DNA of 55,593 nt from a virus. Its lineage: Duplodnaviria; Caudoviricetes. The notes beneath the pieces were generated by a model, which ran no database searches, had not been told where the DNA came from, and saw only the letters and a list, made by a program, of their open reading frames with translations. Where the stretch lies: positions 1 through 55,593 of IMG/VR virus record IMGVR_UViG_3300048835_001002, one strand, 5' to 3'. Position numbers and translations under genes: made by a program. This document shows, one piece after another, positions 1-55,593 of the stretch. Every line of letters starts with the position of its first letter. Position 1 is the first letter of the stretch.

Positions 1-630
1 CTATCGCAGCACAATACTAAACGTACCTTCAAATTGGAGATAGAAACCGATCCCGTTCCCACCGTTTACTTCAAAAAGCATGGTAGACGTCCCAGATTTA
101 TTCGGGTTCGCGTAGAACAGCGGGTCAACAACATCTTGATTGAAATCCTTGATCGCAGACTTGTTTGCGCAAGTAATTCCAACCGTGAAATAGATTTCCT
201 TAGCATTTGGATATTTCTTGGGCTCGTTTATGACAGTCCAATCTGTCGGCAATCTCCCTCCTTCTGGGCTAAATATTGCCGTGCGATCTGTACCAGCTAC
301 AATGATTGGTACACCCACCCAAGTGATGGCAAATCTTGCAACGAATCTATCGTAGGGCACGATTCCGTCATATCCGAGAATCCTGCATCTTAAAAGTTGA
401 TTTGCATCGACTTTGATAGCAAACTGCCTTGCAGCCCGAACAAAATCATCCGTAAAGTAGGTCGATGGGCGCTGATCAATCAATTGACGAAGTTGAGCAG
501 AGTATTCCGAATCAGATTGATTGAGCGATCTTGCTTTTTCATCGAATTGCTGTAAGTATAACTTTTTGTTTGCGTTAAAATCTGTTTTTTTGGTTCTTGT
601 GACTTGCGAAGCCTTTGCTTTCTTAGCCAT
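1..630 (-). CDS. Hypothetical protein (209 aa)
   Basis: Complete ORF (TAG at 1-3) with a GAGG RBS before the ATG; no family recognised. Confidence 0.6.
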   Translation of the reverse strand: MAKKAKASQVTRTKKTDFNANKKLYLQQFDEKARSLNQSDSEYSAQLRQLIDQRPSTYFTDDFVRAARQFAIKVDANQLLRCRILGYDGIVPYDRFVARFAITWVGVPIIVAGTDRTAIFSPEGGRLPTDWTVINEPKKYPNAKEIYFTVGITCANKSAIKDFNQDVVDPLFYANPNKSGTSTMLFEVNGGNGIGFYLQFEGTFSIVLR

Positions 631-656
631 TAAATCCTCTTGGATAGGTTGACGAT

Positions 657-1100
657 ATGACTATTAAATTGTACATCATTTCGGCATTGCTTTGTCTATA
701 TTCGTGCGCTGATGACTCGAATAGGGTTTCTATTGAAAAGCCTGGAAGCGGATCACTCGCAAATAGTTCTTCGGAGAAATCTGTCATTATAAATTTCTCT
801 GTTTCTGAAGCTTTGAAACAGAAAAAGAGCCTAAAGGTATACGTAAGCGTATATAGGAACGCGGCTGAAACAGACGAAGTCACTTTTTCCATTTCCGATC
901 CTGTTTCTTTCGACATTTACGCGTCAGCATCATCCCCATCCAAAGCCAGGATCAGCTTTCTACATTTCGAAGACGACACAATAAAGGGCTACACGACTGG
1001 ACGATCTAATAGCAAATGTCCCGATCTTGATTTAAACCCGTTGAAAGGTACGGCCATTGACTTAAAACCTGATCTATTCTGCGAAATGGTGCCTGAATGA
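657..1100 (+). CDS. Putative lipoprotein
   Basis: N-terminus MTIKLYIISALLCLYSC-ADD is a hydrophobic signal ending in a lipobox-like Cys. Confidence 0.6.
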   Translation: MTIKLYIISALLCLYSCADDSNRVSIEKPGSGSLANSSSEKSVIINFSVSEALKQKKSLKVYVSVYRNAAETDEVTFSISDPVSFDIYASASSPSKARISFLHFEDDTIKGYTTGRSNSKCPDLDLNPLKGTAIDLKPDLFCEMVPE

Positions 1101-1395
1101 TATGAATGAGCGCCAATGTACCAAACTCATGCGACAGGCGGCCTGCGTTGACCCCTGGCTTGGTTCAATGTTAGCCTACCCTGGCAGATACAAGCAAAAC
1201 GACTTGGCTCTGTTGTGTGTGCTTCTTAAGCAAAGACATCAAAGCATTGATAGGCAATGAGTTTGCGCTTTTCTTGTTAGCAAACAATGGTGGTGTGTTG
1301 TATATAGGCTTTGATATCCTCGTATACCTTGATTGACAAGGTTTAAGAGACCATGTGATTTTGTAAAGCCTGCTGTGTGTGGGTTTTGTGCTTTT

Positions 1396-1470
1396 GGGTC
1401 CTCCCAAGCCCCCTTTTGCCAATGGTTGACGATCAACCGCCCTCTCTCGCCAAAATTTAAAAATTTTTTG
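1396..1470 (+). other. Lambda-type cos site (cosQ, cosN-like dyad, AT-rich I2-like tract)
   Basis: GGGTCCT (identical to lambda cosQ) at 1396-1402; dyad GGTTGA-cga-TCAACC at 1424-1438 centred 29 bp downstream, close to the lambda spacing; then AAAATTTAAAAATTTTTT; lies just upstream of the terminase genes. Confidence 0.7.
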
Positions 1471-1726
1471 CGTCAACAGCAACACTCCTGTGGAATGGTC
1501 ACGCCACCCACAAACCTATGCTGCTGAGGGACTACAGCTTCCAATTTTTTCGATTTTCCAGTGTTGCTTCTGTGATTTTTTAGCGCTCGCCGCACGGATT
1601 GGTCAACACAGAAGTGTTTTCAAAACTCAGATTTTCCCAATCGTCAAGCCCAGCGAACACCCAGCTCTGTCCGCAGTTTGCGGACATTGAGTTGCTTCCT
1701 ATGGCTGACCACAATCTGCTATTTCC

Positions 1727-2386
1727 TTGATGCAGCCGAATGGTCGGCGTACTTGGAGAAGTGAGTTTTTGGAAAAGCAGACGGCATCCATCCGCGAGTT
1801 TGCACGGATTGTTGGAGTGAACCAGGCATCGGTAAGCCGCGCCGCGAAAAAAGGCGAACGTCTTTCCGCATCTGTGATTCGTGACAGCGGATCGCCCCGA
1901 ATCATCATCTACGATGGCTGCATCGAGTGGCATCAGAACAAGGATCTGCGCAAAGATCGGAAGATGGTCGATCAGCAGCCAGAGGACGGCGATGATGTCG
2001 AAGAGATGACTCCCGCTGAGTCCAACCGCGTCCTTCGGCACTACGAAGCCCTGCAGGCCAAGTTGAGCTTTGAGAAGGAAGCCGGCAACCTTATCAGCAT
2101 CGACAAATTCAAAACCGAGGCCTTCACCGTGGCTCGCGCCACGCGCGATAGCCTTCTCTACCTGCCAAACGAAAGCGAACGCGAATTCAAGCGACTTCTG
2201 ACCGAGTTCATCCGCAACAATCTCGGTGAGGATCGCATCAAGGACTTCACCAGGGAGCTGAATGATCTCGGCCTCGCGTTCCGTGTCTATCAGAAATCCT
2301 CGATCACGAAAGCGTTGAGGGATATGGTAAGTGAGCGTTTTGGCACCGAGTCACTCCTCAAGGAGGACGATGAAACGGCGACCTGA
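1727..2386 (+). CDS. Terminase small subunit (Nu1-like)
   Basis: N-terminal HTH (SIREFARIVGVNQASVSRA), EALQAKLSFEKEAGNLI motif, position before terL; true start may be TTG 1769. Confidence 0.8.
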   Translation: MMQPNGRRTWRSEFLEKQTASIREFARIVGVNQASVSRAAKKGERLSASVIRDSGSPRIIIYDGCIEWHQNKDLRKDRKMVDQQPEDGDDVEEMTPAESNRVLRHYEALQAKLSFEKEAGNLISIDKFKTEAFTVARATRDSLLYLPNESEREFKRLLTEFIRNNLGEDRIKDFTRELNDLGLAFRVYQKSSITKALRDMVSERFGTESLLKEDDETAT

Positions 2387-4229
2387 TTACCTAAGCCCTC
2401 GCCTTGGCACCACGTTCACGGACTATCACTTCGGAATCCGGCCCAACCCCAACATAACGATTGCCCAGTACGCAGAGAAAAACCTCTATCTCGTCTCCGG
2501 TAAAAACCCCTTCCCAGGCCTCGTTGAATTCTCCCGCACACCCTATCTCTTTGAGATCATGAATGCCCTGATGCCCGACAACGGCATCGAGCGCGTCGTG
2601 CTCATGAAGGGCTGGCAGACTGGTGGAACGCTGACGATTCTCGCCTGGATGCTCTGGGTCATGGGCGCCGCCCCAGCTCCTATGATGATCGTTCAGCCGG
2701 TTTCCGAGCTGCGCGACAAATTCTCAAAGCAGCGCATCAATCCGATCGTTGCCAACTGCCGGGACCTTCGGAATAAGGTGGAAGAGCATCAGAAAAATAT
2801 CGCCGGCAGCAAACGCGAGAAAGACACGCTGATATCAAAGCACTTTCCCGGCGGTCACATCACTCTCTCGACCAGCACATCGGAGTCATCGCTCAGATCA
2901 GAGAGCATCCAGTATCTGGCCTTCGATGAAGTCTCGGCCTACGAAGAGGATTGCGAGGGACACGGCGACCCCTGCGGCATCGCGCTGGGCCGCACCTCGG
3001 CCTATGACGGCCGCAAGAAAGTCTTCTACAACTCAACGCCGACGATCAAGGAACACTGCCGCATCGACCGCGAATACCTCGCCACCGATCGGCGAAAATA
3101 TTTCGTTCCATGTCTCAGCTGCGGCGAAATGCAAATCCTGGTCTGGGCGCAGATCGATCGCTCGACGGACAACCCTGCCTATCTTTGCCTCCGCTGCGGC
3201 TATCGTCATTACGAGCAGGACAAAGCGGAAATGCTGCGGCGCGGCGAGTGGCGAGCAACTGCTGCTGCGGTCGACGGTGCCCGCGGCTACCACCTGCCCG
3301 CCCTCTATGCGCCGCCAGGCATGTGGTCCTGGCGAAACTGCCTTGAGCAGTTCCGGAAGGGTGTCGACAACCAGGTCGAGATGAAAGTCTTTGTGAACAA
3401 CTGCCTTGGAGAGCCCTACGAGGACGACACGATCATCACCCGCGATCCGGAATCTGTTATGAGCCTCTGTGAGGACTATTGGCCCGCAGAACGCCTGCCT
3501 CCTGGAATCGGAATTGTTACGGCCGGCGTTGATACCCACCCTTCCCACGTCGATATCGTCACACGCGGCTGGGGTCGCGGCGGCGAAAGCTGGGTGCTCG
3601 ATCGCTGGATCGAATACGGCGACTCGAACGATGGTGAGCTCTGGGACCGGGTTTATGCCCGGCTGCAAACGACCTACCTTCACAATAATGGCTCTGATGT
3701 CCTGCGGATCGCGGCTTCATGTGTCGATACTGGCGGACATAATACTGGCGCAGTATACGAATTCTGCAGCCATCTATTGCGGCAATTCATTGTTCCCATC
3801 AAAGGGGCCAAAGGGGTGGCCGCGCCGATCGTCGACAGGCCAACCGAAAAATCCGAGGCCGGAGTTTACCTCTTCTCGGTCGGCAAGCTCGCCACACACG
3901 GTCGTCTCTATTCGTCCATCGACAAATCCATCGCCAAATTCAGGGAATTTCAGGAGCGAAAAAAAACAGATCAGACCGCCACGTACCGATCGGCTGACAT
4001 CATTCATTTCCACAAAAGCCTGGGCGAAGCCTTCTTCAAAGAACTGACCGCCCCAAAGAGCATCTGGAAAAAATCAGATGGCAAATACCAGCTCACATAC
4101 GAAACCACAGCCGGCGTAGCCGATCATGCCCACGACTGCCTTCGCTACGCCGACGCAGCACGCGAAATCTTCAGTGTGAATATCGATCAGCGTTGCGACG
4201 AACTCGAAGGCACACTGCCCGCCGCATAA
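2370..4229 (+). CDS. Terminase large subunit, lambda GpA family
   Basis: MKGWQTGGT, LAFDEV, YNSTPTI, Cys pairs (PCLSCG, CLRCG), VTAGVDT, CVDTGG, DHAHDCLRYA; AGGAGG RBS before ATG 2370. Confidence 0.95.
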   Translation: MKRRPDYLSPRLGTTFTDYHFGIRPNPNITIAQYAEKNLYLVSGKNPFPGLVEFSRTPYLFEIMNALMPDNGIERVVLMKGWQTGGTLTILAWMLWVMGAAPAPMMIVQPVSELRDKFSKQRINPIVANCRDLRNKVEEHQKNIAGSKREKDTLISKHFPGGHITLSTSTSESSLRSESIQYLAFDEVSAYEEDCEGHGDPCGIALGRTSAYDGRKKVFYNSTPTIKEHCRIDREYLATDRRKYFVPCLSCGEMQILVWAQIDRSTDNPAYLCLRCGYRHYEQDKAEMLRRGEWRATAAAVDGARGYHLPALYAPPGMWSWRNCLEQFRKGVDNQVEMKVFVNNCLGEPYEDDTIITRDPESVMSLCEDYWPAERLPPGIGIVTAGVDTHPSHVDIVTRGWGRGGESWVLDRWIEYGDSNDGELWDRVYARLQTTYLHNNGSDVLRIAASCVDTGGHNTGAVYEFCSHLLRQFIVPIKGAKGVAAPIVDRPTEKSEAGVYLFSVGKLATHGRLYSSIDKSIAKFREFQERKKTDQTATYRSADIIHFHKSLGEAFFKELTAPKSIWKKSDGKYQLTYETTAGVADHAHDCLRYADAAREIFSVNIDQRCDELEGTLPAA

Positions 4230-4250
4230 CCCACACCCACCGGAGCCCCA

Positions 4251-4457
4251 TTGACCCCCGAAGAGGAACTTACGGCCGTGCAAAAGGCCATCGCCACCAT
4301 TCTGGGTGGCGGTCAGGAAGTAGAGATTGAAGTCAATCAGAACCGTCGCCGCATCACCCGCGCAAGCCTCAAGCTTCTCTATGCCCGCGAAAAAGAGCTG
4401 AAAGCCCTGATTCGTCGCCAAAGCGGAGGAGGCATCATCCATGCAATACCTCGTTAA
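4251..4457 (+). CDS. Head-tail joining protein, gpW-like
   Basis: 68 aa between terL and portal; AIATILGGGQEVEI...RRITRASL pattern; TTG start with GGAG. Confidence 0.8.
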   Translation: MTPEEELTAVQKAIATILGGGQEVEIEVNQNRRRITRASLKLLYAREKELKALIRRQSGGGIIHAIPR

Positions 4458-5979
4458 GTCCGAAAGACCAACCATCTGGTCACGGGTGCGAAGCGTTTTC
4501 ACACCGTTTTCACAGGTTGATAACGCCTACCGTTCGACGACACGGGAGCCTGGATCCACAAGCGAGTGGAACCCGCCCTCGTCCAATGCCGACGAATCGC
4601 TCCTGCCCGTCCTCGCCACCTTGCGTGATCAATCCCGCGATCTTGACCGTAATGAGAGCATTGCCCGCGGCGCTCTTGAGAACTACATCACGAATGTTGT
4701 CGGCGATGGACTACGGCCGCAATCCCGGATTGATCATGAATTGATTGGGATCACCGAGGAAAAGGCTCGGGAGTTTGAACGTCGAGCGGAAAAGATCTTC
4801 TCGCTCCACATGAGCAGGAACACTGCTGACTGGCACGGTATGTCAAGCTTTGCCACCCTTCAGGCCCAGGCACTAAGATCCAGCATGCTCGACGGTGATT
4901 GCCTCGCCGTTCGGCGCTTTAGAAATCGTCCTGGCGCCATCCTTGGAACTGCCGTCCAGATCATCGAAGCATCCCGAATCCGTACACCGATGGATATCAA
5001 GTCTGACATCGACGTCCGCGAAGGGGTTGAACTCGACAGGACGGGCATGCCGATCGCCTACCACGTTGGCAAAACCGGCGCCGATCGTTTCCTCGGCAGT
5101 GAGACGGTGCGCGTTCCACGCTTTGACTCCCAAGGCACAGCAGCCGCCCTTCACCTCATCCTCCAGCGCCTGCCACGTCAAAGTCGTGGCGAGCCGTTCC
5201 TCGCTCCTGTGATCGACAAATTCAAACAGATTTCAAGGTACAGCGAAGCCGAGATCGATGCGGCCGTCATCAACGCATTCTTCGCGGCATCACTGACAAG
5301 CGAAGTGGGCGGCATCTTTGGCGATCGCTCGAAGGCCCACCTTGCAAACCCTCAGACGAAACCGCCCGAGCGCAAGTACCACAAGTTTGGCCCAGGCACG
5401 ATCCTTGAGCTTTTACCCGGCGAAAAGCTGGAAGGAACGACTCCGGGCCGACCGAACATGAACTTCGACGCTTTTGTGCAGGCCGTCATCAAGCAGATCG
5501 GAATCGGTTTATCCATTCCCTATGAAGTGCTTACGCAGCATTTTTCTTCGAGCTACTCCGCGGCCCGCGCGGCGATCCTTGAGGCCTGGAAGGTCTTCAA
5601 AGTGCGCCGGGCATGGCTTGTGAGCGAATTCTGCCAGCCCGTCTGGGAGTGGGTGATAGCTGATGCCATAGAAAGCGGGCTGCTTGATGCTCCTGGCTTT
5701 GATGACCCGCTGAAGCGTCACGCCTGGCTCTCCGCGCAATGGTGTGGCACCGAGATGGAAGCCATCGATCCCCTGAAGGAAGCCAAGGCCAGCGAAACCG
5801 AAATCGCCATTGGTGTGAAATCGCGCCGCTTCATTGTGGAAAGCCAGGGCCGCGACTTTGACAAACAGATCCAGGAGTATGAGGAGGAGAATAAAATCTT
5901 CTCTGATCCGGCAGCACAAAGCCAGAACATGGGCAACACGAATTCCGGGCAGGGCCGTCCGCAATCTGCGGACAGCTGA
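4441..5979 (+). CDS. Portal protein, lambda family
   Basis: LRDQSRDLDRN, VVGDGLRPQ, QSRGEPFLAPV, SSYSAARAAILE, IDPLKEAKA motifs. Confidence 0.95.
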   Translation: MQYLVKSERPTIWSRVRSVFTPFSQVDNAYRSTTREPGSTSEWNPPSSNADESLLPVLATLRDQSRDLDRNESIARGALENYITNVVGDGLRPQSRIDHELIGITEEKAREFERRAEKIFSLHMSRNTADWHGMSSFATLQAQALRSSMLDGDCLAVRRFRNRPGAILGTAVQIIEASRIRTPMDIKSDIDVREGVELDRTGMPIAYHVGKTGADRFLGSETVRVPRFDSQGTAAALHLILQRLPRQSRGEPFLAPVIDKFKQISRYSEAEIDAAVINAFFAASLTSEVGGIFGDRSKAHLANPQTKPPERKYHKFGPGTILELLPGEKLEGTTPGRPNMNFDAFVQAVIKQIGIGLSIPYEVLTQHFSSSYSAARAAILEAWKVFKVRRAWLVSEFCQPVWEWVIADAIESGLLDAPGFDDPLKRHAWLSAQWCGTEMEAIDPLKEAKASETEIAIGVKSRRFIVESQGRDFDKQIQEYEEENKIFSDPAAQSQNMGNTNSGQGRPQSADS

Positions 5980-6098
5980 AACCTTTACAGGGAAAGGCCG
6001 CTCGGGATATTCTTCGCCTTGCCTCTCACGAGAGTCTTCCCGGACTGCTCTTTGCCCACCCCCTCGAAATCACGCCCCCAACCACCCGGAGCCCTTGC

Positions 6099-7304
6099 CT
6101 GTCTTTTGCTCTCAGCTACATCACAAGCACCCCATGGGCCATCACCGAAGACTCGCTACGGTCCATGATTGCCATTGCGACTGAACACGGATCAATCGAA
6201 GCGCTTGAAAAAGTGCGTGGCACAAGGGCCAAAAACACCGAGCGCGCGACTGTTCGCAGCGGGGTGGGCATCATCCCCATTCGCGGGCCTCTCTTCAAGC
6301 ACGCAAACCTGATGACCGATCACTGCGGCGCCACCTCCTATGAGATGGTGATGCGCGATTTTCATCAAATGCTGGCTTCCTCGGATGTCCGCAGCATAGT
6401 TTTCGATATCGATTCGCCTGGCGGCGAAGCCAACGGAACATCGGAGCTTTCCGATGCGATCTTCGCAGCCCGCGGCCAAAAGCCTACGGCCGCCTATATC
6501 GGCGGAACCGGAGCAAGCGCCGCATACTGGATTGCGAGCGCCTGCGAGAGGGTCTTTGCTGCAGATTCCGCGATCATTGGCAGTATCGGTGTGCAGCTCG
6601 CTCTGCATAACGAAAAAAATGAAGGTGAAATCCGCTTCGTCTCCTCGCAGAGTCCGAATAAAAACCGCGACCCTGCGACTGAGGGAGGCGCAAAGGACAT
6701 TCAGACCATTATCGATGGCCTCGCCGATGTCTTTATTGGAAAAGTCGCCCGAAATCGCGGCGTCGACCGCGCGGCCGTCCTTGAGAAATTCGGTCAAGGT
6801 GCTGTCTTCGTCGCTGCGGATGCAGAGAGTCGCGGCCTTATCGATCAACTTTCAACACTCGAAAGCGTCATCTCAAACCTTGGAGATCATCAATTGGCAT
6901 CCGATCAGCCAATCACTGCTGAATTTATCAAAGAAAGCCACCCGGCCGTAGCCGAGCACTTCATGCAGCTTGGTGCCGAGCGCGCATTGGCCAAAGTCCT
7001 CGCCGACCAGAAGCGCTCGGAATCAATCAAAGGCATGGCCGAGGGCCTCGTTTCAAACGAATTCTGCCAGACCCTGATTTCGAGCGACATGACTGCAGCC
7101 GATGCAGCCCTGGCCATCATTCAGGAGGCAAAGAAAAACCCACATAAGCCAAAAACAAGCCCAAAAGAGTCCTTTGAAAGCCAGCTCGAAGGGCTCGACG
7201 TACCACCCAAAGACCAACCTTCATCCGCATCACTTGCCGAGCAGCAGGACTGCATTCTTGCTCTCGCCCAAAAAGTAGATGGCTTGAAGATTAAAGGATC
7301 GTAA
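6099..7304 (+). CDS. Head maturation protease (S49 peptidase, lambda gpC-like) with C-terminal scaffold region
   Basis: DIDSPGGE, ASAAYWIAS, GSIGV motifs; the frame extends upstream of ATG 6165 through the typical PWAI motif to a CTG at 6099 preceded by GGAG. Confidence 0.9.
   Translation: MSFALSYITSTPWAITEDSLRSMIAIATEHGSIEALEKVRGTRAKNTERATVRSGVGIIPIRGPLFKHANLMTDHCGATSYEMVMRDFHQMLASSDVRSIVFDIDSPGGEANGTSELSDAIFAARGQKPTAAYIGGTGASAAYWIASACERVFAADSAIIGSIGVQLALHNEKNEGEIRFVSSQSPNKNRDPATEGGAKDIQTIIDGLADVFIGKVARNRGVDRAAVLEKFGQGAVFVAADAESRGLIDQLSTLESVISNLGDHQLASDQPITAEFIKESHPAVAEHFMQLGAERALAKVLADQKRSESIKGMAEGLVSNEFCQTLISSDMTAADAALAIIQEAKKNPHKPKTSPKESFESQLEGLDVPPKDQPSSASLAEQQDCILALAQKVDGLKIKGS
6894..7304 (+). 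CDS. Nested in-frame scaffolding protein (Nu3-like)
   Basis: In-frame TTG 8 nt after GGAG (6882-6885), just past the protease domain; helical ITAEFIKESHP...ERALAKV. Confidence 0.5.
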   Translation: MASDQPITAEFIKESHPAVAEHFMQLGAERALAKVLADQKRSESIKGMAEGLVSNEFCQTLISSDMTAADAALAIIQEAKKNPHKPKTSPKESFESQLEGLDVPPKDQPSSASLAEQQDCILALAQKVDGLKIKGS

Positions 7305-7699
7305 TGGACTTTAACCCTTCCTATCGGGTCGTGGACTCCTACACGCCTCGCCTGATCCATCGCGGCAATTTCCCCACCTACCGCGGATCAGTCACCATTG
7401 AAAGAGGTCAGATTTTAAAGCTGGGCTCTGTGCTTGGCCGCAAAACCACGACCGGAAAATTCGTGCTCTGCAGTAAAACTGCAGACGATGGAACAACGGC
7501 GATCGCTGATGGCAGCGAAAAGCCGGTCTGCATTCTGCAGGTTGACATCGATGCCACGGAGTCCGATAAATTCGCTCCGGTATTTCGCACCGGCGCTTTT
7601 CTCGGACTTGATCTTGTGCTTGGCAAAGGCCACACACTTGCATCCATCGACGACGATCTCAGCCTGCGCTCGATCTATATCGAAAAAGGGGAGGACTGA
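7304..7699 (+). CDS. Head decoration protein (gpD-like)
   Basis: GQILKLGSVLGRKTTTGKF...DGSEKPVCIL motifs; directly before the major capsid gene. Confidence 0.9.
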   Translation: MDFNPSYRVVDSYTPRLIHRGNFPTYRGSVTIERGQILKLGSVLGRKTTTGKFVLCSKTADDGTTAIADGSEKPVCILQVDIDATESDKFAPVFRTGAFLGLDLVLGKGHTLASIDDDLSLRSIYIEKGED

Positions 7700-7704
7700 G
7701 ATAT

Positions 7705-8730
7705 ATGGCTCTTCCCATTTACGGCACCTACTACCTCAATCGCCTGATCACGCGCATCGTGCCAAAGCCCAAGTTCTTTCTTGATCGCTTCTTCCCGACT
7801 GAAGTGCAGTCGACCAAGGAGGATGTCTATTTCGACGAAGCCCCTGGCGTCAAAGCAGGTATCGCTCCCTTCGTGCATCCCCTTGTCGAGGCGCCCATGT
7901 TCCGTGAGCAGGGCTACCGGACCAAATCCCTGCGACCTGCTTACATCAAGGAAAAGACCGGACTCACCCCCGATCGCGGAAACGTCCGCATTGCCGGCGA
8001 AGCGTTCGGCGGTGAACTGACTCCGATGCAGCGCCTTGAACTCATGCTCGCGCGTGATGTTGCCCGTCTTCAGGAACGCTGGCGAAACCGCCTGGAACTC
8101 ATGGCGGCCGAAGTTGTTAAAACCGGGCGACTCACCATCAAAGGTGACGGGATCGATGCTGTACTGGACTTTGAACGCTCGGCAAGCCTCACAAAAAAAC
8201 TCGCTGGTGACAAGGCCTGGACGAACAAGGACCTTCCCATGCGCCAGCATTTTGAAGGGATCCAGCGGGAAGTCGCTTCGCTCAACCTTGGTCAGACGCG
8301 CCCCTATAACGTCATCATGGGACCTGAAGCGTATGACCTCTTCGCTGCGAACAACGAGGTCAAAAGTCTTCTGAATGAAATGATCCGCGGAGCCGACCTG
8401 GAGCTGCAGATCACTCCGGGTATGCAGTCCTTCGAGAGTCTTGTCTATAAAGGCAAGTTCGGCAACGTCCGGCTCTGGGTGTACGAAGCCATGTCCGATG
8501 ACGGCAAGCTCTACATCGAACCCAAGCAGGCCCTTTTTTTCTGCGACAGCATCCAGGGCGTTCAGTTCTTTGGAGCCATCCAGGATCTTGACGCCAACCT
8601 GATGGCACTTAAGACCTTCCTCAAAAGCTGGAAGATCGAGGACCCCAGCCAGCGCATCGTTCTTTTGCAATCGGCGCCCGTCCTTGCCACCTTTGACCCG
8701 AACACGGCGTGCCTTCTCAATGTTGCCTGA
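7705..8730 (+). CDS. Major capsid protein, lambda gpE family
   Basis: FFLDRFFP, IAPFVHP, PAYIKEK, RLELMAAEVV, KSWKIEDPS...LLQSAP motifs. Confidence 0.95.
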   Translation: MALPIYGTYYLNRLITRIVPKPKFFLDRFFPTEVQSTKEDVYFDEAPGVKAGIAPFVHPLVEAPMFREQGYRTKSLRPAYIKEKTGLTPDRGNVRIAGEAFGGELTPMQRLELMLARDVARLQERWRNRLELMAAEVVKTGRLTIKGDGIDAVLDFERSASLTKKLAGDKAWTNKDLPMRQHFEGIQREVASLNLGQTRPYNVIMGPEAYDLFAANNEVKSLLNEMIRGADLELQITPGMQSFESLVYKGKFGNVRLWVYEAMSDDGKLYIEPKQALFFCDSIQGVQFFGAIQDLDANLMALKTFLKSWKIEDPSQRIVLLQSAPVLATFDPNTACLLNVA

Positions 8731-9007
8731 AACGGACGAGCTTTTTGAAGCAGAAGGCCAGCCCTTCGTCGGCACGCTGACCTCGTTTGATCTGCCTTCT
8801 GAGGCCGGTACGCCCGGGCTTCTGACCCGGGTCCATCGGCTTCTCGTCATTGACGAGGTATCACACGGACTTTCGGAAAAAGCCATCATCAGGCGATCAG
8901 CAAACGGCGAATCGTTTGAGATCAAAAACCGGATACGCTCCGGTGTCGGGATTACCGAGCTTGATCTCGGGCAAATCGAATCCTCACCTTTTGAGAGAAA
9001 CTTTTGA
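8720..9007 (+). CDS. Putative head-tail adaptor / head closure protein
   Basis: Small ORF coupled to the capsid stop, at the usual head-closure position. Confidence 0.55.
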   Translation: MLPETDELFEAEGQPFVGTLTSFDLPSEAGTPGLLTRVHRLLVIDEVSHGLSEKAIIRRSANGESFEIKNRIRSGVGITELDLGQIESSPFERNF

Positions 9008-9495
9008 ACTCTGATCTTCCGCTGATTCGCATAAGGACCGGAATCGAAAAGTGCCTCGCCGGGGCACTGCCCGATTTCAAGCGGTTCAATGCCCGCGTGA
9101 CCAAGCTTTCGGAAGCGGATCTGCCTTGCCTGAACCTCTACTTTCACAGGGATCGCCTGGTCAGAAACCAGAATCTCCACGATGACAGGGAGGTTCGCTT
9201 TGAAATCGAAGCGTGTTTCAAGGCGCATTCTGATGCAGAGAGTGAGCTTTCGTTAGCCAGAAAGCGCATCGAGGATGCCATCGAAGGAAACCAGGAATTG
9301 CGAAACATCGTATCAGACTGGTCCTTTCACATGGTGGACTTCGCTCACGAAATGGTCGGAAGCGTGCGCGTTGCCGCCCTTGCCATCACCTGCTGCATCG
9401 AGTACATGAGGCCCCGCCTACCGCCGTCGGTCGAGTTCCCAGGCCCACTGCGCGAAGTCTGGATCAACAGGGAGAAGACTCCATGGACGAGTTGA
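9004..9495 (+). CDS. Putative tail terminator / tail completion protein
   Basis: FNARVTKLSEADLPCLNLY pattern typical of tail-terminator proteins; position. Confidence 0.6.
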   Translation: MNSDLPLIRIRTGIEKCLAGALPDFKRFNARVTKLSEADLPCLNLYFHRDRLVRNQNLHDDREVRFEIEACFKAHSDAESELSLARKRIEDAIEGNQELRNIVSDWSFHMVDFAHEMVGSVRVAALAITCCIEYMRPRLPPSVEFPGPLREVWINREKTPWTS

Positions 9496-10139
9496 CCGCA
9501 GAGCTTCTCGTTGTGGTCCAGGACCTTCAAAGGCGGGTTAATAACCTTCTTCGGCCGGGACGCATAATCGCGGTTGATCCAAAAGCCGAAACCGTTCGCG
9601 TTCGACTTTCCGATGGTGACGGCTCGGAAGGAAGTCTTCCGCTCGATACTCCCTGGATCACGGTGATGCAGGAGCGCGCCGGCGAAACGTCGAGCTGGGA
9701 GTTTCCTGAAATTGGTGAGCAGGTCATGGTGCTATCGCCTGGTGGCGAATTGAGTGGCGGCATGGTCGGACATGCGATTCACTATGCAGACCGCCCATCG
9801 CCATCCACCGATCCCAAAGTGAAGATTCATCGCTTCTCGGATGGCTTCGCGTTCAGCTATGACCAGACCACGCATACGCTTTTGATCTCCCGTCCTTCTG
9901 AGCTGAGCATTGTCATCGATGCCGACAAACTCCAGGTCACAGCCAAAACCATTGAGTTTCAGACTGAAAAAGCGGCCATCCGCAACGCGGCGGGAGACGA
10001 GTTTCTGGGCCTGACCTCGGCAGCTTTCAAATCAGTTCAATCGTCACAGACGGCAACGATGATGGGACCACAACCTCTTCTCCCAGCCGCAAACGAGCTG
10101 CAAGGGATGACCACAAAAATGGACTCATTTGGAGGATAG
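9483..10139 (+). CDS. Baseplate spike protein (P2 gpV-like)
   Basis: NLLRPGRIIAVD, TPWI, RAG, PEIGEQVMVLSPGG, RFSDG motifs. Confidence 0.9.
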   Translation: MDELTAELLVVVQDLQRRVNNLLRPGRIIAVDPKAETVRVRLSDGDGSEGSLPLDTPWITVMQERAGETSSWEFPEIGEQVMVLSPGGELSGGMVGHAIHYADRPSPSTDPKVKIHRFSDGFAFSYDQTTHTLLISRPSELSIVIDADKLQVTAKTIEFQTEKAAIRNAAGDEFLGLTSAAFKSVQSSQTATMMGPQPLLPAANELQGMTTKMDSFGG

Positions 10140-10141
10140 CC

Positions 10142-10327
10142 TTGCCACTCACAGGCACTGAAAGCGCACTGGCCGATGCTCTCCATGCTGCCGCCACAGC
10201 CACCAGCGGTGATGCAAAAGCGGCCTGGAAAAAAGTGGCCGAAATTATCATCAGCCACATTACTGGCAATTCTCTCGTCACCGGGACCACTCCCAATGGC
10301 CCACTGACCAACGGAAAGGTCACATGA
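10142..10327 (+). CDS. Small baseplate-region protein (possible spike tip)
   Basis: 61 aa, GGAGG RBS, between gpV and gpW-like genes and coupled to the latter. Confidence 0.55.
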   Translation: MPLTGTESALADALHAAATATSGDAKAAWKKVAEIIISHITGNSLVTGTTPNGPLTNGKVT

Positions 10328-10635
10328 TCGGAATGGACGAAGTCACCGGCCGGCGCATCGAAGGCGAAGGCTGGCTGAGGCAGGCCGTCCGAAGAGCGAT
10401 ACGAATACCAAAGGGATCGAGGCCGATGGTGAGGTGGTACGGAACAAACTATCTTAAGCATATTGCCGCCCCGATCACGAGCGCATCCCTTCTTGAACTT
10501 ACCGGCGATCTTGCCGACAGCATCGAAGCCACCATCCCCGGCAGCACGCTGCAAACACTGACCGACCAGAAGAACGGCTCAGAAATTCTCATCTCGCTCA
10601 CCATTGGAAAAGAGCAAAAAATCATCGGAGTTTAA
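10324..10635 (+). CDS. Baseplate wedge protein (P2 gpW / gp25-like)
   Basis: MIGMDEVTGR...LRQAV...PKGSRPMVRWYG motif. Confidence 0.9.
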   Translation: MIGMDEVTGRRIEGEGWLRQAVRRAIRIPKGSRPMVRWYGTNYLKHIAAPITSASLLELTGDLADSIEATIPGSTLQTLTDQKNGSEILISLTIGKEQKIIGV

Positions 10636-11482
10636 GACCTTGGATCTTCCGCAGATTATCGAAACACCGGACTTTCAGGCACAATTCAAAGATGCACTCA
10701 AACGCTTCACTGAATCCTATCGCAAAATCGTCCCGGACTTTGGCGAACCGACCGCCGCCGATCCCATCTATCACATCCTTGTTGAACTCACTCTCAACAA
10801 AGTTATCGGAACCGAGAAGATCAATAGCGCAGCATACGCTCAGCTGGTCAAACTCTCGAACGAGATTGACTTTATCTTCAAAGGAAAAATCCGCCCGGGC
10901 GAAAGTTACGAGGCCTACCGCGACCGCATGCGCGGGACCAAGGATCAAGCTTCCACCGCTGGCACCCCAGCCATGTATAAGGCCCTGACTTTTCTTTACG
11001 GTGAGGCATCCCTTACGGCTGCGGGAGCAACGCGAACGGCTTCCGTCATGGACGCCTACGTGCAGGCTGCAAACGGTGAACTTTTGATTTCCGTGCTCAT
11101 CAACTCGGATGCGGCTGATCTCAAAGCTGCCGTCGTGAATGCACTGACCGATGCGTTTAAAAAGGAAACCGTCAAACCCGCTCTTGATTCCGTAACATTT
11201 ATCGAAGCAAGGGCCGTTCCGTTCTCCATCAATGCCGTGATCTCACTCCAGCCCGGTTACGCCAAAAGCTATCAGACCCGCATCGAGGAGAACTTCAGAA
11301 AGTCTTTTGAAGCTCAGAAAAAGCTTGGATGGGCGCCGACGATGAGCTGGATCGTGCGTGAACTCCATCAGCCTGGTGTCCGCTCGGTCATCCTTCAATC
11401 GCCTGCCACAAACATCCCGGTTCAGGCCGATCGCTACGCGACCATCACGCGGCTGGATCTGACGGTCGAGGAAAGCGCATGA
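10604..11482 (+). CDS. Baseplate assembly protein J
   Basis: LPQIIETPDF, ADPIYHIL, ESYEAYRDR, STAGTPAMY, VKPALDSV, LHQPGVRSV motifs. Confidence 0.9.
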   Translation: MEKSKKSSEFKTLDLPQIIETPDFQAQFKDALKRFTESYRKIVPDFGEPTAADPIYHILVELTLNKVIGTEKINSAAYAQLVKLSNEIDFIFKGKIRPGESYEAYRDRMRGTKDQASTAGTPAMYKALTFLYGEASLTAAGATRTASVMDAYVQAANGELLISVLINSDAADLKAAVVNALTDAFKKETVKPALDSVTFIEARAVPFSINAVISLQPGYAKSYQTRIEENFRKSFEAQKKLGWAPTMSWIVRELHQPGVRSVILQSPATNIPVQADRYATITRLDLTVEESA

Positions 11483-11883
11483 TCGAGACTCATATCCGGC
11501 AATACTACCCCGACTATGATACAGCCCCGATCGTTTCGATACGACTGTCCCAGGATCCTGCAATCCGCAATGCAATTCTCTGGGAATATGGGCTTGATCC
11601 GCTGCTTCCTTTCGCCATTGACCCGGCGCGTATCAACGATGAGATCACTGACTTCATTCGCCTGCGCGGCACCATTGCTTCGATTCGCGCGGCCCTTCGC
11701 TGGGTTGGCTTTCCTGATGCCCGCTTTGTTCGCCTCACCTCTTCCACCTTTGAGGTGGACGCCGGACGCAAACCTACCGATCGGGAACTCCTGGCAATCC
11801 GTGCTGCACTCGCTGTTTCAGTACAGGCACGCGGAACTCTTAAACGCATCTTTAACAAGGACTTTGAAATCAAGTATGGCTGA
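11479..11883 (+). CDS. Baseplate/tail protein I (P2 gpI-like), short
   Basis: LWEYGL, RLRGTIASIRAALRWVG motif; follows J. Confidence 0.8.
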   Translation: MIETHIRQYYPDYDTAPIVSIRLSQDPAIRNAILWEYGLDPLLPFAIDPARINDEITDFIRLRGTIASIRAALRWVGFPDARFVRLTSSTFEVDAGRKPTDRELLAIRAALAVSVQARGTLKRIFNKDFEIKYG

Positions 11884-12364
11884 TGGATATGTACACGGAA
11901 TTGTAATTAAGGAGGGCTCGGGCGAGGTTCGCACCATACGATCGCCAAGTCCTTCCGTCGTCGGACTCGTAGGAACCGCAGTGGCCGCAGGCACGACTCT
12001 CAAGGCCCTTGTTCCCGAGGTCTTCTTCAAGGAAAACGCAGCTCTTGAAGCTGTCTATCCTTCAGGTTCCAGCGGACCAAAGGGCTCACTCTACCAGGCA
12101 CTCCGCGGAGTCTATGAGCAGACCGATGCAACGGTTGTGGTGGTTCGCGCTCAATCGGACTCCGACGCCGATATCATGGCGGCCATTGAAAAGCTCGAAG
12201 ACGCGGAGGCGTTGACGGGCTTTAAACCCAAGATCCTGGCTGCACCAGGATTTGGCTACGCTTTTCCCGCCGTAATTCAATCGGCCGTGCTGCCTTTGAC
12301 GATACCCATGGCAGTAGCCAGCAACAAAAAGACGAATTCCACAGTTGAGGTGATCAATGGCTGA
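11876..12364 (+). CDS. Tail sheath, N-terminal part (162 aa)
   Basis: YVHGIVIKE...RTIRSPSPSVVGLVGTA, KGSLYQAL, TGFKPKILAAPGF match the first part of P2 FI-type sheaths. Confidence 0.85.
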   Translation: MADGYVHGIVIKEGSGEVRTIRSPSPSVVGLVGTAVAAGTTLKALVPEVFFKENAALEAVYPSGSSGPKGSLYQALRGVYEQTDATVVVVRAQSDSDADIMAAIEKLEDAEALTGFKPKILAAPGFGYAFPAVIQSAVLPLTIPMAVASNKKTNSTVEVING

Positions 12365-13109
12365 TGAAGTGGCGAACCCCATCGCCGTAAAGCTTAAATC
12401 CATGGGAAAGCGCCTCGGCGCAATCGTTTGCCTTGATGGCCCGGATGATTTCGCTGAAGCGGAAAAATTCCGAAAGCTCAACGGCGATGAACGCATTTAT
12501 ATTACATCGCCACGCCTTAATGTATCCGAAGACAATAAGATCGTGAACGTCCCATCCAGCGCGACGGCCGCCGGCATCTTCGCTCTCATTGATTTCTGGC
12601 GATCGCCTTCCAATCAGGAAGTCCAGGGAGCACTCGGCACATCCTTGCCGATCTCGTTTGCTCTCGATGACCCACAGTCCATGGGTCAGCGCCTTAACGC
12701 CATACAGGTGGCGACCTTCGTTCGCCAGGATGGTCTGAGACTCTGGGGTGCTCGCGGCACGGGTGATCAAACCAACCTTGCGACCAACCAGATTCAAAAG
12801 GTGCGGATCCGCGATGCGATACGGGAAGCGATCATCGCATCTCACCGCTGGGCGGTGGCGGCCGGGATTACGAGCAACCTTTTCTCAGCGGTCGCATCAA
12901 GCGTAAATGCCTACCTCGACGAACTCACCCGCCTTGGGGCGATTGCAGGCGGCAAATGCATCCCGGATGGAGATTTCAATACTCCCGGCAATCTCAATGA
13001 TGGCAAGGCGTTCTGGACTTACGACGTCACCCCCACCCCTGTCGTTGAAACCATGACCTTCACTGAAGTTCTCACCCAAAAATATCTGGCTGGAATAGGA
13101 GCAGCCTAA
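12357..13109 (+). CDS. Tail sheath, C-terminal part (250 aa)
   Basis: ANPIAVKL...[36 protein letters not shown] motifs; own GAGGTG RBS at 12347-12352. Confidence 0.9.
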
Positions 13110-13113
13110 GCTG

Positions 13114-14355
13114 ATGACAAACTCGATTCGTCTGATTTTTCTTTCTGTAGTTGGATTTCTGACTGTGGGCCTGTTCGCGCAGACCACCACCCCGCCCTTC
13201 TCTGACAATGAGCAACCGATTTTCTCCAACACCTACCTGATCGACAACGTGTCGAACAACTCGGTCGGCGGCGATCTCACGCTGCGCATCAATAAAAAAG
13301 CTCCTTTTGATTGCAAGACAAAGGAGGATTGCCCGGCTTCCGTGATCATCTCCAATGCAAATGGCAACGTGAACATGCCGGTCGATGTTAACGTCCGCTC
13401 ACTCTATGTCGGCAAAGCCCTGACGATCGATTCGACTGGTCGCTGGGTTGGTCCGAGCAGCGGACTGCGCGGCGATAAAGGCGACACTGGTCCACAAGGT
13501 CCCATCGGACTTCAAGGCCCAAAGGGGGATGCCGGCCCCATCGGTCCCGCAGGGCCGCAAGGCCTGAAAGGGGATACCGGAGGAACCGGTCCTGTCGGAC
13601 CACAAGGCTTCAAAGGAGACACTGGTGCAACAGGACCGGCTGGTCCTCAAGGCTCCAAAGGAGACACAGGCGCAACAGGACCACAAGGGCCGAGAGGCGA
13701 CACCGGACCCACAGGCGCAACAGGACCACAAGGCTTCAAAGGCGACACTGGTGCAACAGGACCGCAGGGAATCAAGGGTGATACCGGACCCACAGGCGCA
13801 ACAGGACCACAAGGCGCGAAGGGTGACAAGGGAGATCCTGGCGATGGTTGCTGGTATGACGATCAAGCGCAAAGGATCAACTGTGCGGGCGGCACATGGA
13901 TTCCACTTTCCTCCATCAAAGGACCTCAGGGCGATCGCGGAGCGACAGGACCGACTGGACCCACAGGCGCAACAGGACCCTCTGGACCAATCGGACCGGA
14001 GGGGGCAAGGGGACCCGCTGGACCGACTGGACCGACTGGACCACAGGGACCTGCTGGATTTAAGGTATGCCGCACTGTAACGCAGGACGTAGGCCCAAGT
14101 TCCGTGGGCGGAACCAATCCGCAAACGCTTTTTGCTACAGCAGACTGCAATACAACTACAGAACCATCCATTCTCACGGGCGGAAGCTGTTTTGCCTCTA
14201 GCGGAAGGCCATTGCTTCTAAACGTACCGACCATCGATCTTACCATCAACTCAAGCACCGGAAAGCCTTTGTTCAATCGTTGGCAGTGTCGCGGCGAAAG
14301 CACCAACAATACCTCGGGAAGACTCACCGCCACAGCCATCTGCTGCAATAACTGA
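13114..14355 (+). CDS. Secreted collagen-like (Gly-X-Y) protein with Cys-rich terminal domains
   Basis: Signal peptide [23 protein letters not shown], two Gly-X-Y tracts, 10 Cys, C-terminal ATAICCNN. Confidence 0.85.
13471..14058 (+). repeat. Coding collagen repeats (9/27-nt units)
   Basis: Repeated GGCGACACTGGTGCAACAGGACC / GGACCACAAGGC units encoding [10 protein letters not shown]. Confidence 0.9.
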
Positions 14356-14374
14356 TCTCGACCCCTAATCCTCC

Positions 14375-14409
14375 GCGGCTGGCTCCCATCAGCCCACCAT
14401 GCCAGCCGC
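14375..14409 (+). promoter_or_regulatory. Inverted repeat (stem-loop) between the collagen and tube genes
   Basis: GCGGCTGGC (14375-14383) pairs with GCCAGCCGC (14401-14409); no U-tract. Confidence 0.4.
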
Positions 14410-14434
14410 ATTCTCCTCTCCCTGGAATCAAATC

Positions 14435-14950
14435 ATGAAATATCCAAAGCACTTGAAAAATTTCAACGTGACGTTCGGCGTGTCGGAGTTTTCCGGCGTC
14501 TGCGAAGAAATCACTCTTCCCAAGATCAAGTACAAAACCGAGGAATGGCGCGGGGCCGGCATGGATGCGCCCATCGAGATTCCGGTTGGACTTGAAAAGC
14601 TTGAATGCACCATGAAGTTTGGTGAACAAACCATCGAAGGCTACCTGTCTGCCGGCGTTGTTCTTTCGGGATTTGTTACCGTAACCATCTTTGGTCATAT
14701 CGCAGCCATCGATGGCACGACGGACAACCTAACCTGCATCCTGCGCGGCTGGATCAAAACAGTCGATCCGGGAACTTTCAAGGCTGGTGATCCCAAATCT
14801 GCAAACCAGACCCTTGAGATGTCCGTCATCAGCTGGGTCATGACACGCGGAGTCATTCCACTGGTAACTATCGATGTTATGCGCGGCATCACGATGCATG
14901 GCCCACTCGACCAGCACGAAGCCGCTCGCAAAGGCCTCAAACTCGCCTGA
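14435..14950 (+). CDS. Major tail tube protein (P2 FII-like)
   Basis: LKNFN, EITLPKI, EEWRGAGMDAP, GLEKLE, VDPGTFKAG motifs. Confidence 0.92.
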   Translation: MKYPKHLKNFNVTFGVSEFSGVCEEITLPKIKYKTEEWRGAGMDAPIEIPVGLEKLECTMKFGEQTIEGYLSAGVVLSGFVTVTIFGHIAAIDGTTDNLTCILRGWIKTVDPGTFKAGDPKSANQTLEMSVISWVMTRGVIPLVTIDVMRGITMHGPLDQHEAARKGLKLA

Positions 14951-14973
14951 TTCTTCCACAGTAAGAGAAAAGA

Positions 14974-15306
14974 ATGGACCTTCCTTTGATTGAGGCCCTT
15001 CACTTTAAGGGCAAAAAGTACGACGCCGTCATACTCTCCGATTACTTCAAAACCCGCCACAAGATGGCTCTAGCGAATAGTGTCAGCAAAACTGAAAGCG
15101 AGCAGCACGAAGCACTGGTCATGTCTTTTTGCGAAAATCTGCCAGCTGAATCCTTCGGCGATATCTCCGCTGACGACATGGACGTGATTTCAGCACACGT
15201 CAATGAAGTTATGGAGAAATACGCCGCGCGTCATGGGCTCATGGAGCAGGTGAGCACTGGAAAAAAGCCGGGGAAGGCACCCAGCGGGAGCCGGCAAAAA
15301 CGCTGA
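14974..15306 (+). CDS. Tail assembly chaperone (gpE-like)
   Basis: Between tube and tape measure genes; ends with an in-frame slippery A-AAA-AAG. Confidence 0.8.
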   Translation: MDLPLIEALHFKGKKYDAVILSDYFKTRHKMALANSVSKTESEQHEALVMSFCENLPAESFGDISADDMDVISAHVNEVMEKYAARHGLMEQVSTGKKPGKAPSGSRQKR

Positions 15307-15467
15307 TGCGAAGCATAGCCATCATGCGCGAACGCTATGGTTTCACGGCCACCGAATGCCTGGAGATGGCCTACGAGGAATTCGATCGCTGGCTCTACGC
15401 ATTGATTGACGATGAGGCAAAACACGGGAGCGAAGATGAAGAAACCTGGGAAGCTGTAAATGACTGA
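15261..15467 (+). CDS. -1 frameshift extension of the tail chaperone (gpE'-like)
   Basis: Heptamer AAAAAAG at 15261-15267; the -1 frame is open to TGA 15467 and encodes YGFTATECLEMAYEEFDRW. Confidence 0.75.
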   Translation, partial: KKAGEGTQREPAKTLMRSIAIMRERYGFTATECLEMAYEEFDRWLYALIDDEAKHGSEDEETWEAVND

Positions 15468-18400
15468 TAGACACGTCAGGGTAAAGATCAAAGCTGCGTT
15501 CGATACGGCCTTCAATGCAACTTTCATGACGGCCGATGAGCGGGTCAAGGGGCTCGAAAAAAGCCTTAAGGGTCTGAAGGCAACGTCAGCCGATATCCAA
15601 AATTACAAAGCGAGTCGGGAGTCCGTGCAAAAGCTGACTTCGGATATTGCTTTCCAATCGGCCGAGCTGCAAAAAGCGACGGACGCGAGGGCGTTAGCAA
15701 CAGCAGCAGCCAAGTCCTTTGGTGATGCCGAGAGGAAGGCCGCAGGATCTGCACAGCAAAGTCTCGCCACATATCGGCTGCGGCGTGAGGCTTACGCGAA
15801 GGAAAAGGAAGCCCAGGAAAAGCTTCTGAATCCCTCCAAGGTTCAAAAAGAACATCTGCGTCAGCTCAAGAGAGAACGCGACGAGGCAAAGAAAGTCCAC
15901 GAATCGGCCACGGCTGAGTTGAAGAAAGCCACCGCCGCTGCCCACGATCACCGCAAAGCTGCGATCCTCGATGGCACCAGCGTGGAACTTTTGACGAGGA
16001 ATGAAAAAAATCTGGCTTCGACGCTCAAAGCCACTGAGTCCCAGCTCAAGAAAAGCGAAGAGAATGCAAAGAAATATGCGGACTCTCTAAGGAAAGCCGG
16101 GGTTAATGTGGATGATCTGGATCAAGCTAAAAAGAAGCTGAACCAGACCATGGCACACCAGAATGCGGCCATCAAAAACCACAACAGAGCCAGAACATTC
16201 TCAGATCGCGCAGAGGATCTGCGCTCGGATGCAACCCGGCATGCGATTGCAGCCGTTGGCTTCGGATATCTTTTCACCAAACCTCTGGCCGCTGCCATCG
16301 CCTTTGAAAAGCAGATGTCGCGTGTCAAGGCCATGGCCGGGGCAACATCGGCTGAGTATAAATTACTGAAAGAGGATGCACGGCGGCTTGGTGCCGAAAC
16401 CGTCTACTCGGCCCTGCAGGTCGCTGAGGCCCAGAACGAACTGGCTACTGCAGGCTTTCGCACAAACGAAATCATTGAGACGATGCCCCACCTGCTCGCC
16501 CTTGCCAATAGCAGCATGACGAGCCTTGCACGAACGGCGGAAATTACGGCATCGGTCCTCCGTGGTTTCAGCATCGATGTCAGTGAAATGGAGCGGGTCG
16601 GTGATGCTCTGACGGCCGCCTATACGTCTTCTGCTTCCAGCCTTGAATCCCTCGGCGAAATGCTCAAGTACGTGGCATCCATCGCCACAGTCACCGGATC
16701 AAGCCTTGAAGAGGTCCTGGGCGCTTCGTCGGTTCTGCACAATAACGCTATCACAGGTTCGATGGCTGGTACGACCATGCGGGCATTTCTTCTTCGACTC
16801 TCTGATCCCCCGCGAGCAACGAAGAAGGTTTTGGAGGACATGAACGTCAAGCTCCAGGACAGCGCCGGCAATATGCGCAACTGGCTCGATATCATCCACG
16901 ATATGAATAAAGCCCTTCTTGGAACAGGCACAGCTCAGCAGGCCGCGGTCTGGAAGAAGGTAGCCGGTGAGGAAGCCGCACCGGGCGTTGCGAAGATAGC
17001 GGAGGCCGAAAAGAGCGGAGCCCTTCAGCTGGAGATTAAGAAATACCGTCTGGCGCCGGCTTTCAACAAGCTCGGCGAGAACCTACTAAGTATGCCTAAT
17101 GCAAAGATCAAGGAACTGGCAGCAAAGATGGGTGTCCAGTTCAATCGAGCGATGTCCGGAGGCGGCCTAATTCAAAACCTTAGCGGGTCATTGAAGGGCC
17201 TCAAAGGAGAAGCCTTCAATAAGCAGATTGCGAGGATTCTTTCAGGTATCGGCATGGCCCCTTCGCTTTCAGACATGAAGACCGTGGAATTCGATGCGAA
17301 AGATCCTAATGCTCAAAAGGCTCTGAAGGTACTTCGCATTAAACCGACGAAAGCTCTCGGCGGCCAGAAATCGAATGAAGAGCTGACACGCGAAGTGCGA
17401 ACTGCGCTTCAAACTCTGCCCATGGAAGAGCAGCTCAAATACATAGAGATCTTTTTTTCAAAGACCCGCCGAGGGATGCGCGAACTCCTCACGGAATTCT
17501 CAAAGAGCGGCAAGGATTCCGATCAGCTCGTGCAGGCTCTCGATGAAACCCAGAACATGAAAAAGACCCGCAAGGCTCTTAGCGAGAATGCTGCCAACGA
17601 TCTGGAGCAAATCTCCGGCGATTTCGGCGACATGATGGTGTCGCTCGGGGACGCATTCCTCCCGGTTCTTAAAGAGATCACGGATGTTATCAAACCGCTT
17701 ACCGAATCTTTTGCAAAATGGATATCGAAGCATCGTGAAGTGGCAAAATGGGTCATGATAACGGTTGGAGGACTTGCTCTTCTTAACGGAGTCCTTGCAG
17801 TCAGCAAATTCGCACTGAGCGGAGTTGTTGATGCCGTCGGCAAAACCTACAAAAGCTTTGGCAAGGACAAACTTCTTGGCAGCATCTCGCGTGGACTGTT
17901 CAGGGGAATGAAACGTGGCGGATCCGGGCTCCTGCGAGGTGCCAAGGTTCTGTCCAAGGCTGGATTAGGTCGGCTTTCAAAGGCAGCCAGAGGCGGCGCG
18001 AAAATCGGTATGAAAGGCATCAGCATGGGCAGCTCTCTTTTGCTGCAGGGTGCTCAGAAGCTGATTGCGATGGGTCCTGCTATTTCAAGCGCCATAGGCG
18101 TTGTGATCACCGGCATTCGCGCGGTCGGAGCGGCTCTTCTTACAACGCCGATCGGTCTGACGATCACAGCCATTTCAGTAGCGCTCTTTTTAGTTTGGAA
18201 AAACTGGGGAGTAATCCAGCCCTGGCTCATCAAAAAATGGCAGGCCTTAAAGGTCTACTTTTTCGACCTTCTCTCGCGGGTCACGAAGGCCGTTAAGTCC
18301 GCTTGGGACTGGATTAAAGAGCACATGAGCTGGCATCCCGTCGTCTACATAGCGAAGAACTGGGAAAAACTCATCGGAATGTTCAAAACGGTTTACGAAA

Positions 18401-18777
18401 AGATCAAGCCCTACATTAGCAAGATCTTTCCAACCGATGATACGGACATCTCCATCACTGGTCCTGAAAAACCAGGATTTCTTTCGCGCATGGTGGATGC
18501 GGCCGACAAAGGCGCGGACGATGCCAAGGATTTTCTTTCGGGTCTATTTGAGTCGCCAGTAAAGGACATCAAATCAGCTGTTCCAACGCTTCCCGGCGAA
18601 GCTCGCAGCGAAGCGGGTTACACCCAGCGCAATGTGATCACCGTCAATGCTAAGATTCACGTTGAATCCGGCCCCAAAGCTCCAATCGAAGTTGCGCAAA
18701 AAATCAAAGCGGAGATTCAGTCGGCGTTTCGCATGACGCCATCATTTGATCTCTTTGATGAACCCATGGTGAGCTGA
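15460..18777 (+). CDS. Tape measure protein (TP901 family)
   Basis: 1105 aa, Ala/Lys-rich helical; FEKQMSRVKA, ETVYSALQVAEAQ, GSMAGTTMR motifs; C-terminal Trp-periodic region. Confidence 0.95.
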   Translation: MTDRHVRVKIKAAFDTAFNATFMTADERVKGLEKSLKGLKATSADIQNYKASRESVQKLTSDIAFQSAELQKATDARALATAAAKSFGDAERKAAGSAQQSLATYRLRREAYAKEKEAQEKLLNPSKVQKEHLRQLKRERDEAKKVHESATAELKKATAAAHDHRKAAILDGTSVELLTRNEKNLASTLKATESQLKKSEENAKKYADSLRKAGVNVDDLDQAKKKLNQTMAHQNAAIKNHNRARTFSDRAEDLRSDATRHAIAAVGFGYLFTKPLAAAIAFEKQMSRVKAMAGATSAEYKLLKEDARRLGAETVYSALQVAEAQNELATAGFRTNEIIETMPHLLALANSSMTSLARTAEITASVLRGFSIDVSEMERVGDALTAAYTSSASSLESLGEMLKYVASIATVTGSSLEEVLGASSVLHNNAITGSMAGTTMRAFLLRLSDPPRATKKVLEDMNVKLQDSAGNMRNWLDIIHDMNKALLGTGTAQQAAVWKKVAGEEAAPGVAKIAEAEKSGALQLEIKKYRLAPAFNKLGENLLSMPNAKIKELAAKMGVQFNRAMSGGGLIQNLSGSLKGLKGEAFNKQIARILSGIGMAPSLSDMKTVEFDAKDPNAQKALKVLRIKPTKALGGQKSNEELTREVRTALQTLPMEEQLKYIEIFFSKTRRGMRELLTEFSKSGKDSDQLVQALDETQNMKKTRKALSENAANDLEQISGDFGDMMVSLGDAFLPVLKEITDVIKPLTESFAKWISKHREVAKWVMITVGGLALLNGVLAVSKFALSGVVDAVGKTYKSFGKDKLLGSISRGLFRGMKRGGSGLLRGAKVLSKAGLGRLSKAARGGAKIGMKGISMGSSLLLQGAQKLIAMGPAISSAIGVVITGIRAVGAALLTTPIGLTITAISVALFLVWKNWGVIQPWLIKKWQALKVYFFDLLSRVTKAVKSAWDWIKEHMSWHPVVYIAKNWEKLIGMFKTVYEKIKPYISKIFPTDDTDISITGPEKPGFLSRMVDAADKGADDAKDFLSGLFESPVKDIKSAVPTLPGEARSEAGYTQRNVITVNAKIHVESGPKAPIEVAQKIKAEIQSAFRMTPSFDLFDEPMVS

Positions 18778-19241
18778 TGGCCATTGATCCCATCCCGCTG
18801 ACAAGAAAAGAAGTTCTGGCAAGACTCGGCGATTTTTCGTTCGAGCTGCTTACACTCGTGCCCGACAAGATTGATCGGGAGACAAGCTATCGCTGGGTTC
18901 GGCAGGAGCCGATCAATGCACCGCCAGTCTTTCAGTACCTCGGTGCCAATCCTCGTGATGAAACCGCCACCGCGCACCAGGATATCTGGACTGTTGTAGG
19001 GGTTTTCTATCCCGAGGTATCCGGCCGCATCGATCACCTTAAAAAGCTGCGTGACATTGCACTTTCAGGAAAGCCGCAGCGCTTCGTCTATGCAGATACT
19101 GTTCTTGGCCAGAACCTTGGTCTTTGCATCATTCATCGTATCAAGGAGTCCCGGACCATCTTTTACGGTGACGGGATTCCGCGCAAAATTGAATTCACTC
19201 TTGAACTGGAAAAATACAGTGCGCTATCGACCGCTTCATGA
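18777..19241 (+). CDS. Tail protein (P2 gpU-like)
   Basis: LGDFSF, YRWVRQE, QYLG, DGIPRKIEFTLEL motifs. Confidence 0.88.
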   Translation: MAIDPIPLTRKEVLARLGDFSFELLTLVPDKIDRETSYRWVRQEPINAPPVFQYLGANPRDETATAHQDIWTVVGVFYPEVSGRIDHLKKLRDIALSGKPQRFVYADTVLGQNLGLCIIHRIKESRTIFYGDGIPRKIEFTLELEKYSALSTAS

Positions 19242-19446
19242 CGGCGAGGAACTGGACCGAATTTGCTGGGACGAATACGGCGAGCTGCCTGGTTCGGTGG
19301 AAGCCGTCCTCAGAGCAAACTGGGATCGCCTCGATCTATTCGACAATCTCGGCCGCATAACTCCATTGGCTTTTCCCACCACCATTTTCCTTCCCGACCT
19401 CGCCCGCCCCACCGACACAACCCAAAGCGTGAGAATTTTTGATTGA
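19219..19446 (+). CDS. Tail protein X (P2 gpX-like)
   Basis: DGEELDRICWDEYG...VEAVLRAN...IFLPD...VRIFD; GTG start. Confidence 0.88.
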   Translation: MRYRPLHDGEELDRICWDEYGELPGSVEAVLRANWDRLDLFDNLGRITPLAFPTTIFLPDLARPTDTTQSVRIFD

Positions 19447-20453
19447 TCCCGAATTTCCGTATCACCTCGGGCGGCAAGGACTTGACCAATGCCATCCGAA
19501 CTCGCCTTTTAAAGCTGACGATCCGCGATGAGAAAAAACTGAAGTCCGACTCAATGTCGATTGAGCTGGCAGATGACCCACCGATTGAGCTGCCAGCAGA
19601 CAACCAGGTGTTTGAGGTCGCCATCGGCTACAAGGACGTACTGGTCAATGTCGGAAGCTTTGCAACCAAGCATATCGCCGTATCCGGCCCACCGCGCATT
19701 CTGAAGATCGAAGCTTCGGCGATGAACCAGGCGGCATCGCTCAAGACCCGGCGCGAGCAGTCCTGGGAATCGACGACTCTCGGTGATCTTGTTGCGGCCA
19801 TCGCTCGGCGCAATGGGCTTGCGCCTGCAGTGATCCCGGACCTTAAAGCCATTCCAATCACACATGAGAGCCAGACGGAGTCCGACGCAGCATTCCTTCA
19901 AAGGCTTGGACGCCGCTACGATTTTTTACTCAAAGTGTCAAGTAGACGACTGATTGTAACCCCGCATGACAAGAGCCTCATGGCTTCTGGCGGTGATCTT
20001 CCAAAGATAGAAGTATCAAACCCAATCCGGTACGAGTTTTCAGGCGATCAGGCTAAAAAATATACTGGTGTAAGAGCCTACTGGTATGACTCGCAGGCGG
20101 CAGCGAAACGCTATGTGTTTTTCGGGCGGCAGGGCGTTGTCCTGGAACTCGAATTCAATCAGGTATCGGAAGCCCAGGCTAGAAAGGTTGCCGAAGCTAA
20201 GTTCCGTGAAGTATCCCGGAAGAGCAAGACACTCAAGTTTACGGTACCTGGTAATCTGGATCTCGCCGCTGAGCGGAAGGTTTTGGTCAGCGGTATCCGC
20301 ACTGGGGTTGATGGTGAGTGGATTATCAAGAGTGTCGAGCACACTATTGATGGTTCCGGGTTTCTAAGTAGCGTCGACTGCTCGGAGAGCGGATATAGAG
20401 AAGACTTTCCTGATGACAATGGCACTCCTGAGAGTCCCGATTCTTCTTTATAG
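19443..20453 (+). CDS. Baseplate hub / late control protein D (P2 gpD-like)
   Basis: PNFRI, SDSMSIELAD, SGPP, TLGDLV, QTESDAAFLQRL, GVDGEWII motifs. Confidence 0.92.
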   Translation: MIPNFRITSGGKDLTNAIRTRLLKLTIRDEKKLKSDSMSIELADDPPIELPADNQVFEVAIGYKDVLVNVGSFATKHIAVSGPPRILKIEASAMNQAASLKTRREQSWESTTLGDLVAAIARRNGLAPAVIPDLKAIPITHESQTESDAAFLQRLGRRYDFLLKVSSRRLIVTPHDKSLMASGGDLPKIEVSNPIRYEFSGDQAKKYTGVRAYWYDSQAAAKRYVFFGRQGVVLELEFNQVSEAQARKVAEAKFREVSRKSKTLKFTVPGNLDLAAERKVLVSGIRTGVDGEWIIKSVEHTIDGSGFLSSVDCSESGYREDFPDDNGTPESPDSSL

Positions 20454-20523
20454 GAAACGACAGAATTCATATTCCACGCTTTTGGTTCCTTGCGTGATGA
20501 TCCCGACTCATTGCCGAGGAGAG

Positions 20524-20540
20524 TGGGACACCGTGTCCCA
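20524..20540. promoter_or_regulatory. parS centromere palindrome upstream of parA
   Basis: TGGGACAccgTGTCCCA; the same palindrome recurs after parB and resembles F sopC / N15 IR (TGGGACCnnGGTCCCA). Confidence 0.8.
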
Positions 20541-20748
20541 TAAATCGGATTATTTTCCTGAAAACGACTCGCTAGGGTTTACTTTAATCAACCCTGATTC
20601 GTCATTAAATTTGATTTTATTTTGTCGCATAGGTGGCACACGAAACTGAAGGCAATGCATTGAGAAGTTGCTGTATAAAAAATAATCATTAAAATAGACT
20701 TTATTTTCGATTGAGAAAGTGGAAAAATCGGATTTATGAGGTGCAGTC

Positions 20749-21630
20749 ATGGCTATTATTTTTGCTTTGTGTAACAAGAAGGGCGGATGCGGCAAAACGA
20801 TGGCAGCAATCAATATTGCAGCTATTCTTGCCTCTCGTGGACATAGAGTTTTGCTGATCGATGCGGACGAACAAGGCAATGCTTCAGCTAATCTTGGCGT
20901 TAAAATGATTGGCAAGAAGCTTGGGAAAACTCTCTACGATGCTCTGATAAAGGAACGACCGCTAGAAGATGTCCTAATCCCAACCGAGTTTCCGAATTTG
21001 GATGTAATCGTTGGCGACTCTCAGTTGAGTACCATCAACATGGAAAAAACTATCGATCCCGGGGCACCGATGCTCTTAAAGGATTGGTTTGAAGCCAACA
21101 ACACCAGTCAATATGACTACATTATTATAGATACAAATCCAGCAATCAATTTGATGTTCTATATCGCTCTAAACGCCTCACATTATTTTATGCTTCCTAT
21201 TTTCCCTGAAGCCGATTCGTTTGATGGCGTTGGAATGATGTTTGAGACTATTCGGAAAATTCAAAAGAAATCCAATAAAATGTTGGGCTTCTTAGGAATG
21301 GTGATGACAAAGAACAAAGAAAAAAGCGGTACCCATAAGCTATTTCGAGGAAAAATCAATTCTTTCTGTGAAAAGCATGGGTACCCCATCCTGGGCAAGA
21401 TCCCCGATTCCGATGCGGTGGCCGCTGCGTCTGCGAATAAAAAGCCTCTTATCCATTACCGGGCTGACCTTCCCGTGACTGAAGCGTATATCGCGCTAGT
21501 CAACACTCTGCTGACAGAGCTTAAACCTCGCAGAGGGAGACCAAAAGCACTTGAAATCCCAACCAAAGATTTTGAAGAATTGGCTACCCATGAAGTAAAC
21601 CCAAATGAGGTGGAGATCAGTTTTGAGTAA
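20749..21630 (+). CDS. parA: Partition ATPase ParA
   Basis: Deviant Walker A KKGGCGKT, LLIDADEQGNAS, YDYIIIDTNP. Confidence 0.95.
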   Translation: MAIIFALCNKKGGCGKTMAAINIAAILASRGHRVLLIDADEQGNASANLGVKMIGKKLGKTLYDALIKERPLEDVLIPTEFPNLDVIVGDSQLSTINMEKTIDPGAPMLLKDWFEANNTSQYDYIIIDTNPAINLMFYIALNASHYFMLPIFPEADSFDGVGMMFETIRKIQKKSNKMLGFLGMVMTKNKEKSGTHKLFRGKINSFCEKHGYPILGKIPDSDAVAAASANKKPLIHYRADLPVTEAYIALVNTLLTELKPRRGRPKALEIPTKDFEELATHEVNPNEVEISFE

Positions 21631-22468
21631 GGCATCGAACAGGTTTGAAGAAACCGAAGCTGATATTAAATTCAAGGAAGGCCTTTTTAAGCTGTCCAAG
21701 TCTCAAGACGGCGTTAGCTTAGAATTGGCAATTAAACACATAACGCTTGATCAGAATATCCGTGATGCTATCGATCATAACGATCCAGAGTTCAAACAAC
21801 TGGTCGAAAGCATCAAGGAAGTCGGCCTCCTTCAATTGCCTGTCGTTACGGTAGATCTCGATCAAGGGAAGATCCTATGTCTTGGTGGTCATCGTAGGAT
21901 CGAAGCTCTACGCTCATTAGGCAAAGAGAGTGTAAAGGTCGTCTATCGGAACATAGAAGATCGTCCAGTTCAGAAACTGGCTCAGCTGATGGAGAATGTT
22001 GCTCGTCAAAATCTGCAGCCTTTAGAGCTTGCGTCCGCCATTAACAATATTAAGAAGGCGGAAAAGTATACTGCAACTAGACTTGCTGAATTACTTGGCA
22101 AGGAAAGAAAGTATATCGAGAGACTAGTTAAGATTGACAATTGGCCTACTGAAGCCAAGGCATTTGTTAGAGCTAATCCTGGAAAGTTTACTCTTAAAAA
22201 TTTGTTTGCTATCGCCGCTAGAAAAATTGACGACTCTGAAGTTTTGGCCGTTCTTCAAAAAGTCGCTTTCCCAGAACGAAAGGGAGCAGAGGCGAAGCCA
22301 ACTAAACAAGCAAAACTCACATCAGCTTCCGTTGGGGAGTATATTAAATCCAAGCAGCTCTCTAGAAAAGAGCAGGAAGCTATTCTGAATTTTGTTCGTG
22401 AAATGAATCTCTTGCTATCCACAAGTGAAGATATGGGACACGGTGTCCCAACTGAGAACATTGTTTGA
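21623..22468 (+). CDS. parB: Partition protein ParB
   Basis: LVESIKEVGLLQLPVV, GGHRRIEA, ENVARQNL, HTH; TTG start after GAGGTGGAG. Confidence 0.92.
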   Translation: MSKASNRFEETEADIKFKEGLFKLSKSQDGVSLELAIKHITLDQNIRDAIDHNDPEFKQLVESIKEVGLLQLPVVTVDLDQGKILCLGGHRRIEALRSLGKESVKVVYRNIEDRPVQKLAQLMENVARQNLQPLELASAINNIKKAEKYTATRLAELLGKERKYIERLVKIDNWPTEAKAFVRANPGKFTLKNLFAIAARKIDDSEVLAVLQKVAFPERKGAEAKPTKQAKLTSASVGEYIKSKQLSRKEQEAILNFVREMNLLLSTSEDMGHGVPTENIV

Positions 22469-22522
22469 ATGGGACACAGTGTCCCATTCACAATTTCATC
22501 TCGAATGGGGTACGGTATCCCA
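22434..22522. repeat. parS array: three 17-bp palindromes at a 36-bp period
   Basis: TGGGACAcggTGTCCCA (22434), TGGGACAcagTGTCCCA (22470), TGGGGTAcggTATCCCA (22506). Confidence 0.85.
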
Positions 22523-22747
22523 TTTGTATTTAATGGGGATATGCTAAAAAGCAAAAATCCCCTCAGTGGGGGACGTAGGATAAGGGATGCGACAAAAATT
22601 TGAGCTGTGTGGTAGCACTTAAATTATCTCGCTTTCCTCTCTCACGCAAGCCCTCAAGAAGAAAATTAAACTAAAAACCTCTTCCTGTATTTGCTGCTTT
22701 TTAGCAGACGCAGGCAGCTAGGATACCTTGCATCTTGGGAGCCAAGG

Positions 22748-25700
22748 ATGGCTGCGCATATTGCACTTGTCGAACATGCCAGTGAACTGACCGAACTCGC
22801 AGCCGCATGCGGGATCGACTGGTATCAGATCAAGAACCTGACGGCCGGCACGCACCATGATCTCCCCACCATTCATAAGAAGTACAGCAAACGCTGTACC
22901 ATGTGGGTACGCGAGTTCACAGATAAGGGTGGCAGCCCGCAGCTCAGCATCACATTCCACACTCGCAAGCACGGCGGTGTTACACGGAATTGGTATTCAC
23001 GCTCGCCCGGTGGTTTCGCAGGTCAGCTTCCCAAACGGAACGTCAGCCGCGAGGAAGCCGAAAGGAAGCGCCGCAAGGAACGGTTCCTTGCTTACCAGAA
23101 GGGCTGGGACTCCGCGCAAAAAAGCACCGGGTTTCCCTATCTCGACACAAAAGGCATCGCTGGCATCCTTGATCATTTTGAAATGAGGCAGACCTCGGAT
23201 CGCAAGGTCATGGGCAGCGGAAGCCTGACTCCATTCATCTGTTTTCCTCTTTTCAACCGCGACGGACATTACGTTGGACTTCAGCGTATCTATGCTGATG
23301 GAGCGAAAAGGCTCACGGCCGCTGTCATGGAAGGGCAGTACGTCGGTGCGCATTCCATCATCGGCAACCCGGAAACCAGCAAAGCGATCTATATCGGCGA
23401 AGGTTTTGCAACCTGCGCCAGCATTTTTCTGGCCACTGGCTCGGCAGTTGTTTTCGCCTATAGCGCGAGCAACCTCGACCCGGTCTGCGCCTATATCCGC
23501 TCAAAGTATCCCGAACACGAAATTATCATCGCGGCCGACAACGACTGGACACCAAAGGGCAACACCGGGGTGTTCAAGGCTCTGGAAGCCGCGCAGCAAA
23601 ACCGGACCAGAGGCGAGAGCCTTAAGATCATAGTCCCGCCGCTGATTGGTCAGGTTAAGACAGACTTCAATGATATTCATACCTGCCTCGGACTGGATGA
23701 GCTTCGGCAAACCCTGGCCGATCCTGCCAATACTGTGCGGCCGCCGAAGGAACGCGATCAGTTTTTACTGACCCTTCTCAGCCATGCCTATGCGCAGCAG
23801 ATGCCGGCGATTGTGAGAAGATTGGCGGTCATGCTCAAGGTTCCCCACCTCATTTCAGAAGAAGCGCTCCGCGAGCGGATCACCCAGGCCCTCGGCATCC
23901 GGGCTGATCAGCGCATGATCTTCAAGGCCATTCGTTCAGTCGTCATCGCTGGTAAGTACAAGGCCAAAGCCATCGCCGGCATTGATCCGAATAAGGTTCA
24001 GCAGTATCGACAGTTTCAAACGGTGCGAAACGAAGGTGGGCACCTCGTCATTGGTGAGGACGCTGTCCTTGCCGTGATGGAGGAACTAGGAAAAGGCAGA
24101 ACCGTTATCGTCAAATCCCCGATGGGAAGCGGAAAAACGGAGATTCTGATCCGAAAAGCGATGAAGGGCGCAGGGCGTGCAGCCCATATCCTGCCAAGGG
24201 TGTCGGTCGTCAACGATGCCGCAGGTCGGCTTCAGCTTGATCACTACCGCGACATCGACAAATTCCGGGCCTATTTCACCGATCAGATGGTCAGCTGTAT
24301 CAACTCCATGGGAGCCAAGCGCTTCATGGCCGATAATGGTCGCAACTGGTTTGAAAACCTCGACCTCCTCTGCCTTGATGAAGCCAGCCAAGTGCTCCCT
24401 CAGGTGGCCGCGCTTGGAAACCCTCTGCGCCGACGCGCCAACCACCACGCTCTGGTCAACTCCATAAAGACTGCGCGCTCCATTCTGATTGCCGATGCCG
24501 ACGCCAATGACTTTCTGGTGAGTGAGCTGAAACGGATTGATCCTGAGCGCAGCATAACGCTGATTGACATCGGCCATCCACCGGCTGAGCAGAAACGCTG
24601 GCGGGTGGGCGTTACAGACTCCGTTTCCTTCGTCAGAAAAGCGCTTCTTGATGCTGCAACAGATGGCGAGCGTTGTCTATTGGCAACGGATAACAGGCAA
24701 AAAGCCATTGAAATTGAGCGGGCGATTCGCTATCTCAGGCCAGGAGCAAGGGTTTTAAACATTCACAGAGAGCCATCCAAGGCCAATCTTGAAAAGATCC
24801 GCCGCTTCTATGACAATCCAAACGCTGAGTGCCTTAACTGCGATGTGCTGATCTACTCGCCTGCCATCACCTCGGGTGTCTCAATTACAACGCCTCATTT
24901 TACAAAGCACTTTGGAATCTTCACCGGCATTATCAAGGTGAACGATATCATGCAGATGCTTGGCCGCGATCGGACTGCCCAGGAGTGGCTTCTGGCCCTG
25001 GCGCCGCGCAGCTGGGCTGAGCAAAAACTTCGTGCTTCGATTGATCTTGAAAGCGTGGGGGAGTCACCAACGCTCTTTTCCGAACTCAAGTACGCGACCG
25101 ATCGCTATGAAATCGAGGCGCGTGAGAACCTTACTGTCCTGGCCATGAATATCCTCAAGATGAAGGGACACAAGGTTTCCATGCTCGATATCACGTCCTG
25201 GGAAGGGGCGGGGGCTATCGATATGCTGACGATGAATATCGCCAAAGGCATGAAAGAGGAGCGCCTCAGGCGAATCCTTGGCCAGACGGATATCAGCGAA
25301 AACGAGTACCAGAATCTGAAAAGACACTGGATGCCCGACGAAAACGAGGCTGCAGCCATGTATGCCTTTAAAATCCGTCATATCCTCTGTGCCGATCTCA
25401 CCGAGGAAAACGTCGCGTTCATGGATCAGGGTGGGCTCAAAAAAGTCGCCCTTTTTGAAACACTGCTCGGGAACGAAGCCGACCTCAGTCGATTCGATGC
25501 CGAAGAGAAGCAAACGCTTGATCCTTCGCTACGCTATCATGCGGCCGCGAAAAAGGATTTCCTCATGGCTGTGTTCAAGCGTCTCGGCATCTCACTCAAA
25601 ACATTTGTTGGCGAATTTACGCATAAGGAATGCCAGGCTGTGGTTGCCCTCTTTATGGAGCAGGCGGCGAAAGCCAATGCCGTTTTCGACGGAATCATTG

Positions 25701-25915
25701 ATTCTGAGCACCCGCCCCGCTGTGCGACCACGTTCGTCCAGAAGATCTTCCGAAAACTTGGCCTGCGTATTGGCGGCAGAAAATCCAACGGGCGCATGAT
25801 CCGTTACATCGAGCCATCCGATCTCTCCCGTATGCTGACCCTTCGTGAACGCCGCCGGGTCAATGGTCGATCACTTTTCTCCACTGGAATAAAGATAGAA
25901 TCCGAGGCTGCATAG
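22748..25915 (+). CDS. repA: N15-type RepA replication protein (Toprim primase plus origin-binding helicase)
   Basis: YIGEGFAT, IIAADND, TDFND (Toprim); KSPMGSGKT, LDEASQ, YSPAITSGVSI, QMLGRDR (helicase). Confidence 0.88.
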   Translation: MAAHIALVEHASELTELAAACGIDWYQIKNLTAGTHHDLPTIHKKYSKRCTMWVREFTDKGGSPQLSITFHTRKHGGVTRNWYSRSPGGFAGQLPKRNVSREEAERKRRKERFLAYQKGWDSAQKSTGFPYLDTKGIAGILDHFEMRQTSDRKVMGSGSLTPFICFPLFNRDGHYVGLQRIYADGAKRLTAAVMEGQYVGAHSIIGNPETSKAIYIGEGFATCASIFLATGSAVVFAYSASNLDPVCAYIRSKYPEHEIIIAADNDWTPKGNTGVFKALEAAQQNRTRGESLKIIVPPLIGQVKTDFNDIHTCLGLDELRQTLADPANTVRPPKERDQFLLTLLSHAYAQQMPAIVRRLAVMLKVPHLISEEALRERITQALGIRADQRMIFKAIRSVVIAGKYKAKAIAGIDPNKVQQYRQFQTVRNEGGHLVIGEDAVLAVMEELGKGRTVIVKSPMGSGKTEILIRKAMKGAGRAAHILPRVSVVNDAAGRLQLDHYRDIDKFRAYFTDQMVSCINSMGAKRFMADNGRNWFENLDLLCLDEASQVLPQVAALGNPLRRRANHHALVNSIKTARSILIADADANDFLVSELKRIDPERSITLIDIGHPPAEQKRWRVGVTDSVSFVRKALLDAATDGERCLLATDNRQKAIEIERAIRYLRPGARVLNIHREPSKANLEKIRRFYDNPNAECLNCDVLIYSPAITSGVSITTPHFTKHFGIFTGIIKVNDIMQMLGRDRTAQEWLLALAPRSWAEQKLRASIDLESVGESPTLFSELKYATDRYEIEARENLTVLAMNILKMKGHKVSMLDITSWEGAGAIDMLTMNIAKGMKEERLRRILGQTDISENEYQNLKRHWMPDENEAAAMYAFKIRHILCADLTEENVAFMDQGGLKKVALFETLLGNEADLSRFDAEEKQTLDPSLRYHAAAKKDFLMAVFKRLGISLKTFVGEFTHKECQAVVALFMEQAAKANAVFDGIIDSEHPPRCATTFVQKIFRKLGLRIGGRKSNGRMIRYIEPSDLSRMLTLRERRRVNGRSLFSTGIKIESEAA

Positions 25916-26464
25916 CAGGCCCCAGCCACGGTTTTCCAGAATCCGGTGTCCGGGTTCTGGATCTCTGCGTCCCCTTGCTGCCGGGTGAGCTCGCCTTTGC
26001 CTCCGGAGGCACGGATCTCACTGTCCTTCTGATATAGCGTCCATGGCGACGCATTTTTATGCATCCGATCCATAAGAAAACAGTATAATGCCGAAATAGT
26101 TGAGCTATTTTTGTAGAAAAAGAGCTGAAAATTGAAGAAAGTTTTTCAGGTGCAGTAAGCATTATGCAATCGTCTGCATAATCATATAGTGCTTCGACCG
26201 ATTGATCAGGGAGACTTCACTTTCCATCATATAAAGATAGGCAAAGTCTCCCTGGTTCACGGCCGAACCATCTTGCAACGATATCCTCCATGATTACTGT
26301 TTATTCATAATTGTACAATAATCGAACAATATTCATGTGTTACGCGACGAAAGGTTCTTGTAACTCTTCAGATTCATGGCGGATATTATACTCTTACCGA
26401 GAACAGCTGCCGTGGTATGTCTGTTGCTCCTAAGGGCTTAAATAAGCCCATCCAGGAGTCAAAC

Positions 26465-27049
26465 ATGAAATGCAGGGTCATCCGCACTGATGATGAATTG
26501 AAACAGTATGTCGATCGTTTCGCGGAATACTCCGGGATCGTTTATCCGTTTCAATACTTACGCCCAGCAAAAGTATTCGGAATGTTCGACTCCGAAAAGC
26601 TTGTAGGTGGCTTCATTCTTGCTGATGGCGACAATATCCGCTGGATGAAGCAGATTCCCCTCGAAAACAATGAATTTTTCAAATCTGTCGATCCGTCCAT
26701 GCTCGTCGAACTCAACGGGGTTTGGCTCGATGCCTCCCTCCGAAAATCCAACAAGACCATTGATTTCTGGTCATATGTGGCGAAGGAAATCGTTGCTTTT
26801 GGGAAGCCTATTCCCACGTTTGCATACATTACAGAAAGAAAAGGTCTAGCTGAACTCTATCAGCCCATAACTGTAGGGAAAATATTTGCAGGTCAAATGA
26901 CCACATCAGATAAACACCTGACAGTTTGCTATTCCAATCTGTTCAGATTCCGATATTTCAAAGTATTGTATGCTGGTCGTTACGTGACACGATACTTTAG
27001 AGACGGCGGGAAAAGTGAGCAGCACCTCCAAAAAGCAGCTCGAAGCTGA
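26465..27049 (+). CDS. Putative GNAT-fold acyltransferase (LuxI/FeeM-like fold possible)
   Basis: VFGMFDSEKLVGGFIL strand and VELNGVWLDASLRKS resembling GNAT motif A; CAGGAG RBS. Confidence 0.45.
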   Translation: MKCRVIRTDDELKQYVDRFAEYSGIVYPFQYLRPAKVFGMFDSEKLVGGFILADGDNIRWMKQIPLENNEFFKSVDPSMLVELNGVWLDASLRKSNKTIDFWSYVAKEIVAFGKPIPTFAYITERKGLAELYQPITVGKIFAGQMTTSDKHLTVCYSNLFRFRYFKVLYAGRYVTRYFRDGGKSEQHLQKAARS

Positions 27050-28379
27050 AAAGCTGTACCAACGTTTTCTGAATGCTCAGGCAACCAAAGTAATAGGAAG
27101 CCGATGGGGACTGGTCCTCATCGCAGTCCTGCTGGCTCTTGTAGCGTATGACATTTCCAATTTTAAAAATGATATGGATCGAATTCTGGTCGGGGCGCGC
27201 TTCGCACCCTGTATTATTCTCATACTAATCTCGCTTTTCAAGCAGGAAAGTGTGAGTCCATCCTGGATGGAGAATGCGCCGCACTGGTTCGATTTGATCT
27301 GTGTTTCATATGTCGGCGCCTCCGTGCTCTTGACGATCATATGCCACAAAACTGAATTCCCGCTGGATTCTGCACCGATTCAAATCTCTCTCTTCGCAGC
27401 TTGCATGCTTGGTTTTCATAGCCTCCGCTATATTATGATACGCAACATATTATTTGTCTTTCTGGTCAGTGTCTCAATCGCATTGTTCGATTCTACATCT
27501 CTTCTCATCGCGCAAGCTGCTCAACTTATAGTAGGTGGCGGAGTTGGATCTGTGATCTTTTTGTTAATAACAAATAGTTTGTTTCAAAACCAGTACATCA
27601 TCAGTACTCGGTTAAGCCAGCAGACTTTGGACTTCCAATCCCACCTCGAATCGACAAAATATGACCATCAGAAGACCATGATTTTCGACGGGTTCAAGGA
27701 AGAGGAAACCATGCCTTGCCACACCGGGGAAGCTCTTGTCTTTAAGCTCGATGTCATTGATAGTTCAAAGATACGGGACACCAATTATCCGAGGCATTTT
27801 GAAGCCTTCTGCGAAGAAGCCGAGGCTGAGTTACTGTCACACATGACAGTAGCAAGTTTGGACCCCGTTTTTCTTAGGGGTAGAGGGTATTTTATAAAGA
27901 GTGTCGGTGATGCGGCCATTTTTTCGATAGGAAATCCTGTTGCTGTAGCGAAGCCCTATACCATGCAGGACGCCACTGATTTCCTACTGAAAACAATCGA
28001 CGCAGCGTTCAAAAAGCATATGTCCAGAGTCTCATCAGAAAATCCTATCCTATATTGCATCGGGGTTGCATATGACAACTTGCAAGGTGGTTTCTCAGGT
28101 AAGAGAAAATTCTATGACTTGAACGGCAGAGGGCAGATTCTCGCAGAACGCTATGAGAACCTGCGAAAGAGATTCCAATCCCTATCAATACCTCTTCCGA
28201 ATGGAAATTTTTTAATACTCCAGGATAAAGCAAAGGCCTTCTTTACCAATGAATTTCTTTATACTTTTGAAAAAGTTCATGTAGACGCGATAAGAGATGA
28301 CGAAGCTGCAACCTTCTTTTGGATCGTCCAGCTTCGCAAAGATAAAGTCCGAGTGACATTGCTTGATCAAGTTTCATAG
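27015..28379 (+). CDS. Membrane-anchored (about 6 TM) class III adenylate/guanylate cyclase-like protein
   Basis: Hydrophobic N-terminal half; VFKLDVIDSS (metal Asp1), IKSVGDA (Lys, Asp2), YDLNGRGQILAERYE (Arg kept, Asn replaced). Confidence 0.78.
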   Translation: MSSTSKKQLEAEKLYQRFLNAQATKVIGSRWGLVLIAVLLALVAYDISNFKNDMDRILVGARFAPCIILILISLFKQESVSPSWMENAPHWFDLICVSYVGASVLLTIICHKTEFPLDSAPIQISLFAACMLGFHSLRYIMIRNILFVFLVSVSIALFDSTSLLIAQAAQLIVGGGVGSVIFLLITNSLFQNQYIISTRLSQQTLDFQSHLESTKYDHQKTMIFDGFKEEETMPCHTGEALVFKLDVIDSSKIRDTNYPRHFEAFCEEAEAELLSHMTVASLDPVFLRGRGYFIKSVGDAAIFSIGNPVAVAKPYTMQDATDFLLKTIDAAFKKHMSRVSSENPILYCIGVAYDNLQGGFSGKRKFYDLNGRGQILAERYENLRKRFQSLSIPLPNGNFLILQDKAKAFFTNEFLYTFEKVHVDAIRDDEAATFFWIVQLRKDKVRVTLLDQVS

Positions 28380-28399
28380 CCGACTTTCGGAGATATCGT

Positions 28400-28966
28400 T
28401 TGGAAAAGATTATGATTGCCTTCAAGATTTTGTTGATTGTCCAGCTGGTAGCCTTCAGAGTGATTTACCGCAGCCAGATTTTTTGGAAGGATAAAAAGAC
28501 AAAATCTGAGAAAGATGTCAGCTGGCTTAAAAATCTTCTTCCTCCCATGCAATTGGGAATTTTCGTTGTTGTCGCATGGGCCATGCAGAGCGAAGGATCT
28601 GCTGTGCTCCTTGCAATTGGCAACTCTATATCGTTCTGCGGGCTGTCACTAATATTTTGGGCCAAAAAAACACTGGGAGAAAACTTCTCTGAGTGTACTG
28701 ATATGTACATTCCCAATTCGATTGTCACTGTAGGGCCTTATAAAGCCATCCGCCATCCGATATATACTGGAAATATTGTGTTTCTGTCAGGCCTGGCGAT
28801 CGCCTGTTCGTCGATCGTGCTTATAGCCATTACCATTTTCTTTGTAATTTTCTACTCAAAATCTGCATCAATTGAAGAGCAGGAACTGCAATTGAAGTAT
28901 CCCGATTATCAAAAGCACATAGAAGTCACTGGACGATTCCTGCCAAAAATCCTCAAAGTCAAATGA
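28400..28966 (+). CDS. Isoprenylcysteine carboxyl methyltransferase (ICMT/Ste14/PEMT) family membrane methyltransferase
   Basis: LGENFS, VTVGPYKAIRHPIYTG, EEQEL, YQKHIEVTGRFLP motifs. Confidence 0.9.
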   Translation: MEKIMIAFKILLIVQLVAFRVIYRSQIFWKDKKTKSEKDVSWLKNLLPPMQLGIFVVVAWAMQSEGSAVLLAIGNSISFCGLSLIFWAKKTLGENFSECTDMYIPNSIVTVGPYKAIRHPIYTGNIVFLSGLAIACSSIVLIAITIFFVIFYSKSASIEEQELQLKYPDYQKHIEVTGRFLPKILKVK

Positions 28967-29249
28967 CTGTATGAGTCCTGTCAAAGCTCATGTGGGGGCC
29001 ACCAAGAGGGGGCCTAGTCGCTCACTCCGTAGTCCAAGCTGGACACATTGATGAGGAAGAGGAACCTTCGTCCGGTCTCTGTTCAATGACCTTTTCTTGG
29101 TGGCGAGACCATTCTTGAGAAGCAGCAGCAGGGTTTTCCGCGATGGACTTTTCGAGCGCCAGCGACTCACTATATGCGGCTTTCGTGGCTTCCAGATGGT
29201 ATTAGAAAACCTGGCATCCACAAACGGAGGGAGATTGTAGAGTTTTTAA

Positions 29250-29642
29250 TTATGAGTTTCTGCGCAGAAAAACAGGACGTATTTCAACGGTTTTGATTGC
29301 ACCCGCGATCGTCTCGACAATCGTATCCAAATCGAAAGGCTTGTTTACGAGTGCGTGAACGAATGGCTTTACTTGAGATAAATCAAAATTTTCGTGGTAG
29401 CCGCTGACCAGAATAATGGGTAGATGTGGTCGCAGCTGATGACATGCTTTCGCCAGTTCAACACCATTCATCGTCGGCATACAGAGATCACTAAGAAGAA
29501 GGCTTATTTCTGGGTTTCCTTTCAAACGCTGGATGGCTCTCAGGCCGTCCTCAGCCTTCACAACTGCAAAACCGGACTGCTCCAGATAGTCCGCGATAAA
29601 ATCCCGCACGGTCTGGTCGTCGTCCACAACGAGAATGGCCAT
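29250..29642 (-). CDS. Single-domain response regulator (receiver)
   Basis: ILVVDDD, LSDLCMPTMNG, ILVSGY, KPFD; GGGAG RBS. Confidence 0.92.
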   Translation of the reverse strand: MAILVVDDDQTVRDFIADYLEQSGFAVVKAEDGLRAIQRLKGNPEISLLLSDLCMPTMNGVELAKACHQLRPHLPIILVSGYHENFDLSQVKPFVHALVNKPFDLDTIVETIAGAIKTVEIRPVFLRRNS

Positions 29643-29675
29643 GAAAGCACTCCCTGACATTGAATTTGGCTTTAA

Positions 29676-29897
29676 TCATAGCACAATTCCCTGCAGGCCG
29701 GTAGCGTTGTAGTGATCTTCCACCATTGCCAGTGTAATGCCATAATCTGCTGTAGCCTCGTGCCAAGATTGATTTTTTACGGGACGGACCAGGTTATTAG
29801 GAAGCACAAGTCCTGCCTCATTGATGATCGCATTCTCCAGAATTTCATCATGCTCGGGATCAAGGCCGGTTGTTTCTGTGTCCAAAAATATTTGCAT
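29676..29897 (-). pseudogene. Truncated DEDDh 3'-5' exonuclease
   Basis: IFLDTETTGLDP..DEILE (ExoI motif) but only 73 aa; ExoII/III absent. Confidence 0.75.
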
Positions 29898-29913
29898 AGG
29901 TTACTCCTGAACC

Positions 29914-30789
29914 TCAACCGATCATGCTCCGGCAGGCCGAGCAGAGCGGACGGCCGTGTTTGAATCGGACCACAGAAAGCAGCTTGATCCTGTCGCAGAC
30001 GCCATCCAGAACATCTCCATTCCCCGCACTGATCACCATCAAGCCTTTGGACCAGTCAATGATATTGGCTTTGGCATTGCTCAGCGCCGCGGACACATCC
30101 TCCTCGGTGCGCTTCACATTCTCGCTCTTGGGCGGCTGCACTGTTTCTGTGCCGGGAGCATGGGCAAGGCGCTGGACCTCTGCTTCAAGTTCCTTCACTC
30201 GGCGAAGAGCGGCCGAGAATTTATCCATGGAGAGCTCACCCTGAAGATTGCGCACCTCTGATTCCAGCTGCTCAACCTTTCGCTGCTGCGCCTGGCGGCT
30301 GCTGCGCTCTTCGTTGACCAGCTGCTCCAGCCGCTTCGCCCGGGCTTCTGCTGGCTCTGAGATTTGGAATGGGGATTTTCCTTCAATGACGAGATCGACC
30401 GCTGCAGCAAGTGTCATGCGGGATTTGAGAACCCGGCGCCGTCCGTCGCTCGTCACCCGCCCCTGGTCTTTGAAGGTGGTGCGAGCCAGACGCATAAGCA
30501 TGCGCAAAGGAAAACGGTCTTCATGGATCAGGATTTTCGCGCGGATCTGCGTCGGCCATGCCGCAGCCTTGATCATACGCGAGACGGTTGCCTGGCTGAC
30601 ACCGAGAGCCTGGCCCATCATGGGCTGTGCATGTCCGGCTTTGTCGAGCAGCAGGAGTCGGTCGCCCAGATCGAACCACTCCTCGGCCGTGGCCGGCGGC
30701 TTCAGTCCTATCAGCTGGGACGGCACCACGCGGAGTTTGGGCGGTCTTCCACGCCCTTTGCTTGTCTCCAGGGCGACAAAACTGGCCAT
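29914..30789 (-). CDS. KorB/ParB-like HTH protein with coiled coil
   Basis: QPMMGQALGVSQATVSRMIKAAAWPTQI is a ParB/KorB-type HTH; no ParB N-terminal domain. Confidence 0.6.
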   Translation of the reverse strand: MASFVALETSKGRGRPPKLRVVPSQLIGLKPPATAEEWFDLGDRLLLLDKAGHAQPMMGQALGVSQATVSRMIKAAAWPTQIRAKILIHEDRFPLRMLMRLARTTFKDQGRVTSDGRRRVLKSRMTLAAAVDLVIEGKSPFQISEPAEARAKRLEQLVNEERSSRQAQQRKVEQLESEVRNLQGELSMDKFSAALRRVKELEAEVQRLAHAPGTETVQPPKSENVKRTEEDVSAALSNAKANIIDWSKGLMVISAGNGDVLDGVCDRIKLLSVVRFKHGRPLCSACRSMIG

Positions 30790-31081
30790 GTTTGTGTCTC
30801 CTGTTTTTATTCCGGGAATGAAAAATCCTATCAGCCCAATATAGATCAGATATATCTGGAATAGGAATCCACATTCTTTCTCATCGCCCTTAAATATTCA
30901 AAATAAGATCAGGCCAGTATGGCCGGAAAACGACCCCTGCGAGGGTCATCCTCTGTTTTTTTCAATGATTCCTGATAGATAAAATCTATGAGCGGTAAGC
31001 GTCCAATATACTACTGTATTTTGATCGCCTGTTTTTTGAGCAATCGCCACCCTATTGCTTCCATTGATCCGATATGGTATC

Positions 31082-31096
31082 TATCCATTGTGGATA
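31082..31096. promoter_or_regulatory. Probable TA operon operator
   Basis: Palindrome TATCCA-ttg-TGGATA overlapping a TTGCTT-N17-TATCTA promoter-like element upstream of the antitoxin. Confidence 0.45.
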
Positions 31097-31160
31097 AAAT
31101 CCTTAAAGGTGAAATGGATTTGTTCCGATAGGTGACTGAATCTCAGAGGAGGCATGCCCA

Positions 31161-31430
31161 ATGACGGCCGTGAAGAAAGTGGACCCGCAGGGGCGCCTGA
31201 CGATTCCCGAACTGTCGGGGGCCCAGGTGATTATTGAAGCGATCAGCGAGCATGAGTTCCGCGTGCGCCGGGTTGAAGTAATTCCGGCTGAGGAAGCGTG
31301 GCTTTTCAAAAATCCAACAGCGACTGCTGCGGTGCAGGCCGGTCTTGCGGATGCCATCGCCGGGAAATTCGCGGATGACCCCCGCACAGGCAAGGACTAC
31401 AGCTGGCTGGATGATATAGAAGATGAGTGA
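31161..31430 (+). CDS. AbrB/MazE-type antitoxin
   Basis: KVDPQGRLTIP; IPAEEAWLFKN...GLADAIAGK; acidic tail; GAGGAGG RBS. Confidence 0.75.
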   Translation: MTAVKKVDPQGRLTIPELSGAQVIIEAISEHEFRVRRVEVIPAEEAWLFKNPTATAAVQAGLADAIAGKFADDPRTGKDYSWLDDIEDE

Positions 31431-31773
31431 ATTCACCCTCAAGTGGACCCCGGCGGCGCGGCAGACTTTTGTTGATCTTGAACAGCGGGCACTTCAGGCG
31501 TATGAAAGCAGACAGCAGACCGGCAAAAGTCAGTCAGCGGTTGAAGGTCTATTCAAGCAGATCAAGAAAACAGTGGATCTTTTGGGAGCAAATCCCAGAC
31601 ATCCTGGCCTTAAAACGCATGAATATTCGTCCATCCCCAATCCTCTGCGGAAAGGGGAAAAGGTGTTTGAAGCCTATGCCCAGAACAATACTCCAGGAGC
31701 CTACCGGGTCTTTTGGTGCTACGGTCCTGACAAGTCGGAGATCACCATCATTGCCATCACTCCCCATCCATGA
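31423..31773 (+). CDS. RelE/ParE-like toxin
   Basis: NPRHPGLKTH, VFEAY, AYRVFWCYG, ITIIAITPHP; overlaps the antitoxin stop. Confidence 0.75.
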   Translation: MSEFTLKWTPAARQTFVDLEQRALQAYESRQQTGKSQSAVEGLFKQIKKTVDLLGANPRHPGLKTHEYSSIPNPLRKGEKVFEAYAQNNTPGAYRVFWCYGPDKSEITIIAITPHP

Positions 31774-31779
31774 GCATCC

Positions 31780-32952
31780 TTGATGTCCGACGAGAATCTG
31801 GAAAACCCGCGCTTTGAAAAATTCGTCCACGAGATGATTGCGAGTTCAGATCACGGAGTGAACCTGAACTTTCTCCTGGGAGTCGAACCCCTTCTCGTTC
31901 CGATTCGAGAGAAGCGACGATATACCTACGGCGATTGTCTGCGGGTTGCCGAGAGGCATGAGGCGGCCATGGCAGATTTTCGCGGCATCAAACGATACCG
32001 AAAGGGTGACATAGCAGCCCAGGTGGCGAATGGCCTCATGATGTTCATGGAGTCGGCGGAAATGGGAGTGATCAATAGGAACATCAACTACTGTGCAGCC
32101 CGATGCATCGAAGGCGGCTTCGCTCCGGTTTACGTTCTCGGGAAAAATTTCTTCGATGATCTTTCGGATTCGGATGTTGGTGATGTGACCGTCTCGGTTC
32201 TCCCCGAATCATTCCGCGGTGTCCTGAAATTTCCAAAACCACTCCTTGATCAGGATGGCTATCAATTCGACGAAGTGATGGTGGTCATTGACAAGGCCGA
32301 TCTGGTCGAGAAGGTCGTTGGCATCACCAAAGGATCGATCACACTGCGTGACCGGGTCCTTCGAGGTGATGATATTGACGACTATTATCTGGGCATGTGC
32401 TGGCACGCGAAGGGGCCTGTCGGTCTTCAGCCAGGCGAGAGTAAACCCCGGGCCAAGATCGATGCCGGATACTTCTCCACCTTCCTTCCGAAAGATAAAA
32501 GCATCAAGATCGCTGAGCTTTTCGATCGCCACCAGTACCGAACGCTTGGTGCGCATAATATCGGTACGTTGGATATGATTTTTGAAGCCAGCAGATCTGA
32601 GCTGAACGACGGCTATACGAAGTCAATGAATTCTCTCTTTGCAGCCCTGGTCTACGTGCTTTCAGGCCGACCTGATTTGCGCTTTTACAAGAATCCAGTG
32701 CGGACACAGTCGCCGCAGTCCAGGACTCCCATCAAAGCCGACAAGCATTTGTCGTCGGCCGTCGATATCCATCTGGTCAATTACAGTTGGAAAAAAGATC
32801 CGGTCCATAAGAAAGGGGTCTGGCGGGTGAAGTGGCACAAGCGCCTTCAGCCCTATGGTCCTGATAAAAAGCTGACGAAGCTGGTCTATATCCAGCAACA
32901 TTGGCGAGAGCGATCGGCGCTCAAAGGTTCCTTAAATCCACCAGCCGAGTAA
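31780..32952 (+). CDS. Hypothetical phage protein (390 aa)
   Basis: Long ORF with basic C-terminal WRVKWHKRLQPYGP...VYIQQHWR motif. Confidence 0.7.
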   Translation: MMSDENLENPRFEKFVHEMIASSDHGVNLNFLLGVEPLLVPIREKRRYTYGDCLRVAERHEAAMADFRGIKRYRKGDIAAQVANGLMMFMESAEMGVINRNINYCAARCIEGGFAPVYVLGKNFFDDLSDSDVGDVTVSVLPESFRGVLKFPKPLLDQDGYQFDEVMVVIDKADLVEKVVGITKGSITLRDRVLRGDDIDDYYLGMCWHAKGPVGLQPGESKPRAKIDAGYFSTFLPKDKSIKIAELFDRHQYRTLGAHNIGTLDMIFEASRSELNDGYTKSMNSLFAALVYVLSGRPDLRFYKNPVRTQSPQSRTPIKADKHLSSAVDIHLVNYSWKKDPVHKKGVWRVKWHKRLQPYGPDKKLTKLVYIQQHWRERSALKGSLNPPAE

Positions 32953-33153
32953 AGATCCAGTAGGCTCGCCCGTCCCAATGCGCAGCAACATATACGCTGC
33001 GAAAGCATAGTGGAAAGGCAAGGGGAGTCGGGGGGATGTCCCGCTGCCTCGGGAATTCCCTACGGAGTCCGAACCTGGATTTAATCGGTTGGTAGTCCGA
33101 CTATCAATTCCTGTGGAGGTATCACAAAGCCCGGTGCTGGGAGGAACCTTTGC

Positions 33154-33801
33154 ATGGAAATCCGCTTTGAAAAGACCGCTGAAAAGTTTGTCGGTCTATG
33201 TGCAATTGCCCTCGGTATTATGTTTCTCTATGTCCCACTTTTTGATTTCCTCCAGAATGAGTCGCGCCAAAAAGAATTGTCAGAAAATGAAAAAGCTGAT
33301 ATCCGGTCGATCCATGAAAGCCAGAATCCGGCGGCTCTGACCGAGGCCGTAAACAGACTCATGGCCAGGTCCGATATCTCGCGGATCCATGTGCTAAAAG
33401 GTGAATACGAATACCCTGCTTTTGAGATAAAACTCGGGAAGAACTCGCGCCCCGGCGAGATCGAGCGTCATGTAAACCAAAACGAGAAAGGATTTTGGAT
33501 TTACATTGGCTACAACACATCGCTGAAACCTTCCATCAGTCCTGAACGGGAGATAAAAGAAACCATAAAAGCACTGGGCTCAGCGGTTGGGGGTATGTTC
33601 TTCGTTGTAATTGGGCTTATGAATCTCGCCGGTGTTTCTTCCAAATCTGAACAAAGGCTCGATAAAAAGAGGCCAACCCCCTCGTCTCCTTTAACGCCGG
33701 AACCAAAACAGGTCGCCCCAGAGAGAGTGGTGCCTGATCCCATCAAATATGGTGAACTAAAGCTTGTGAAAAGCGGGAATGAAAAGGCCCGCCCAGCATG
33801 A
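33154..33801 (+). CDS. Two-TM membrane protein
   Basis: Hydrophobic segments FVGLCAIALGIMFLYVPL and AVGGMFFVVIGLMNLAGV; GGAGG RBS. Confidence 0.7.
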   Translation: MEIRFEKTAEKFVGLCAIALGIMFLYVPLFDFLQNESRQKELSENEKADIRSIHESQNPAALTEAVNRLMARSDISRIHVLKGEYEYPAFEIKLGKNSRPGEIERHVNQNEKGFWIYIGYNTSLKPSISPEREIKETIKALGSAVGGMFFVVIGLMNLAGVSSKSEQRLDKKRPTPSSPLTPEPKQVAPERVVPDPIKYGELKLVKSGNEKARPA

Positions 33802-33870
33802 TTTGCAGTGGTCCGGAGTATCGAACCCTCTTATAAGGAGCCGAAGATTTGGCTCCTATCCTGTATGTCT

Positions 33871-34959
33871 TCAAGCTTTCTTGCGCATGGCCAGCAGCAG
33901 TCCAATGGACTGATCAACGACCGCTGTTTCATCGGGACCGAGTCCCGCAAGCTTTGCGCTAATTGAGTCGGTCTTGACCGAAACCCCTCTCAGTTCACGC
34001 TCAAGCGTTGTGGGAATGCCACAGACTTTCTCCCGCAGCTCGTTGATCTCTTCTTTGATCGCTCTGATCTCAACTTTAATCTCTGAAACGGTTTGAGAGA
34101 ACATGGCGATGATCTGCTTTTGCTGATCAAGCAGCGTTGTCATGGAATCCAGCAATAGATCGCTGGCAGGGTCATTTACAGCTTGCGTTACTTTTAGTGC
34201 GGGTTCAGGCGTTTCTTTGATAGGAGCCAGCTGAATGACAGTATCATCTTTTTCAGGTGCTTTGATTGGGGTGACAACGGCAGGATTGTTCATTTTCATC
34301 ACGACGTTCTCCGGGCAGGGTAGTTTGTGTTGAACCATGGCTTCGTATGCGCTCAGAGGAATTCCATTGAAGATAGTAACGCCACGCGATACGTCCTCCA
34401 GAAATCCTGAATTACGTCCACCATGCCATGCGCCGCTGAGTGCAGACTCCTGACCTTTTACAAGGAAGCGATCGAAGAACCTGGAAACATCCTTAAACTT
34501 GACCGTGTCGCCAACGGTTTTGAAATTGGCCAGAAGCCACCAAAGGCGAACAGATATTGGCACTGCGGAGCCGCTCCTCGGGCTTTCAGAGGGAATCTCC
34601 CGCAGCCTCATGAGGACATCGCTGCCACCAAAGACCTTTGATTCAAACTCCTCTTTGATGCCTGATACTCCTGACCCAGCAATAAATACGGGCTTTCCTG
34701 AGTAGAGTTCCCGAACCCGATGAAACATAAAGTGACTGGCGACCGTGGTAACAATGATAGCTGCATCGTGTCTTGTGGAGATGACTTTCGTGGGGGAGGC
34801 TTCTTCGAGATGTTCCGCTTTGAGCCAAAGGTCTTCGCAGTAGCGTATGAACTGATTGTCACTGGTCTTAAGGCCGGCGATCAGCACTGACCTTATCGAG
34901 CGCTGCTGATTCGCCTTTGGATCGGCGGCCCGCCAATCCTGACTTTGAGGGTGATTCAT
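33871..34959 (-). CDS. Hypothetical protein with DUF2325-like N-terminus and C-terminal coiled coil
   Basis: DAAIIVTTVASH...KPVFIAGSGVS pattern; heptad C-terminus. Confidence 0.6.
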   Translation of the reverse strand: MNHPQSQDWRAADPKANQQRSIRSVLIAGLKTSDNQFIRYCEDLWLKAEHLEEASPTKVISTRHDAAIIVTTVASHFMFHRVRELYSGKPVFIAGSGVSGIKEEFESKVFGGSDVLMRLREIPSESPRSGSAVPISVRLWWLLANFKTVGDTVKFKDVSRFFDRFLVKGQESALSGAWHGGRNSGFLEDVSRGVTIFNGIPLSAYEAMVQHKLPCPENVVMKMNNPAVVTPIKAPEKDDTVIQLAPIKETPEPALKVTQAVNDPASDLLLDSMTTLLDQQKQIIAMFSQTVSEIKVEIRAIKEEINELREKVCGIPTTLERELRGVSVKTDSISAKLAGLGPDETAVVDQSIGLLLAMRKKA

Positions 34960-35262
34960 TTGTTGTCCTTTTTAGACTGGTAAGTTGAAAAGCGGATGAT
35001 GCGATAGAAGGCTTCAAACGCTATTTCGAGGATTAGTGGAGTGATCGTGAGAAATTCAAGAGTGAACCCGTGGCGGCGAACAAAAACCGTTTTCAAACTT
35101 TCCGCTCACCGGATCGGTTCAAGCCGTATATTGATAATCCATTATCAATAAAAAGAGCACTTCGTCCTCTGAAGATGAGATCATTTTCTTTTGGCATTGC
35201 TTCTGATGGCGATGCCTTCCTGGTCGGAAGAGTGGTGCGGAGTATCCATAGTTACCTCGGAT

Positions 35263-35317
35263 AGATCCTGCAGAGATCCTATAGTTTCTCTGCAGAAATC
35301 CTATAGAGATCCTATAG
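35263..35317. repeat. Five phased 11-bp tandem repeats
   Basis: AGATCCTGCAG AGATCCTATAG TTTCTCTGCAG AAATCCTATAG AGATCCTATAG. Confidence 0.8.
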
Positions 35318-35595
35318 TATTCGGTTTTAAAATCCTAAAACTCCTGCCATTCGTCAGAGAGCAAACGGCAGCTTCATTTCATTCGTGAGTTCGTCCGACT
35401 TGCTTGCCGTGATCCTTCAAAAAGGTGTCATTTACTAGGAAATGTATTTTGAAAAATACCAAACAAAATAAATACATCCAGTCAAAAATTGGCAAAATTA
35501 AAGACACATTATTGTTAATAATATTATGTGTTTATATCACATATACGCTGCCTAACATCGTGGTGTAATGCTCGCGCATCGCCGATGATGCAAAG

Positions 35596-35853
35596 ATGAA
35601 AAAGAAAACGTCGGCCCGCGAAGCAAAACGAACAAGCCTTAAGAATTTAAAGGAGCGTGTGGGACGCAACGTCCGGCGAATGCGGCGAGCCTTGGGTCTT
35701 ACTCAGGAGCAGCTGGCTGATATGCACGGACTGAATCTTAGGTCGCTTCAGTCCATTGAAGCAGGGGCTACTGACTTTAAGCTTTCATCGCTTTGGCGAT
35801 TGGCCCGAGCCTTTGGCGTTGACGTTGAAGAGCTTATCAAAGATTCGCGCTGA
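35596..35853 (+). CDS. XRE-family HTH regulator
   Basis: VRRMRRALGLTQEQLA...SLQSIEAG...LARAFGV. Confidence 0.9.
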   Translation: MKKKTSAREAKRTSLKNLKERVGRNVRRMRRALGLTQEQLADMHGLNLRSLQSIEAGATDFKLSSLWRLARAFGVDVEELIKDSR

Positions 35854-37466
35854 AATAGGTGTTAGGATTGGCTTTTCCGGGAATGAGACTTTGTTCAAAC
35901 TGTTCGTTTTCGCTCTCCGTTCGTTACGTGGGACCACTCACCTATAAGTTTGTCAAGCTCGATGATGGTCTGCATTGTGACCACCCATTGCCCATGCTGC
36001 CAAAGCTTTCCGGGCTCAGGCTGATCAAGTTCATTGAGTTCTCGTGCGAATGATTGCCTTATGCTGATCAAATCATATAGCGTGTGCATCGGCTTACCTC
36101 CTTAACGCGCGCTTAGCCAACACTGTGTAAAATAAGCTCCCCTTAAGTACACTCATCAGTAAATATAGACCAAATTTGCAGCGATTTATTGCGAATTTCC
36201 GCTTTCCATTCCGCGATGTTAACAACTTATATAAGTTCAGGTGAGCAATGTTTAACAAATGTTGAACATCCTGAAGCGGACACCAGTTCTTGGGTTTGGA
36301 GTTGACGCGCAGAGACAACAAATCCATAATCCTTATTGCAGCCAGGCTGTAAAAAAAGATTTCGACACGAACCACTGCCTTGCCAACCACGATTTTTTTT
36401 CCGCCAAACACCCCTGGAGTTCAATTTTTCATCTTCCACGGTCTAACACTTTTAGATAGTCTCTGCGGAATGTCTCCTACTCACGTCAGTCAATTGACAG
36501 GAGCGAGGATGAGCGGAGGGATGCTGAATGGAATCTGGAATGGCTCTTGATTATGAAAACGATCGTTCTGCGGTTTTGCTGCAGCTCACTTATAAGGAGT
36601 GGAAGTGAGGCCAAAAAGAAGGGGGTATTGCGGCTGGTGGAACAGCCGCAAAACCTGTCTGGGACGGGTTATCCACAGAACTTAAGAAAGACTTACCAGT
36701 CTGCTGTTCTGTATGACCCGTCCTGGGCTTCTCTGGCAATTAAAAAAAATCATTTAGATGAACATTTGTTTTCGGATGACTGAATTTTTATTCGTGACGA
36801 GTAAAAAGAGCCTTTTCCTGTACGGCCTTTGAACCATGTCCATCCAGGGTTCCGTTGGTCAGTCTATCACGATCAGGTTCTCTAAACTCCATCACACTGT
36901 CATCGAAACGCAGAACCACGCGGCACATCCCCAGCCCTTATACGGTCGACAGTTATTCGTCCGATTGCGGCTGACGGCAGATGCCCAATTTTTCGGGGCG
37001 TTAGGAATACGTTGCTTTTCAGTTGATGGGCGTGACTGCAAAAGATCCTTAAGCGATGGAGCTTGCAGTCTGACAGGGCTCTTCAATTGAGCGGGCCAGA
37101 GGGATTGATTACCCCTTGGATACTTTTAGGTTACGAACTTTTACTCGCTCAGTTGAGTGGCTTTTTTGTGGCCACTTTTCGGAGTGAGGTGCGATTTTAA
37201 TCCAAAATATTTTTGAATTTCTGGGAGGTTATGCCGAGGCCCTGATGCGGCCAGATTCCGATCCTGGTTTTTGACATCAATATTTTTTTGCACGCAAAAA
37301 GCGTGTGCCGTAATGGCTCTTTACCCATAGAGAGATATATGGAGAGGGAGGTATTTTCTTAAAACGTGGTTTTAAGACAAACGCGGCAAATCAAGGCCCT
37401 GGAGGGAGGCGAAGCCTTGGCTTCGCTGCCCATGAATGAAAAGCAGCCAATTGGAGAACGAGCTGA

Positions 37467-39917
37467 ATGCGGATTCCGGAAGAAACCAAAAAAACCATCA
37501 AGGCGCTCTTGCCACCAGAGAAGCTGGCCGCCATGCTCGGCATTAGCGTAAAAAATTCCATGCTGCTTTGCCCCTTTCACGAGGACACAACGCCGAGCAT
37601 GAGCTGCAAGCGCGCCAAGTTCCGTTGTTTTGCCTGTGGAAAAAGTGCTGACGTGATTGAGTTTTATGAGAAGTATCGTGGGCTCGATTTTGTTGACGCC
37701 GTCCGCGATCTTGCAGCCCATGTCGGAGTCGACATCTCTGATCCGCAACCGAAGAAGTCAGACCGGAAAAAGACTGACTCGAAGGACGGTGCATATTCGT
37801 TCGGTTCGATCGAGGAGGCCCGCCGCTATTATTCAGCTCGCCCGGGCTACCGGTTGATTGCAGATCATGGGTGGTCAAATGATGACGGCACTCCCAACAA
37901 GCACGTCTTTCGGCTTTATCCTCTTGACCCCTTCGAGCGCAAGCAGTTTCCAACCGTTTTTCCGTCTGACGGCCGCTGGGTTAATAAAAAACCTGGGAGC
38001 CACCAACGCCCGCAGCCTTATCTCTGGGGCTCATGTCAGGACGGGGCCGAGGTGTTCATCTTTGAAGGCGAATGTGATGTCGAAGCTGCACAACACGAAG
38101 GATTTCCCGGCACTACAACGGGCAACTGCCACAGCTGGCATCCAGACTATGCACGGTATTTTCGTGGCAAGTACGTTGTGATTGTTCCTGACTGCGACGA
38201 ACATGGGGCGCGATACGCCGATGCCATTGCCGAGTCGCTCCGCTCTGTCTGCCTCGGCCTCAAGATAATCGACCTTGGTGGCTCGGACGGGTTCGACTTC
38301 AGAGACTGGCTAAAAGCCGGTGGGACGGCCGAAGTATTTCGGAAGCTCGTGGATGCGGCTCCAGACATTCTCCTCGCCTGGAACGCCCCCAAGGCGTCCT
38401 GGGATGGATTTGAACGCATACCCTATTTCGATTCCGATGAGATGCTCCACTGGTCGATCCGCTACTGGATCGAATACCTGGCGGCCGACCTTCAGGCACC
38501 TATTGATGCCATCGCCGCCGGGGTCATCACAGCTCTCTCGACTGTTATCGGCGCGAAGGTCTTTCTTTACCCCAAGGTCCATAGCACGACATGGCGCGCC
38601 TATGCCTGCATCTGGTATTTGCTGGTGGCGCCGGCCGGTGACAAGAAGACGGCAATTCAAAAAGCGTCGCTCGCCATGGCCTTTTTGCTCGATAAGGAAC
38701 TCTCGCGCCTGAATGTGGAAGCGGCTGCTCTGCGAGATGCCGAGGAGTCAACCCTGAAAATCGAGCGACGCCAACTGGAGGCGCAGTTGGCTGTGGCCAT
38801 TGAAAAGGGTAACGATGTGCAGCTTCTTCAGGAGCAGCTGACCCGGAAAGCGGCCCGGCTTCTGGCTCTTTCCAAGGAGGGCGACCGAAGCCTCATCGTC
38901 CAGGACGTGACCCCGGAAAAGCTGAAGGAGCTTCTGGTTCAAAATCCAAACGGTCTTCTCCAGTATAACGATGAGTTCGGTGGCTTCTGGCGCAATCTTG
39001 CCAAGGGCGCTCACACGGATTCGCGCTCGGTTTACCTTGAAGCCTGGAACGGCGGCGAAATCAAGGTCCAGCGCAAGAAGGGATCGTATTCCGGCTGGTC
39101 GATTCTCTCCTTTGTCAGCAGCACCCAGCCTGATTGGCTCAAAACTGTCATCGATGAAATCGTCGCTGGCACTGACCAAAACGATGGGCTCATTGCCCGC
39201 TTTGGTTTGATCGTCGCACACGACCGCCCCATCGGAACTTTCAAGTGGCACGATGCCCCCTTCAACCCAAAGGGCAAGGACCTTTTCGAGGAGATCTTTC
39301 GCCGGCTTTGGGAACTTAAGGTTCCTGAGGACCAAAGGGCCTTGCGCTTTGATCCAGAGGCCCAGGAGTTTGTCGTCCAGTGGATGGAGGAGCATCACAA
39401 TTTCTGGCGGGACAGCAAGGACCGCCCGGCCATGCGCAGCCACATGGATAAGCAGACAAGCCTTTTTTGCTCTCTCTCGATTATCTTTCACATGCTCTTC
39501 TGTTTTGAGGCAGAGGAAATCACTGACGAAAATAGCAGCTTCAGTCGGGAAATCTCCATCCATTCCGCTCGCATGGCAGCCAGCTGGTGCCGTTACATAG
39601 GCTATCACGTGCGCAAGGTCTACGAGCCAAAGCAAGGCTACTGGGACCCCTCGGTTCGCTCATTTGCGGCTCAGGTACTGGCTGGCAGGATAGTCGACGG
39701 CATGTCGCGTTCGGAAATTCTTGCGAAGAGGTTTCAGCATCTGAAGACAGCGAAAGACCTTGATAGCGCCATCCAGGGATTGCGCGAACTGAATCTCGTG
39801 CAGGAGACGGAGACTTTTCAGCCCGGTGGCGTGCGCACGCAAAAGGTTATTCGCATCAACCCGGCATCGCTGGAACGCTCCGATCCAATTGCTGTCAAGG
39901 ATGATAAAAATACATGA
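37467..39917 (+). CDS. DNA primase (CHC2 zinc finger plus Toprim) fused to a DUF3987/YfjI-like helicase domain
   Basis: CPFHEDTTPS...FRCFACG, FIFEGECD, VPDCDEHG, VAPAGDKKT, DVTPEKL, NDEFGG, DGLIARF. Confidence 0.85.
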   Translation: MRIPEETKKTIKALLPPEKLAAMLGISVKNSMLLCPFHEDTTPSMSCKRAKFRCFACGKSADVIEFYEKYRGLDFVDAVRDLAAHVGVDISDPQPKKSDRKKTDSKDGAYSFGSIEEARRYYSARPGYRLIADHGWSNDDGTPNKHVFRLYPLDPFERKQFPTVFPSDGRWVNKKPGSHQRPQPYLWGSCQDGAEVFIFEGECDVEAAQHEGFPGTTTGNCHSWHPDYARYFRGKYVVIVPDCDEHGARYADAIAESLRSVCLGLKIIDLGGSDGFDFRDWLKAGGTAEVFRKLVDAAPDILLAWNAPKASWDGFERIPYFDSDEMLHWSIRYWIEYLAADLQAPIDAIAAGVITALSTVIGAKVFLYPKVHSTTWRAYACIWYLLVAPAGDKKTAIQKASLAMAFLLDKELSRLNVEAAALRDAEESTLKIERRQLEAQLAVAIEKGNDVQLLQEQLTRKAARLLALSKEGDRSLIVQDVTPEKLKELLVQNPNGLLQYNDEFGGFWRNLAKGAHTDSRSVYLEAWNGGEIKVQRKKGSYSGWSILSFVSSTQPDWLKTVIDEIVAGTDQNDGLIARFGLIVAHDRPIGTFKWHDAPFNPKGKDLFEEIFRRLWELKVPEDQRALRFDPEAQEFVVQWMEEHHNFWRDSKDRPAMRSHMDKQTSLFCSLSIIFHMLFCFEAEEITDENSSFSREISIHSARMAASWCRYIGYHVRKVYEPKQGYWDPSVRSFAAQVLAGRIVDGMSRSEILAKRFQHLKTAKDLDSAIQGLRELNLVQETETFQPGGVRTQKVIRINPASLERSDPIAVKDDKNT

Positions 39918-40002
39918 ATTAAAGCCCTTTCGTGCAATATTTATATCAAGTTTTTGTCTGAACAATTGGAACAGCCCGTCCGATTCAAATGGAGATAGCG
40001 TA

Positions 40003-40110
40003 ATGTCTGACTTTGATATTCCCAAGGAAAAGCCGCTTTCCGATGAACCCTTTCAGGGATACCCACCCCCCGGCGATCTGCCGATCGTCAAGATTGGAGT
40101 CCTCTTATGA
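40003..40110 (+). CDS. Small hypothetical protein (35 aa)
   Basis: GGAG RBS; stop overlaps the next ATG. Confidence 0.4.
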   Translation: MSDFDIPKEKPLSDEPFQGYPPPGDLPIVKIGVLL

Positions 40111-40400
40111 TGTTCTGTTCCGTATGCAGGGAGGAGGTTCCAGGGTGGCTACACGACTGCTATCTGGAGCTTGATTGCCGCGAGCATGGGCTTCAAAAGT
40201 GGGAAGTTGTGCGTGGGTCTTCTCCCGTTGAGGCAGCGATCACCTATGCAGAGCTGCTGGATAAGCGTCAGGGCTGCGACCCAAGGAACCGGATTATTGA
40301 TGCAGCATTTATAGCGGATGAAGAAGACTTCTATGTTTACGAGATCCGGTTTGATGGCGAGGAATACCTGGCCATTCCAAAGTTTAAGCCGGACACCTGA
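40107..40400 (+). CDS. Hypothetical protein
   Basis: Acidic ORF with N-terminal CxxC, in the + strand operon. Confidence 0.6.
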   Translation: MMFCSVCREEVPGWLHDCYLELDCREHGLQKWEVVRGSSPVEAAITYAELLDKRQGCDPRNRIIDAAFIADEEDFYVYEIRFDGEEYLAIPKFKPDT

Positions 40401-40439
40401 GTCTACAGTTTTCCAATCAACCAGCAAGGGGGCTTTACC

Positions 40440-40700
40440 ATGTCCATGTTTGCCGAACTGATCAAAGAGTGGATGAGCGGACACCCATCACGCTCTCCCG
40501 CAGCGCTCCATCGCGTTACCGGAGTCTCGAAGCCTCAGATTGGGCGCATCCTGAAGGGGAAGACGCCAACCATCGATGAGGCTCTGCGGCTTGGGGCAGT
40601 GCTTCCGGCCGGGAAGGTTCTGAAGTTCATGAACGAGCACTACCCTTGCTGGCAGATTTTCATTTCCAAGGTGATGTCAACCGGGAACGTCGCCGCCTGA
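40440..40700 (+). CDS. Cro-like HTH protein
   Basis: SPAALHRVTGVSKPQIGRILKGKTPT. Confidence 0.75.
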   Translation: MSMFAELIKEWMSGHPSRSPAALHRVTGVSKPQIGRILKGKTPTIDEALRLGAVLPAGKVLKFMNEHYPCWQIFISKVMSTGNVAA

Positions 40701-40941
40701 AATTTGAGTAACTGGCAGTTACTAAATCGACTTTCACGTCAGCGATTTTCTTTGAATCCAAAAAACGGGAACTGTATATTCCCGAATGTGGGCGACGCCG
40801 AAAACTTGAGCCGGCGGCCGCTTCAGGGCCTCCCCTTTGAGTCTGTTTGGGGAGGTCCTTTCCGCAAGGTTGCTAATGAAGGAGAAACCAGTGAACAAGC
40901 TGAACGACAAAAAACTGGAGCCCCGCGTGGGCACCTTTCTT

Positions 40942-40981
40942 AGCACCTGGCGTCCCGGGGAGATTCCCCGGGGTGCTTTTT
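40942..40981 (+). terminator. Intrinsic terminator-like hairpin
   Basis: CCCGGGGA-gat-TCCCCGGG stem inside an outer AGCAC/GTGCT stem, followed by a T run. Confidence 0.6.
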
Positions 40982-41053
40982 ATCCCGAGGACTGATGCGC
41001 TACTTCATTATCTTTTCTGAAAGCATCCCTGTCCCTCGGAACATGGACCATGG

Positions 41054-41278
41054 ATGCATCACTACCGCGTTACTATCCCCTACATTGATGCTGTCGATGA
41101 ACCCATCGAAGCCGAATCCGCAGCGCGAGCCGCGCTCAAACTTCTAAACAACCAGCGAGTCCTTGAGTTGATCGAAACGGGCGACGAGATCGAAGCCGTT
41201 GTCGAGACTGACCTCGGGACCAAGTTCGTGTTCAACGCCACCGCAAACATTTCCTTTCACCTCCAGAGGGTCGGCTGA
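41054..41278 (+). CDS. Hypothetical protein
   Basis: 74 aa, coupled to the RecE-like gene (TGATG). Confidence 0.6.
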   Translation: MHHYRVTIPYIDAVDEPIEAESAARAALKLLNNQRVLELIETGDEIEAVVETDLGTKFVFNATANISFHLQRVG

Positions 41279-42150
41279 TGCAGCCCGGTATTTATCCGGA
41301 TCTCGACATTGCGAAGTATCACAAGGGCGTCGGCGTATCGAAGACGAGCCTCTGCAAGCTCGATCGCGCTCCGAAGGTCTTTCGTGACTATCTCGATAAT
41401 CCAGGCTCCGGGAAAAAGTCCCGCTCGCTAACGACGGGCAGCATTTTTCATCTGGCCATGGAGGGTGCCTTTGAGCGTGATTGTCGCGTGAGCCCCGAGG
41501 TTCCTGACAAACGCTCTAAGGAATGGAAGGATTTCGTGAAGGCGCATCCGAACCATTTCTGCGTGACGCCGGCTGAGGCCCAGACTGTCATGAACATGCG
41601 CTCGGCCATGCTCGCATCCGAGGCTGCCCGCGAATATCTCACCCGCCCGGGGCGCTTTGAGGTGTCCTACTATTGGCTGCATATGCTCACGGGCACTCTT
41701 TGCAAGTGCCGACCGGATTGGATCTCGGCCGACCAGTCGGTCGTGATCGATTTCAAGACGGCGGCCGACGTGACAGAAGAGCGCTTCGTCCGCGATGCCT
41801 TGCGCTATCACTACCATGTTTCTGCGGCCCTTACGGTTGATGGGATACATACCATAACCGGAATCCGCCCCCGATACATCTTCCTCGCCATTGAACCCCA
41901 TTCGCCCCACCTCACCTCCGCCTTTGAGGCTACGGCGGACGATCTGCGGCTAGGACGCAGCTTCATCCGTCGTAACCTCGCCCTCCTGAGGCGCTGCGAA
42001 GAAAACGGGGCTTGGCCGGGACTCTCCGAAGAAATCCGGGCGCTGGATGTCCAGCGCTTCCTCCGAAATACCGCTGATCAGGATCTCGACGACGATAACG
42101 ACGTCGATGCTGACGTCAGTGATCAGTTGCCAGCCAACTACTGGGAGTAA
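41278..42150 (+). CDS. RecE/ExoVIII-like PD-(D/E)XK exonuclease (DUF3799-like)
   Basis: GVSKTSL, GSIFH, CKCRPDW, VIDFKT, YHYHVSAA, WPG. Confidence 0.88.
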   Translation: MQPGIYPDLDIAKYHKGVGVSKTSLCKLDRAPKVFRDYLDNPGSGKKSRSLTTGSIFHLAMEGAFERDCRVSPEVPDKRSKEWKDFVKAHPNHFCVTPAEAQTVMNMRSAMLASEAAREYLTRPGRFEVSYYWLHMLTGTLCKCRPDWISADQSVVIDFKTAADVTEERFVRDALRYHYHVSAALTVDGIHTITGIRPRYIFLAIEPHSPHLTSAFEATADDLRLGRSFIRRNLALLRRCEENGAWPGLSEEIRALDVQRFLRNTADQDLDDDNDVDADVSDQLPANYWE

Positions 42151-42156
42151 TCCGAA

Positions 42157-43098
42157 TTGAGTTTGAAACTGCGGGCTGCTGAACGAAAAAAGGTTTTCGT
42201 CAAGGCTGGCCTGACCGCTCCAAGCGGCCATGGAAAAACCTTCTCCGCGCTCCTGATCGGGCGCGGCCTCGCCAGCGCCTGGCAGAAGGTCTGTATCATC
42301 GACAGTGAAGGCTCCGGCGACAAGTATGCCGGCCACAGGGCGCTGGGGCCATACCAGGTGATCAACCTCTTTGAAAACGAGCGCGATCCCGATCGCTTCT
42401 CGCCGGCCCGCTGGGTCGATGCGATCCATATCGCCGAAGAGAACGGCATGGAGGTCGTCATCCTCGATTCGGCCAGCCATGAATGGCAGTGGTGCCTTGA
42501 ACTGAAAGAGAAGATGGGCAAGTCCATCCACGACTGGAAGCTGATCACGCCGCACCACAATAAGTTCATCCGCGCCGTCAACCAATGCAAGATGCACGTC
42601 ATCGTCTGCACCCGCCGCAAGGTCGAGTACATACTCCACGAATCAGGCGGAAAAAAGACGGTGGAAAAGGCCGGTATGAAATCCGAGATGCGCGAAGGCT
42701 TCGAGTATGAACTCGACGTGAATATCAGCCTTGATCGCGGCCACCTGGCAACGATCGAAAAGGATCGCGCCGGCATCTTCCACGATCGGGCTCCGTTCGT
42801 GCCGACACAGTTCACAGGCCGCGAGCTACTCGCGTGGTCACGCGCCGAGGATTTAAAGCCGGAAAGCGAGCGGCAATCCGTGACGAGCAACGCGCCGATC
42901 TCGATTCACGATCCGCGGATCCACGAGTGGATTCAAAAGCAGCTTGATCAGCTCAAAGTGCCGGAATCGGAGTGGCCGGCGATCATGAAAATGCTCCACG
43001 GCTGTCCGCGAAATGAGCTGCGGTCACGCCTGGATGAGGCGGCCGCTGCGCTGGTCCTTCCTGTGGATGGAAGTAATGTCTTTGAGGTTCCTTCATGA
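42157..43098 (+). CDS. Sak4-like AAA ATPase recombinase
   Basis: APSGHGKTFSAL, IIDSEGS, VILDSASHEW, GFEYELD, KDRAGIF. Confidence 0.85.
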   Translation: MSLKLRAAERKKVFVKAGLTAPSGHGKTFSALLIGRGLASAWQKVCIIDSEGSGDKYAGHRALGPYQVINLFENERDPDRFSPARWVDAIHIAEENGMEVVILDSASHEWQWCLELKEKMGKSIHDWKLITPHHNKFIRAVNQCKMHVIVCTRRKVEYILHESGGKKTVEKAGMKSEMREGFEYELDVNISLDRGHLATIEKDRAGIFHDRAPFVPTQFTGRELLAWSRAEDLKPESERQSVTSNAPISIHDPRIHEWIQKQLDQLKVPESEWPAIMKMLHGCPRNELRSRLDEAAAALVLPVDGSNVFEVPS

Positions 43099-43193
43099 GT
43101 TTCCTTGTTTTTCTCTGCCTTTTCCCCTTCGCCATCTTTGCAGCCGGATTTTTCTTTGGCTCGCTTTTCACACGGAGTGATCTCAATAAATGA
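43095..43193 (+). CDS. 32-aa single-TM peptide
   Basis: MSFLVFLCLFPFAIFAAGFFFGSLFTRSDLNK; ATGA overlaps with both neighbours. Confidence 0.6.
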   Translation: MSFLVFLCLFPFAIFAAGFFFGSLFTRSDLNK

Positions 43194-43831
43194 TGCGTAC
43201 CAATCCCGCCGACCGTGACCCTCTTTCAGTTCACGGCCACCTCTCCCGCATTCTCTGTCTTCTTGCTGATGATGATGACAAGGTGTTCAATCGCTCACTG
43301 TCCTGGGCACTCACTGCCGCTGAGTCCGGCGCCCGCGTGAAGCGCAAGGGCTGGCCCGAAGGACAGTATCTCATCATGCACCAGGGTATTCCGGACGGCT
43401 CGCGCGGACGTCTTAACCTGACTCCGTCCCTCCTCCGTGCCACGGCGATCTTCCCAGGCAAAAAGCGGCTGATTCTCGTCAAAGACGGCCAGGCCTCGAT
43501 CTTCTGCGGCAGCGCCCTGCTCGATGAAGGCGAGATCGCGGCTGATTGGGGTTATGCCGAGGTTAGCCGCAGCTTTCAGTGGGCCTATGATCAGATGAAA
43601 GCAGGCAAGCGTGTGCGGCGCCGCTGTTGGCCAGAGAGCAGCTTTCTATGTGTGGCAAAGGGGTTTGAGATCGAACGCCTGAAATGCGGCCGCTCGCTAA
43701 GCGACACGCTTCGGAAAAAGGTCGCGGTCGACCCGACGGTTACGGTGCTTGCGCTTGTTCAGGAGGGAATGATCAGCGAACTCCACGATTATCCACTGTC
43801 GAGCTGCGACTGGAAACTGGTGAACCCATGA
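43190..43831 (+). CDS. Tandem DUF2829 / Tad2-like domain protein
   Basis: Two copies of W-A-x(5)-G-x-RV-x-R-x-x-W...DW (SWALTAAESGARVKRKGW...AADW; QWAYDQMKAGKRVRRRCW...SCDW). Confidence 0.65.
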   Translation: MMRTNPADRDPLSVHGHLSRILCLLADDDDKVFNRSLSWALTAAESGARVKRKGWPEGQYLIMHQGIPDGSRGRLNLTPSLLRATAIFPGKKRLILVKDGQASIFCGSALLDEGEIAADWGYAEVSRSFQWAYDQMKAGKRVRRRCWPESSFLCVAKGFEIERLKCGRSLSDTLRKKVAVDPTVTVLALVQEGMISELHDYPLSSCDWKLVNP

Positions 43832-44259
43832 GCAGCATAAACTCTGTTATTCTCGTCGGCCGCCTCGGCCGCGATCCTGAGCTTAAGCATACGCAGGGCG
43901 GTCACGCCTTTACGCGCCTTGGTCTTGCAACAAGCGAAGGCTGGACGGATGACGAGGGCCAGCGTCAGGAAAAAACCGAATGGCACCAGGTCATGGTCTG
44001 GAAAAAGCCGGCCGAGTATGTCGCCAAATATGGAAAAAAAGGCTCGCTTCTCTTTGTCCGCGGTCATCTGGAAACGCACTCCTGGGAAGACCAAGCCGGG
44101 GTGAAACGATACCAGACGGATATTGTTGCAGAGAAGCTGAAGCTTATCGACTGGCAGCGCGAGGAAAGTCCAGGGGCTGATGCACGACCGCGCGGCGGAA
44201 AGCCTGTCAACATTCAGGGCGAGTTCGGAAGCGCTGACAATGGAGAAATTCCATTCTGA
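43828..44259 (+). CDS. ssb: Single-stranded DNA-binding protein
   Basis: INSVILVGRLGRDPE, KTEWH, acidic EIPF C-terminus. Confidence 0.95.
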   Translation: MSSINSVILVGRLGRDPELKHTQGGHAFTRLGLATSEGWTDDEGQRQEKTEWHQVMVWKKPAEYVAKYGKKGSLLFVRGHLETHSWEDQAGVKRYQTDIVAEKLKLIDWQREESPGADARPRGGKPVNIQGEFGSADNGEIPF

Positions 44260-44888
44260 TGGTGCCCAGCCGACGCTTCCCGGCCGGACACCCTAAATCC
44301 CATGAGGGTGACAAGTCCATCAAGTTTATCATACCGATTGAGCCGGCAGGCAAGAAAGAGGCCCGGCGAAACCTGAACGGCCAGGTATTCAAGCATCCCG
44401 ATACCCGGCGCCTGATGAAGTCCATCGCTGCTTTCGTCCAGAGACTATATTCCGGCAAACCAATTGATGGTCCGCTTCGTGTCCGTATCCGCGCATTCAG
44501 AACAAGGCCTAAATCAAAGCGAAGGGAGATCTATGCCGACACCAAACCTGACGCTGACAATCTTCAAAAGCTGATTGGCGACGCACTGGAAGGCATACTC
44601 TGGACCAACGATTCCCGCATTGTCGATGTCAGGTGTCTGAAGCTGTTCGCGCCGAGAGGAATATCTGGATGGATCGAAATCACGGTCGACGAGATCCAGC
44701 AAAGAAGCCTGAGAAGCCATTGGCTTCATCAGAAGTATTGGAGAAACCATGGATCTGAATCAGGAGACGCTGCAGTCTCTCGCCGTCGGCGCATCGGGCG
44801 GCATTCCGCTCACGCTGCTGCTCTTAAGTTCCGTCCGCTCACTCAAGGACAGCTTCAACAATCTGTCGACCCGCCTTTTGAAGCTTGA
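44259..44888 (+). CDS. rusA: RusA-family Holliday junction resolvase
   Basis: TKPDADNLQKLIGDALEGILWTNDSRIV. Confidence 0.9.
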   Translation: MVPSRRFPAGHPKSHEGDKSIKFIIPIEPAGKKEARRNLNGQVFKHPDTRRLMKSIAAFVQRLYSGKPIDGPLRVRIRAFRTRPKSKRREIYADTKPDADNLQKLIGDALEGILWTNDSRIVDVRCLKLFAPRGISGWIEITVDEIQQRSLRSHWLHQKYWRNHGSESGDAAVSRRRRIGRHSAHAAALKFRPLTQGQLQQSVDPPFEA

Positions 44889-44988
44889 AGTTATTTTCGA
44901 GGCGACCTGCCGCGATGCCGTTCAAAAGCTGACATCGCGTGTGGAAGATCTCGAAACCGAAATTGAAAAACTAAAGGATAAGACATGA
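44749..44988 (+). CDS. Holin-like TM plus coiled-coil protein
   Basis: One TM segment then heptads; GGAG RBS; upstream of the endolysin. Confidence 0.5.
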   Translation: MDLNQETLQSLAVGASGGIPLTLLLLSSVRSLKDSFNNLSTRLLKLEVIFEATCRDAVQKLTSRVEDLETEIEKLKDKT

Positions 44989-45305
44989 GATTGACGTTTG
45001 ACCAGATTGCTGAGGAGGCGAAAGCCTACGCGAACCTGACTTCTGACCAGCTCGATGGCATGGCGACGGAGACGCTTCACGAGCAGCTCTCGCTTCGCCT
45101 TGTCGCCGAGGAGGAAGTGGGCGCCAGCAAACGGGCGCTCGCAGGTTCCGCCAATGAGCTTTTAAAGCGCATCCGCGCTGATGTCCTCTGCATCAATCGG
45201 GAGATCCGCCGCCGCCACGCGGCCGAAAAAGAGGAGAAAGCACAGAGTGAAAGGCTGAATCTTGAAGCTCTGCCTGAGCCTGTTGAAGTTGAAGCGGTCG
45301 GCTGA
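44985..45305 (+). CDS. Hypothetical protein
   Basis: Coupled helical ORF. Confidence 0.6.
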   Translation: MRLTFDQIAEEAKAYANLTSDQLDGMATETLHEQLSLRLVAEEEVGASKRALAGSANELLKRIRADVLCINREIRRRHAAEKEEKAQSERLNLEALPEPVEVEAVG

Positions 45306-45343
45306 TAGTCAGGCGATCCGTGTTGTACGAATTGGAGTTTTGA

Positions 45344-45628
45344 ATGTCTGCAGTTAAAGAAAAAGAGTTCGCTGATGTGCTGCTGCTTGTCGTGGCCATC
45401 GCAAAGTTTGTGAAGCGGGAGCTGGCTGGCGATGGTCTTCAGACCACCGATCTGATCAAACTCGCTGCTTCGCGTGAGTTCCAGTCGCGCTTCGTTGAGG
45501 CGATCGCAGGCGTGGGCGACATCCCAAAGGAGTTTTCGGGAATTACTGCCCTGGACGGCGTTGATCTGGCCATTTTTGCGCTGACAGCAGCCCGCGAAGT
45601 GATGTCAGATCAGGAGCGCGCGGCCTAA
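45344..45628 (+). CDS. Hypothetical protein (lysis cassette)
   Basis: GGAG RBS; TAATG coupling to the endolysin. Confidence 0.6.
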   Translation: MSAVKEKEFADVLLLVVAIAKFVKRELAGDGLQTTDLIKLAASREFQSRFVEAIAGVGDIPKEFSGITALDGVDLAIFALTAAREVMSDQERAA

Positions 45629-46125
45629 TGGACTTCCAGGCAGCCGTCAGGCTGGTCCTGGAGTTTGAAGGTGGGGGACGGGTTGTCTCCCACCCGAAAG
45701 ACCCGGGCGGGCTGACCAAATACGGAATTTCTCTCAAAGCGCATCCCGAACTCGGGCCAGCAGGGATCCGCAGCCTCACGGAAGAAGCCGCTATCGGTAT
45801 CTATCGGAAGGACTACTGGGAGGCGCTTGGGCTCAATCGCTTTCCACCAGAGCTGGCGCTCCCGCTCTTCGATGCTGCGGTCAACCTTGGGGTTGCGAAT
45901 GCCGCGAGAGTCTTTCAGAAGGCTTTGGGCCGTCTGGGCAGGGACCTTGTGGTCGATGGAGTTCTTGGTCCAAAGACGGTCGCAGCGTCGAAGCGTTATC
46001 CGCCACGCACTCTGCTCTCTGTCTTTCTCACCGAGCGGTTGGCTTACTATCGTAGGCTTGAAGCGTATGAAACATTTGGCTTTGGCTGGGATCGGCGTAT
46101 AATTGAGATCGCATTGGCTACATGA
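45628..46125 (+). CDS. Endolysin, glycoside hydrolase family 108
   Basis: EGGG..HPKDPGGLTKYGIS, FDAAVNLG, VDGVLGPKT, FGFGWDRR. Confidence 0.92.
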   Translation: MDFQAAVRLVLEFEGGGRVVSHPKDPGGLTKYGISLKAHPELGPAGIRSLTEEAAIGIYRKDYWEALGLNRFPPELALPLFDAAVNLGVANAARVFQKALGRLGRDLVVDGVLGPKTVAASKRYPPRTLLSVFLTERLAYYRRLEAYETFGFGWDRRIIEIALAT

Positions 46126-46132
46126 GGTCCGA

Positions 46133-46321
46133 ATGAACTCCGAATTGAAAAATCGCCTATTTGCCAGCGTGATCCAGGGTACCAAACCTGCTCCCATCGG
46201 CTTTCGCCAGCGAAAACGTTCACTGCTCTCTCTGGGCGGCATGATTACGGCCGTGGTCATGGCCATGGCGTTTATGGGGCTTTTCATGCTGCTCCTTTCC
46301 AAACTCCGGCCCCTGTTCTGA
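46133..46321 (+). CDS. Small membrane protein
   Basis: C-terminal hydrophobic helix; GAGG RBS. Confidence 0.55.
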   Translation: MNSELKNRLFASVIQGTKPAPIGFRQRKRSLLSLGGMITAVVMAMAFMGLFMLLLSKLRPLF

Positions 46322-46322
46322 G

Positions 46323-46565
46323 GTGTCCATGGCCCATCCAGGCCAGCTTCTGAAGTCCATCCGATTGAAGCATCGTCTGTCCATCCGAGATCTTGAACGC
46401 CTATCGGGGTATTCCCGTGGCTACATTCAGGATATCGAATCAAGCCGCCGCGTTCCCCGGATCTTCGCCGTGCGCTGCATTGCTGATGCGGTCACGGCTG
46501 ACGTTAAAGAGCGCACGCAACTGGTCCAGGCCTTCGCCGATGATCTGATGGGGGCTGTATGCTGA
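46323..46565 (+). CDS. XRE-family HTH protein
   Basis: LKSIRLKHRLSIRDLERLSGYSRGYIQDIESSRRVP. Confidence 0.85.
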   Translation: MSMAHPGQLLKSIRLKHRLSIRDLERLSGYSRGYIQDIESSRRVPRIFAVRCIADAVTADVKERTQLVQAFADDLMGAVC

Positions 46566-47137
46566 CCATTGCGGTAGCGGATGATGGCGATGGTTGGGTT
46601 AGGGAAAATTTCAGGAGCGAATCTCGCCGCGTTGCAGATGCTTTGAATCGGACTGCTGCGCTCGCGGTGGAAGAGATCCGGGCAGAGATGCCGCTGAAGT
46701 TCACCCTCCGAAACAGCTGGGTTCAAAAGGGTGTACGCTGGAATCGTGCGAATGCGAATGATCTCGAAGCCGAAGTCTACGACATCGACCCTTACATGCA
46801 AAAGCATGAGGACGGGCAGCACTATGAGCCGCAAGGCCATGTAGCGATTCCTTCGGCAGCAAGACCCACCAAGGGTTCCTCGATTCCGCGGAGCATGCTC
46901 CCCAATGCTCTTCGCGGCCGTTCCGATGTTTTTCGCTTCGATTTCTCAAAAAACTCCAGCTATAAGCCCTATCCGCTCAATGGGATTTTTCAGCGCGTTG
47001 GTGGCGGCAAATACTTCAAGGTTCTTTATCTCCTCAAGGACCAGAAGGATACGCGCTCCACCTGGAACTTCGCTGAAACTGTGGAGCGGGCTGTCGACAC
47101 TCACTTTCGCGGCAGCTTCGCCTCGGATTCAGATTAG
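46559..47137 (+). CDS. Putative gpZ-like neck / minor tail protein
   Basis: ALNRTA...MPLKFTL...YMQKHEDG...GIFQR...WNFAE pattern of phage gpZ-like proteins. Confidence 0.55.
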   Translation: MLTIAVADDGDGWVRENFRSESRRVADALNRTAALAVEEIRAEMPLKFTLRNSWVQKGVRWNRANANDLEAEVYDIDPYMQKHEDGQHYEPQGHVAIPSAARPTKGSSIPRSMLPNALRGRSDVFRFDFSKNSSYKPYPLNGIFQRVGGGKYFKVLYLLKDQKDTRSTWNFAETVERAVDTHFRGSFASDSD

Positions 47138-47161
47138 AAATTTTTGGAGATCATCAGGAGA

Positions 47162-48037
47162 ATGCTAATTGGCTTGGATCTTTTTTCGGGCTATGGCGGC
47201 ATCTCACTCGGACTCGCCGAGTGGGTCCGTCCCGCCCTTTACTGCGAAATCGAGCGTTACCCCCAGTCCATCCTGCTCTCCCGCATGGCCGATGGACAGC
47301 TGGCCCGGGCACCGATCTGGGACGACATCCGAACACTCAGCGGCCGCGGATGGCGAGGTGCGATCGACATCGTCTACGGCGGCTTTCCTTGCCAGGACAT
47401 CTCTCTTGCAGGAACTGGCCGCGGTCTGGACGGCGAGCGCTCGGGACTTTTCTTTGAAATCGTGCGGCTGGCCGAGGAAATCGAGCCCACGTTCGTATTT
47501 CTCGAAAACGTGCCCGCGATCCGGACTCGCGGTTTGGAGCGGGTTGTCGGGGAATTTTCCCGCCTCGGGTATGACTGTCGGTGGCGAACTCTTTCCGCTC
47601 AAGCTGTCGGAGCCCCGCACGTCCGAAACCGCTGGTTCCTGCTTGCTGCCCACCCCGACCGCCTCAAACGCTGGCACCAATCGCTCGCCAGGCAGCAGCA
47701 ATGTGCGTCCTTCGCTCCACCACATGGCGAGGCACAACCTGTGGCCGACGCCGACCGTTCACGGGAATTATCAGAACAAGCAGCAGGGCGGATCGCAGCT
47801 GATCGGACTGGCGACAGCGGTACGTCTCTGGCCGACGCCGCTCGCGCGGGACTGGAAGTATCCGGGCGGAAACCGAAAGACCATTCCGCTCAGTGGGCGC
47901 GTTGGTGGTCCTCTGAATCCGGAATTCGTAGAATGGCTCATGGGTGTTCCAATCGGGTGGACCGAATCAAAGCCCTGGGCAATGGGGTTGTGCCGGCGCA
48001 AGTCCGCGAAGCTTTCCGCAGCATGATTTTTGGATAA
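47162..48037 (+). CDS. C5 cytosine DNA methyltransferase, alpha subunit
   Basis: Motifs I DLFSGYGG, IV GGFPCQD, VI FLENV, VIII PHVRNRWF, X RIKALGNGVVP; motif IX missing in this frame. Confidence 0.92.
   Translation: MLIGLDLFSGYGGISLGLAEWVRPALYCEIERYPQSILLSRMADGQLARAPIWDDIRTLSGRGWRGAIDIVYGGFPCQDISLAGTGRGLDGERSGLFFEIVRLAEEIEPTFVFLENVPAIRTRGLERVVGEFSRLGYDCRWRTLSAQAVGAPHVRNRWFLLAAHPDRLKRWHQSLARQQQCASFAPPHGEAQPVADADRSRELSEQAAGRIAADRTGDSGTSLADAARAGLEVSGRKPKDHSAQWARWWSSESGIRRMAHGCSNRVDRIKALGNGVVPAQVREAFRSMIFG
47571..48026 (+). CDS. Overprinted methyltransferase beta subunit (alternative frame)
   Basis: Three (L/W)PTP repeats and motif IX-like LNPEFVEWLMGVPIGWT in the +1 frame. Confidence 0.7.
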   Translation: MTVGGELFPLKLSEPRTSETAGSCLLPTPTASNAGTNRSPGSSNVRPSLHHMARHNLWPTPTVHGNYQNKQQGGSQLIGLATAVRLWPTPLARDWKYPGGNRKTIPLSGRVGGPLNPEFVEWLMGVPIGWTESKPWAMGLCRRKSAKLSAA

Positions 48038-48318
48038 AAAATCTTAAAGTCGTATGCTCATGTGAAATAAGTGGTGGTTTCGAAACCCGGTCCAAGACCA
48101 TAGTACTGACCAAAATGTATCAAAAAGGTAGGATCGCTAAAAATAACCAGCCATCAATCCCGTGAAATGCAATCAATAGATTGGGATGGCGCAATGGTCA
48201 CCGCGCCATCCATTTAAAACAAGTCGACGCATTTATCAGGGCCAAGAAAAATGCGCCGCAACCAATGAACGTCCGAGCGCCCAGTAGGAAAGTAGGTAGC
48301 GATTTGGAAATAAGAGTT

Positions 48319-48337
48319 GGCCGTCTTAAAGACGGCC
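48319..48337 (-). terminator. Hairpin downstream of the 48349-49080 gene
   Basis: GGCCGTCT-taa-AGACGGCC just after the stop codon. Confidence 0.45.
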
Positions 48338-48348
48338 GCTTTCCATAA

Positions 48349-49080
48349 TTAAAGCTGACTGATGGACCAGGACAATTCATTGATAGAGACCGACGAAGAT
48401 ACTCCAAAAGTCAGGGTCATGTATAAATCTTCATTGCATTTGCTAATGTCGTAGCTCGGATGGCTGAGACTCACGTTTTGAGCGCCACCAATACTTAAAG
48501 TTGATCTAGCAATGCCGCCAGGATTGGTTGTTGTCGAACCGTCCGGGTTTGTAATACCGCAACCGAATCCAATCTGTACTGATTCCTGTCCACCTGGAGA
48601 GGGAAATATGGTTGGGTTGACAGAAGCATACACTGAAATAGTTCTGTTACCAGCTGTGTAAAACGAGATCTCGTCCTTGGGAATCAGGGTAACCTTGATT
48701 TGGACCTTCAAGCCTTCTCTGCTAATAAAATCTGTTCCGTCTAGCAGTTTCGTTGCGCCCGGCACCGGACGCGATACTGTTAAACCTGTGCCGTTATAAG
48801 ACGTGGAAAAATCCAAAGCCTTTGGCCAGGGAAAGACTCTGGTCTCATATTTCACTGTTCCACTGATGTTTTGATCCACGAATGATGAGTTCCATTCCTT
48901 CGTACCAAGTCTCTCATTTGTAAGTCTGAAGTTTGAAATAATCTGATCTGTATTGCTTTGATCAAACTTCAAAATCACTCGATCAGCATTTCCAACTTGG
49001 TCTTTGGTAACTGCACCAAAGCAGGCAGTTGACAAGGTAACGAGAGCAGCAGAAATGCACTTCATAGTGAAACCATTCAT
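48349..49080 (-). CDS. Secreted beta-rich hypothetical protein
   Basis: Signal peptide MNGFTMKCISAALVTLSTACFG-A; Ser/Thr/Gly-rich; AAGGA RBS. Confidence 0.7.
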   Translation of the reverse strand: MNGFTMKCISAALVTLSTACFGAVTKDQVGNADRVILKFDQSNTDQIISNFRLTNERLGTKEWNSSFVDQNISGTVKYETRVFPWPKALDFSTSYNGTGLTVSRPVPGATKLLDGTDFISREGLKVQIKVTLIPKDEISFYTAGNRTISVYASVNPTIFPSPGGQESVQIGFGCGITNPDGSTTTNPGGIARSTLSIGGAQNVSLSHPSYDISKCNEDLYMTLTFGVSSSVSINELSWSISQL

Positions 49081-49300
49081 GGGTATTCCTTTCAAAGCAA
49101 GGCGAGATAATATCTTTATTTCGAGTCACTTTCGAGACGGGCGGGACTTTATCTCAAAGTTGGAATCAAAATCAAGACAATAAGTCGTTTTGATTTATTG
49201 ATTCAAATAGCTGATTGCAAACGGATTGGGGAAAATTATCAACGTAAATTTGGTGGCTATGTCATGGAAAAGCGCAGAGTTAATCAGAAAGTATTTGGGG

Positions 49301-49350
49301 TTGACTAAATTCCTATGAGGTGTGTTATAAGGGCGCGGACGCCTTTATAA
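49301..49350 (+). promoter_or_regulatory. Candidate promoter/operator of the toxin operon
   Basis: TTGACT at 49301, TG-n-TATAAG (long spacer), overlapped by the IR TTATAAgGGCG-cgga-CGCCtTTATAA (49325-49350). Confidence 0.4.
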
Positions 49351-49373
49351 TTAACCCATTCAGGGAAACTGCT

Positions 49374-50381
49374 ATGATAAAATCCATCCATATTACAACG
49401 GCTTCTGTCGCAATAACTTTCCTGTCCGCCTTTTCCGCGCAAGCTCAGACAATCTTTGCGCCATCCAAAGACAATTGCCGCCCTTATGTTTCTGATTCAT
49501 TCAAGTTCTGCAAGGCAGAGCCTGTCACGGTAGCTTTTGCCAAAGTCAGTGATACTACGCTTGAAATTCTGGAAGGCCTGCCTGTCGAAAATTCAATGTC
49601 GTACAAGCTTTTTTGCCCATCGTGGCCAGATGCTCAGCCTGTAGAGCTTAAATCGGCAGGCCGATCCCAGACTTTGCTGGCATCAAGCAAGGCCGTAGTG
49701 GAGTCGGTAAAAGAGACGGTTTCACACTCTGACCTTGTGACCTCTGCATATCTATTTACTCCGCTGATCAAGAGGGAAGCCACGATAGAAGCCAATTGCA
49801 AGATGGAAGTCATTTCAAACGTAACAACTCCAAATCTTGCTTATTTAAAAGCAATTGCGGACCTTCTTAAAGAGGATTTTTCTTCCCTGAAAGACCTTGT
49901 TGCCAAGCTCGAAAAGGCATCTGAATTGCCAGAGACATGGTCAGCTCTAGTCGCTTCAACGCAAACAATTGAGGATTCAGCCACTTCACTCGATTTTGAA
50001 AAAGCCCAGCTTGACGCAGAACTTCAGGAGCTTTTGGGATTGCCGGAAAGCGAGCTGACATCCGAAGATCAGAACAGGAAAGAAATGCTTCCGTACCTCA
50101 TTGAGAAGTATACTTTGATATCAAGCAACCTCCGTAAGGCAAAGGATGATATCGGAAAAACACTTAAAATCGCGGAGAAGTGCGGACTAGGCGCGCCAGA
50201 TGCTTTCTGTATCCAATCGGTAAATAAGCTTGTGAATGACATAAAAGGGGAAGTTTCAACACGAAGCACACGAATGACTAAATTTTCCACATTTCTTTCT
50301 CTTGAATCCGGCCGCCTGAAAGATGTCGCAAAAAGATTGTCCAAACAGCTCGCGGATCTTTCAGCTGAAGTCAACCCCTGA
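49374..50381 (+). CDS. Secreted protein with Cys-containing N-domain and long coiled coil
   Basis: Signal peptide ending SAQA-Q; six Cys; helical C-terminal half. Confidence 0.75.
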   Translation: MIKSIHITTASVAITFLSAFSAQAQTIFAPSKDNCRPYVSDSFKFCKAEPVTVAFAKVSDTTLEILEGLPVENSMSYKLFCPSWPDAQPVELKSAGRSQTLLASSKAVVESVKETVSHSDLVTSAYLFTPLIKREATIEANCKMEVISNVTTPNLAYLKAIADLLKEDFSSLKDLVAKLEKASELPETWSALVASTQTIEDSATSLDFEKAQLDAELQELLGLPESELTSEDQNRKEMLPYLIEKYTLISSNLRKAKDDIGKTLKIAEKCGLGAPDAFCIQSVNKLVNDIKGEVSTRSTRMTKFSTFLSLESGRLKDVAKRLSKQLADLSAEVNP

Positions 50382-50402
50382 TAGAGGTGGGAGTGTAGCG
50401 TT

Positions 50403-51659
50403 ATGTTTAAAAACTTAGCTATTTTTATGGCTCTATGGGGGTTGTCAACCTTTCAGGCAAAAGGTGACGAAGGGGCAGATTTGCTTGCGAAAAGAAGCGA
50501 GCTTCAACGGCAGAAGGAAGAAATTCAAAAAATAGATCTTCAGATTATCCGTGTTACTACAACATGGCAGAGGATCAGCAGCGATTTTCAAACGCAGGCA
50601 AGTCTTCTGCAGTCAAATCTAGCCTCTATTGAAAAACTTGCTGCGGCGCAAAGTTCAGAAATGGATAAGCTTTCAAAGTGGATGACTGACAAATATGAGA
50701 TTGTAAAAACAGCTTCAGATTCGGCCGCTTTTAGATCTCTTATGGAAGAATATCGCACATTACGCATGGGAAACGGCTGCCGGTCATCGGGTCTTGATGA
50801 TCAATTTAGGGCCGTTGTTGGCAACCTGGACGGCATGCGTAATCTCAAAAACGAAGCGGCTGACCTTGATAAAAACTGGAATTTGCCTCCCGATTTTGAC
50901 GAAATGAGGAAGGCTATCAGGGACGGCACGGAAGTGTTGTCTGTCAACTTCGAGTCGGCAAAAAAATCAGTTACTGCAGTGATGCCTTTGATGCTTTCCT
51001 CCGATGTTTGCGACGCGTTTCTGCAATTTGATGTCGTCATCTCTCTATCGCAAACAATTGCTGAGGTGAACAAAGCAGCATCTTCAATAGATGCAATTGA
51101 TTTTACCAGGTTTCTCAAGGACATTGATAATCTGGATAAAGAAAGAAATCTGCTCAAGCAGGTTCGGCGGGTAGCAACCTCCATGGGCGGGCGCAACATC
51201 ACCAACATTCGGCTTGGAAAGCTGGGTGAGACCCTTCAGTTCGCTGCAACCTATCAGAATCAGATTGATGCTCTCTCGACTTCGTTGAAGTCCCTTAAGT
51301 TTGTGGGCGACGCGGAACGTAATGAAGCCATGGCATCGCTAAACAATACTACGGAAGGCATGGCAAAAGAACTGGAAATTTCCAAAGTGTTCACTGCTGC
51401 AGGTAAGCGGACATTTTTGTTGACAAGATCACAAAATGTTCAAACAAGGCTTTTCAAACTGAACTCAATGCAGCTTGACTCCGTAAAAGCTGATCTCTAT
51501 CAAAAGGTCAAATCCTATTGTCAAACCGAAATCAGTATGACGCCTACGGGAAGGTATTTATTGCCTGCCAATCTCGGCTTTGAGCAGTCCATTAAACTCG
51601 ACGAAAAATTTGCGAAGGCCCAGCAGATGCTGCAGAAGATTGATGGGGTCGAAATATGA
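50403..51659 (+). CDS. Secreted all-helical coiled-coil protein
   Basis: Signal peptide MFKNLAIFMALWGLSTFQAKG-D; heptad-rich throughout. Confidence 0.75.
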   Translation: MFKNLAIFMALWGLSTFQAKGDEGADLLAKRSELQRQKEEIQKIDLQIIRVTTTWQRISSDFQTQASLLQSNLASIEKLAAAQSSEMDKLSKWMTDKYEIVKTASDSAAFRSLMEEYRTLRMGNGCRSSGLDDQFRAVVGNLDGMRNLKNEAADLDKNWNLPPDFDEMRKAIRDGTEVLSVNFESAKKSVTAVMPLMLSSDVCDAFLQFDVVISLSQTIAEVNKAASSIDAIDFTRFLKDIDNLDKERNLLKQVRRVATSMGGRNITNIRLGKLGETLQFAATYQNQIDALSTSLKSLKFVGDAERNEAMASLNNTTEGMAKELEISKVFTAAGKRTFLLTRSQNVQTRLFKLNSMQLDSVKADLYQKVKSYCQTEISMTPTGRYLLPANLGFEQSIKLDEKFAKAQQMLQKIDGVEI

Positions 51660-52831
51660 AAAACATGAAAATGGCTTTTTCCCTTTGTCTTGTCGGCTGG
51701 TTTTACTCCTCACTGGCCCTTAGTAGCGAAATGTTTCGAGCAATTATTGATGAGCATGCATGCTATGCCACTGTCTATTCCGACAGTGAAATTCTAATGC
51801 CAAGTCACTGCGTGTCGTTGCCTTACGAAAATGTGTCGCTTGAAAGCATTGGTGTAAAGAGAATTGAGAACGTTCGGGAATATCTGAATGAAAATCGTGA
51901 TGTCTTTCAAATCGGCAGCGAGAGAATGCTGATTATTCGGCTGTCTGAAAAAGTTTTTGAGAATTCAAAACCTTTAACGATGAAATCTCCCAGACCAGGC
52001 AAGCTGGACAGCATAGATGGAACAAGGAGTTCGTGTACAGTGGCATACATCGAGCATAGAAAGGGATTCATGGCCTATGAATGCCAGAGCTGGCACGGCG
52101 AGTCCGGACGTTTAGTATATCAGAACGGCACTCCGGTCGGATTTCACCTTGGACGCCTGAAATCCAGTGGTCTTGCAATTGCGGCCCTGGATAAAGGGCC
52201 TTTTGTGGAACTTCGCACGGAATTTGGCAACGATTTTGAACCGGAGAAGCTTAAGGTCAGCTGCTGCAAGAAATTGAAAAAAGCTGTCGATAAGGTTGGT
52301 CAGGCCATACAGGATGGAGTCGATTCGGTTGGCAAAGTGATTGAGAATGTGAAAAACGAGATCAAACGCCTTGAGGATGATGTCAAAACCCTTCCGAGAG
52401 TTTTTTCGGCGGAATATCTTAAAGAAAAAACTGCATCAATAAAAGGTCCACAACTTCCTGAATTCAAGACTTCGGATGTGAAATGGCCTGAAATGAACAT
52501 GGACTTTGTGGCAATCCCTGAACGTTGGTTTAAGAAAGCAGGCAAGCGATGGGATCAGGCTGTTTATATGTTCAAGGAACTTGGCAGGGCGGCCGAGGTG
52601 TGGTGGGAGATACTCAAGGACACAAAAGTTGGGGCACCAAATCTCTGCCAAGGCTGCGAGGATCCTCCTCCTCGTGATATCTGCGCACCATCAGCGACTC
52701 AACAGGAAAAAAAGGAGTGCATTTCGAATATGGAAAAGGCACTCGATGTGGCGACTCAGCAAAAATTCCAAACTGTTGAAGGGCTTCGTCCATGGCTAAA
52801 CGATCAAAAAGCCAAAGTTGGAGTGGAGTGA
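51656..52831 (+). CDS. Secreted trypsin-like serine protease domain fused to a helical C-terminal domain
   Basis: Signal peptide; CYAT...MPSHCV (His), CQSWHGESGRLV (Ser), PVGFHLG; catalytic Asp not evident. Confidence 0.65.
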   Translation: MKNMKMAFSLCLVGWFYSSLALSSEMFRAIIDEHACYATVYSDSEILMPSHCVSLPYENVSLESIGVKRIENVREYLNENRDVFQIGSERMLIIRLSEKVFENSKPLTMKSPRPGKLDSIDGTRSSCTVAYIEHRKGFMAYECQSWHGESGRLVYQNGTPVGFHLGRLKSSGLAIAALDKGPFVELRTEFGNDFEPEKLKVSCCKKLKKAVDKVGQAIQDGVDSVGKVIENVKNEIKRLEDDVKTLPRVFSAEYLKEKTASIKGPQLPEFKTSDVKWPEMNMDFVAIPERWFKKAGKRWDQAVYMFKELGRAAEVWWEILKDTKVGAPNLCQGCEDPPPRDICAPSATQQEKKECISNMEKALDVATQQKFQTVEGLRPWLNDQKAKVGVE

Positions 52832-55350
52832 TGAGAATCCATGGCGCAAAAGACAGAATCCAGGTCTATTCGAGCCTAACCTTCGTATGCTCTTTAATAG
52901 TGTTAATATTGTCGGTCACATGCGGCAGGGCTGAGCAGGAGAGGTCAGAACTGCTCCACGCCGGTGATCCCTTTGAAGTGCCTAATAGTTGGAATATCTG
53001 TAACTCGGAACCTTATGACCTTTATCTTACCCTTGCGCATACTGACTATAGTAACAGGTATTGGCCGGTAGGGCAGGACCCATACACAGGACAAACATTG
53101 GAGGCAGCAAGTTCAGAGATACATGGCTGGATAAAGCTGCCAACTGGAGTTTGTACTGATGTAGGGCCAATTTGGAAGATTGGGCTGATTGTTTTAAGAG
53201 GTGGTCAGGGAGCTTACGAAGCCAAGGGTGGCGCTTTTGCTCAGGCAGGTTCATCCGTCTGTGTAAATTCGAGTTTGGCGAGCAATAAGACAGTTCCCTG
53301 GACAGCTATCGTAAGTGGTTATGATAGCATGAGACCTTATCTAAGTTGTCCGATGGGTACAGTTTCAAAAACCCAATTTATCTACTCGGACCTTCCTAAT
53401 CGCCAATGTGTCAATGATTCAAGGCGCATTGATTGTAAATTTACTCTGAGCGGTGGCAGAGTCTATGACGATGGTGATTACCTTTACCTCGACGAAAATG
53501 GCGATTCCGCAGAGCTTGATGAGAAAATTAAAGAACTAAATAAAAAGGTTTTGGACGCAGAAAGTGAATTAAAGCAGTGTAAGGCCAAGGCGTCCTGGAT
53601 AGCTTCCAAGAAAATCCTTGAATTGGATCCGAATGCATTCGCCGAGCTTGCCAGGGTTTGTGGTGAATCTGCCACTGTCAAGGAGCTGAAGGAAGAAGTT
53701 GATCGAATTCAGAAAGAGATAAAGGCTTTTATTCTGGCTGTTTCTCAGGAATTAGACGATGTTTACCGGACCGTTATTGCAATTGCTGGAAAGCTGGGCG
53801 TAACTCTTCCGTTGGAAGACGACTATAAAGCAGAAGCTCTCGAAAATATCGTTTATCCTTCTTCGTCACTCAATCCCAATGCACAAGGGTTTTATTCTGC
53901 TTTATTCAATCAATATCAGGAGGTTTTCGATGCTTCATACACGACAAGCAAGAAAAAGTTTCTGACTTCAGTACTCGGGTTCACATACACGTTTCCTGTT
54001 TTTGGACGAAACCTTGTGTCAGAAGACCCTTTAAGTCAGGAAAAGTTTCTTGACTTCAAGTACGCTGCAGACAAAGCAGAAGAGTATTTTTCAAAGGTGG
54101 ATTTCAACCTGGATGAATACGGTTATCCAATCGACAGCCCTGTGCCCGAGGACATTAAGAAGGCAATTCGGGACGATATCAAGCCCTATGCACCCTCGCA
54201 GGCGATGGCTCTGGATGACGAGCTGAAAAAATGGGAAGGAACACTTACGGATAAACAAAAGCTTGCGCTGGAAGCTGTCAGATTTCTGGGCAAAGCCTTC
54301 CATCAGACAGTCTTAAGTCTTCCTGAAGAAGTATCTGCAGTTCATGCCCGACTCAAATCGGTAGCGGATGGTGCGATTGAGGCTGTTAAGGACGTAACGA
54401 AATGTTTGGTCAAAGTAGGGGCATCCGGGGACTTCTCTGACTGGTACGAAGTCACAGTGGGGAAGGACTACTGTGATGGGTCTGAGCTTTCGTTTGCTGG
54501 AAGGGCTGCAACGGCAGCGGGACTTGTGGTCGGCAGTGGAAAAGCATGGCGTATACTTGCTGATGGCCTGGGTATTGCGACCACAAAGCTTGGTCGAGTA
54601 GCTCATTTCGTTTCAGATGCACTGGAAAGCGGTCGTCGGAAAATTCCAGATCTTAAGGAAAGTGAAGTCAAGGAAGTCTTGAGAGATCTCGATCCTTCTT
54701 TCGGGTGTAATCTTTTGTCTTCCAGATATTTGAAATCAAGAACTAATGCGATAGATTTTGTTTTTGGAGTTTCAACAGCCTTTGCTAATAGTTCCGAAGA
54801 AGATTGTTTCAGGCAAATTTTCACAGAAATCCTTGATAATTCTGGGAAATATTGGAGTTTAGCAGGTTATAAGCATGTTCTTCGAGGAGAGCTTTACGAT
54901 GTAGGTGCAGCTACTAAACTTGCAGGTGGTCTGCATACCCAAAAAGGCTTAAATGAATTTGTTCTTCGCAATAAGAGACATGGCTTTACTTATGAAATAG
55001 TGGAAGTGTCCACTTTTTCCGAACGTAATCTTGATCCAAATAAGTTATTGGTGCGAAAATTACCAAACGGTGTTCGAGAGGTTCAGTTTCCGCGTGAAGC
55101 TTTTTTCAATTCGGATTCCTCACAAATTTCGCTGCCTACAGCTGATGGTCGCCGAATAAAGCATATAAAATCCCTTTGGCCTGAAAGTTTTACTCCGGAA
55201 GATATTGCTACAGCAGCGAAGGAAGCTATTACGAAAGCTGGTCCGAATCCTCCTGGCGTCCTTCAAGGAGTATACAAGAACATTCCTTTTACCTTATATT
55301 TTAGGGATGGTAAGATAAGGTCAGTTTTTCCAAAATTCTCGGAGAGCTAA
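52831..55350 (+). CDS. Polymorphic toxin: signal peptide, DUF1036-like domain, helical stalk, PT-TG, C-terminal EndoU RNase
   Basis: ICN...GWIKLPTGVC; SDWYEVTVGKDYCDGSELSFAGR (PT-TG); KHVLRGE...GGLH...NGVR...KSLWPESF...RSVFP (EndoU His-His-Lys). Confidence 0.8.
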   Translation: MRIHGAKDRIQVYSSLTFVCSLIVLILSVTCGRAEQERSELLHAGDPFEVPNSWNICNSEPYDLYLTLAHTDYSNRYWPVGQDPYTGQTLEAASSEIHGWIKLPTGVCTDVGPIWKIGLIVLRGGQGAYEAKGGAFAQAGSSVCVNSSLASNKTVPWTAIVSGYDSMRPYLSCPMGTVSKTQFIYSDLPNRQCVNDSRRIDCKFTLSGGRVYDDGDYLYLDENGDSAELDEKIKELNKKVLDAESELKQCKAKASWIASKKILELDPNAFAELARVCGESATVKELKEEVDRIQKEIKAFILAVSQELDDVYRTVIAIAGKLGVTLPLEDDYKAEALENIVYPSSSLNPNAQGFYSALFNQYQEVFDASYTTSKKKFLTSVLGFTYTFPVFGRNLVSEDPLSQEKFLDFKYAADKAEEYFSKVDFNLDEYGYPIDSPVPEDIKKAIRDDIKPYAPSQAMALDDELKKWEGTLTDKQKLALEAVRFLGKAFHQTVLSLPEEVSAVHARLKSVADGAIEAVKDVTKCLVKVGASGDFSDWYEVTVGKDYCDGSELSFAGRAATAAGLVVGSGKAWRILADGLGIATTKLGRVAHFVSDALESGRRKIPDLKESEVKEVLRDLDPSFGCNLLSSRYLKSRTNAIDFVFGVSTAFANSSEEDCFRQIFTEILDNSGKYWSLAGYKHVLRGELYDVGAATKLAGGLHTQKGLNEFVLRNKRHGFTYEIVEVSTFSERNLDPNKLLVRKLPNGVREVQFPREAFFNSDSSQISLPTADGRRIKHIKSLWPESFTPEDIATAAKEAITKAGPNPPGVLQGVYKNIPFTLYFRDGKIRSVFPKFSES

Positions 55351-55356
55351 TTGCAT

Positions 55357-55593
55357 ATGGGCACGAGACCAGATGTCGTTACATTTATTGAAAGCTTGAT
55401 GCCTGAGAAGCCAGCTGTTGGTTGGAGTAATGAAGGCATGCTGGAAATGCTAAGAGATTACGCTCTTGAGAACCCGGAGTGCTTGAGTGCGCTGCATGAA
55501 TATTTCAAGAGCTATGAAACGAATGATATCGTTGACATTATTGTGAAAGGAACCATTGCAGCTTGTTTGGTAGCTTGCGATGAAAATTTTCAC
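55357..55593 (+). CDS. Probable cognate immunity protein (runs off the window)
   Basis: ATG 6 nt after the toxin stop; open acidic frame to the window end; no signal peptide. Confidence 0.6.
   Translation, partial: MGTRPDVVTFIESLMPEKPAVGWSNEGMLEMLRDYALENPECLSALHEYFKSYETNDIVDIIVKGTIAACLVACDENFH

Follow-up and report, generated by a model that had tools for sequence, protein, structure and literature searches.

A probable FeeM-like acyltransferase gene beside genes for a predicted six-helix cyclase homolog and a membrane methyltransferase on a phage-plasmid of Oligoflexus-type bacteria

What do three genes that follow repA in a phage genome do there, and do they act together? The window (the whole stretch of DNA analysed, 55,593 nucleotides) carries terminase, portal, protease, tape measure and tail genes, and also ParA/ParB and RepA. 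A sequence-only reading had described three AT-richer genes, overlapping or adjacent after repA, and proposed that they form a self-contained circuit in which a small-molecule signal is made, sensed and turned into a cyclic nucleotide. The genes, called here g1, g2 and g3, and their immediate surroundings are as follows.

26288..26464, plus strand: conserved operon leader; its left edge is the indel junction with an ATP-grasp gene in related phage contigs.
26465..27049, plus strand: g1, whose soluble product of 194 aa belongs to an unannotated family (without a match in Pfam, NCBIfam, PHROG and PADLOC).
27015..28379, plus strand: g2, with a GTG start, encoding a predicted 454-aa 6TM class III cyclase-homology protein (from relatives, profile and fold).
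28400..28966, plus strand: g3, encoding a predicted 188-aa polytopic membrane methyltransferase of the ICMT/PEMT superfamily (from Pfam).
29250..29660, minus strand: stand-alone response-regulator receiver gene (Pfam Response_reg, 77.5 bits); a neighbour, its membership of the cassette not shown.

The described layout and composition hold. The trio consists of three selected plus-strand genes (g1 26465-27049, g2 27015-28379, g3 28400-28966) lying 3' of repA, with 549 nt from the repA stop to g1, an overlap of 35 nt between g1 and g2 and a gap of 20 nt between g2 and g3. Its GC content is 0.437, against 0.542 for repA and 0.513 for the whole window, and only 1.1% of 2502-nt windows are as low. 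The g1 open reading frame (26417/26465-27049) encodes 210 or 194 aa depending on the start; the ATG at 26465 is the likely one because a relative's frame begins at the equivalent ATG, the preceding 16 residues are poorly conserved, and there is an AGGAG 8 nt before it. A search of the plus strand gave no sigma-70-like site. In blastn, window positions 26288-28974 correspond to 7274-9964 of the related phage contig L002 (identity 83.6%), and on the right the conserved block ends at 28974. Between window positions 26253 and 26288 L002 has 1570 extra bases (its 5704-7274); no ATP-grasp remnant is left in the window. Ratios of dN/dS against the L002 orthologs are 0.056 for g1, 0.091 for g2 and 0.133 for g3 (repA, 0.086); all three genes are thus under purifying selection. 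Beyond the right edge, an RNase T-type exonuclease gene has had its 3' part replaced by the receiver gene at 29250..29660 and persists as a remnant at 29715-29918; L002 has a 400-aa RNase T gene at this position, of which tblastn recovers only residues 2-69 in the window.

Like ICMT/PEMT membrane methyltransferases, g3 passes both Pfam models (PEMT PF04191, 45 bits, cut-off 25; ICMT PF04140, 38 bits, cut-off 24) and is polytopic, with five hydrophobic segments in a hydropathy scan, but it falls far below the cut-off for protein-S-isoprenylcysteine O-methyltransferase equivalogs (NCBIfam NF040696, 55 bits, cut-off 160). The ICMT-family identity first given to this gene is thereby upheld, and g3 can be annotated by homology as an ICMT/PEMT-type membrane methyltransferase. 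It is 41% identical to a homolog in Oligoflexus tunisiensis that adjoins a g1 relative.

The second gene, taken by its own sequence, matches no Pfam family at E<=0.1 (PF00211 included) and no NCBIfam, PHROG or PADLOC entry. It has 296 relatives, and among the 69 that were aligned 53 match PF00211 and 30 match 7TMR-DISM_7TM. The family profile matches the PDB cyclases 7yzi (best, E 3.8e-4), 5oyh, 8sl3, 6aoa and 5mbg. The AF2 model of g2 has a pLDDT of 92.1, and its best Foldseek match is 7yzk, the Rv1625c/Cya cyclase (E 1.6e-8); among the matches listed (ranks 1-50) nearly all are class III cyclases, with target TM-scores of 0.64-0.69 for catalytic-domain chains. The parts of the protein are these.

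27084..27584, plus strand: g2 membrane module, six hydrophobic segments, residues 24-190 (hydropathy scan and AF2 helices).
27666..27716, plus strand: linker motif H218-Q219 ... T232-M233-P234, which follows the last membrane helix and precedes the catalytic domain.
27717..28343, plus strand: cyclase-homology domain (alignment to the PDB membrane cyclase 7yzi, family columns and codon check).
27750-27752, 27897-27899 and 27909-27911, plus strand: codons of D246, K295 and D299 (codon check).
28116-28118, 28137-28139 and 28149-28151, plus strand: codons of D368, I375 and R379 (codon check).

The loops between the membrane segments are short and an extracellular domain is absent. Segments, relatives, profile and fold agree with the 6TM class III cyclase identity proposed earlier, and the 7yzi alignment, column counts and codons agree with the residues then named (both metal aspartates, the Lys and the Arg, with Ile for Asn). 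Across the 69 relatives the metal-binding aspartates D246 and D299 are invariant, as is R379 (69/69 each); the substrate pair is K295 (66/69) and D368 (62/69, with Glu in the other seven). The position of the canonical Asn, I375 in g2, is never Asn (0/69: I 30, V 29, T 6, M 2, A 1, E 1), and the transition-state Asn-Arg pair of class III cyclases is thus represented by its Arg only. The Lys/Asp pair specifies ATP in class III cyclases, and the active cyclase Ma1120 naturally has Ala where Asn is canonical, as described in an excerpt of PMC4215837. Since g2 keeps the ATP-specifying pair and Ma1120 works with Ala for Asn, cyclase activity of g2 is plausible. The linker motif is conserved as well (H218 69/69, Q219 63/69, T232 66/69, M233 68/69, P234 65/69). 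On alignment and model, then, g2 is a membrane protein that combines six helices with a domain of the class III cyclase type, and comes from a branch that lacks the canonical Asn.

The first gene belongs to a family without a Pfam model, which it serves to define. Its product has no hydrophobic segments (hydropathy scan), and the family has six invariant residues, P28, G49, E82 (codon 26708-26710), W87, W102 and Y132. It had been called GNAT-like, and every GNAT-type family model misses it: g1 has no Pfam match at E<=0.1 (PF00583 included) and no NCBIfam, PHROG, PADLOC or PDB sequence match; PF21926 (FeeM), PF13444 (Acetyltransf_5) and PF00765 (LuxI-type) have no match in the window at E<=10, and the best case among ten g1-family members is a single one that reaches E 0.11 with PF13444. 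What speaks for the GNAT-like call is predicted structure and a weak profile-profile match. ESM Atlas features match g1, with a score of 0.98, to a cluster that bears the automatic name GNAT family N-acetyltransferase; its ten best named matches all fall in one clan; the Atlas's own model (pLDDT 0.76) has TM-scores of 0.59-0.72 to GNAT and FeeM clusters, those to clusters with FeeM domains being 0.66-0.72. An hhalign comparison of the g1 family with FeeM domains is weak and in register (score 27.2, P 0.0025, probability 12%; equalled in 1 of 60 shuffles), and places E82 on the invariant FeeM Glu. The Arg that is invariant after this Glu in FeeM is not kept in the g1 family, the Glu-x-x-Arg criterion being taken from a FeeM alignment built in this analysis. 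The AF2 model of g1 is poor (pLDDT 32.5), so the fold call rests on the predicted models of one service and on the hhalign probability of 12%. We regard g1 as probably a FeeM-like GNAT-fold acyltransferase.

Are the three genes functionally connected? Genome context was inspected in Oligoflexia at 16 chromosomal loci of g1 relatives (17-28% identical), each with wide flanks. In 11 of them the g1 relative adjoins a cyclase-family gene, which is directly downstream on the same strand in eight and divergent in three, and in three of the eight same-strand loci (L094, L097 and L156) the frames overlap as they do in the window. The other neighbours are ICMT-type genes (three loci), ATP-grasp genes (two) and none of these (one). 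All three ICMT-type loci also have a convergent gene for a membrane HisKA/HATPase kinase; the membrane modules of these three kinases score 5.8, 1.6 and -0.5 bits against that of g2, with unrelated membrane proteins scoring up to 2.5, and similarity between the modules was not established. Among 20 more distant g1-family loci there is one fusion to a fatty-acid desaturase domain, and in two a fatty-acid desaturase gene begins 3 bases downstream. In chromosomes, then, g1-family genes habitually lie beside those for polytopic membrane signalling proteins, and also beside genes for ATP-grasp ligases and fatty-acid desaturases. None of 81 main-branch cyclase loci has a g1 or ICMT neighbour. As to conservation of the trio itself, what recurs is its parts, the g1-cyclase pair in 11/16 loci and g1 with an ICMT-type gene plus kinase in 3/16. 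Cyclase and ICMT partners of g1 relatives are mutually exclusive in the chromosomes examined, all three genes occur together in none of the chromosomal loci examined, and the full trio is found in one phage lineage only (the window, L002 and L003, with identical match statistics).

This restriction to one lineage is what would be expected of unrelated cargo that merely travels together. We consider that highly improbable, since g1 relatives of such low identity are found beside genes of the g2 and g3 types in many genomes, and since the three genes lie on one strand, overlapping or closely spaced, with similar composition and a similar level of constraint. Over 13 pairs, the identities of g1 and g2 relatives co-vary (Mantel r 0.896, a value that 0 of 5000 permutations reached). 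Recurrent adjacency and this correlation lend considerable support to the functional link that had been proposed between the genes.

The 13 g1-paired cyclase-family proteins also set a limit on what the pairs can have in common. Only six keep the full catalytic set, and five have lost the first metal Asp (D246) and the Arg (R379), while R427 stays invariant; H218, Q219 and T232 are present in all 13, and are kept even in the degenerate paralogs. Because partner cyclases are so often degenerate, the pairs cannot all have the function of sensing a product and making a cyclic nucleotide. The degenerate paralogs, in which the linker is nevertheless invariant, suggest that these proteins have a second role outside catalysis. 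They also fit another explanation, to which we give a real if minor chance: g1 may be a protein partner or modifier that docks on or acylates g2 (or the kinase) and so tunes signalling, with g3 acting separately on a membrane substrate. Pairing that persists beside degenerate cyclase domains, with linker and R427 unchanged, and the tight joint divergence of the pairs are as this explanation would have them; the overlapping frames, 35 nt in the window and present also in L094, L097 and L156, suggest stoichiometric partners rather than an enzyme and its receptor; and g1 fits no enzyme family model and is without the FeeM Arg. Set against this are the desaturase fusion and adjacency and the ATP-grasp and methyltransferase neighbours, which are typical of small-molecule or lipid pathways, and the alignment of the invariant g1-family Glu on the FeeM Glu.

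Where does the cassette come from? RepA is 32% identical to that of phiHAP-1 and 30% identical to that of VP882, and has relatives in Oligoflexus genomes at 50% and 45% identity; the gene content and these similarities mark the replicon as an N15/VP882-like phage-plasmid, with RepA and ParAB, from Oligoflexus-type bacteria. These bacteria have an expanded cyclase family (208 stretches, mostly Oligoflexus and Pseudobacteriovorax), and replicon, cyclase family and g1 family all belong to Oligoflexia, an assignment that is new here. Outside the RepA elements examined, a chromosome can have up to three or four of the g1/cyclase pairs, which adjoin ordinary genes such as AcrB, MotB-like and SDR genes. 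The cassette is absent from each of three related elements and is bounded by indel junctions: the trio is an accessory operon acquired by the phage-plasmid from the gene pool of its host. In the relatives L002 and L003 a fourth gene encodes an ATP-grasp ligase, and the gene of the phage relative shares 41% identity with its counterpart immediately before the best chromosomal g1 relative; the window is without it, so a pathway encoded there could be incomplete. The cNMP-binding domain PF00027 has no match in the window or in the L002 and L003 records, and two Oligoflexus genomes have 7 and 9 such domains over the cut-off. With no reader of cyclic nucleotides found in the phage or these two relatives, and an additional ATP-grasp gene in the relatives, the circuit is not the self-contained one first envisaged.

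The relationship of RepA to those of VP882 and phiHAP-1, and the place of the cassette in the variable region after repA, raise the question of whether it is a lysis-lysogeny input of the VP882 kind, in which g2 would sense a signal and a cyclic nucleotide would decide induction. In linear plasmid-like phages, as an excerpt of PMC10432266 describes, a variable locus beside repA carries lysis-controlling sensory modules. A VP882-type locus was defined as one in which repA and telN (PF16684) converge within 10 kb and enclose the module. No telN was found in the window at E<=1 (the record is estimated to be 91% complete), and for this reason the analogy with the VP882 locus, which the sequence-only reading had drawn, fails. 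Upstream of repA lies parAB, not a cI-like gene; no gene for a transcription factor paired with a small ORF was recognised next to the trio; and both the absence of a cNMP reader in these phage records and the multiple chromosomal copies of the pairs tell against such a role. Nothing was found that ties the cassette to lysis-lysogeny control, which we judge unlikely. A role in defence against or exclusion of other phages through a cyclic nucleotide, as in Pycsar or CBASS, is more doubtful still. The cassette is accessory cargo of a temperate element, and one viral contig (L004) has three cyclase-family paralogs near AbiTii, DUF3800 and NERD-like genes, but none of g1, g2 and g3 has a PADLOC match, no effector with a nucleotide-sensing domain was found (PF00027 being unmatched in the three phage records), the substrate residues of g2 are of the ATP type, and genomes hold several paralogous pairs beside ordinary genes.

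The explanation that we prefer, and to which as a whole we give an even chance, is that the accessory operon taken from the host pool encodes a lipid-product synthase, a modifier and a membrane sensor. In this scheme g1, as a FeeM-like acyltransferase, would make a lipophilic N-acyl compound at the membrane; g3 would methylate it, for example to a methyl ester; and the membrane module of g2 would respond to the product and set the synthesis of cAMP, to be read by cNMP-binding proteins of the host. The coupling of g1 to acyl-lipid chemistry is proposed because of the desaturase fusion and adjacency and the ATP-grasp link, and the product might be either a diffusible signal or a membrane constituent. 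A bolder form, which we put forward tentatively, is that Oligoflexia have cognate pairs of synthase and receptor, the FeeM-like enzyme producing a lipophilic N-acyl signal that is received by the 6TM cyclase or polytopic kinase encoded next to it, and that one phage-plasmid lineage captured a private pair together with a signal-capping methyltransferase. If so, a virus would be both the source and the sensor of a small-molecule signal, which it would turn into cAMP in its host, a phage would carry synthase and receptor together, and the six-helix anchors of class III cyclases would have their first natural ligand system.

The function of these six-helix membrane domains in class III adenylyl cyclases 'remains unknown' in the words of an excerpt of PMC9433096, and is termed a 'blind spot' in one of PMC12414865. 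The idea that they are receptors has rested so far on chimeras, as excerpted from PMC4821796, in which the 6TM module of CqsS can regulate a class III cyclase. The genetic association described here provides natural candidates for ligand-making enzymes beside 6TM cyclases, in many diverged copies and with a cultivable carrier, Oligoflexus tunisiensis, among them, so that what the anchors sense becomes a question open to experiment. By its gene content, moreover, a phage-plasmid of a little-studied phylum carries signalling cargo of host type.

How does the trio compare with known systems? Rv1625c/Cya of Mycobacterium tuberculosis (7yzk, 7yzi) has, like g2, six membrane helices followed by one cyclase-homology domain, and the metal aspartates of g2, both of them, align with it in register, as do its Lys, Asp and Arg. 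Identity, however, is only about 13%, g2 misses PF00211, and its branch has Ile or Val in place of Asn and an invariant His-Gln ... Thr-Met-Pro linker. Unlike Rv1625c, for which we know of no reported pairing with a GNAT-like gene, g2 is genetically paired with one. FeeM-type N-acyl amino acid synthases (PF21926, in a clan with Acetyltransf_5 and the LuxI-type family) resemble g1 in predicted fold; g1 differs in matching no family model and in having no conserved Arg after the Glu, and true FeeM domains in the same Oligoflexia genomes are in frames of 393-527 aa at places away from g1-family genes. [quoted passage not shown] NAMEs are analogues of acyl-homoserine lactones. According to an excerpt of PMC11580390, candidate genes for their synthase have not been found. 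The VqmA-Phi/Qtip module of VP882 and the TF-smORF modules of linear plasmid-like phages share with the trio a related RepA and a position in the variable region after repA, but VqmA-Phi/Qtip is a receptor transcription factor with an antirepressor, whereas the cargo here is enzymes and a membrane cyclase homolog. A parallel in logic is offered by CqsA/CqsS and similar Vibrio pairs for lipophilic autoinducers, with adjacent genes for a synthase and for a receptor of about six helices that has no large outer domain. CqsA depends on PLP, whereas the putative synthase of the trio is GNAT-like, and the natural output here is a cyclase domain or, in three loci, a kinase.

The three cassette genes 3' of repA, from which they are separated by 549 nt, form a compact array on the plus strand:

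26465-27049 (+), gene 1, GNAT-like protein, 194 aa
27015-28379 (+), gene 2, cyclase-type membrane protein, 454 aa
28400-28966 (+), gene 3, ICMT/PEMT-type protein, 188 aa

Genes 1 and 2 overlap by 35 nt and 20 nt separate genes 2 and 3. The trio has a GC content of 0.437 against 0.513 for the window, with no more than 1.1% of equal-sized windows being as low, which bears out the description of AT-richer, overlapping or adjacent genes after repA in the sequence-only reading. L002 and L003, viral contigs related to the window and identical to each other in match statistics, carry genes 1, 2 and 3 at 90%, 85% and 88% amino acid identity, with dN/dS values of 0.056, 0.091 and 0.133, respectively, and of 0.086 for repA. 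The conserved DNA block (26288-28974) has an indel junction at each end. At the left junction the relatives hold 1570 additional bases with an ATP-grasp gene (L002, 5753-7057), of which there is no remnant in the window; at the right junction they have a 400-aa RNase T-type gene, which in the window is cut down to its first 69 or so codons (29715-29918). The 3' two-thirds of this exonuclease gene have given way in the window to a response-regulator receiver gene that stands alone (29250-29660, minus strand, 136 aa). A sigma-70 scan gave no promoter on the plus strand.

Is the trio a fixed part of this replicon? In all three related RepA elements of Oligoflexia, genes for gene 1, cyclase, ICMT and ATP-grasp proteins are absent from the vicinity of repA, and in Oligoflexus tunisiensis homologs of the window genes from 40.4 kb onward begin no more than about 1 kb after repA (2.4 kb if the longer matches are taken). 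The trio is therefore accessory cargo in a variable region. The cassette DNA had no match in a direct search of phage and plasmid collections, nor had gene 1 in a tblastn search of plasmids; a metagenome scan and a search of genome contigs with the close cyclase alignment also gave no match. A word-index protein search returned near-identical relatives only (three for gene 2, and for gene 1 itself alone).

The window record is classed as a provirus with an estimated completeness of 91%, and codes for a large terminase, portal, head protease, tape measure, tail and collagen-like fibre proteins, ParA and ParB. Its RepA (1074 aa, a primase-helicase) matches phrog_4913 and NCBIfam CyRepA1 and is 32% identical to the RepA of phiHAP-1 and 30% to that of VP882; N15 and PY54 are more remote. 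That the trio acts as a lysis switch of the VP882 kind is, in our judgment, improbable. The protelomerase domain PF16684 (telN) was not detected anywhere in the record at E<=1, so we call the element a RepA/ParAB phage-plasmid and not a proven telomere phage. It is of note that parB, not a cI-like repressor, lies upstream of repA. Other features of the window include a second primase/helicase-type gene (37467-39917, plus strand, 816 aa, matching PHROG DNA helicase and DNA primase families) and an 852-aa gene (52792-55350, plus strand) with a C-terminal bacterial EndoU nuclease match that is weak (19.6 bits, under the cut-off of 25.3) and adjoining large ORFs that match no family. Two overlapping small ORFs (31161-31773, plus strand, 89 and 116 aa) have no Pfam match at E<=0.01 and so resemble a toxin-antitoxin pair by layout only. 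Sequencing runs gave small DNA shares (0.05-0.08) in five cases, and no RNA run is among those listed.

The phage host is very probably an Oligoflexus-type bacterium, because the cyclase family is concentrated there and the closest RepA relatives are found there. Scanning with a tightly chosen subset of this family gave 208 stretches. Nearly all of the 79 loci kept belong to Oligoflexus, Pseudobacteriovorax and other Bdellovibrionota, and a single genome often has many copies. Full-length RepA relatives occur in two Oligoflexus genomes (50% and 45% identity), known phages being far more remote; these came from an HMMER genome search, whereas RepA peptide patterns gave no match in the genome contigs. 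A related element (L168) lies at about 2.03 Mb within a 7.57-Mb chromosome contig of O. tunisiensis, where a RepA of 44-45% identity is followed by homologs (36-74% identity) of the window genes at 40.4-47.1 kb. The RepA element family may therefore also exist in integrated form, in agreement with the provirus label.

For gene 2 on its own there was no match among Pfam, NCBIfam, PHROG and PADLOC models or PDB sequences. That the trio is a defence system we regard as still less probable than a lysis switch. Gene 2 has 296 relatives by exhaustive HMMER search. Among the 69 aligned family sequences, PF00211 matches 53 and the 7TMR-DISM 7TM module 30, and the family profile matches the membrane cyclase 7yzi (E 3.8e-4) in an alignment that spans both metal-Asp and the Asn-Arg motifs. 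With the AlphaFold model (pLDDT 92.1), the best Foldseek match was Rv1625c/Cya (7yzk, E 1.6e-8); mammalian membrane cyclases and guanylyl cyclases ranked next. Six hydrophobic segments lie within residues 24-190. Relatives, profile, predicted fold and topology together show gene 2 to encode a predicted class III cyclase.

Catalytic positions of gene 2 and column counts in the aligned family
D246, metal Asp: 69/69
D299, metal Asp: 69/69
K295, substrate Lys: 66/69
D368, substrate Asp: 62/69, Glu in 7
R379, transition-state Arg: 69/69
I375, canonical Asn position: Asn 0/69; Ile 30, Val 29, Thr 6, Met 2, Ala 1, Glu 1

The earlier observation that gene 2 keeps both metal Asp residues, the Lys and the Arg but has Ile at the conserved Asn was right, and by the column counts the whole branch lacks the Asn. 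Its loss need not abolish activity, since the active class III cyclase Ma1120 has Ala at this position and became less active when the Asn was restored (PMC4215837). The same source describes K/D as the ATP-specifying pair. Outside the catalytic positions, a linker motif of H218, Q219, T232, M233 and P234 (27666-27716) and the single residue R427 (28293-28295) are invariant throughout the branch, catalytically degenerate paralogs included. On another viral contig (L004, 5653-12803) three cyclase-family paralogs, of 447, 439 and 630 aa, adjoin AbiTii, DUF3800 and a weak match to NERD; the 630-aa paralog has a 7TMR-DISM module, and a gene 1-like gene is absent.

Gene 3 exceeds the cut-offs of the Pfam models PEMT (45 bits against 25) and ICMT (38 bits against 24) and has five hydrophobic segments; its score with the NCBIfam isoprenylcysteine equivalog (55 bits) is far under the cut-off of 160. 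Its designation as an ICMT-family methyltransferase is thus upheld at superfamily level, gene 3 being by both Pfam models a member of the ICMT/PEMT superfamily.

By sequence, gene 1 has no match among family models or solved structures, and FeeM, Acetyltransf_5 and LuxI-type profiles found nothing in the window even at E<=10. An AF2 model built from two sequences was of too low confidence to use (pLDDT 32.5). In the ESM Atlas, a 210-aa form scored 0.98 by features to a cluster auto-named GNAT family N-acetyltransferase, the Atlas model gave TM values of 0.59-0.72 to clusters with FeeM, Acetyltransf_1 and Acetyltransf_5, and for the 194-aa form one clan was common to the ten best named matches. 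The same genomes also contain bona fide FeeM domains. When six of these were compared by hhalign with a 10-sequence alignment of the gene 1 family, the score was 27.2 (P 0.0025, probability 12%) and E82, invariant in the gene 1 family, fell in register on the invariant FeeM Glu. Column shuffles averaged 13.0 +/- 3.1 and reached the real score in 1 of 60 cases, reversed alignments scored 10-11, and unrelated alignments about 17. The Arg that follows this Glu in FeeM is not kept in the gene 1 family. Taken together, the alignments and models make a FeeM-like GNAT fold likely. The GNAT-like call is favoured by the Atlas clusters and the weak hhalign match, and it applies to the fold, not to membership of the FeeM family. 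Among the structural neighbours in the Atlas, FeeM-like domains occur in fusion with cNMP-binding (124 members) or PilZ domains, an independent hint that FeeM-like enzymes elsewhere may be wired to cyclic-nucleotide signalling. Atlas clusters also point beyond the phylum, to Pseudomonadota and Bacteroidota.

Are these genes also neighbours in chromosomes? From the cyclase side, gene 1-family, ICMT-type and ATP-grasp neighbours were found at 0 of 81 main-branch loci, and tblastn agrees. Gene 1 relatives are present in four of five Oligoflexia genomes tested, and the gene 1 profile finds 46 places in 30 of the 131 genomes of the phylum. Thirty-seven of these places were covered: 16 with several-kb flanks, 20 distant ones with 1.5-kb flanks, and one at a contig end (L131), with no match among its neighbours.

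Neighbours of gene 1 relatives at the 16 wide-flank loci
Cyclase family: 11/16 (8 directly downstream on the same strand, 3 of these with overlapping frames; 3 divergent)
ICMT/PEMT-type: 3/16 (one 41% identical to gene 3)
ATP-grasp: 2/16 (one of these with a cyclase too)
No cyclase, ICMT or ATP-grasp neighbour: 1/16

The partnerless locus (L098, 4694-5926, minus strand) has a 410-aa protein without a Pfam match directly downstream and an AcrB-type pump upstream. The best chromosomal gene 1 relative has an ATP-grasp gene immediately upstream, and this shares 41% identity with the ATP-grasp gene of the phage relative. At the 20 distant loci no cyclase, ICMT or ATP-grasp partner occurs within the 1.5-kb flanks; one gene 1 relative forms a fusion with a fatty-acid desaturase domain, and two have a desaturase gene 3 bases downstream. 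One gene 1-ICMT-kinase locus (L099) lies in the chromosome of the cultivable O. tunisiensis. Each of the three ICMT loci continues with a convergent gene for a polytopic membrane histidine kinase, which the broad gene 2 profile matches in the membrane region only (E 1.8e-5, 1e-5 and 8e-3). A membrane module shared by the kinases and gene 2 was dropped as unproven: a membrane-only profile gave 5.8, 1.6 and -0.5 bits, against up to 2.5 for unrelated membrane proteins, and out of 200 block-shuffle trials 1, 2 and 56, respectively, came up to these values.

Gene 1-cyclase and gene 1-ICMT pairs recur in chromosomes, and the full set occurs at none of the chromosomal loci examined. Identities within 13 gene 1-cyclase pairs co-vary (Mantel r 0.896, with 0 of 5000 permutations as high), which argues that the pairs are old and have been inherited as units. 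That the trio is unrelated cargo is the least probable reading we considered.

D246, K295, D299, D368 and R379 are all kept in 6 of the 13 gene 1-paired cyclase-family proteins, including gene 2 of the window; in five the first metal Asp and the Arg are gone, and the linker residues H218, Q219 and T232 together with R427 are invariant in all 13. To judge from these residues, whatever ties gene 1 to the membrane proteins does not always need catalysis. In a quick tree gene 2 clusters with the degenerate proteins (SH-aLRT 99); this tree has unlabelled rows of unknown gene context, two of them identical to paired rows, and so is no test of clade labels. The degenerate paralogs, like the overlapping frames of genes 1 and 2, favour the main alternative, that the gene 1 product acts on the membrane protein as its partner or modifier, which we consider possible if rather unlikely. 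A complex prediction for gene 1 with two copies of gene 2 residues 186-454 scored 0.00, which is evidence neither way. Our best reading, in which we place about even confidence, is that gene 1 would make a lipophilic acyl product, gene 3 would methylate it, and the membrane module of gene 2 would respond to the product and so set cAMP synthesis. The gene identities, at the levels given above, the coupling and the cargo status are established; this chemistry and sensing, and a benefit to the phage, we infer. No cNMP-binding domain was found in the window, L002 or L003, and two Oligoflexus genomes have seven and nine, so any cyclic nucleotide made would, on domain content, be read by the host.

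A narrow literature search, with subscription journals outside its coverage, found nothing on gene 1-cyclase or gene 1-ICMT pairing or on an Oligoflexia phage-plasmid. In linear plasmid-like phages the variable locus next to repA holds sensory modules, and 274 repA-telN loci have been tabulated (PMC10432266); telN defines the repA locus of those phages, whereas none was detected in the window. For CqsS and cyclases, see PMC4821796. [quoted passage not shown] Gene 1 is, at most, distantly related to FeeM. Gene 2 is like Rv1625c in build and, by prediction, in working, but differs in lacking the defining catalytic Asn and in missing the Pfam model. The trio as a whole, though made of other parts, recalls adjacent synthase-receptor pairs, of which CqsA/CqsS is one.

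Follow-up and report, generated by a model that had tools for sequence, protein, structure and literature searches.

Positions 48,349 to 55,593 of the window, by which we mean the whole 55,593-nucleotide stretch of DNA that was analysed, are a six-gene cassette predicted to encode a secreted toxin, its antidote, and exported helpers of unassigned families. The toxin would probably act by cleaving RNA, and the cassette looks like a novel form of bacterial weaponry. The reading that we favour, and regard as reasonably probable, is that this is an undescribed multi-component, Sec-dependent polymorphic toxin-immunity cassette of Oligoflexia (Bdellovibrionota), carried in the variable methyltransferase-terminase cargo slot of an N15-like plasmid-prophage. 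Comparison with relatives indicates that the predicted 839-aa toxin joins a conserved carrier (N-domain, helical region, and PT-TG) to an exchangeable C-terminal toxin, that a small putative immunity gene matched to this toxin lies directly 3′ of it, and that three predicted Sec-exported partners, A, B, and C, co-travel with this carrier type across genomes; that the toxin assembles with these partners and is delivered with them is what we infer.

An earlier note on this DNA had drawn attention to the region, and its observation is real: the ORFs lie where it had placed them (Table 1). The signal peptides that it described on the five larger proteins are also apparent with a simple hydropathy script (Kyte-Doolittle), in which each of the five shows one to three K/R residues ahead of a hydrophobic stretch of 10 residues (mean 1.9–3.3) and no second 19-residue window above 1.6; these N-termini are kept in orthologues. 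The small ORF directly after the toxin, described as cytoplasmic, indeed has no signal-type N-terminus, and its TTG start comes 1 nt after the toxin stop. The start of C overlaps the stop of B by 4 nt and the stop of C overlaps the toxin ATG by 1 nt, which points to translational coupling of B, C, and the toxin. GC content drops at 48 kb from 0.55–0.58 to 0.44–0.46, and a terminator-like hairpin lies behind the beta gene (48,319–48,337, minus strand), in a terminator scan that as a whole was at chance (9 versus 7.9 expected). As the note had reported, family searches matched none of the CdiA, Rhs, LXG, MafB, or MuF domains in the cassette proteins and no secretion-system gene in the cassette; no outer-membrane translocator was seen there either, which weighs against our reading.

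Table 1 Features of the cassette and its surroundings (window coordinates, or residues of the 839-aa toxin where so marked)
Feature	Position	Strand	Description
Left low-GC, non-conserved record end	1..1391	.	probably the remaining part of the same cargo region
Phage backbone/cassette junction	48028..48348	.	end of homology to two related phage records
Beta gene	48349..49095	-	divergent; secreted beta-rich protein, 237-248 aa; likely start ATG at 49065 (MKCIS...)
Partner A	49374..50381 (alternative start 49320)	+	335 aa; signal peptide ...AQA/QT
Partner A domains			Cys-bearing N-domain, ~residues 25-150; C-half helical
Partner B	50403..51659	+	418 aa; signal peptide, then all-helical rod
Partner C	51656..52831	+	391 aa; signal peptide, chymotrypsin-fold protease domain ~25-190, helical C-domain
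Polymorphic toxin	52831..55350	+	839 aa from ATG at 52831; 852 aa from 52792
Toxin signal peptide	toxin residues 1-31		ends in conserved Cys, lipobox-like LSVTC/G
Toxin N-domain	toxin residues ~45-225		DUF1036-like
Toxin helical region	toxin residues 226-520
PT-TG module	toxin residues 521-600
PT-TG core	54427..54546	+	residues 533-572 of 839-aa form; Pfam PF14449
Linker	toxin residues 601-675
EndoU-type tip	toxin residues 676-839		H682, H702, K780
EndoU-type RNase tip	54856..55347	+	PF14436; sub-cut-off score
Immunity-like ORF	55351..55593	+	first 81 of ~106 codons; window end cuts ORF

The window toxin's own Pfam scores all fall below the gathering cut-offs, a point against our reading, while relatives reach the cut-off. 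In the 852-aa form, PT-TG matched at residues 546–585 (E = 0.015, 15.7 bits) and EndoU_bacteria at residues 693–847 (E = 1.2e-3), and the tip scanned alone scored 24.5 bits against a PF14436 cut-off of 25.3. A profile of six close homologues, searched against 1.84 billion representatives at E ≤ 1e-3, found 200 relatives; among the 150 matches listed, 76 carrier-type proteins were picked by eye, and 70 of at least 400 aa were scanned. PT-TG was present in 43 of these 70 at E ≤ 0.01 (at or above cut-off in 23), and its core is the most conserved block among 41 carriers (D534, D537, E540, G544, C548, G550, G568, and R574). EndoU was matched in 9 of 17 members of the tip family, the second His and one Lys are invariant in all 17 tips, and the best PDB profile match of the tip is Nsp15 (E = 0.15), in an alignment covering both His motifs. 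The PT-TG and EndoU assignments are thus backed by family evidence, and the tip is best described as a putative divergent EndoU-type RNase. DUF1036 was not detected in the window toxin by Pfam at E ≤ 1; it was found in four of the 70 relatives (two above cut-off) and in the toxin of a related phage record, G132, and all of these matches fall on the same N-domain, supporting the earlier description of the N-terminus as DUF1036-like.

Tips are swapped between carriers across these relatives. Many relatives of 600–830 aa align only at carrier positions ~200–585, others only at the tip, and toxin tips of seven known families were found on 13 of the 70 scanned carriers: EndoU, deaminases, WHH/colicin DNase, barnase-type RNase, CdiA_C, Ntox10, and Ntox30. 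Close carrier proteins share 85–100% identity upstream versus 36–42% in the tip; one relative (P0003) is 96–100% identical to the window toxin through PT-TG and 42% identical in the tip end, and another (P0005) shows the reverse, with 26–27% in the carrier and 58–71% in the tip. In three other PT-TG or EndoU proteins (P0040, P0138, and P0146), Trypsin or M48 peptidase domains are fused. Downstream immunity genes vary along with the tip while the carrier parts stay conserved. The immunity-like ORF is 81% identical to a 106-aa ORF behind the Oligoflexus tunisiensis toxin, and members of its small family stand behind all five EndoU-tipped carriers examined. The small ORFs behind other tips are different, and in one further locus a SUKH-1 immunity gene stands behind a Toxin-deaminase tip (32.5 bits). 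Homologous operons, which the earlier note had suggested searching for, therefore keep the N-terminal parts and partner genes and vary in tips and immunity genes, a positive outcome that supports the Sec-type polymorphic toxin with immunity gene proposed there.

The gene order of the window, beta-A-B-C-toxin-immunity, recurs in O. tunisiensis and three other genomes of the phylum (G066, G057, and G071, the last over two contigs), with a secreted A, a helical B, a trypsin-like C with conserved triad, a toxin, and an immunity gene. Of 131 genomes from the phylum, six hold B homologues, and, excluding contig-edge fragments, A lies directly upstream at all nine B places and a PT-TG carrier downstream at seven of the nine; A-B pairs are essentially restricted to such loci. 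We fetched 20 further carrier loci from 53 carrier places. Other secreted partner genes lie upstream in 18 of them: a B2-family secreted gene directly upstream in 15, A-Bx-Cx in two, and a coiled-coil-trypsin protein in one. Partners of type II cassettes gave hhalign probabilities of only 17% and 22% against A and B, so that homology is not demonstrable, which counts against our reading. At the beta position, three loci (L002, L009, and L010) carry a secreted gene of 219–302 aa, whose 15–20% identity does not establish homology to beta; beta itself matched no Pfam, NCBIfam, or PHROG family.

The earlier note had seen two long helical partners in A and B, and B is indeed all-helical; A, with its Cys-bearing N-domain, is not purely helical. 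A has six invariant cysteines (C35, C46, C81, C142, C270, and C279 in seven sequences) and neither a family nor a usable Atlas match, a blank that counts against our reading. An AlphaFold2 model of B (mean pLDDT 83.6) has 13 helices, the longest at residues 22–103. Structure comparison did not bear out the resemblance to alpha pore-forming toxins that had been proposed for the helical partners: the B model resembled generic three-helix bundles only and no such fold, and a generic rod of this kind counts against our reading. The protease call for C fared better, with a conserved triad and a trypsin-like fold lead. Residues 17–183 point to Trypsin/Trypsin_2 clusters (Atlas feature score 0.93, together with structural rows), H51 and S150 (in GxSG) are invariant and residue ~99 is acidic (E/D) in five sequences, and 12 of 14 PDB profile matches, all weak (E 0.19–1), are chymotrypsin-fold proteases; Pfam gave no protease match. 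C is thus probably an active protease, judging from its sequence, and its helical C-domain carries an invariant SCCKK motif. In three cassettes (L046, L049, and L148), however, the protease domain is absent and only the helical C-part (Cx) is left, which tells against our reading, and no protease is detectable in cassettes of type II; processing by C is therefore no general requirement.

In the mechanism that we propose, Sec would carry all five proteins over the inner membrane, and the cytoplasmic immunity protein would block the RNase before export or upon re-entry. The toxin may be lipidated at its conserved Cys and reach the outer membrane, or be shed on vesicles. Together with A and B, the helical domain at the C-terminal end of C could bind the N-terminal and helical parts of the carrier, forming a surface-exposed or released particle. 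The protease domain of C might cleave the toxin near or behind PT-TG, or its cleft might hold an extended segment (compare UmbA), and either action would free or activate the tip, which could then enter a neighbouring bacterium without immunity and cleave its RNA. The benefit to the phage would be an armed lysogen.

The record matches PHROG families for terminase, portal, capsid, tape measure, ParA, ParB, replication protein, endolysin, and methyltransferase, and the best named matches of the replication protein are the telomere phages phiHAP-1, VP882, PY54, and N15-like phages. Homology to two related phage records stops at 48,027 and 47,920. In G132 it stops at 48,027, at the methyltransferase gene, and restarts at 1,392/1,735, at the terminase genes; the ORFs at positions 1..1391 of the window's record have no family. 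The G132 slot (~19–20 kb) holds ArdA, a 655-aa lipoprotein with DUF1036 (21.9 bits), PT-TG (28.4 bits), and a canonical LAAC lipobox, and a small ORF. An alternative, which we consider rather unlikely, is that the cassette is host chromosome beside an integrated prophage, included through an imprecise virus-record boundary. Its physical linkage to the phage comes from one record, labelled provirus in IMG/VR, whose right end cuts the immunity gene, and cassette GC differs from that of the phage backbone. The closest cassette copy (77% identity) lies in a chromosomal low-GC island of O. tunisiensis whose nearest 10 kb are free of phage genes, and no toxin relative turned up among 2.9 million viral contigs searched with six patterns, 50,697 phage records, or 72,556 plasmid records. 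Further, no contig in four public runs bridges 48.0–48.3 kb, and in run X1 cassette pieces are 97.6–99.3% identical to the window while phage pieces are ~86–90% identical. These observations all weigh against phage carriage. Against the chromosomal alternative, the corresponding slot of G132 lies between phage genes and is occupied by a different DUF1036/PT-TG toxin cassette, which supports phage carriage, and in the O. tunisiensis relative of the phage ~30 kb of low-GC cargo fills this position (including an RHS toxin, an MmeI restriction-modification gene, and a RES-domain gene). Record ORFs of at least 280 aa include no recognised integrase, and ParAB together with the N15-type replication protein suggests that the phage lives as a plasmid. 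The phage-plasmid carriage suggested earlier thus gains comparative support.

Other alternatives concern the role of the proteins. It is quite unlikely, in our view, that the toxin is a SitA-like lipoprotein transferred together with outer-membrane material, through vesicles or membrane exchange, with A, B, and C as periplasmic chaperones or maturation factors rather than components of a released particle. The hydrophobic region ends in Cys in seven of eight aligned carriers, the G132 toxin has its lipobox and adjoins a Vitellogenin_N/HEAT lipid-binding-type protein, and the cassette lacks an outer-membrane secretion gene, while SitA toxins are themselves lipoproteins with an N-terminal escort domain and nuclease tip (PMC8546572). 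However, the Cys is missing from the plain signal peptides of many relatives, the G057 carrier among them, and SitA loci as described have no partner genes (PMC8546572); the Thr at −1 of the window toxin's lipobox is also unusual, which bears against lipidation in our own reading. Very unlikely is a Sec/T2SS-released bacteriocin consisting of the toxin-immunity pair alone, the upstream secreted genes being neighbours with another role. Two of the 20 further carrier loci (L045 and L050) do lack partner genes, and a broad class of “T2SS-only” polymorphic toxins has been recognised (PMC3482391), but partner order and strand are kept despite identities of 21–25% (A, B, and C) or 15–20% (beta), and both the coupling of B, C, and toxin and the restriction of A-B pairs speak against mere neighbourhood. 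We find it most improbable that the target is prey or eukaryotic cells, in predation or grazing defence, with immunity as pre-export self-protection like barstar for barnase. The host phylum, Bdellovibrionota, includes predators, the partners include a probably active protease, and a Sec-exported RNase would require immunity regardless of target; yet EndoU, WHH, CdiA_C, deaminase, and SUKH families, and tip swapping between near-identical carriers, are signatures of interbacterial polymorphic toxins.

The multi-component Sec-dependent cassette that we favour should be read against umbrella toxin particles, S8-PTS, and SitA lipoproteins, which are Sec-dependent multi-protein polymorphic toxins. 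The earlier proposal of a distinct delivery class omitted these systems from its list; we see the cassette as an undescribed multi-component member of the Sec-exported polymorphic toxin systems. The umbrella particles of Streptomyces, UmbA/UmbB/UmbC (Zhao et al. 2024, PMC11062931), likewise combine a secreted polymorphic toxin with a long helical/coiled-coil part and exchangeable C-terminal tip, an immunity gene, and several exported partners, one of trypsin fold, with no dedicated contact-dependent secretion machine. A TAT signal and ALF repeats set UmbC apart from the window toxin, which has no twin arginine or repeat-family match; UmbA is an inactive trypsin fold with lectins, whereas C keeps the His, acidic residue, and Ser and adds a helical domain; UmbB is a beta-sandwich, whereas A and B belong to unrelated families; and Umb hosts are monoderm. 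No sequence homology was found between the window partners and Umb partners. The S8-PTS of Gram-positive bacteria (Li, Tan & Zhang 2022, PMC9424270) share a Sec signal peptide, non-toxic N-terminal domain, polymorphic tip, immunity gene, and a dedicated secreted serine peptidase encoded in the locus, and in S. aureus the peptidase is described as activating the toxin extracellularly (Mwangi et al., bioRxiv 10.1101/2025.07.24.666436). They differ in having a subtilase (S8) rather than a chymotrypsin-fold peptidase, a BetaH carrier domain rather than DUF1036-like, helical, and PT-TG parts, three components rather than five or six, and monoderm hosts.

The Pandoomain survey (Becerra Soto et al. 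2026, PMC13483458) describes toxins with a PT-TG module ahead of the tip, as in the window carrier, and records “PT-TG singleton” and “PT-TG toxin” architectures among diderms without explaining how they are exported; its singletons include WP_141735931.1 (519 aa), a protein of Oligoflexus. Its main text and nine supplementary files do not mention DUF1036/PF06282, Bdellovibrionota, lipoproteins, or trypsin partners, and a cassette of the window type with partners is not described there. Myxobacterial SitA toxins (Vassallo et al. 2017, 2021; PMC5562445, PMC8546572) are likewise diderm lipoprotein polymorphic toxins, with escort domain, nuclease tip, and cytoplasmic immunity protein; they are set apart by description, being delivered by TraAB outer-membrane exchange and having no A/B/C-type partner genes or PT-TG (PMC8546572). 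Temperate phages are also described as carrying polymorphic toxins and immunity genes of the MuF type (Jamet et al. 2017, PMC5576092), but those toxins are fused to a head-morphogenesis protein of the phage and have no signal peptide, whereas the window toxin belongs to an independent, predicted Sec-exported cassette in a cargo slot.

The window record (55,593 bp) is labelled a provirus in IMG/VR, and its GC content drops at 48 kb from 0.55-0.58 to 0.44-0.46. The six ORFs that follow 48 kb could be assigned to no family in PHROG, NCBIfam or curated Pfam, and among them B and C overlap by 4 nt and C and the toxin by 1 nt. Using a hydropathy script, we found in each of the five larger proteins a short N-terminal basic segment, then a hydrophobic stretch, and nothing further on that resembles a membrane span; the small ORF has neither the basic segment nor the hydrophobic stretch. 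Signal-peptide-like N-termini are retained in orthologues of the cassette proteins, and on these two grounds the earlier note's reading of such N-termini on all five larger proteins stands. The Cys that closes the hydrophobic stretch of the toxin is shared by 7 of 8 aligned carriers (the carrier being the toxin without its C-terminal tip) and may form a lipobox, with an unusual Thr at -1; as judged by eye, most full-length members of the carrier family begin with a signal peptide, some with a lipobox-like Cys. Promoter and terminator scans of the window gave results at chance level, and no tRNA was found in it.

Genes of the cassette, with their positions in the window
Gene	Position	Strand	Length	Description
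beta	48349-49095	-	248 aa	ORF, divergent
A	49374-50381	+	335 aa	ORF, without family
B	50403-51659	+	418 aa	ORF, without family
C	51656-52831	+	391 aa	ORF, without family
toxin	52831-55350	+	839 aa, counted from the ATG at 52831	ORF
small immunity-like ORF	55351-55593	+	81 codons, then cut by the window end	ORF

A word-indexed search with the toxin returned five homologues, one of which is a protein of Oligoflexus tunisiensis (77% identity), and a profile of six sequences gave 200 matches at E ≤ 1e-3 among 1.84 billion representatives. Among the 150 matches listed of these 200, 76 matches to the carrier part were chosen by eye, and the 70 of at least 400 aa were scanned for known domains. PT-TG was found in 43 of the 70 at E ≤ 0.01 (23 at or above the cut-off), DUF1036 in 4 (2 above the cut-off), and recognised toxin tips in 13, comprising EndoU (3), WHH/Colicin-DNase (4), CdiA_C (2), and one each of barnase-type Ribonuclease, YwqJ-deaminase, Ntox10 and Ntox30; one carrier family bears tips of 8 Pfam toxin families. 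The relative P0003 is almost the same protein as that of the window along its carrier (identity of 100% in the N-domain, 96% in the helical part and 99% in PT-TG) and departs from it towards the C-terminus (72% in the linker, 68% at the tip start and 42% at the tip end); in a further relative, P0005, the carrier is 26-27% identical and the tip 58-71%. The small ORF downstream of the window toxin is 81% identical to its 106-aa counterpart in O. tunisiensis, and the small family to which it belongs lies 3′ of all five EndoU-tipped carriers examined. The carrier of genome G066 has a different tip and a different small downstream ORF; in genome G057 the carrier tip is a Toxin-deaminase (32.5 bits), and the next gene encodes a SUKH-1 protein. 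The system thus shows the exchangeable tips on a conserved N-terminal part, and the putative immunity gene changing with the tip, that are hallmarks of polymorphic toxins in the sense of Zhang et al. (2012). The earlier note had asked whether homologous operons keep the N-terminal regions and vary in tips and immunity genes, and P0003, P0005, G066, G057 and the EndoU loci show this pattern; sequence comparison establishes a toxin carrier with swapping tips and matched putative immunity genes. No relatives were detected when metagenome contigs were scanned with the window toxin and with the relative P0004, when viral contigs were scanned with the toxin, or in tblastn of the toxin against plasmid and phage collections.

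In the window toxin itself, the domain matches fall under the Pfam gathering cut-offs, which are 23.5 bits for PT-TG (PF14449), 25.3 for bacterial EndoU (PF14436) and 23 for DUF1036 (PF06282). PT-TG scores 15.7 bits (E = 0.015) and EndoU_bacteria 19.6 bits over the whole protein (E = 1.2e-3) or 24.5 bits with the tip alone, the two matches standing in the correct order along the protein; DUF1036 gives no Pfam match at E ≤ 1. Relatives back both the PT-TG and the EndoU assignments made previously. Given that PT-TG matches recur among the scanned carriers at the frequencies reported here, and that the PT-TG block can be aligned across 41 carriers, the window toxin likely belongs to PT-TG by transitive homology. 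For EndoU, the relative P0067 reaches 28.6 bits, and the family is matched at E ≤ 0.01 by 9 of 17 tip relatives; H702, K780 and an NGV...P motif are invariant in the alignment of 17 tips, and H682 is shared by the window and the majority of the tip sequences covering its column. The sole PDB profile match of the tip is the EndoU enzyme Nsp15, a weak match (E = 0.15) that is aligned over both His motifs, and a PDB search with the toxin profile gave one chance-level match only. The window tip has the two catalytic His and the Lys expected of EndoU, the choice of catalytic Lys being a prediction. DUF1036 is matched by the relatives P0094 (33.1 bits), P0007 (25.7), P0132 (22.5) and P0011 (19.5) and by the toxin of the related phage record G132 (21.9, against the cut-off of 23), and in every one of these relatives the DUF1036 match falls on the region that corresponds to window residues 45-110 or so.

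The order beta-A-B-C-toxin-immunity was found again in four genomes, namely O. tunisiensis (locus L002), G066 (L009), G057 (L010) and G071, in the last of which the cassette is split across two contigs; the B ORF of L010 matches a 434-aa B homologue whose source name is a Pseudobacteriovorax MAG protein. Identities in distant genomes are only 21-25% for A, B and C and only 15-20% for beta, and a word-indexed search returned at least five relatives of B and at least four of A. Profile searches covering 131 genomes of the O. tunisiensis phylum detected the carrier in 25, A in 12, B in 6 and C in 19, with C full-length in only 4 and represented in the others by a match to the protease domain alone. 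With contig-edge fragments excluded, A lies directly upstream at all nine places where B occurs, and a PT-TG carrier lies downstream at seven of them; one other runs off its contig, and the ninth has 647-aa and 675-aa secreted proteins and a DUF7878 ORF instead of a PT-TG carrier. We also inspected 20 of the 53 carrier places, and at 15 of these 20 the gene directly upstream is B2 (secreted, about 405-490 aa), which is preceded at 12 of the 15 by A2 (about 300-335 aa). The remaining loci comprise two with A-Bx-Cx (Bx and Cx being variants of B and C), one with a 733-aa coiled-coil-trypsin-helical protein and two without a partner. A2 and B2 have no Pfam family, and hhalign gave probabilities of 17% and 22% for A2 versus A and B2 versus B, too low to establish homology, and of 94% for B versus Bx. 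Gene neighbourhoods thus link a set of predicted exported partners to the toxin carrier, and the operon first noticed in the window is real, a multi-component polymorphic toxin system.

At two other loci, L146 (G057:C62:139000-150500) and L147 (G030:C17:1-9500), the gene after an A-B pair encodes a protein of 604-647 aa whose N-terminus is Cx-like, and neither pair precedes C and a PT-TG carrier; in L146 the next genes encode a 675-aa secreted protein without family and then a DUF7878 ORF. Such loci may represent another toxin type on the A-B partner set. A Bd3614-like deaminase gene (PF14439, 47.8 bits) adjoins the O. tunisiensis cassette (L002, 4018-4740, minus strand).

Among the partners, C has the residue pattern of a serine protease triad, with H51, an acidic residue at about position 99 (Glu in the window, not Asp) and S150 in GxSG conserved in 5 of 5 sequences, and a helical C-domain behind the protease domain. 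Residues 17-183 fall among trypsin-like peptidases in the Atlas, a structure and feature search resource (feature score 0.93, structural TM 0.33-0.49), which we treat as a lead only; a C profile gave weak matches in the PDB (E 0.19-1), 12 of the 14 being chymotrypsin-fold proteases, and Pfam gave no protease match on C. C is a candidate trypsin-like protease, probably active. Some cassettes are missing the protease domain and keep the helical C-part (Cx) alone. Just after the protease domain, residues 202-206 of C (window 52259-52273) form an invariant Ser-Cys-Cys-Lys/Glu-Lys motif with two adjacent Cys (5 of 5 sequences; SCCKK in the window). A model of B from nine sequences (mean pLDDT 83.6, pTM 0.41) is all-helical, with a first helix of 82 residues, and in structure searches resembles generic three-helix bundles only. 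The likeness of the helical partners to alpha pore-forming toxins that the earlier note had drawn is unsupported: Foldseek returned nothing at E ≤ 1e-3 for B and a wide search returned generic helical bundles, results that do not in themselves prove the folds different. In A, six Cys are invariant and the C-half is helical; A gave no usable feature match in the Atlas, where its structural rows reached TM 0.25-0.40 with a poor model, and its profile gave coiled-coil noise against the PDB.

A tailed-phage genome spans about 1.7-48.0 kb of the window. PHROG matches identify the large terminase, portal, head protease, major head protein, tail fibre and tape measure, together with ParA, ParB, a 1074-aa replication protein, an exonuclease, SSB, RusA, an endolysin and a C5 DNA methyltransferase whose gene ends at 48037. 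The replication protein (phrog_4913, E = 6.9e-136) has its best named tblastn matches in the telomere phages phiHAP-1, VP882, PY54 and N15-like phages. No integrase was found among ORFs of 280 aa or more; in the search for a protelomerase, unassigned ORFs of 362-454 aa had no match in Pfam or PHROGs, and those of 390 and 454 aa had no tblastn match against phages either. An N15-type RepA and ParA/ParB with no integrase found is the gene content expected of an N15-like phage-plasmid, and by its replication protein and partition genes the phage appears to group with the N15/PY54/VP882/phiHAP-1 telomere phages, of which it would be a member in Oligoflexia. The ParA, ParB and RepA-like genes occupy window 20749-25915, and the ORFs checked without a protelomerase or integrase match lie at 27015-28379, 31780-32952 and 33871-34959. 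A PEMT/ICMT-type membrane methyltransferase (PF04191, E = 1.6e-11) is encoded at 28400-28966, in another low-GC patch of the window (26-30 kb).

Two related IMG/VR records match window 37.3-48.0 kb at 84-86% nucleotide identity, ending at the end of the methyltransferase gene, and in G132 the match picks up again about 19-20 kb on, at window 1392 and 1735, in the terminase genes. Between the two matching parts lie genes for ArdA, for a Vitellogenin_N/HEAT protein and for several helical proteins that are secreted, and also the gene of a lipoprotein of 655 aa that scores 21.9 bits for DUF1036 and 28.4 bits for PT-TG, after which comes an ORF of 130 aa. In O. tunisiensis, a phage relative at 2.03-2.08 Mb shares 45% identity in the replication protein and 72% in the terminase, and its corresponding slot is filled with about 30 kb of low-GC DNA. 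That DNA has genes for an RHS/YD-shell protein of 1381 aa, an MmeI-type restriction-modification enzyme and a RES-domain protein, and for a lipoprotein of 290 aa with an N-terminus that looks, by eye, like the carrier N-domain. From these two comparisons we infer that members of this phage family carry variable cargo between the methyltransferase (or the gene before it) and the terminase genes, and that the window cassette lies in this slot.

The cargo of G132 has a second cassette kind (L144, G132:C1:15800-35799, at 3388-13126) with Cys-rich/helical secreted proteins of 302 and 279 aa, a helical lipoprotein of 397 aa and proteins of 601 and 614 aa, together with the 655-aa toxin and the 130-aa ORF; the 614-aa protein (Vitellogenin_N and HEAT, a lipid-carrier-like fold) adjoins the lipoprotein toxin, and the profiles of A, B, C, A2 and B2 match none of the L144 partners. 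The O. tunisiensis cargo (L149/L150, G001:C1:2037000-2077000) has four tandem paralogous secreted proteins, and two copies of a homologue of window gene 46559-47137 flank about 21 kb of it.

The cassette could instead be host DNA flanking a prophage, as the provirus label of the record and the GC step at 48 kb would suggest. The chromosomal copy in O. tunisiensis is likewise low in GC (0.47-0.50, with flanks at 0.53-0.58) and has no phage genes nearby, and the lack of toxin relatives in viral, phage and plasmid collections points the same way. However, the O. tunisiensis phage relative has low-GC cargo in the same slot, and the match to G132 stops at the methyltransferase and resumes at the terminase with a related DUF1036/PT-TG toxin between them. 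ParA/ParB and the telomere-phage replication protein, with no integrase found, also argue against a prophage flank, which we consider unlikely. Phage carriage, as proposed earlier, is the probable state given the ParAB/N15-type replication genes and the slot comparisons with G132 and O. tunisiensis, and we regard the cassette as phage cargo with reasonable confidence. The window outside the cassette has no synteny with the flanks of the O. tunisiensis cassette, and the short contigs of four public DNA runs include none that spans the phage-cassette junction or the right end. A simple circular permutation of the window was rejected because the window start does not extend the cut immunity gene. 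In X1, a sediment-metagenome run compared with window 45000-55593, cassette pieces are 97.6-99.3% identical and phage-gene pieces about 86-90%, and one contig departs from the window sequence at 47982; the gap in identity suggests that the cassette and the phage backbone may not share one history.

As a working mechanism, Sec would export the exported proteins, the toxin would be lipidated and the components would assemble through their helical parts, C would cut or grip the toxin around the PT-TG region, and the RNase tip would enter non-immune neighbours. The Pandoomain paper (PMC13483458) reports models in which the conserved core of PT-TG lacks secondary structure, and such a core would be a fitting place for a protease to cut or for a cleft to bind. 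Other proteins, in which Trypsin or M48 peptidases are fused to PT-TG/EndoU parts, point in the same direction. The cassettes without a protease domain argue against a general need for cutting. A more speculative proposal, which we advance tentatively, is that A, B and C with the lipoprotein carrier form a surface spike or a multi-protein toxin particle, which would be the diderm equivalent of the Streptomyces umbrella particles, made of unrelated parts, that A/B/C and A2/B2 co-diversify with the carrier N-domain, and that telomere-type phage-plasmids move whole cassettes among Oligoflexia via the slot beside the packaging genes. Such a particle, if true, would be a second, independently evolved umbrella-toxin principle, in outer-membrane bacteria. 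The plasmid-like telomere phages of this understudied phylum would place different polymorphic toxins (the cassette, a second PT-TG cassette and an RHS toxin) in one cargo slot, which bears on the arming of hosts by phages. The cassette is also found in a named isolate, O. tunisiensis Shr3, at 5.63-5.65 Mb of its contig, a strain that can presumably be grown and handled.

The export and delivery of diderm PT-TG toxins with a signal peptide only is an open point in the latest survey (PMC13483458), and the cassette offers a concrete candidate answer: three to four families of exported partners accompany a conserved carrier, and one of them is probably an active protease. That 2026 survey classes an Oligoflexus PT-TG protein as a 'singleton', and in the text and supplements examined there is no word of DUF1036, Bdellovibrionota, lipoproteins or trypsin partners. 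Polymorphic toxins that depend on Sec only ('T2SS') form a broad class already recognised, in a text that makes no mention of trypsin (PMC3482391), and the openly available full texts searched contain no description of this cassette. The nearest described systems by design are umbrella particles (PMC11062931), S8-PTS (PMC9424270; bioRxiv 10.1101/2025.07.24.666436) and SitA lipoproteins (PMC8546572), and the nearest for phage carriage are MuF toxins (PMC5576092). In umbrella particles, UmbC has a TAT signal and an ALF repeat ring, whereas the N-terminus of the window toxin (MRIHGAKDRIQ...) has no twin arginine and Pfam matched no repeat family in it, although Pfam may not include an ALF model; UmbA combines a trypsin fold with lectins and an incomplete triad, whereas C has a helical C-domain, no lectin match and a complete triad pattern. 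S8-PTS pair a subtilase (S8) peptidase with a BetaH carrier, and Peptidase_S8 matches none of the six cassette proteins. None of the umbrella particles, S8-PTS, SitA or MuF systems has the partner families or the carrier of the cassette, and its reading as a new, multi-component form of polymorphic toxin system is well supported.
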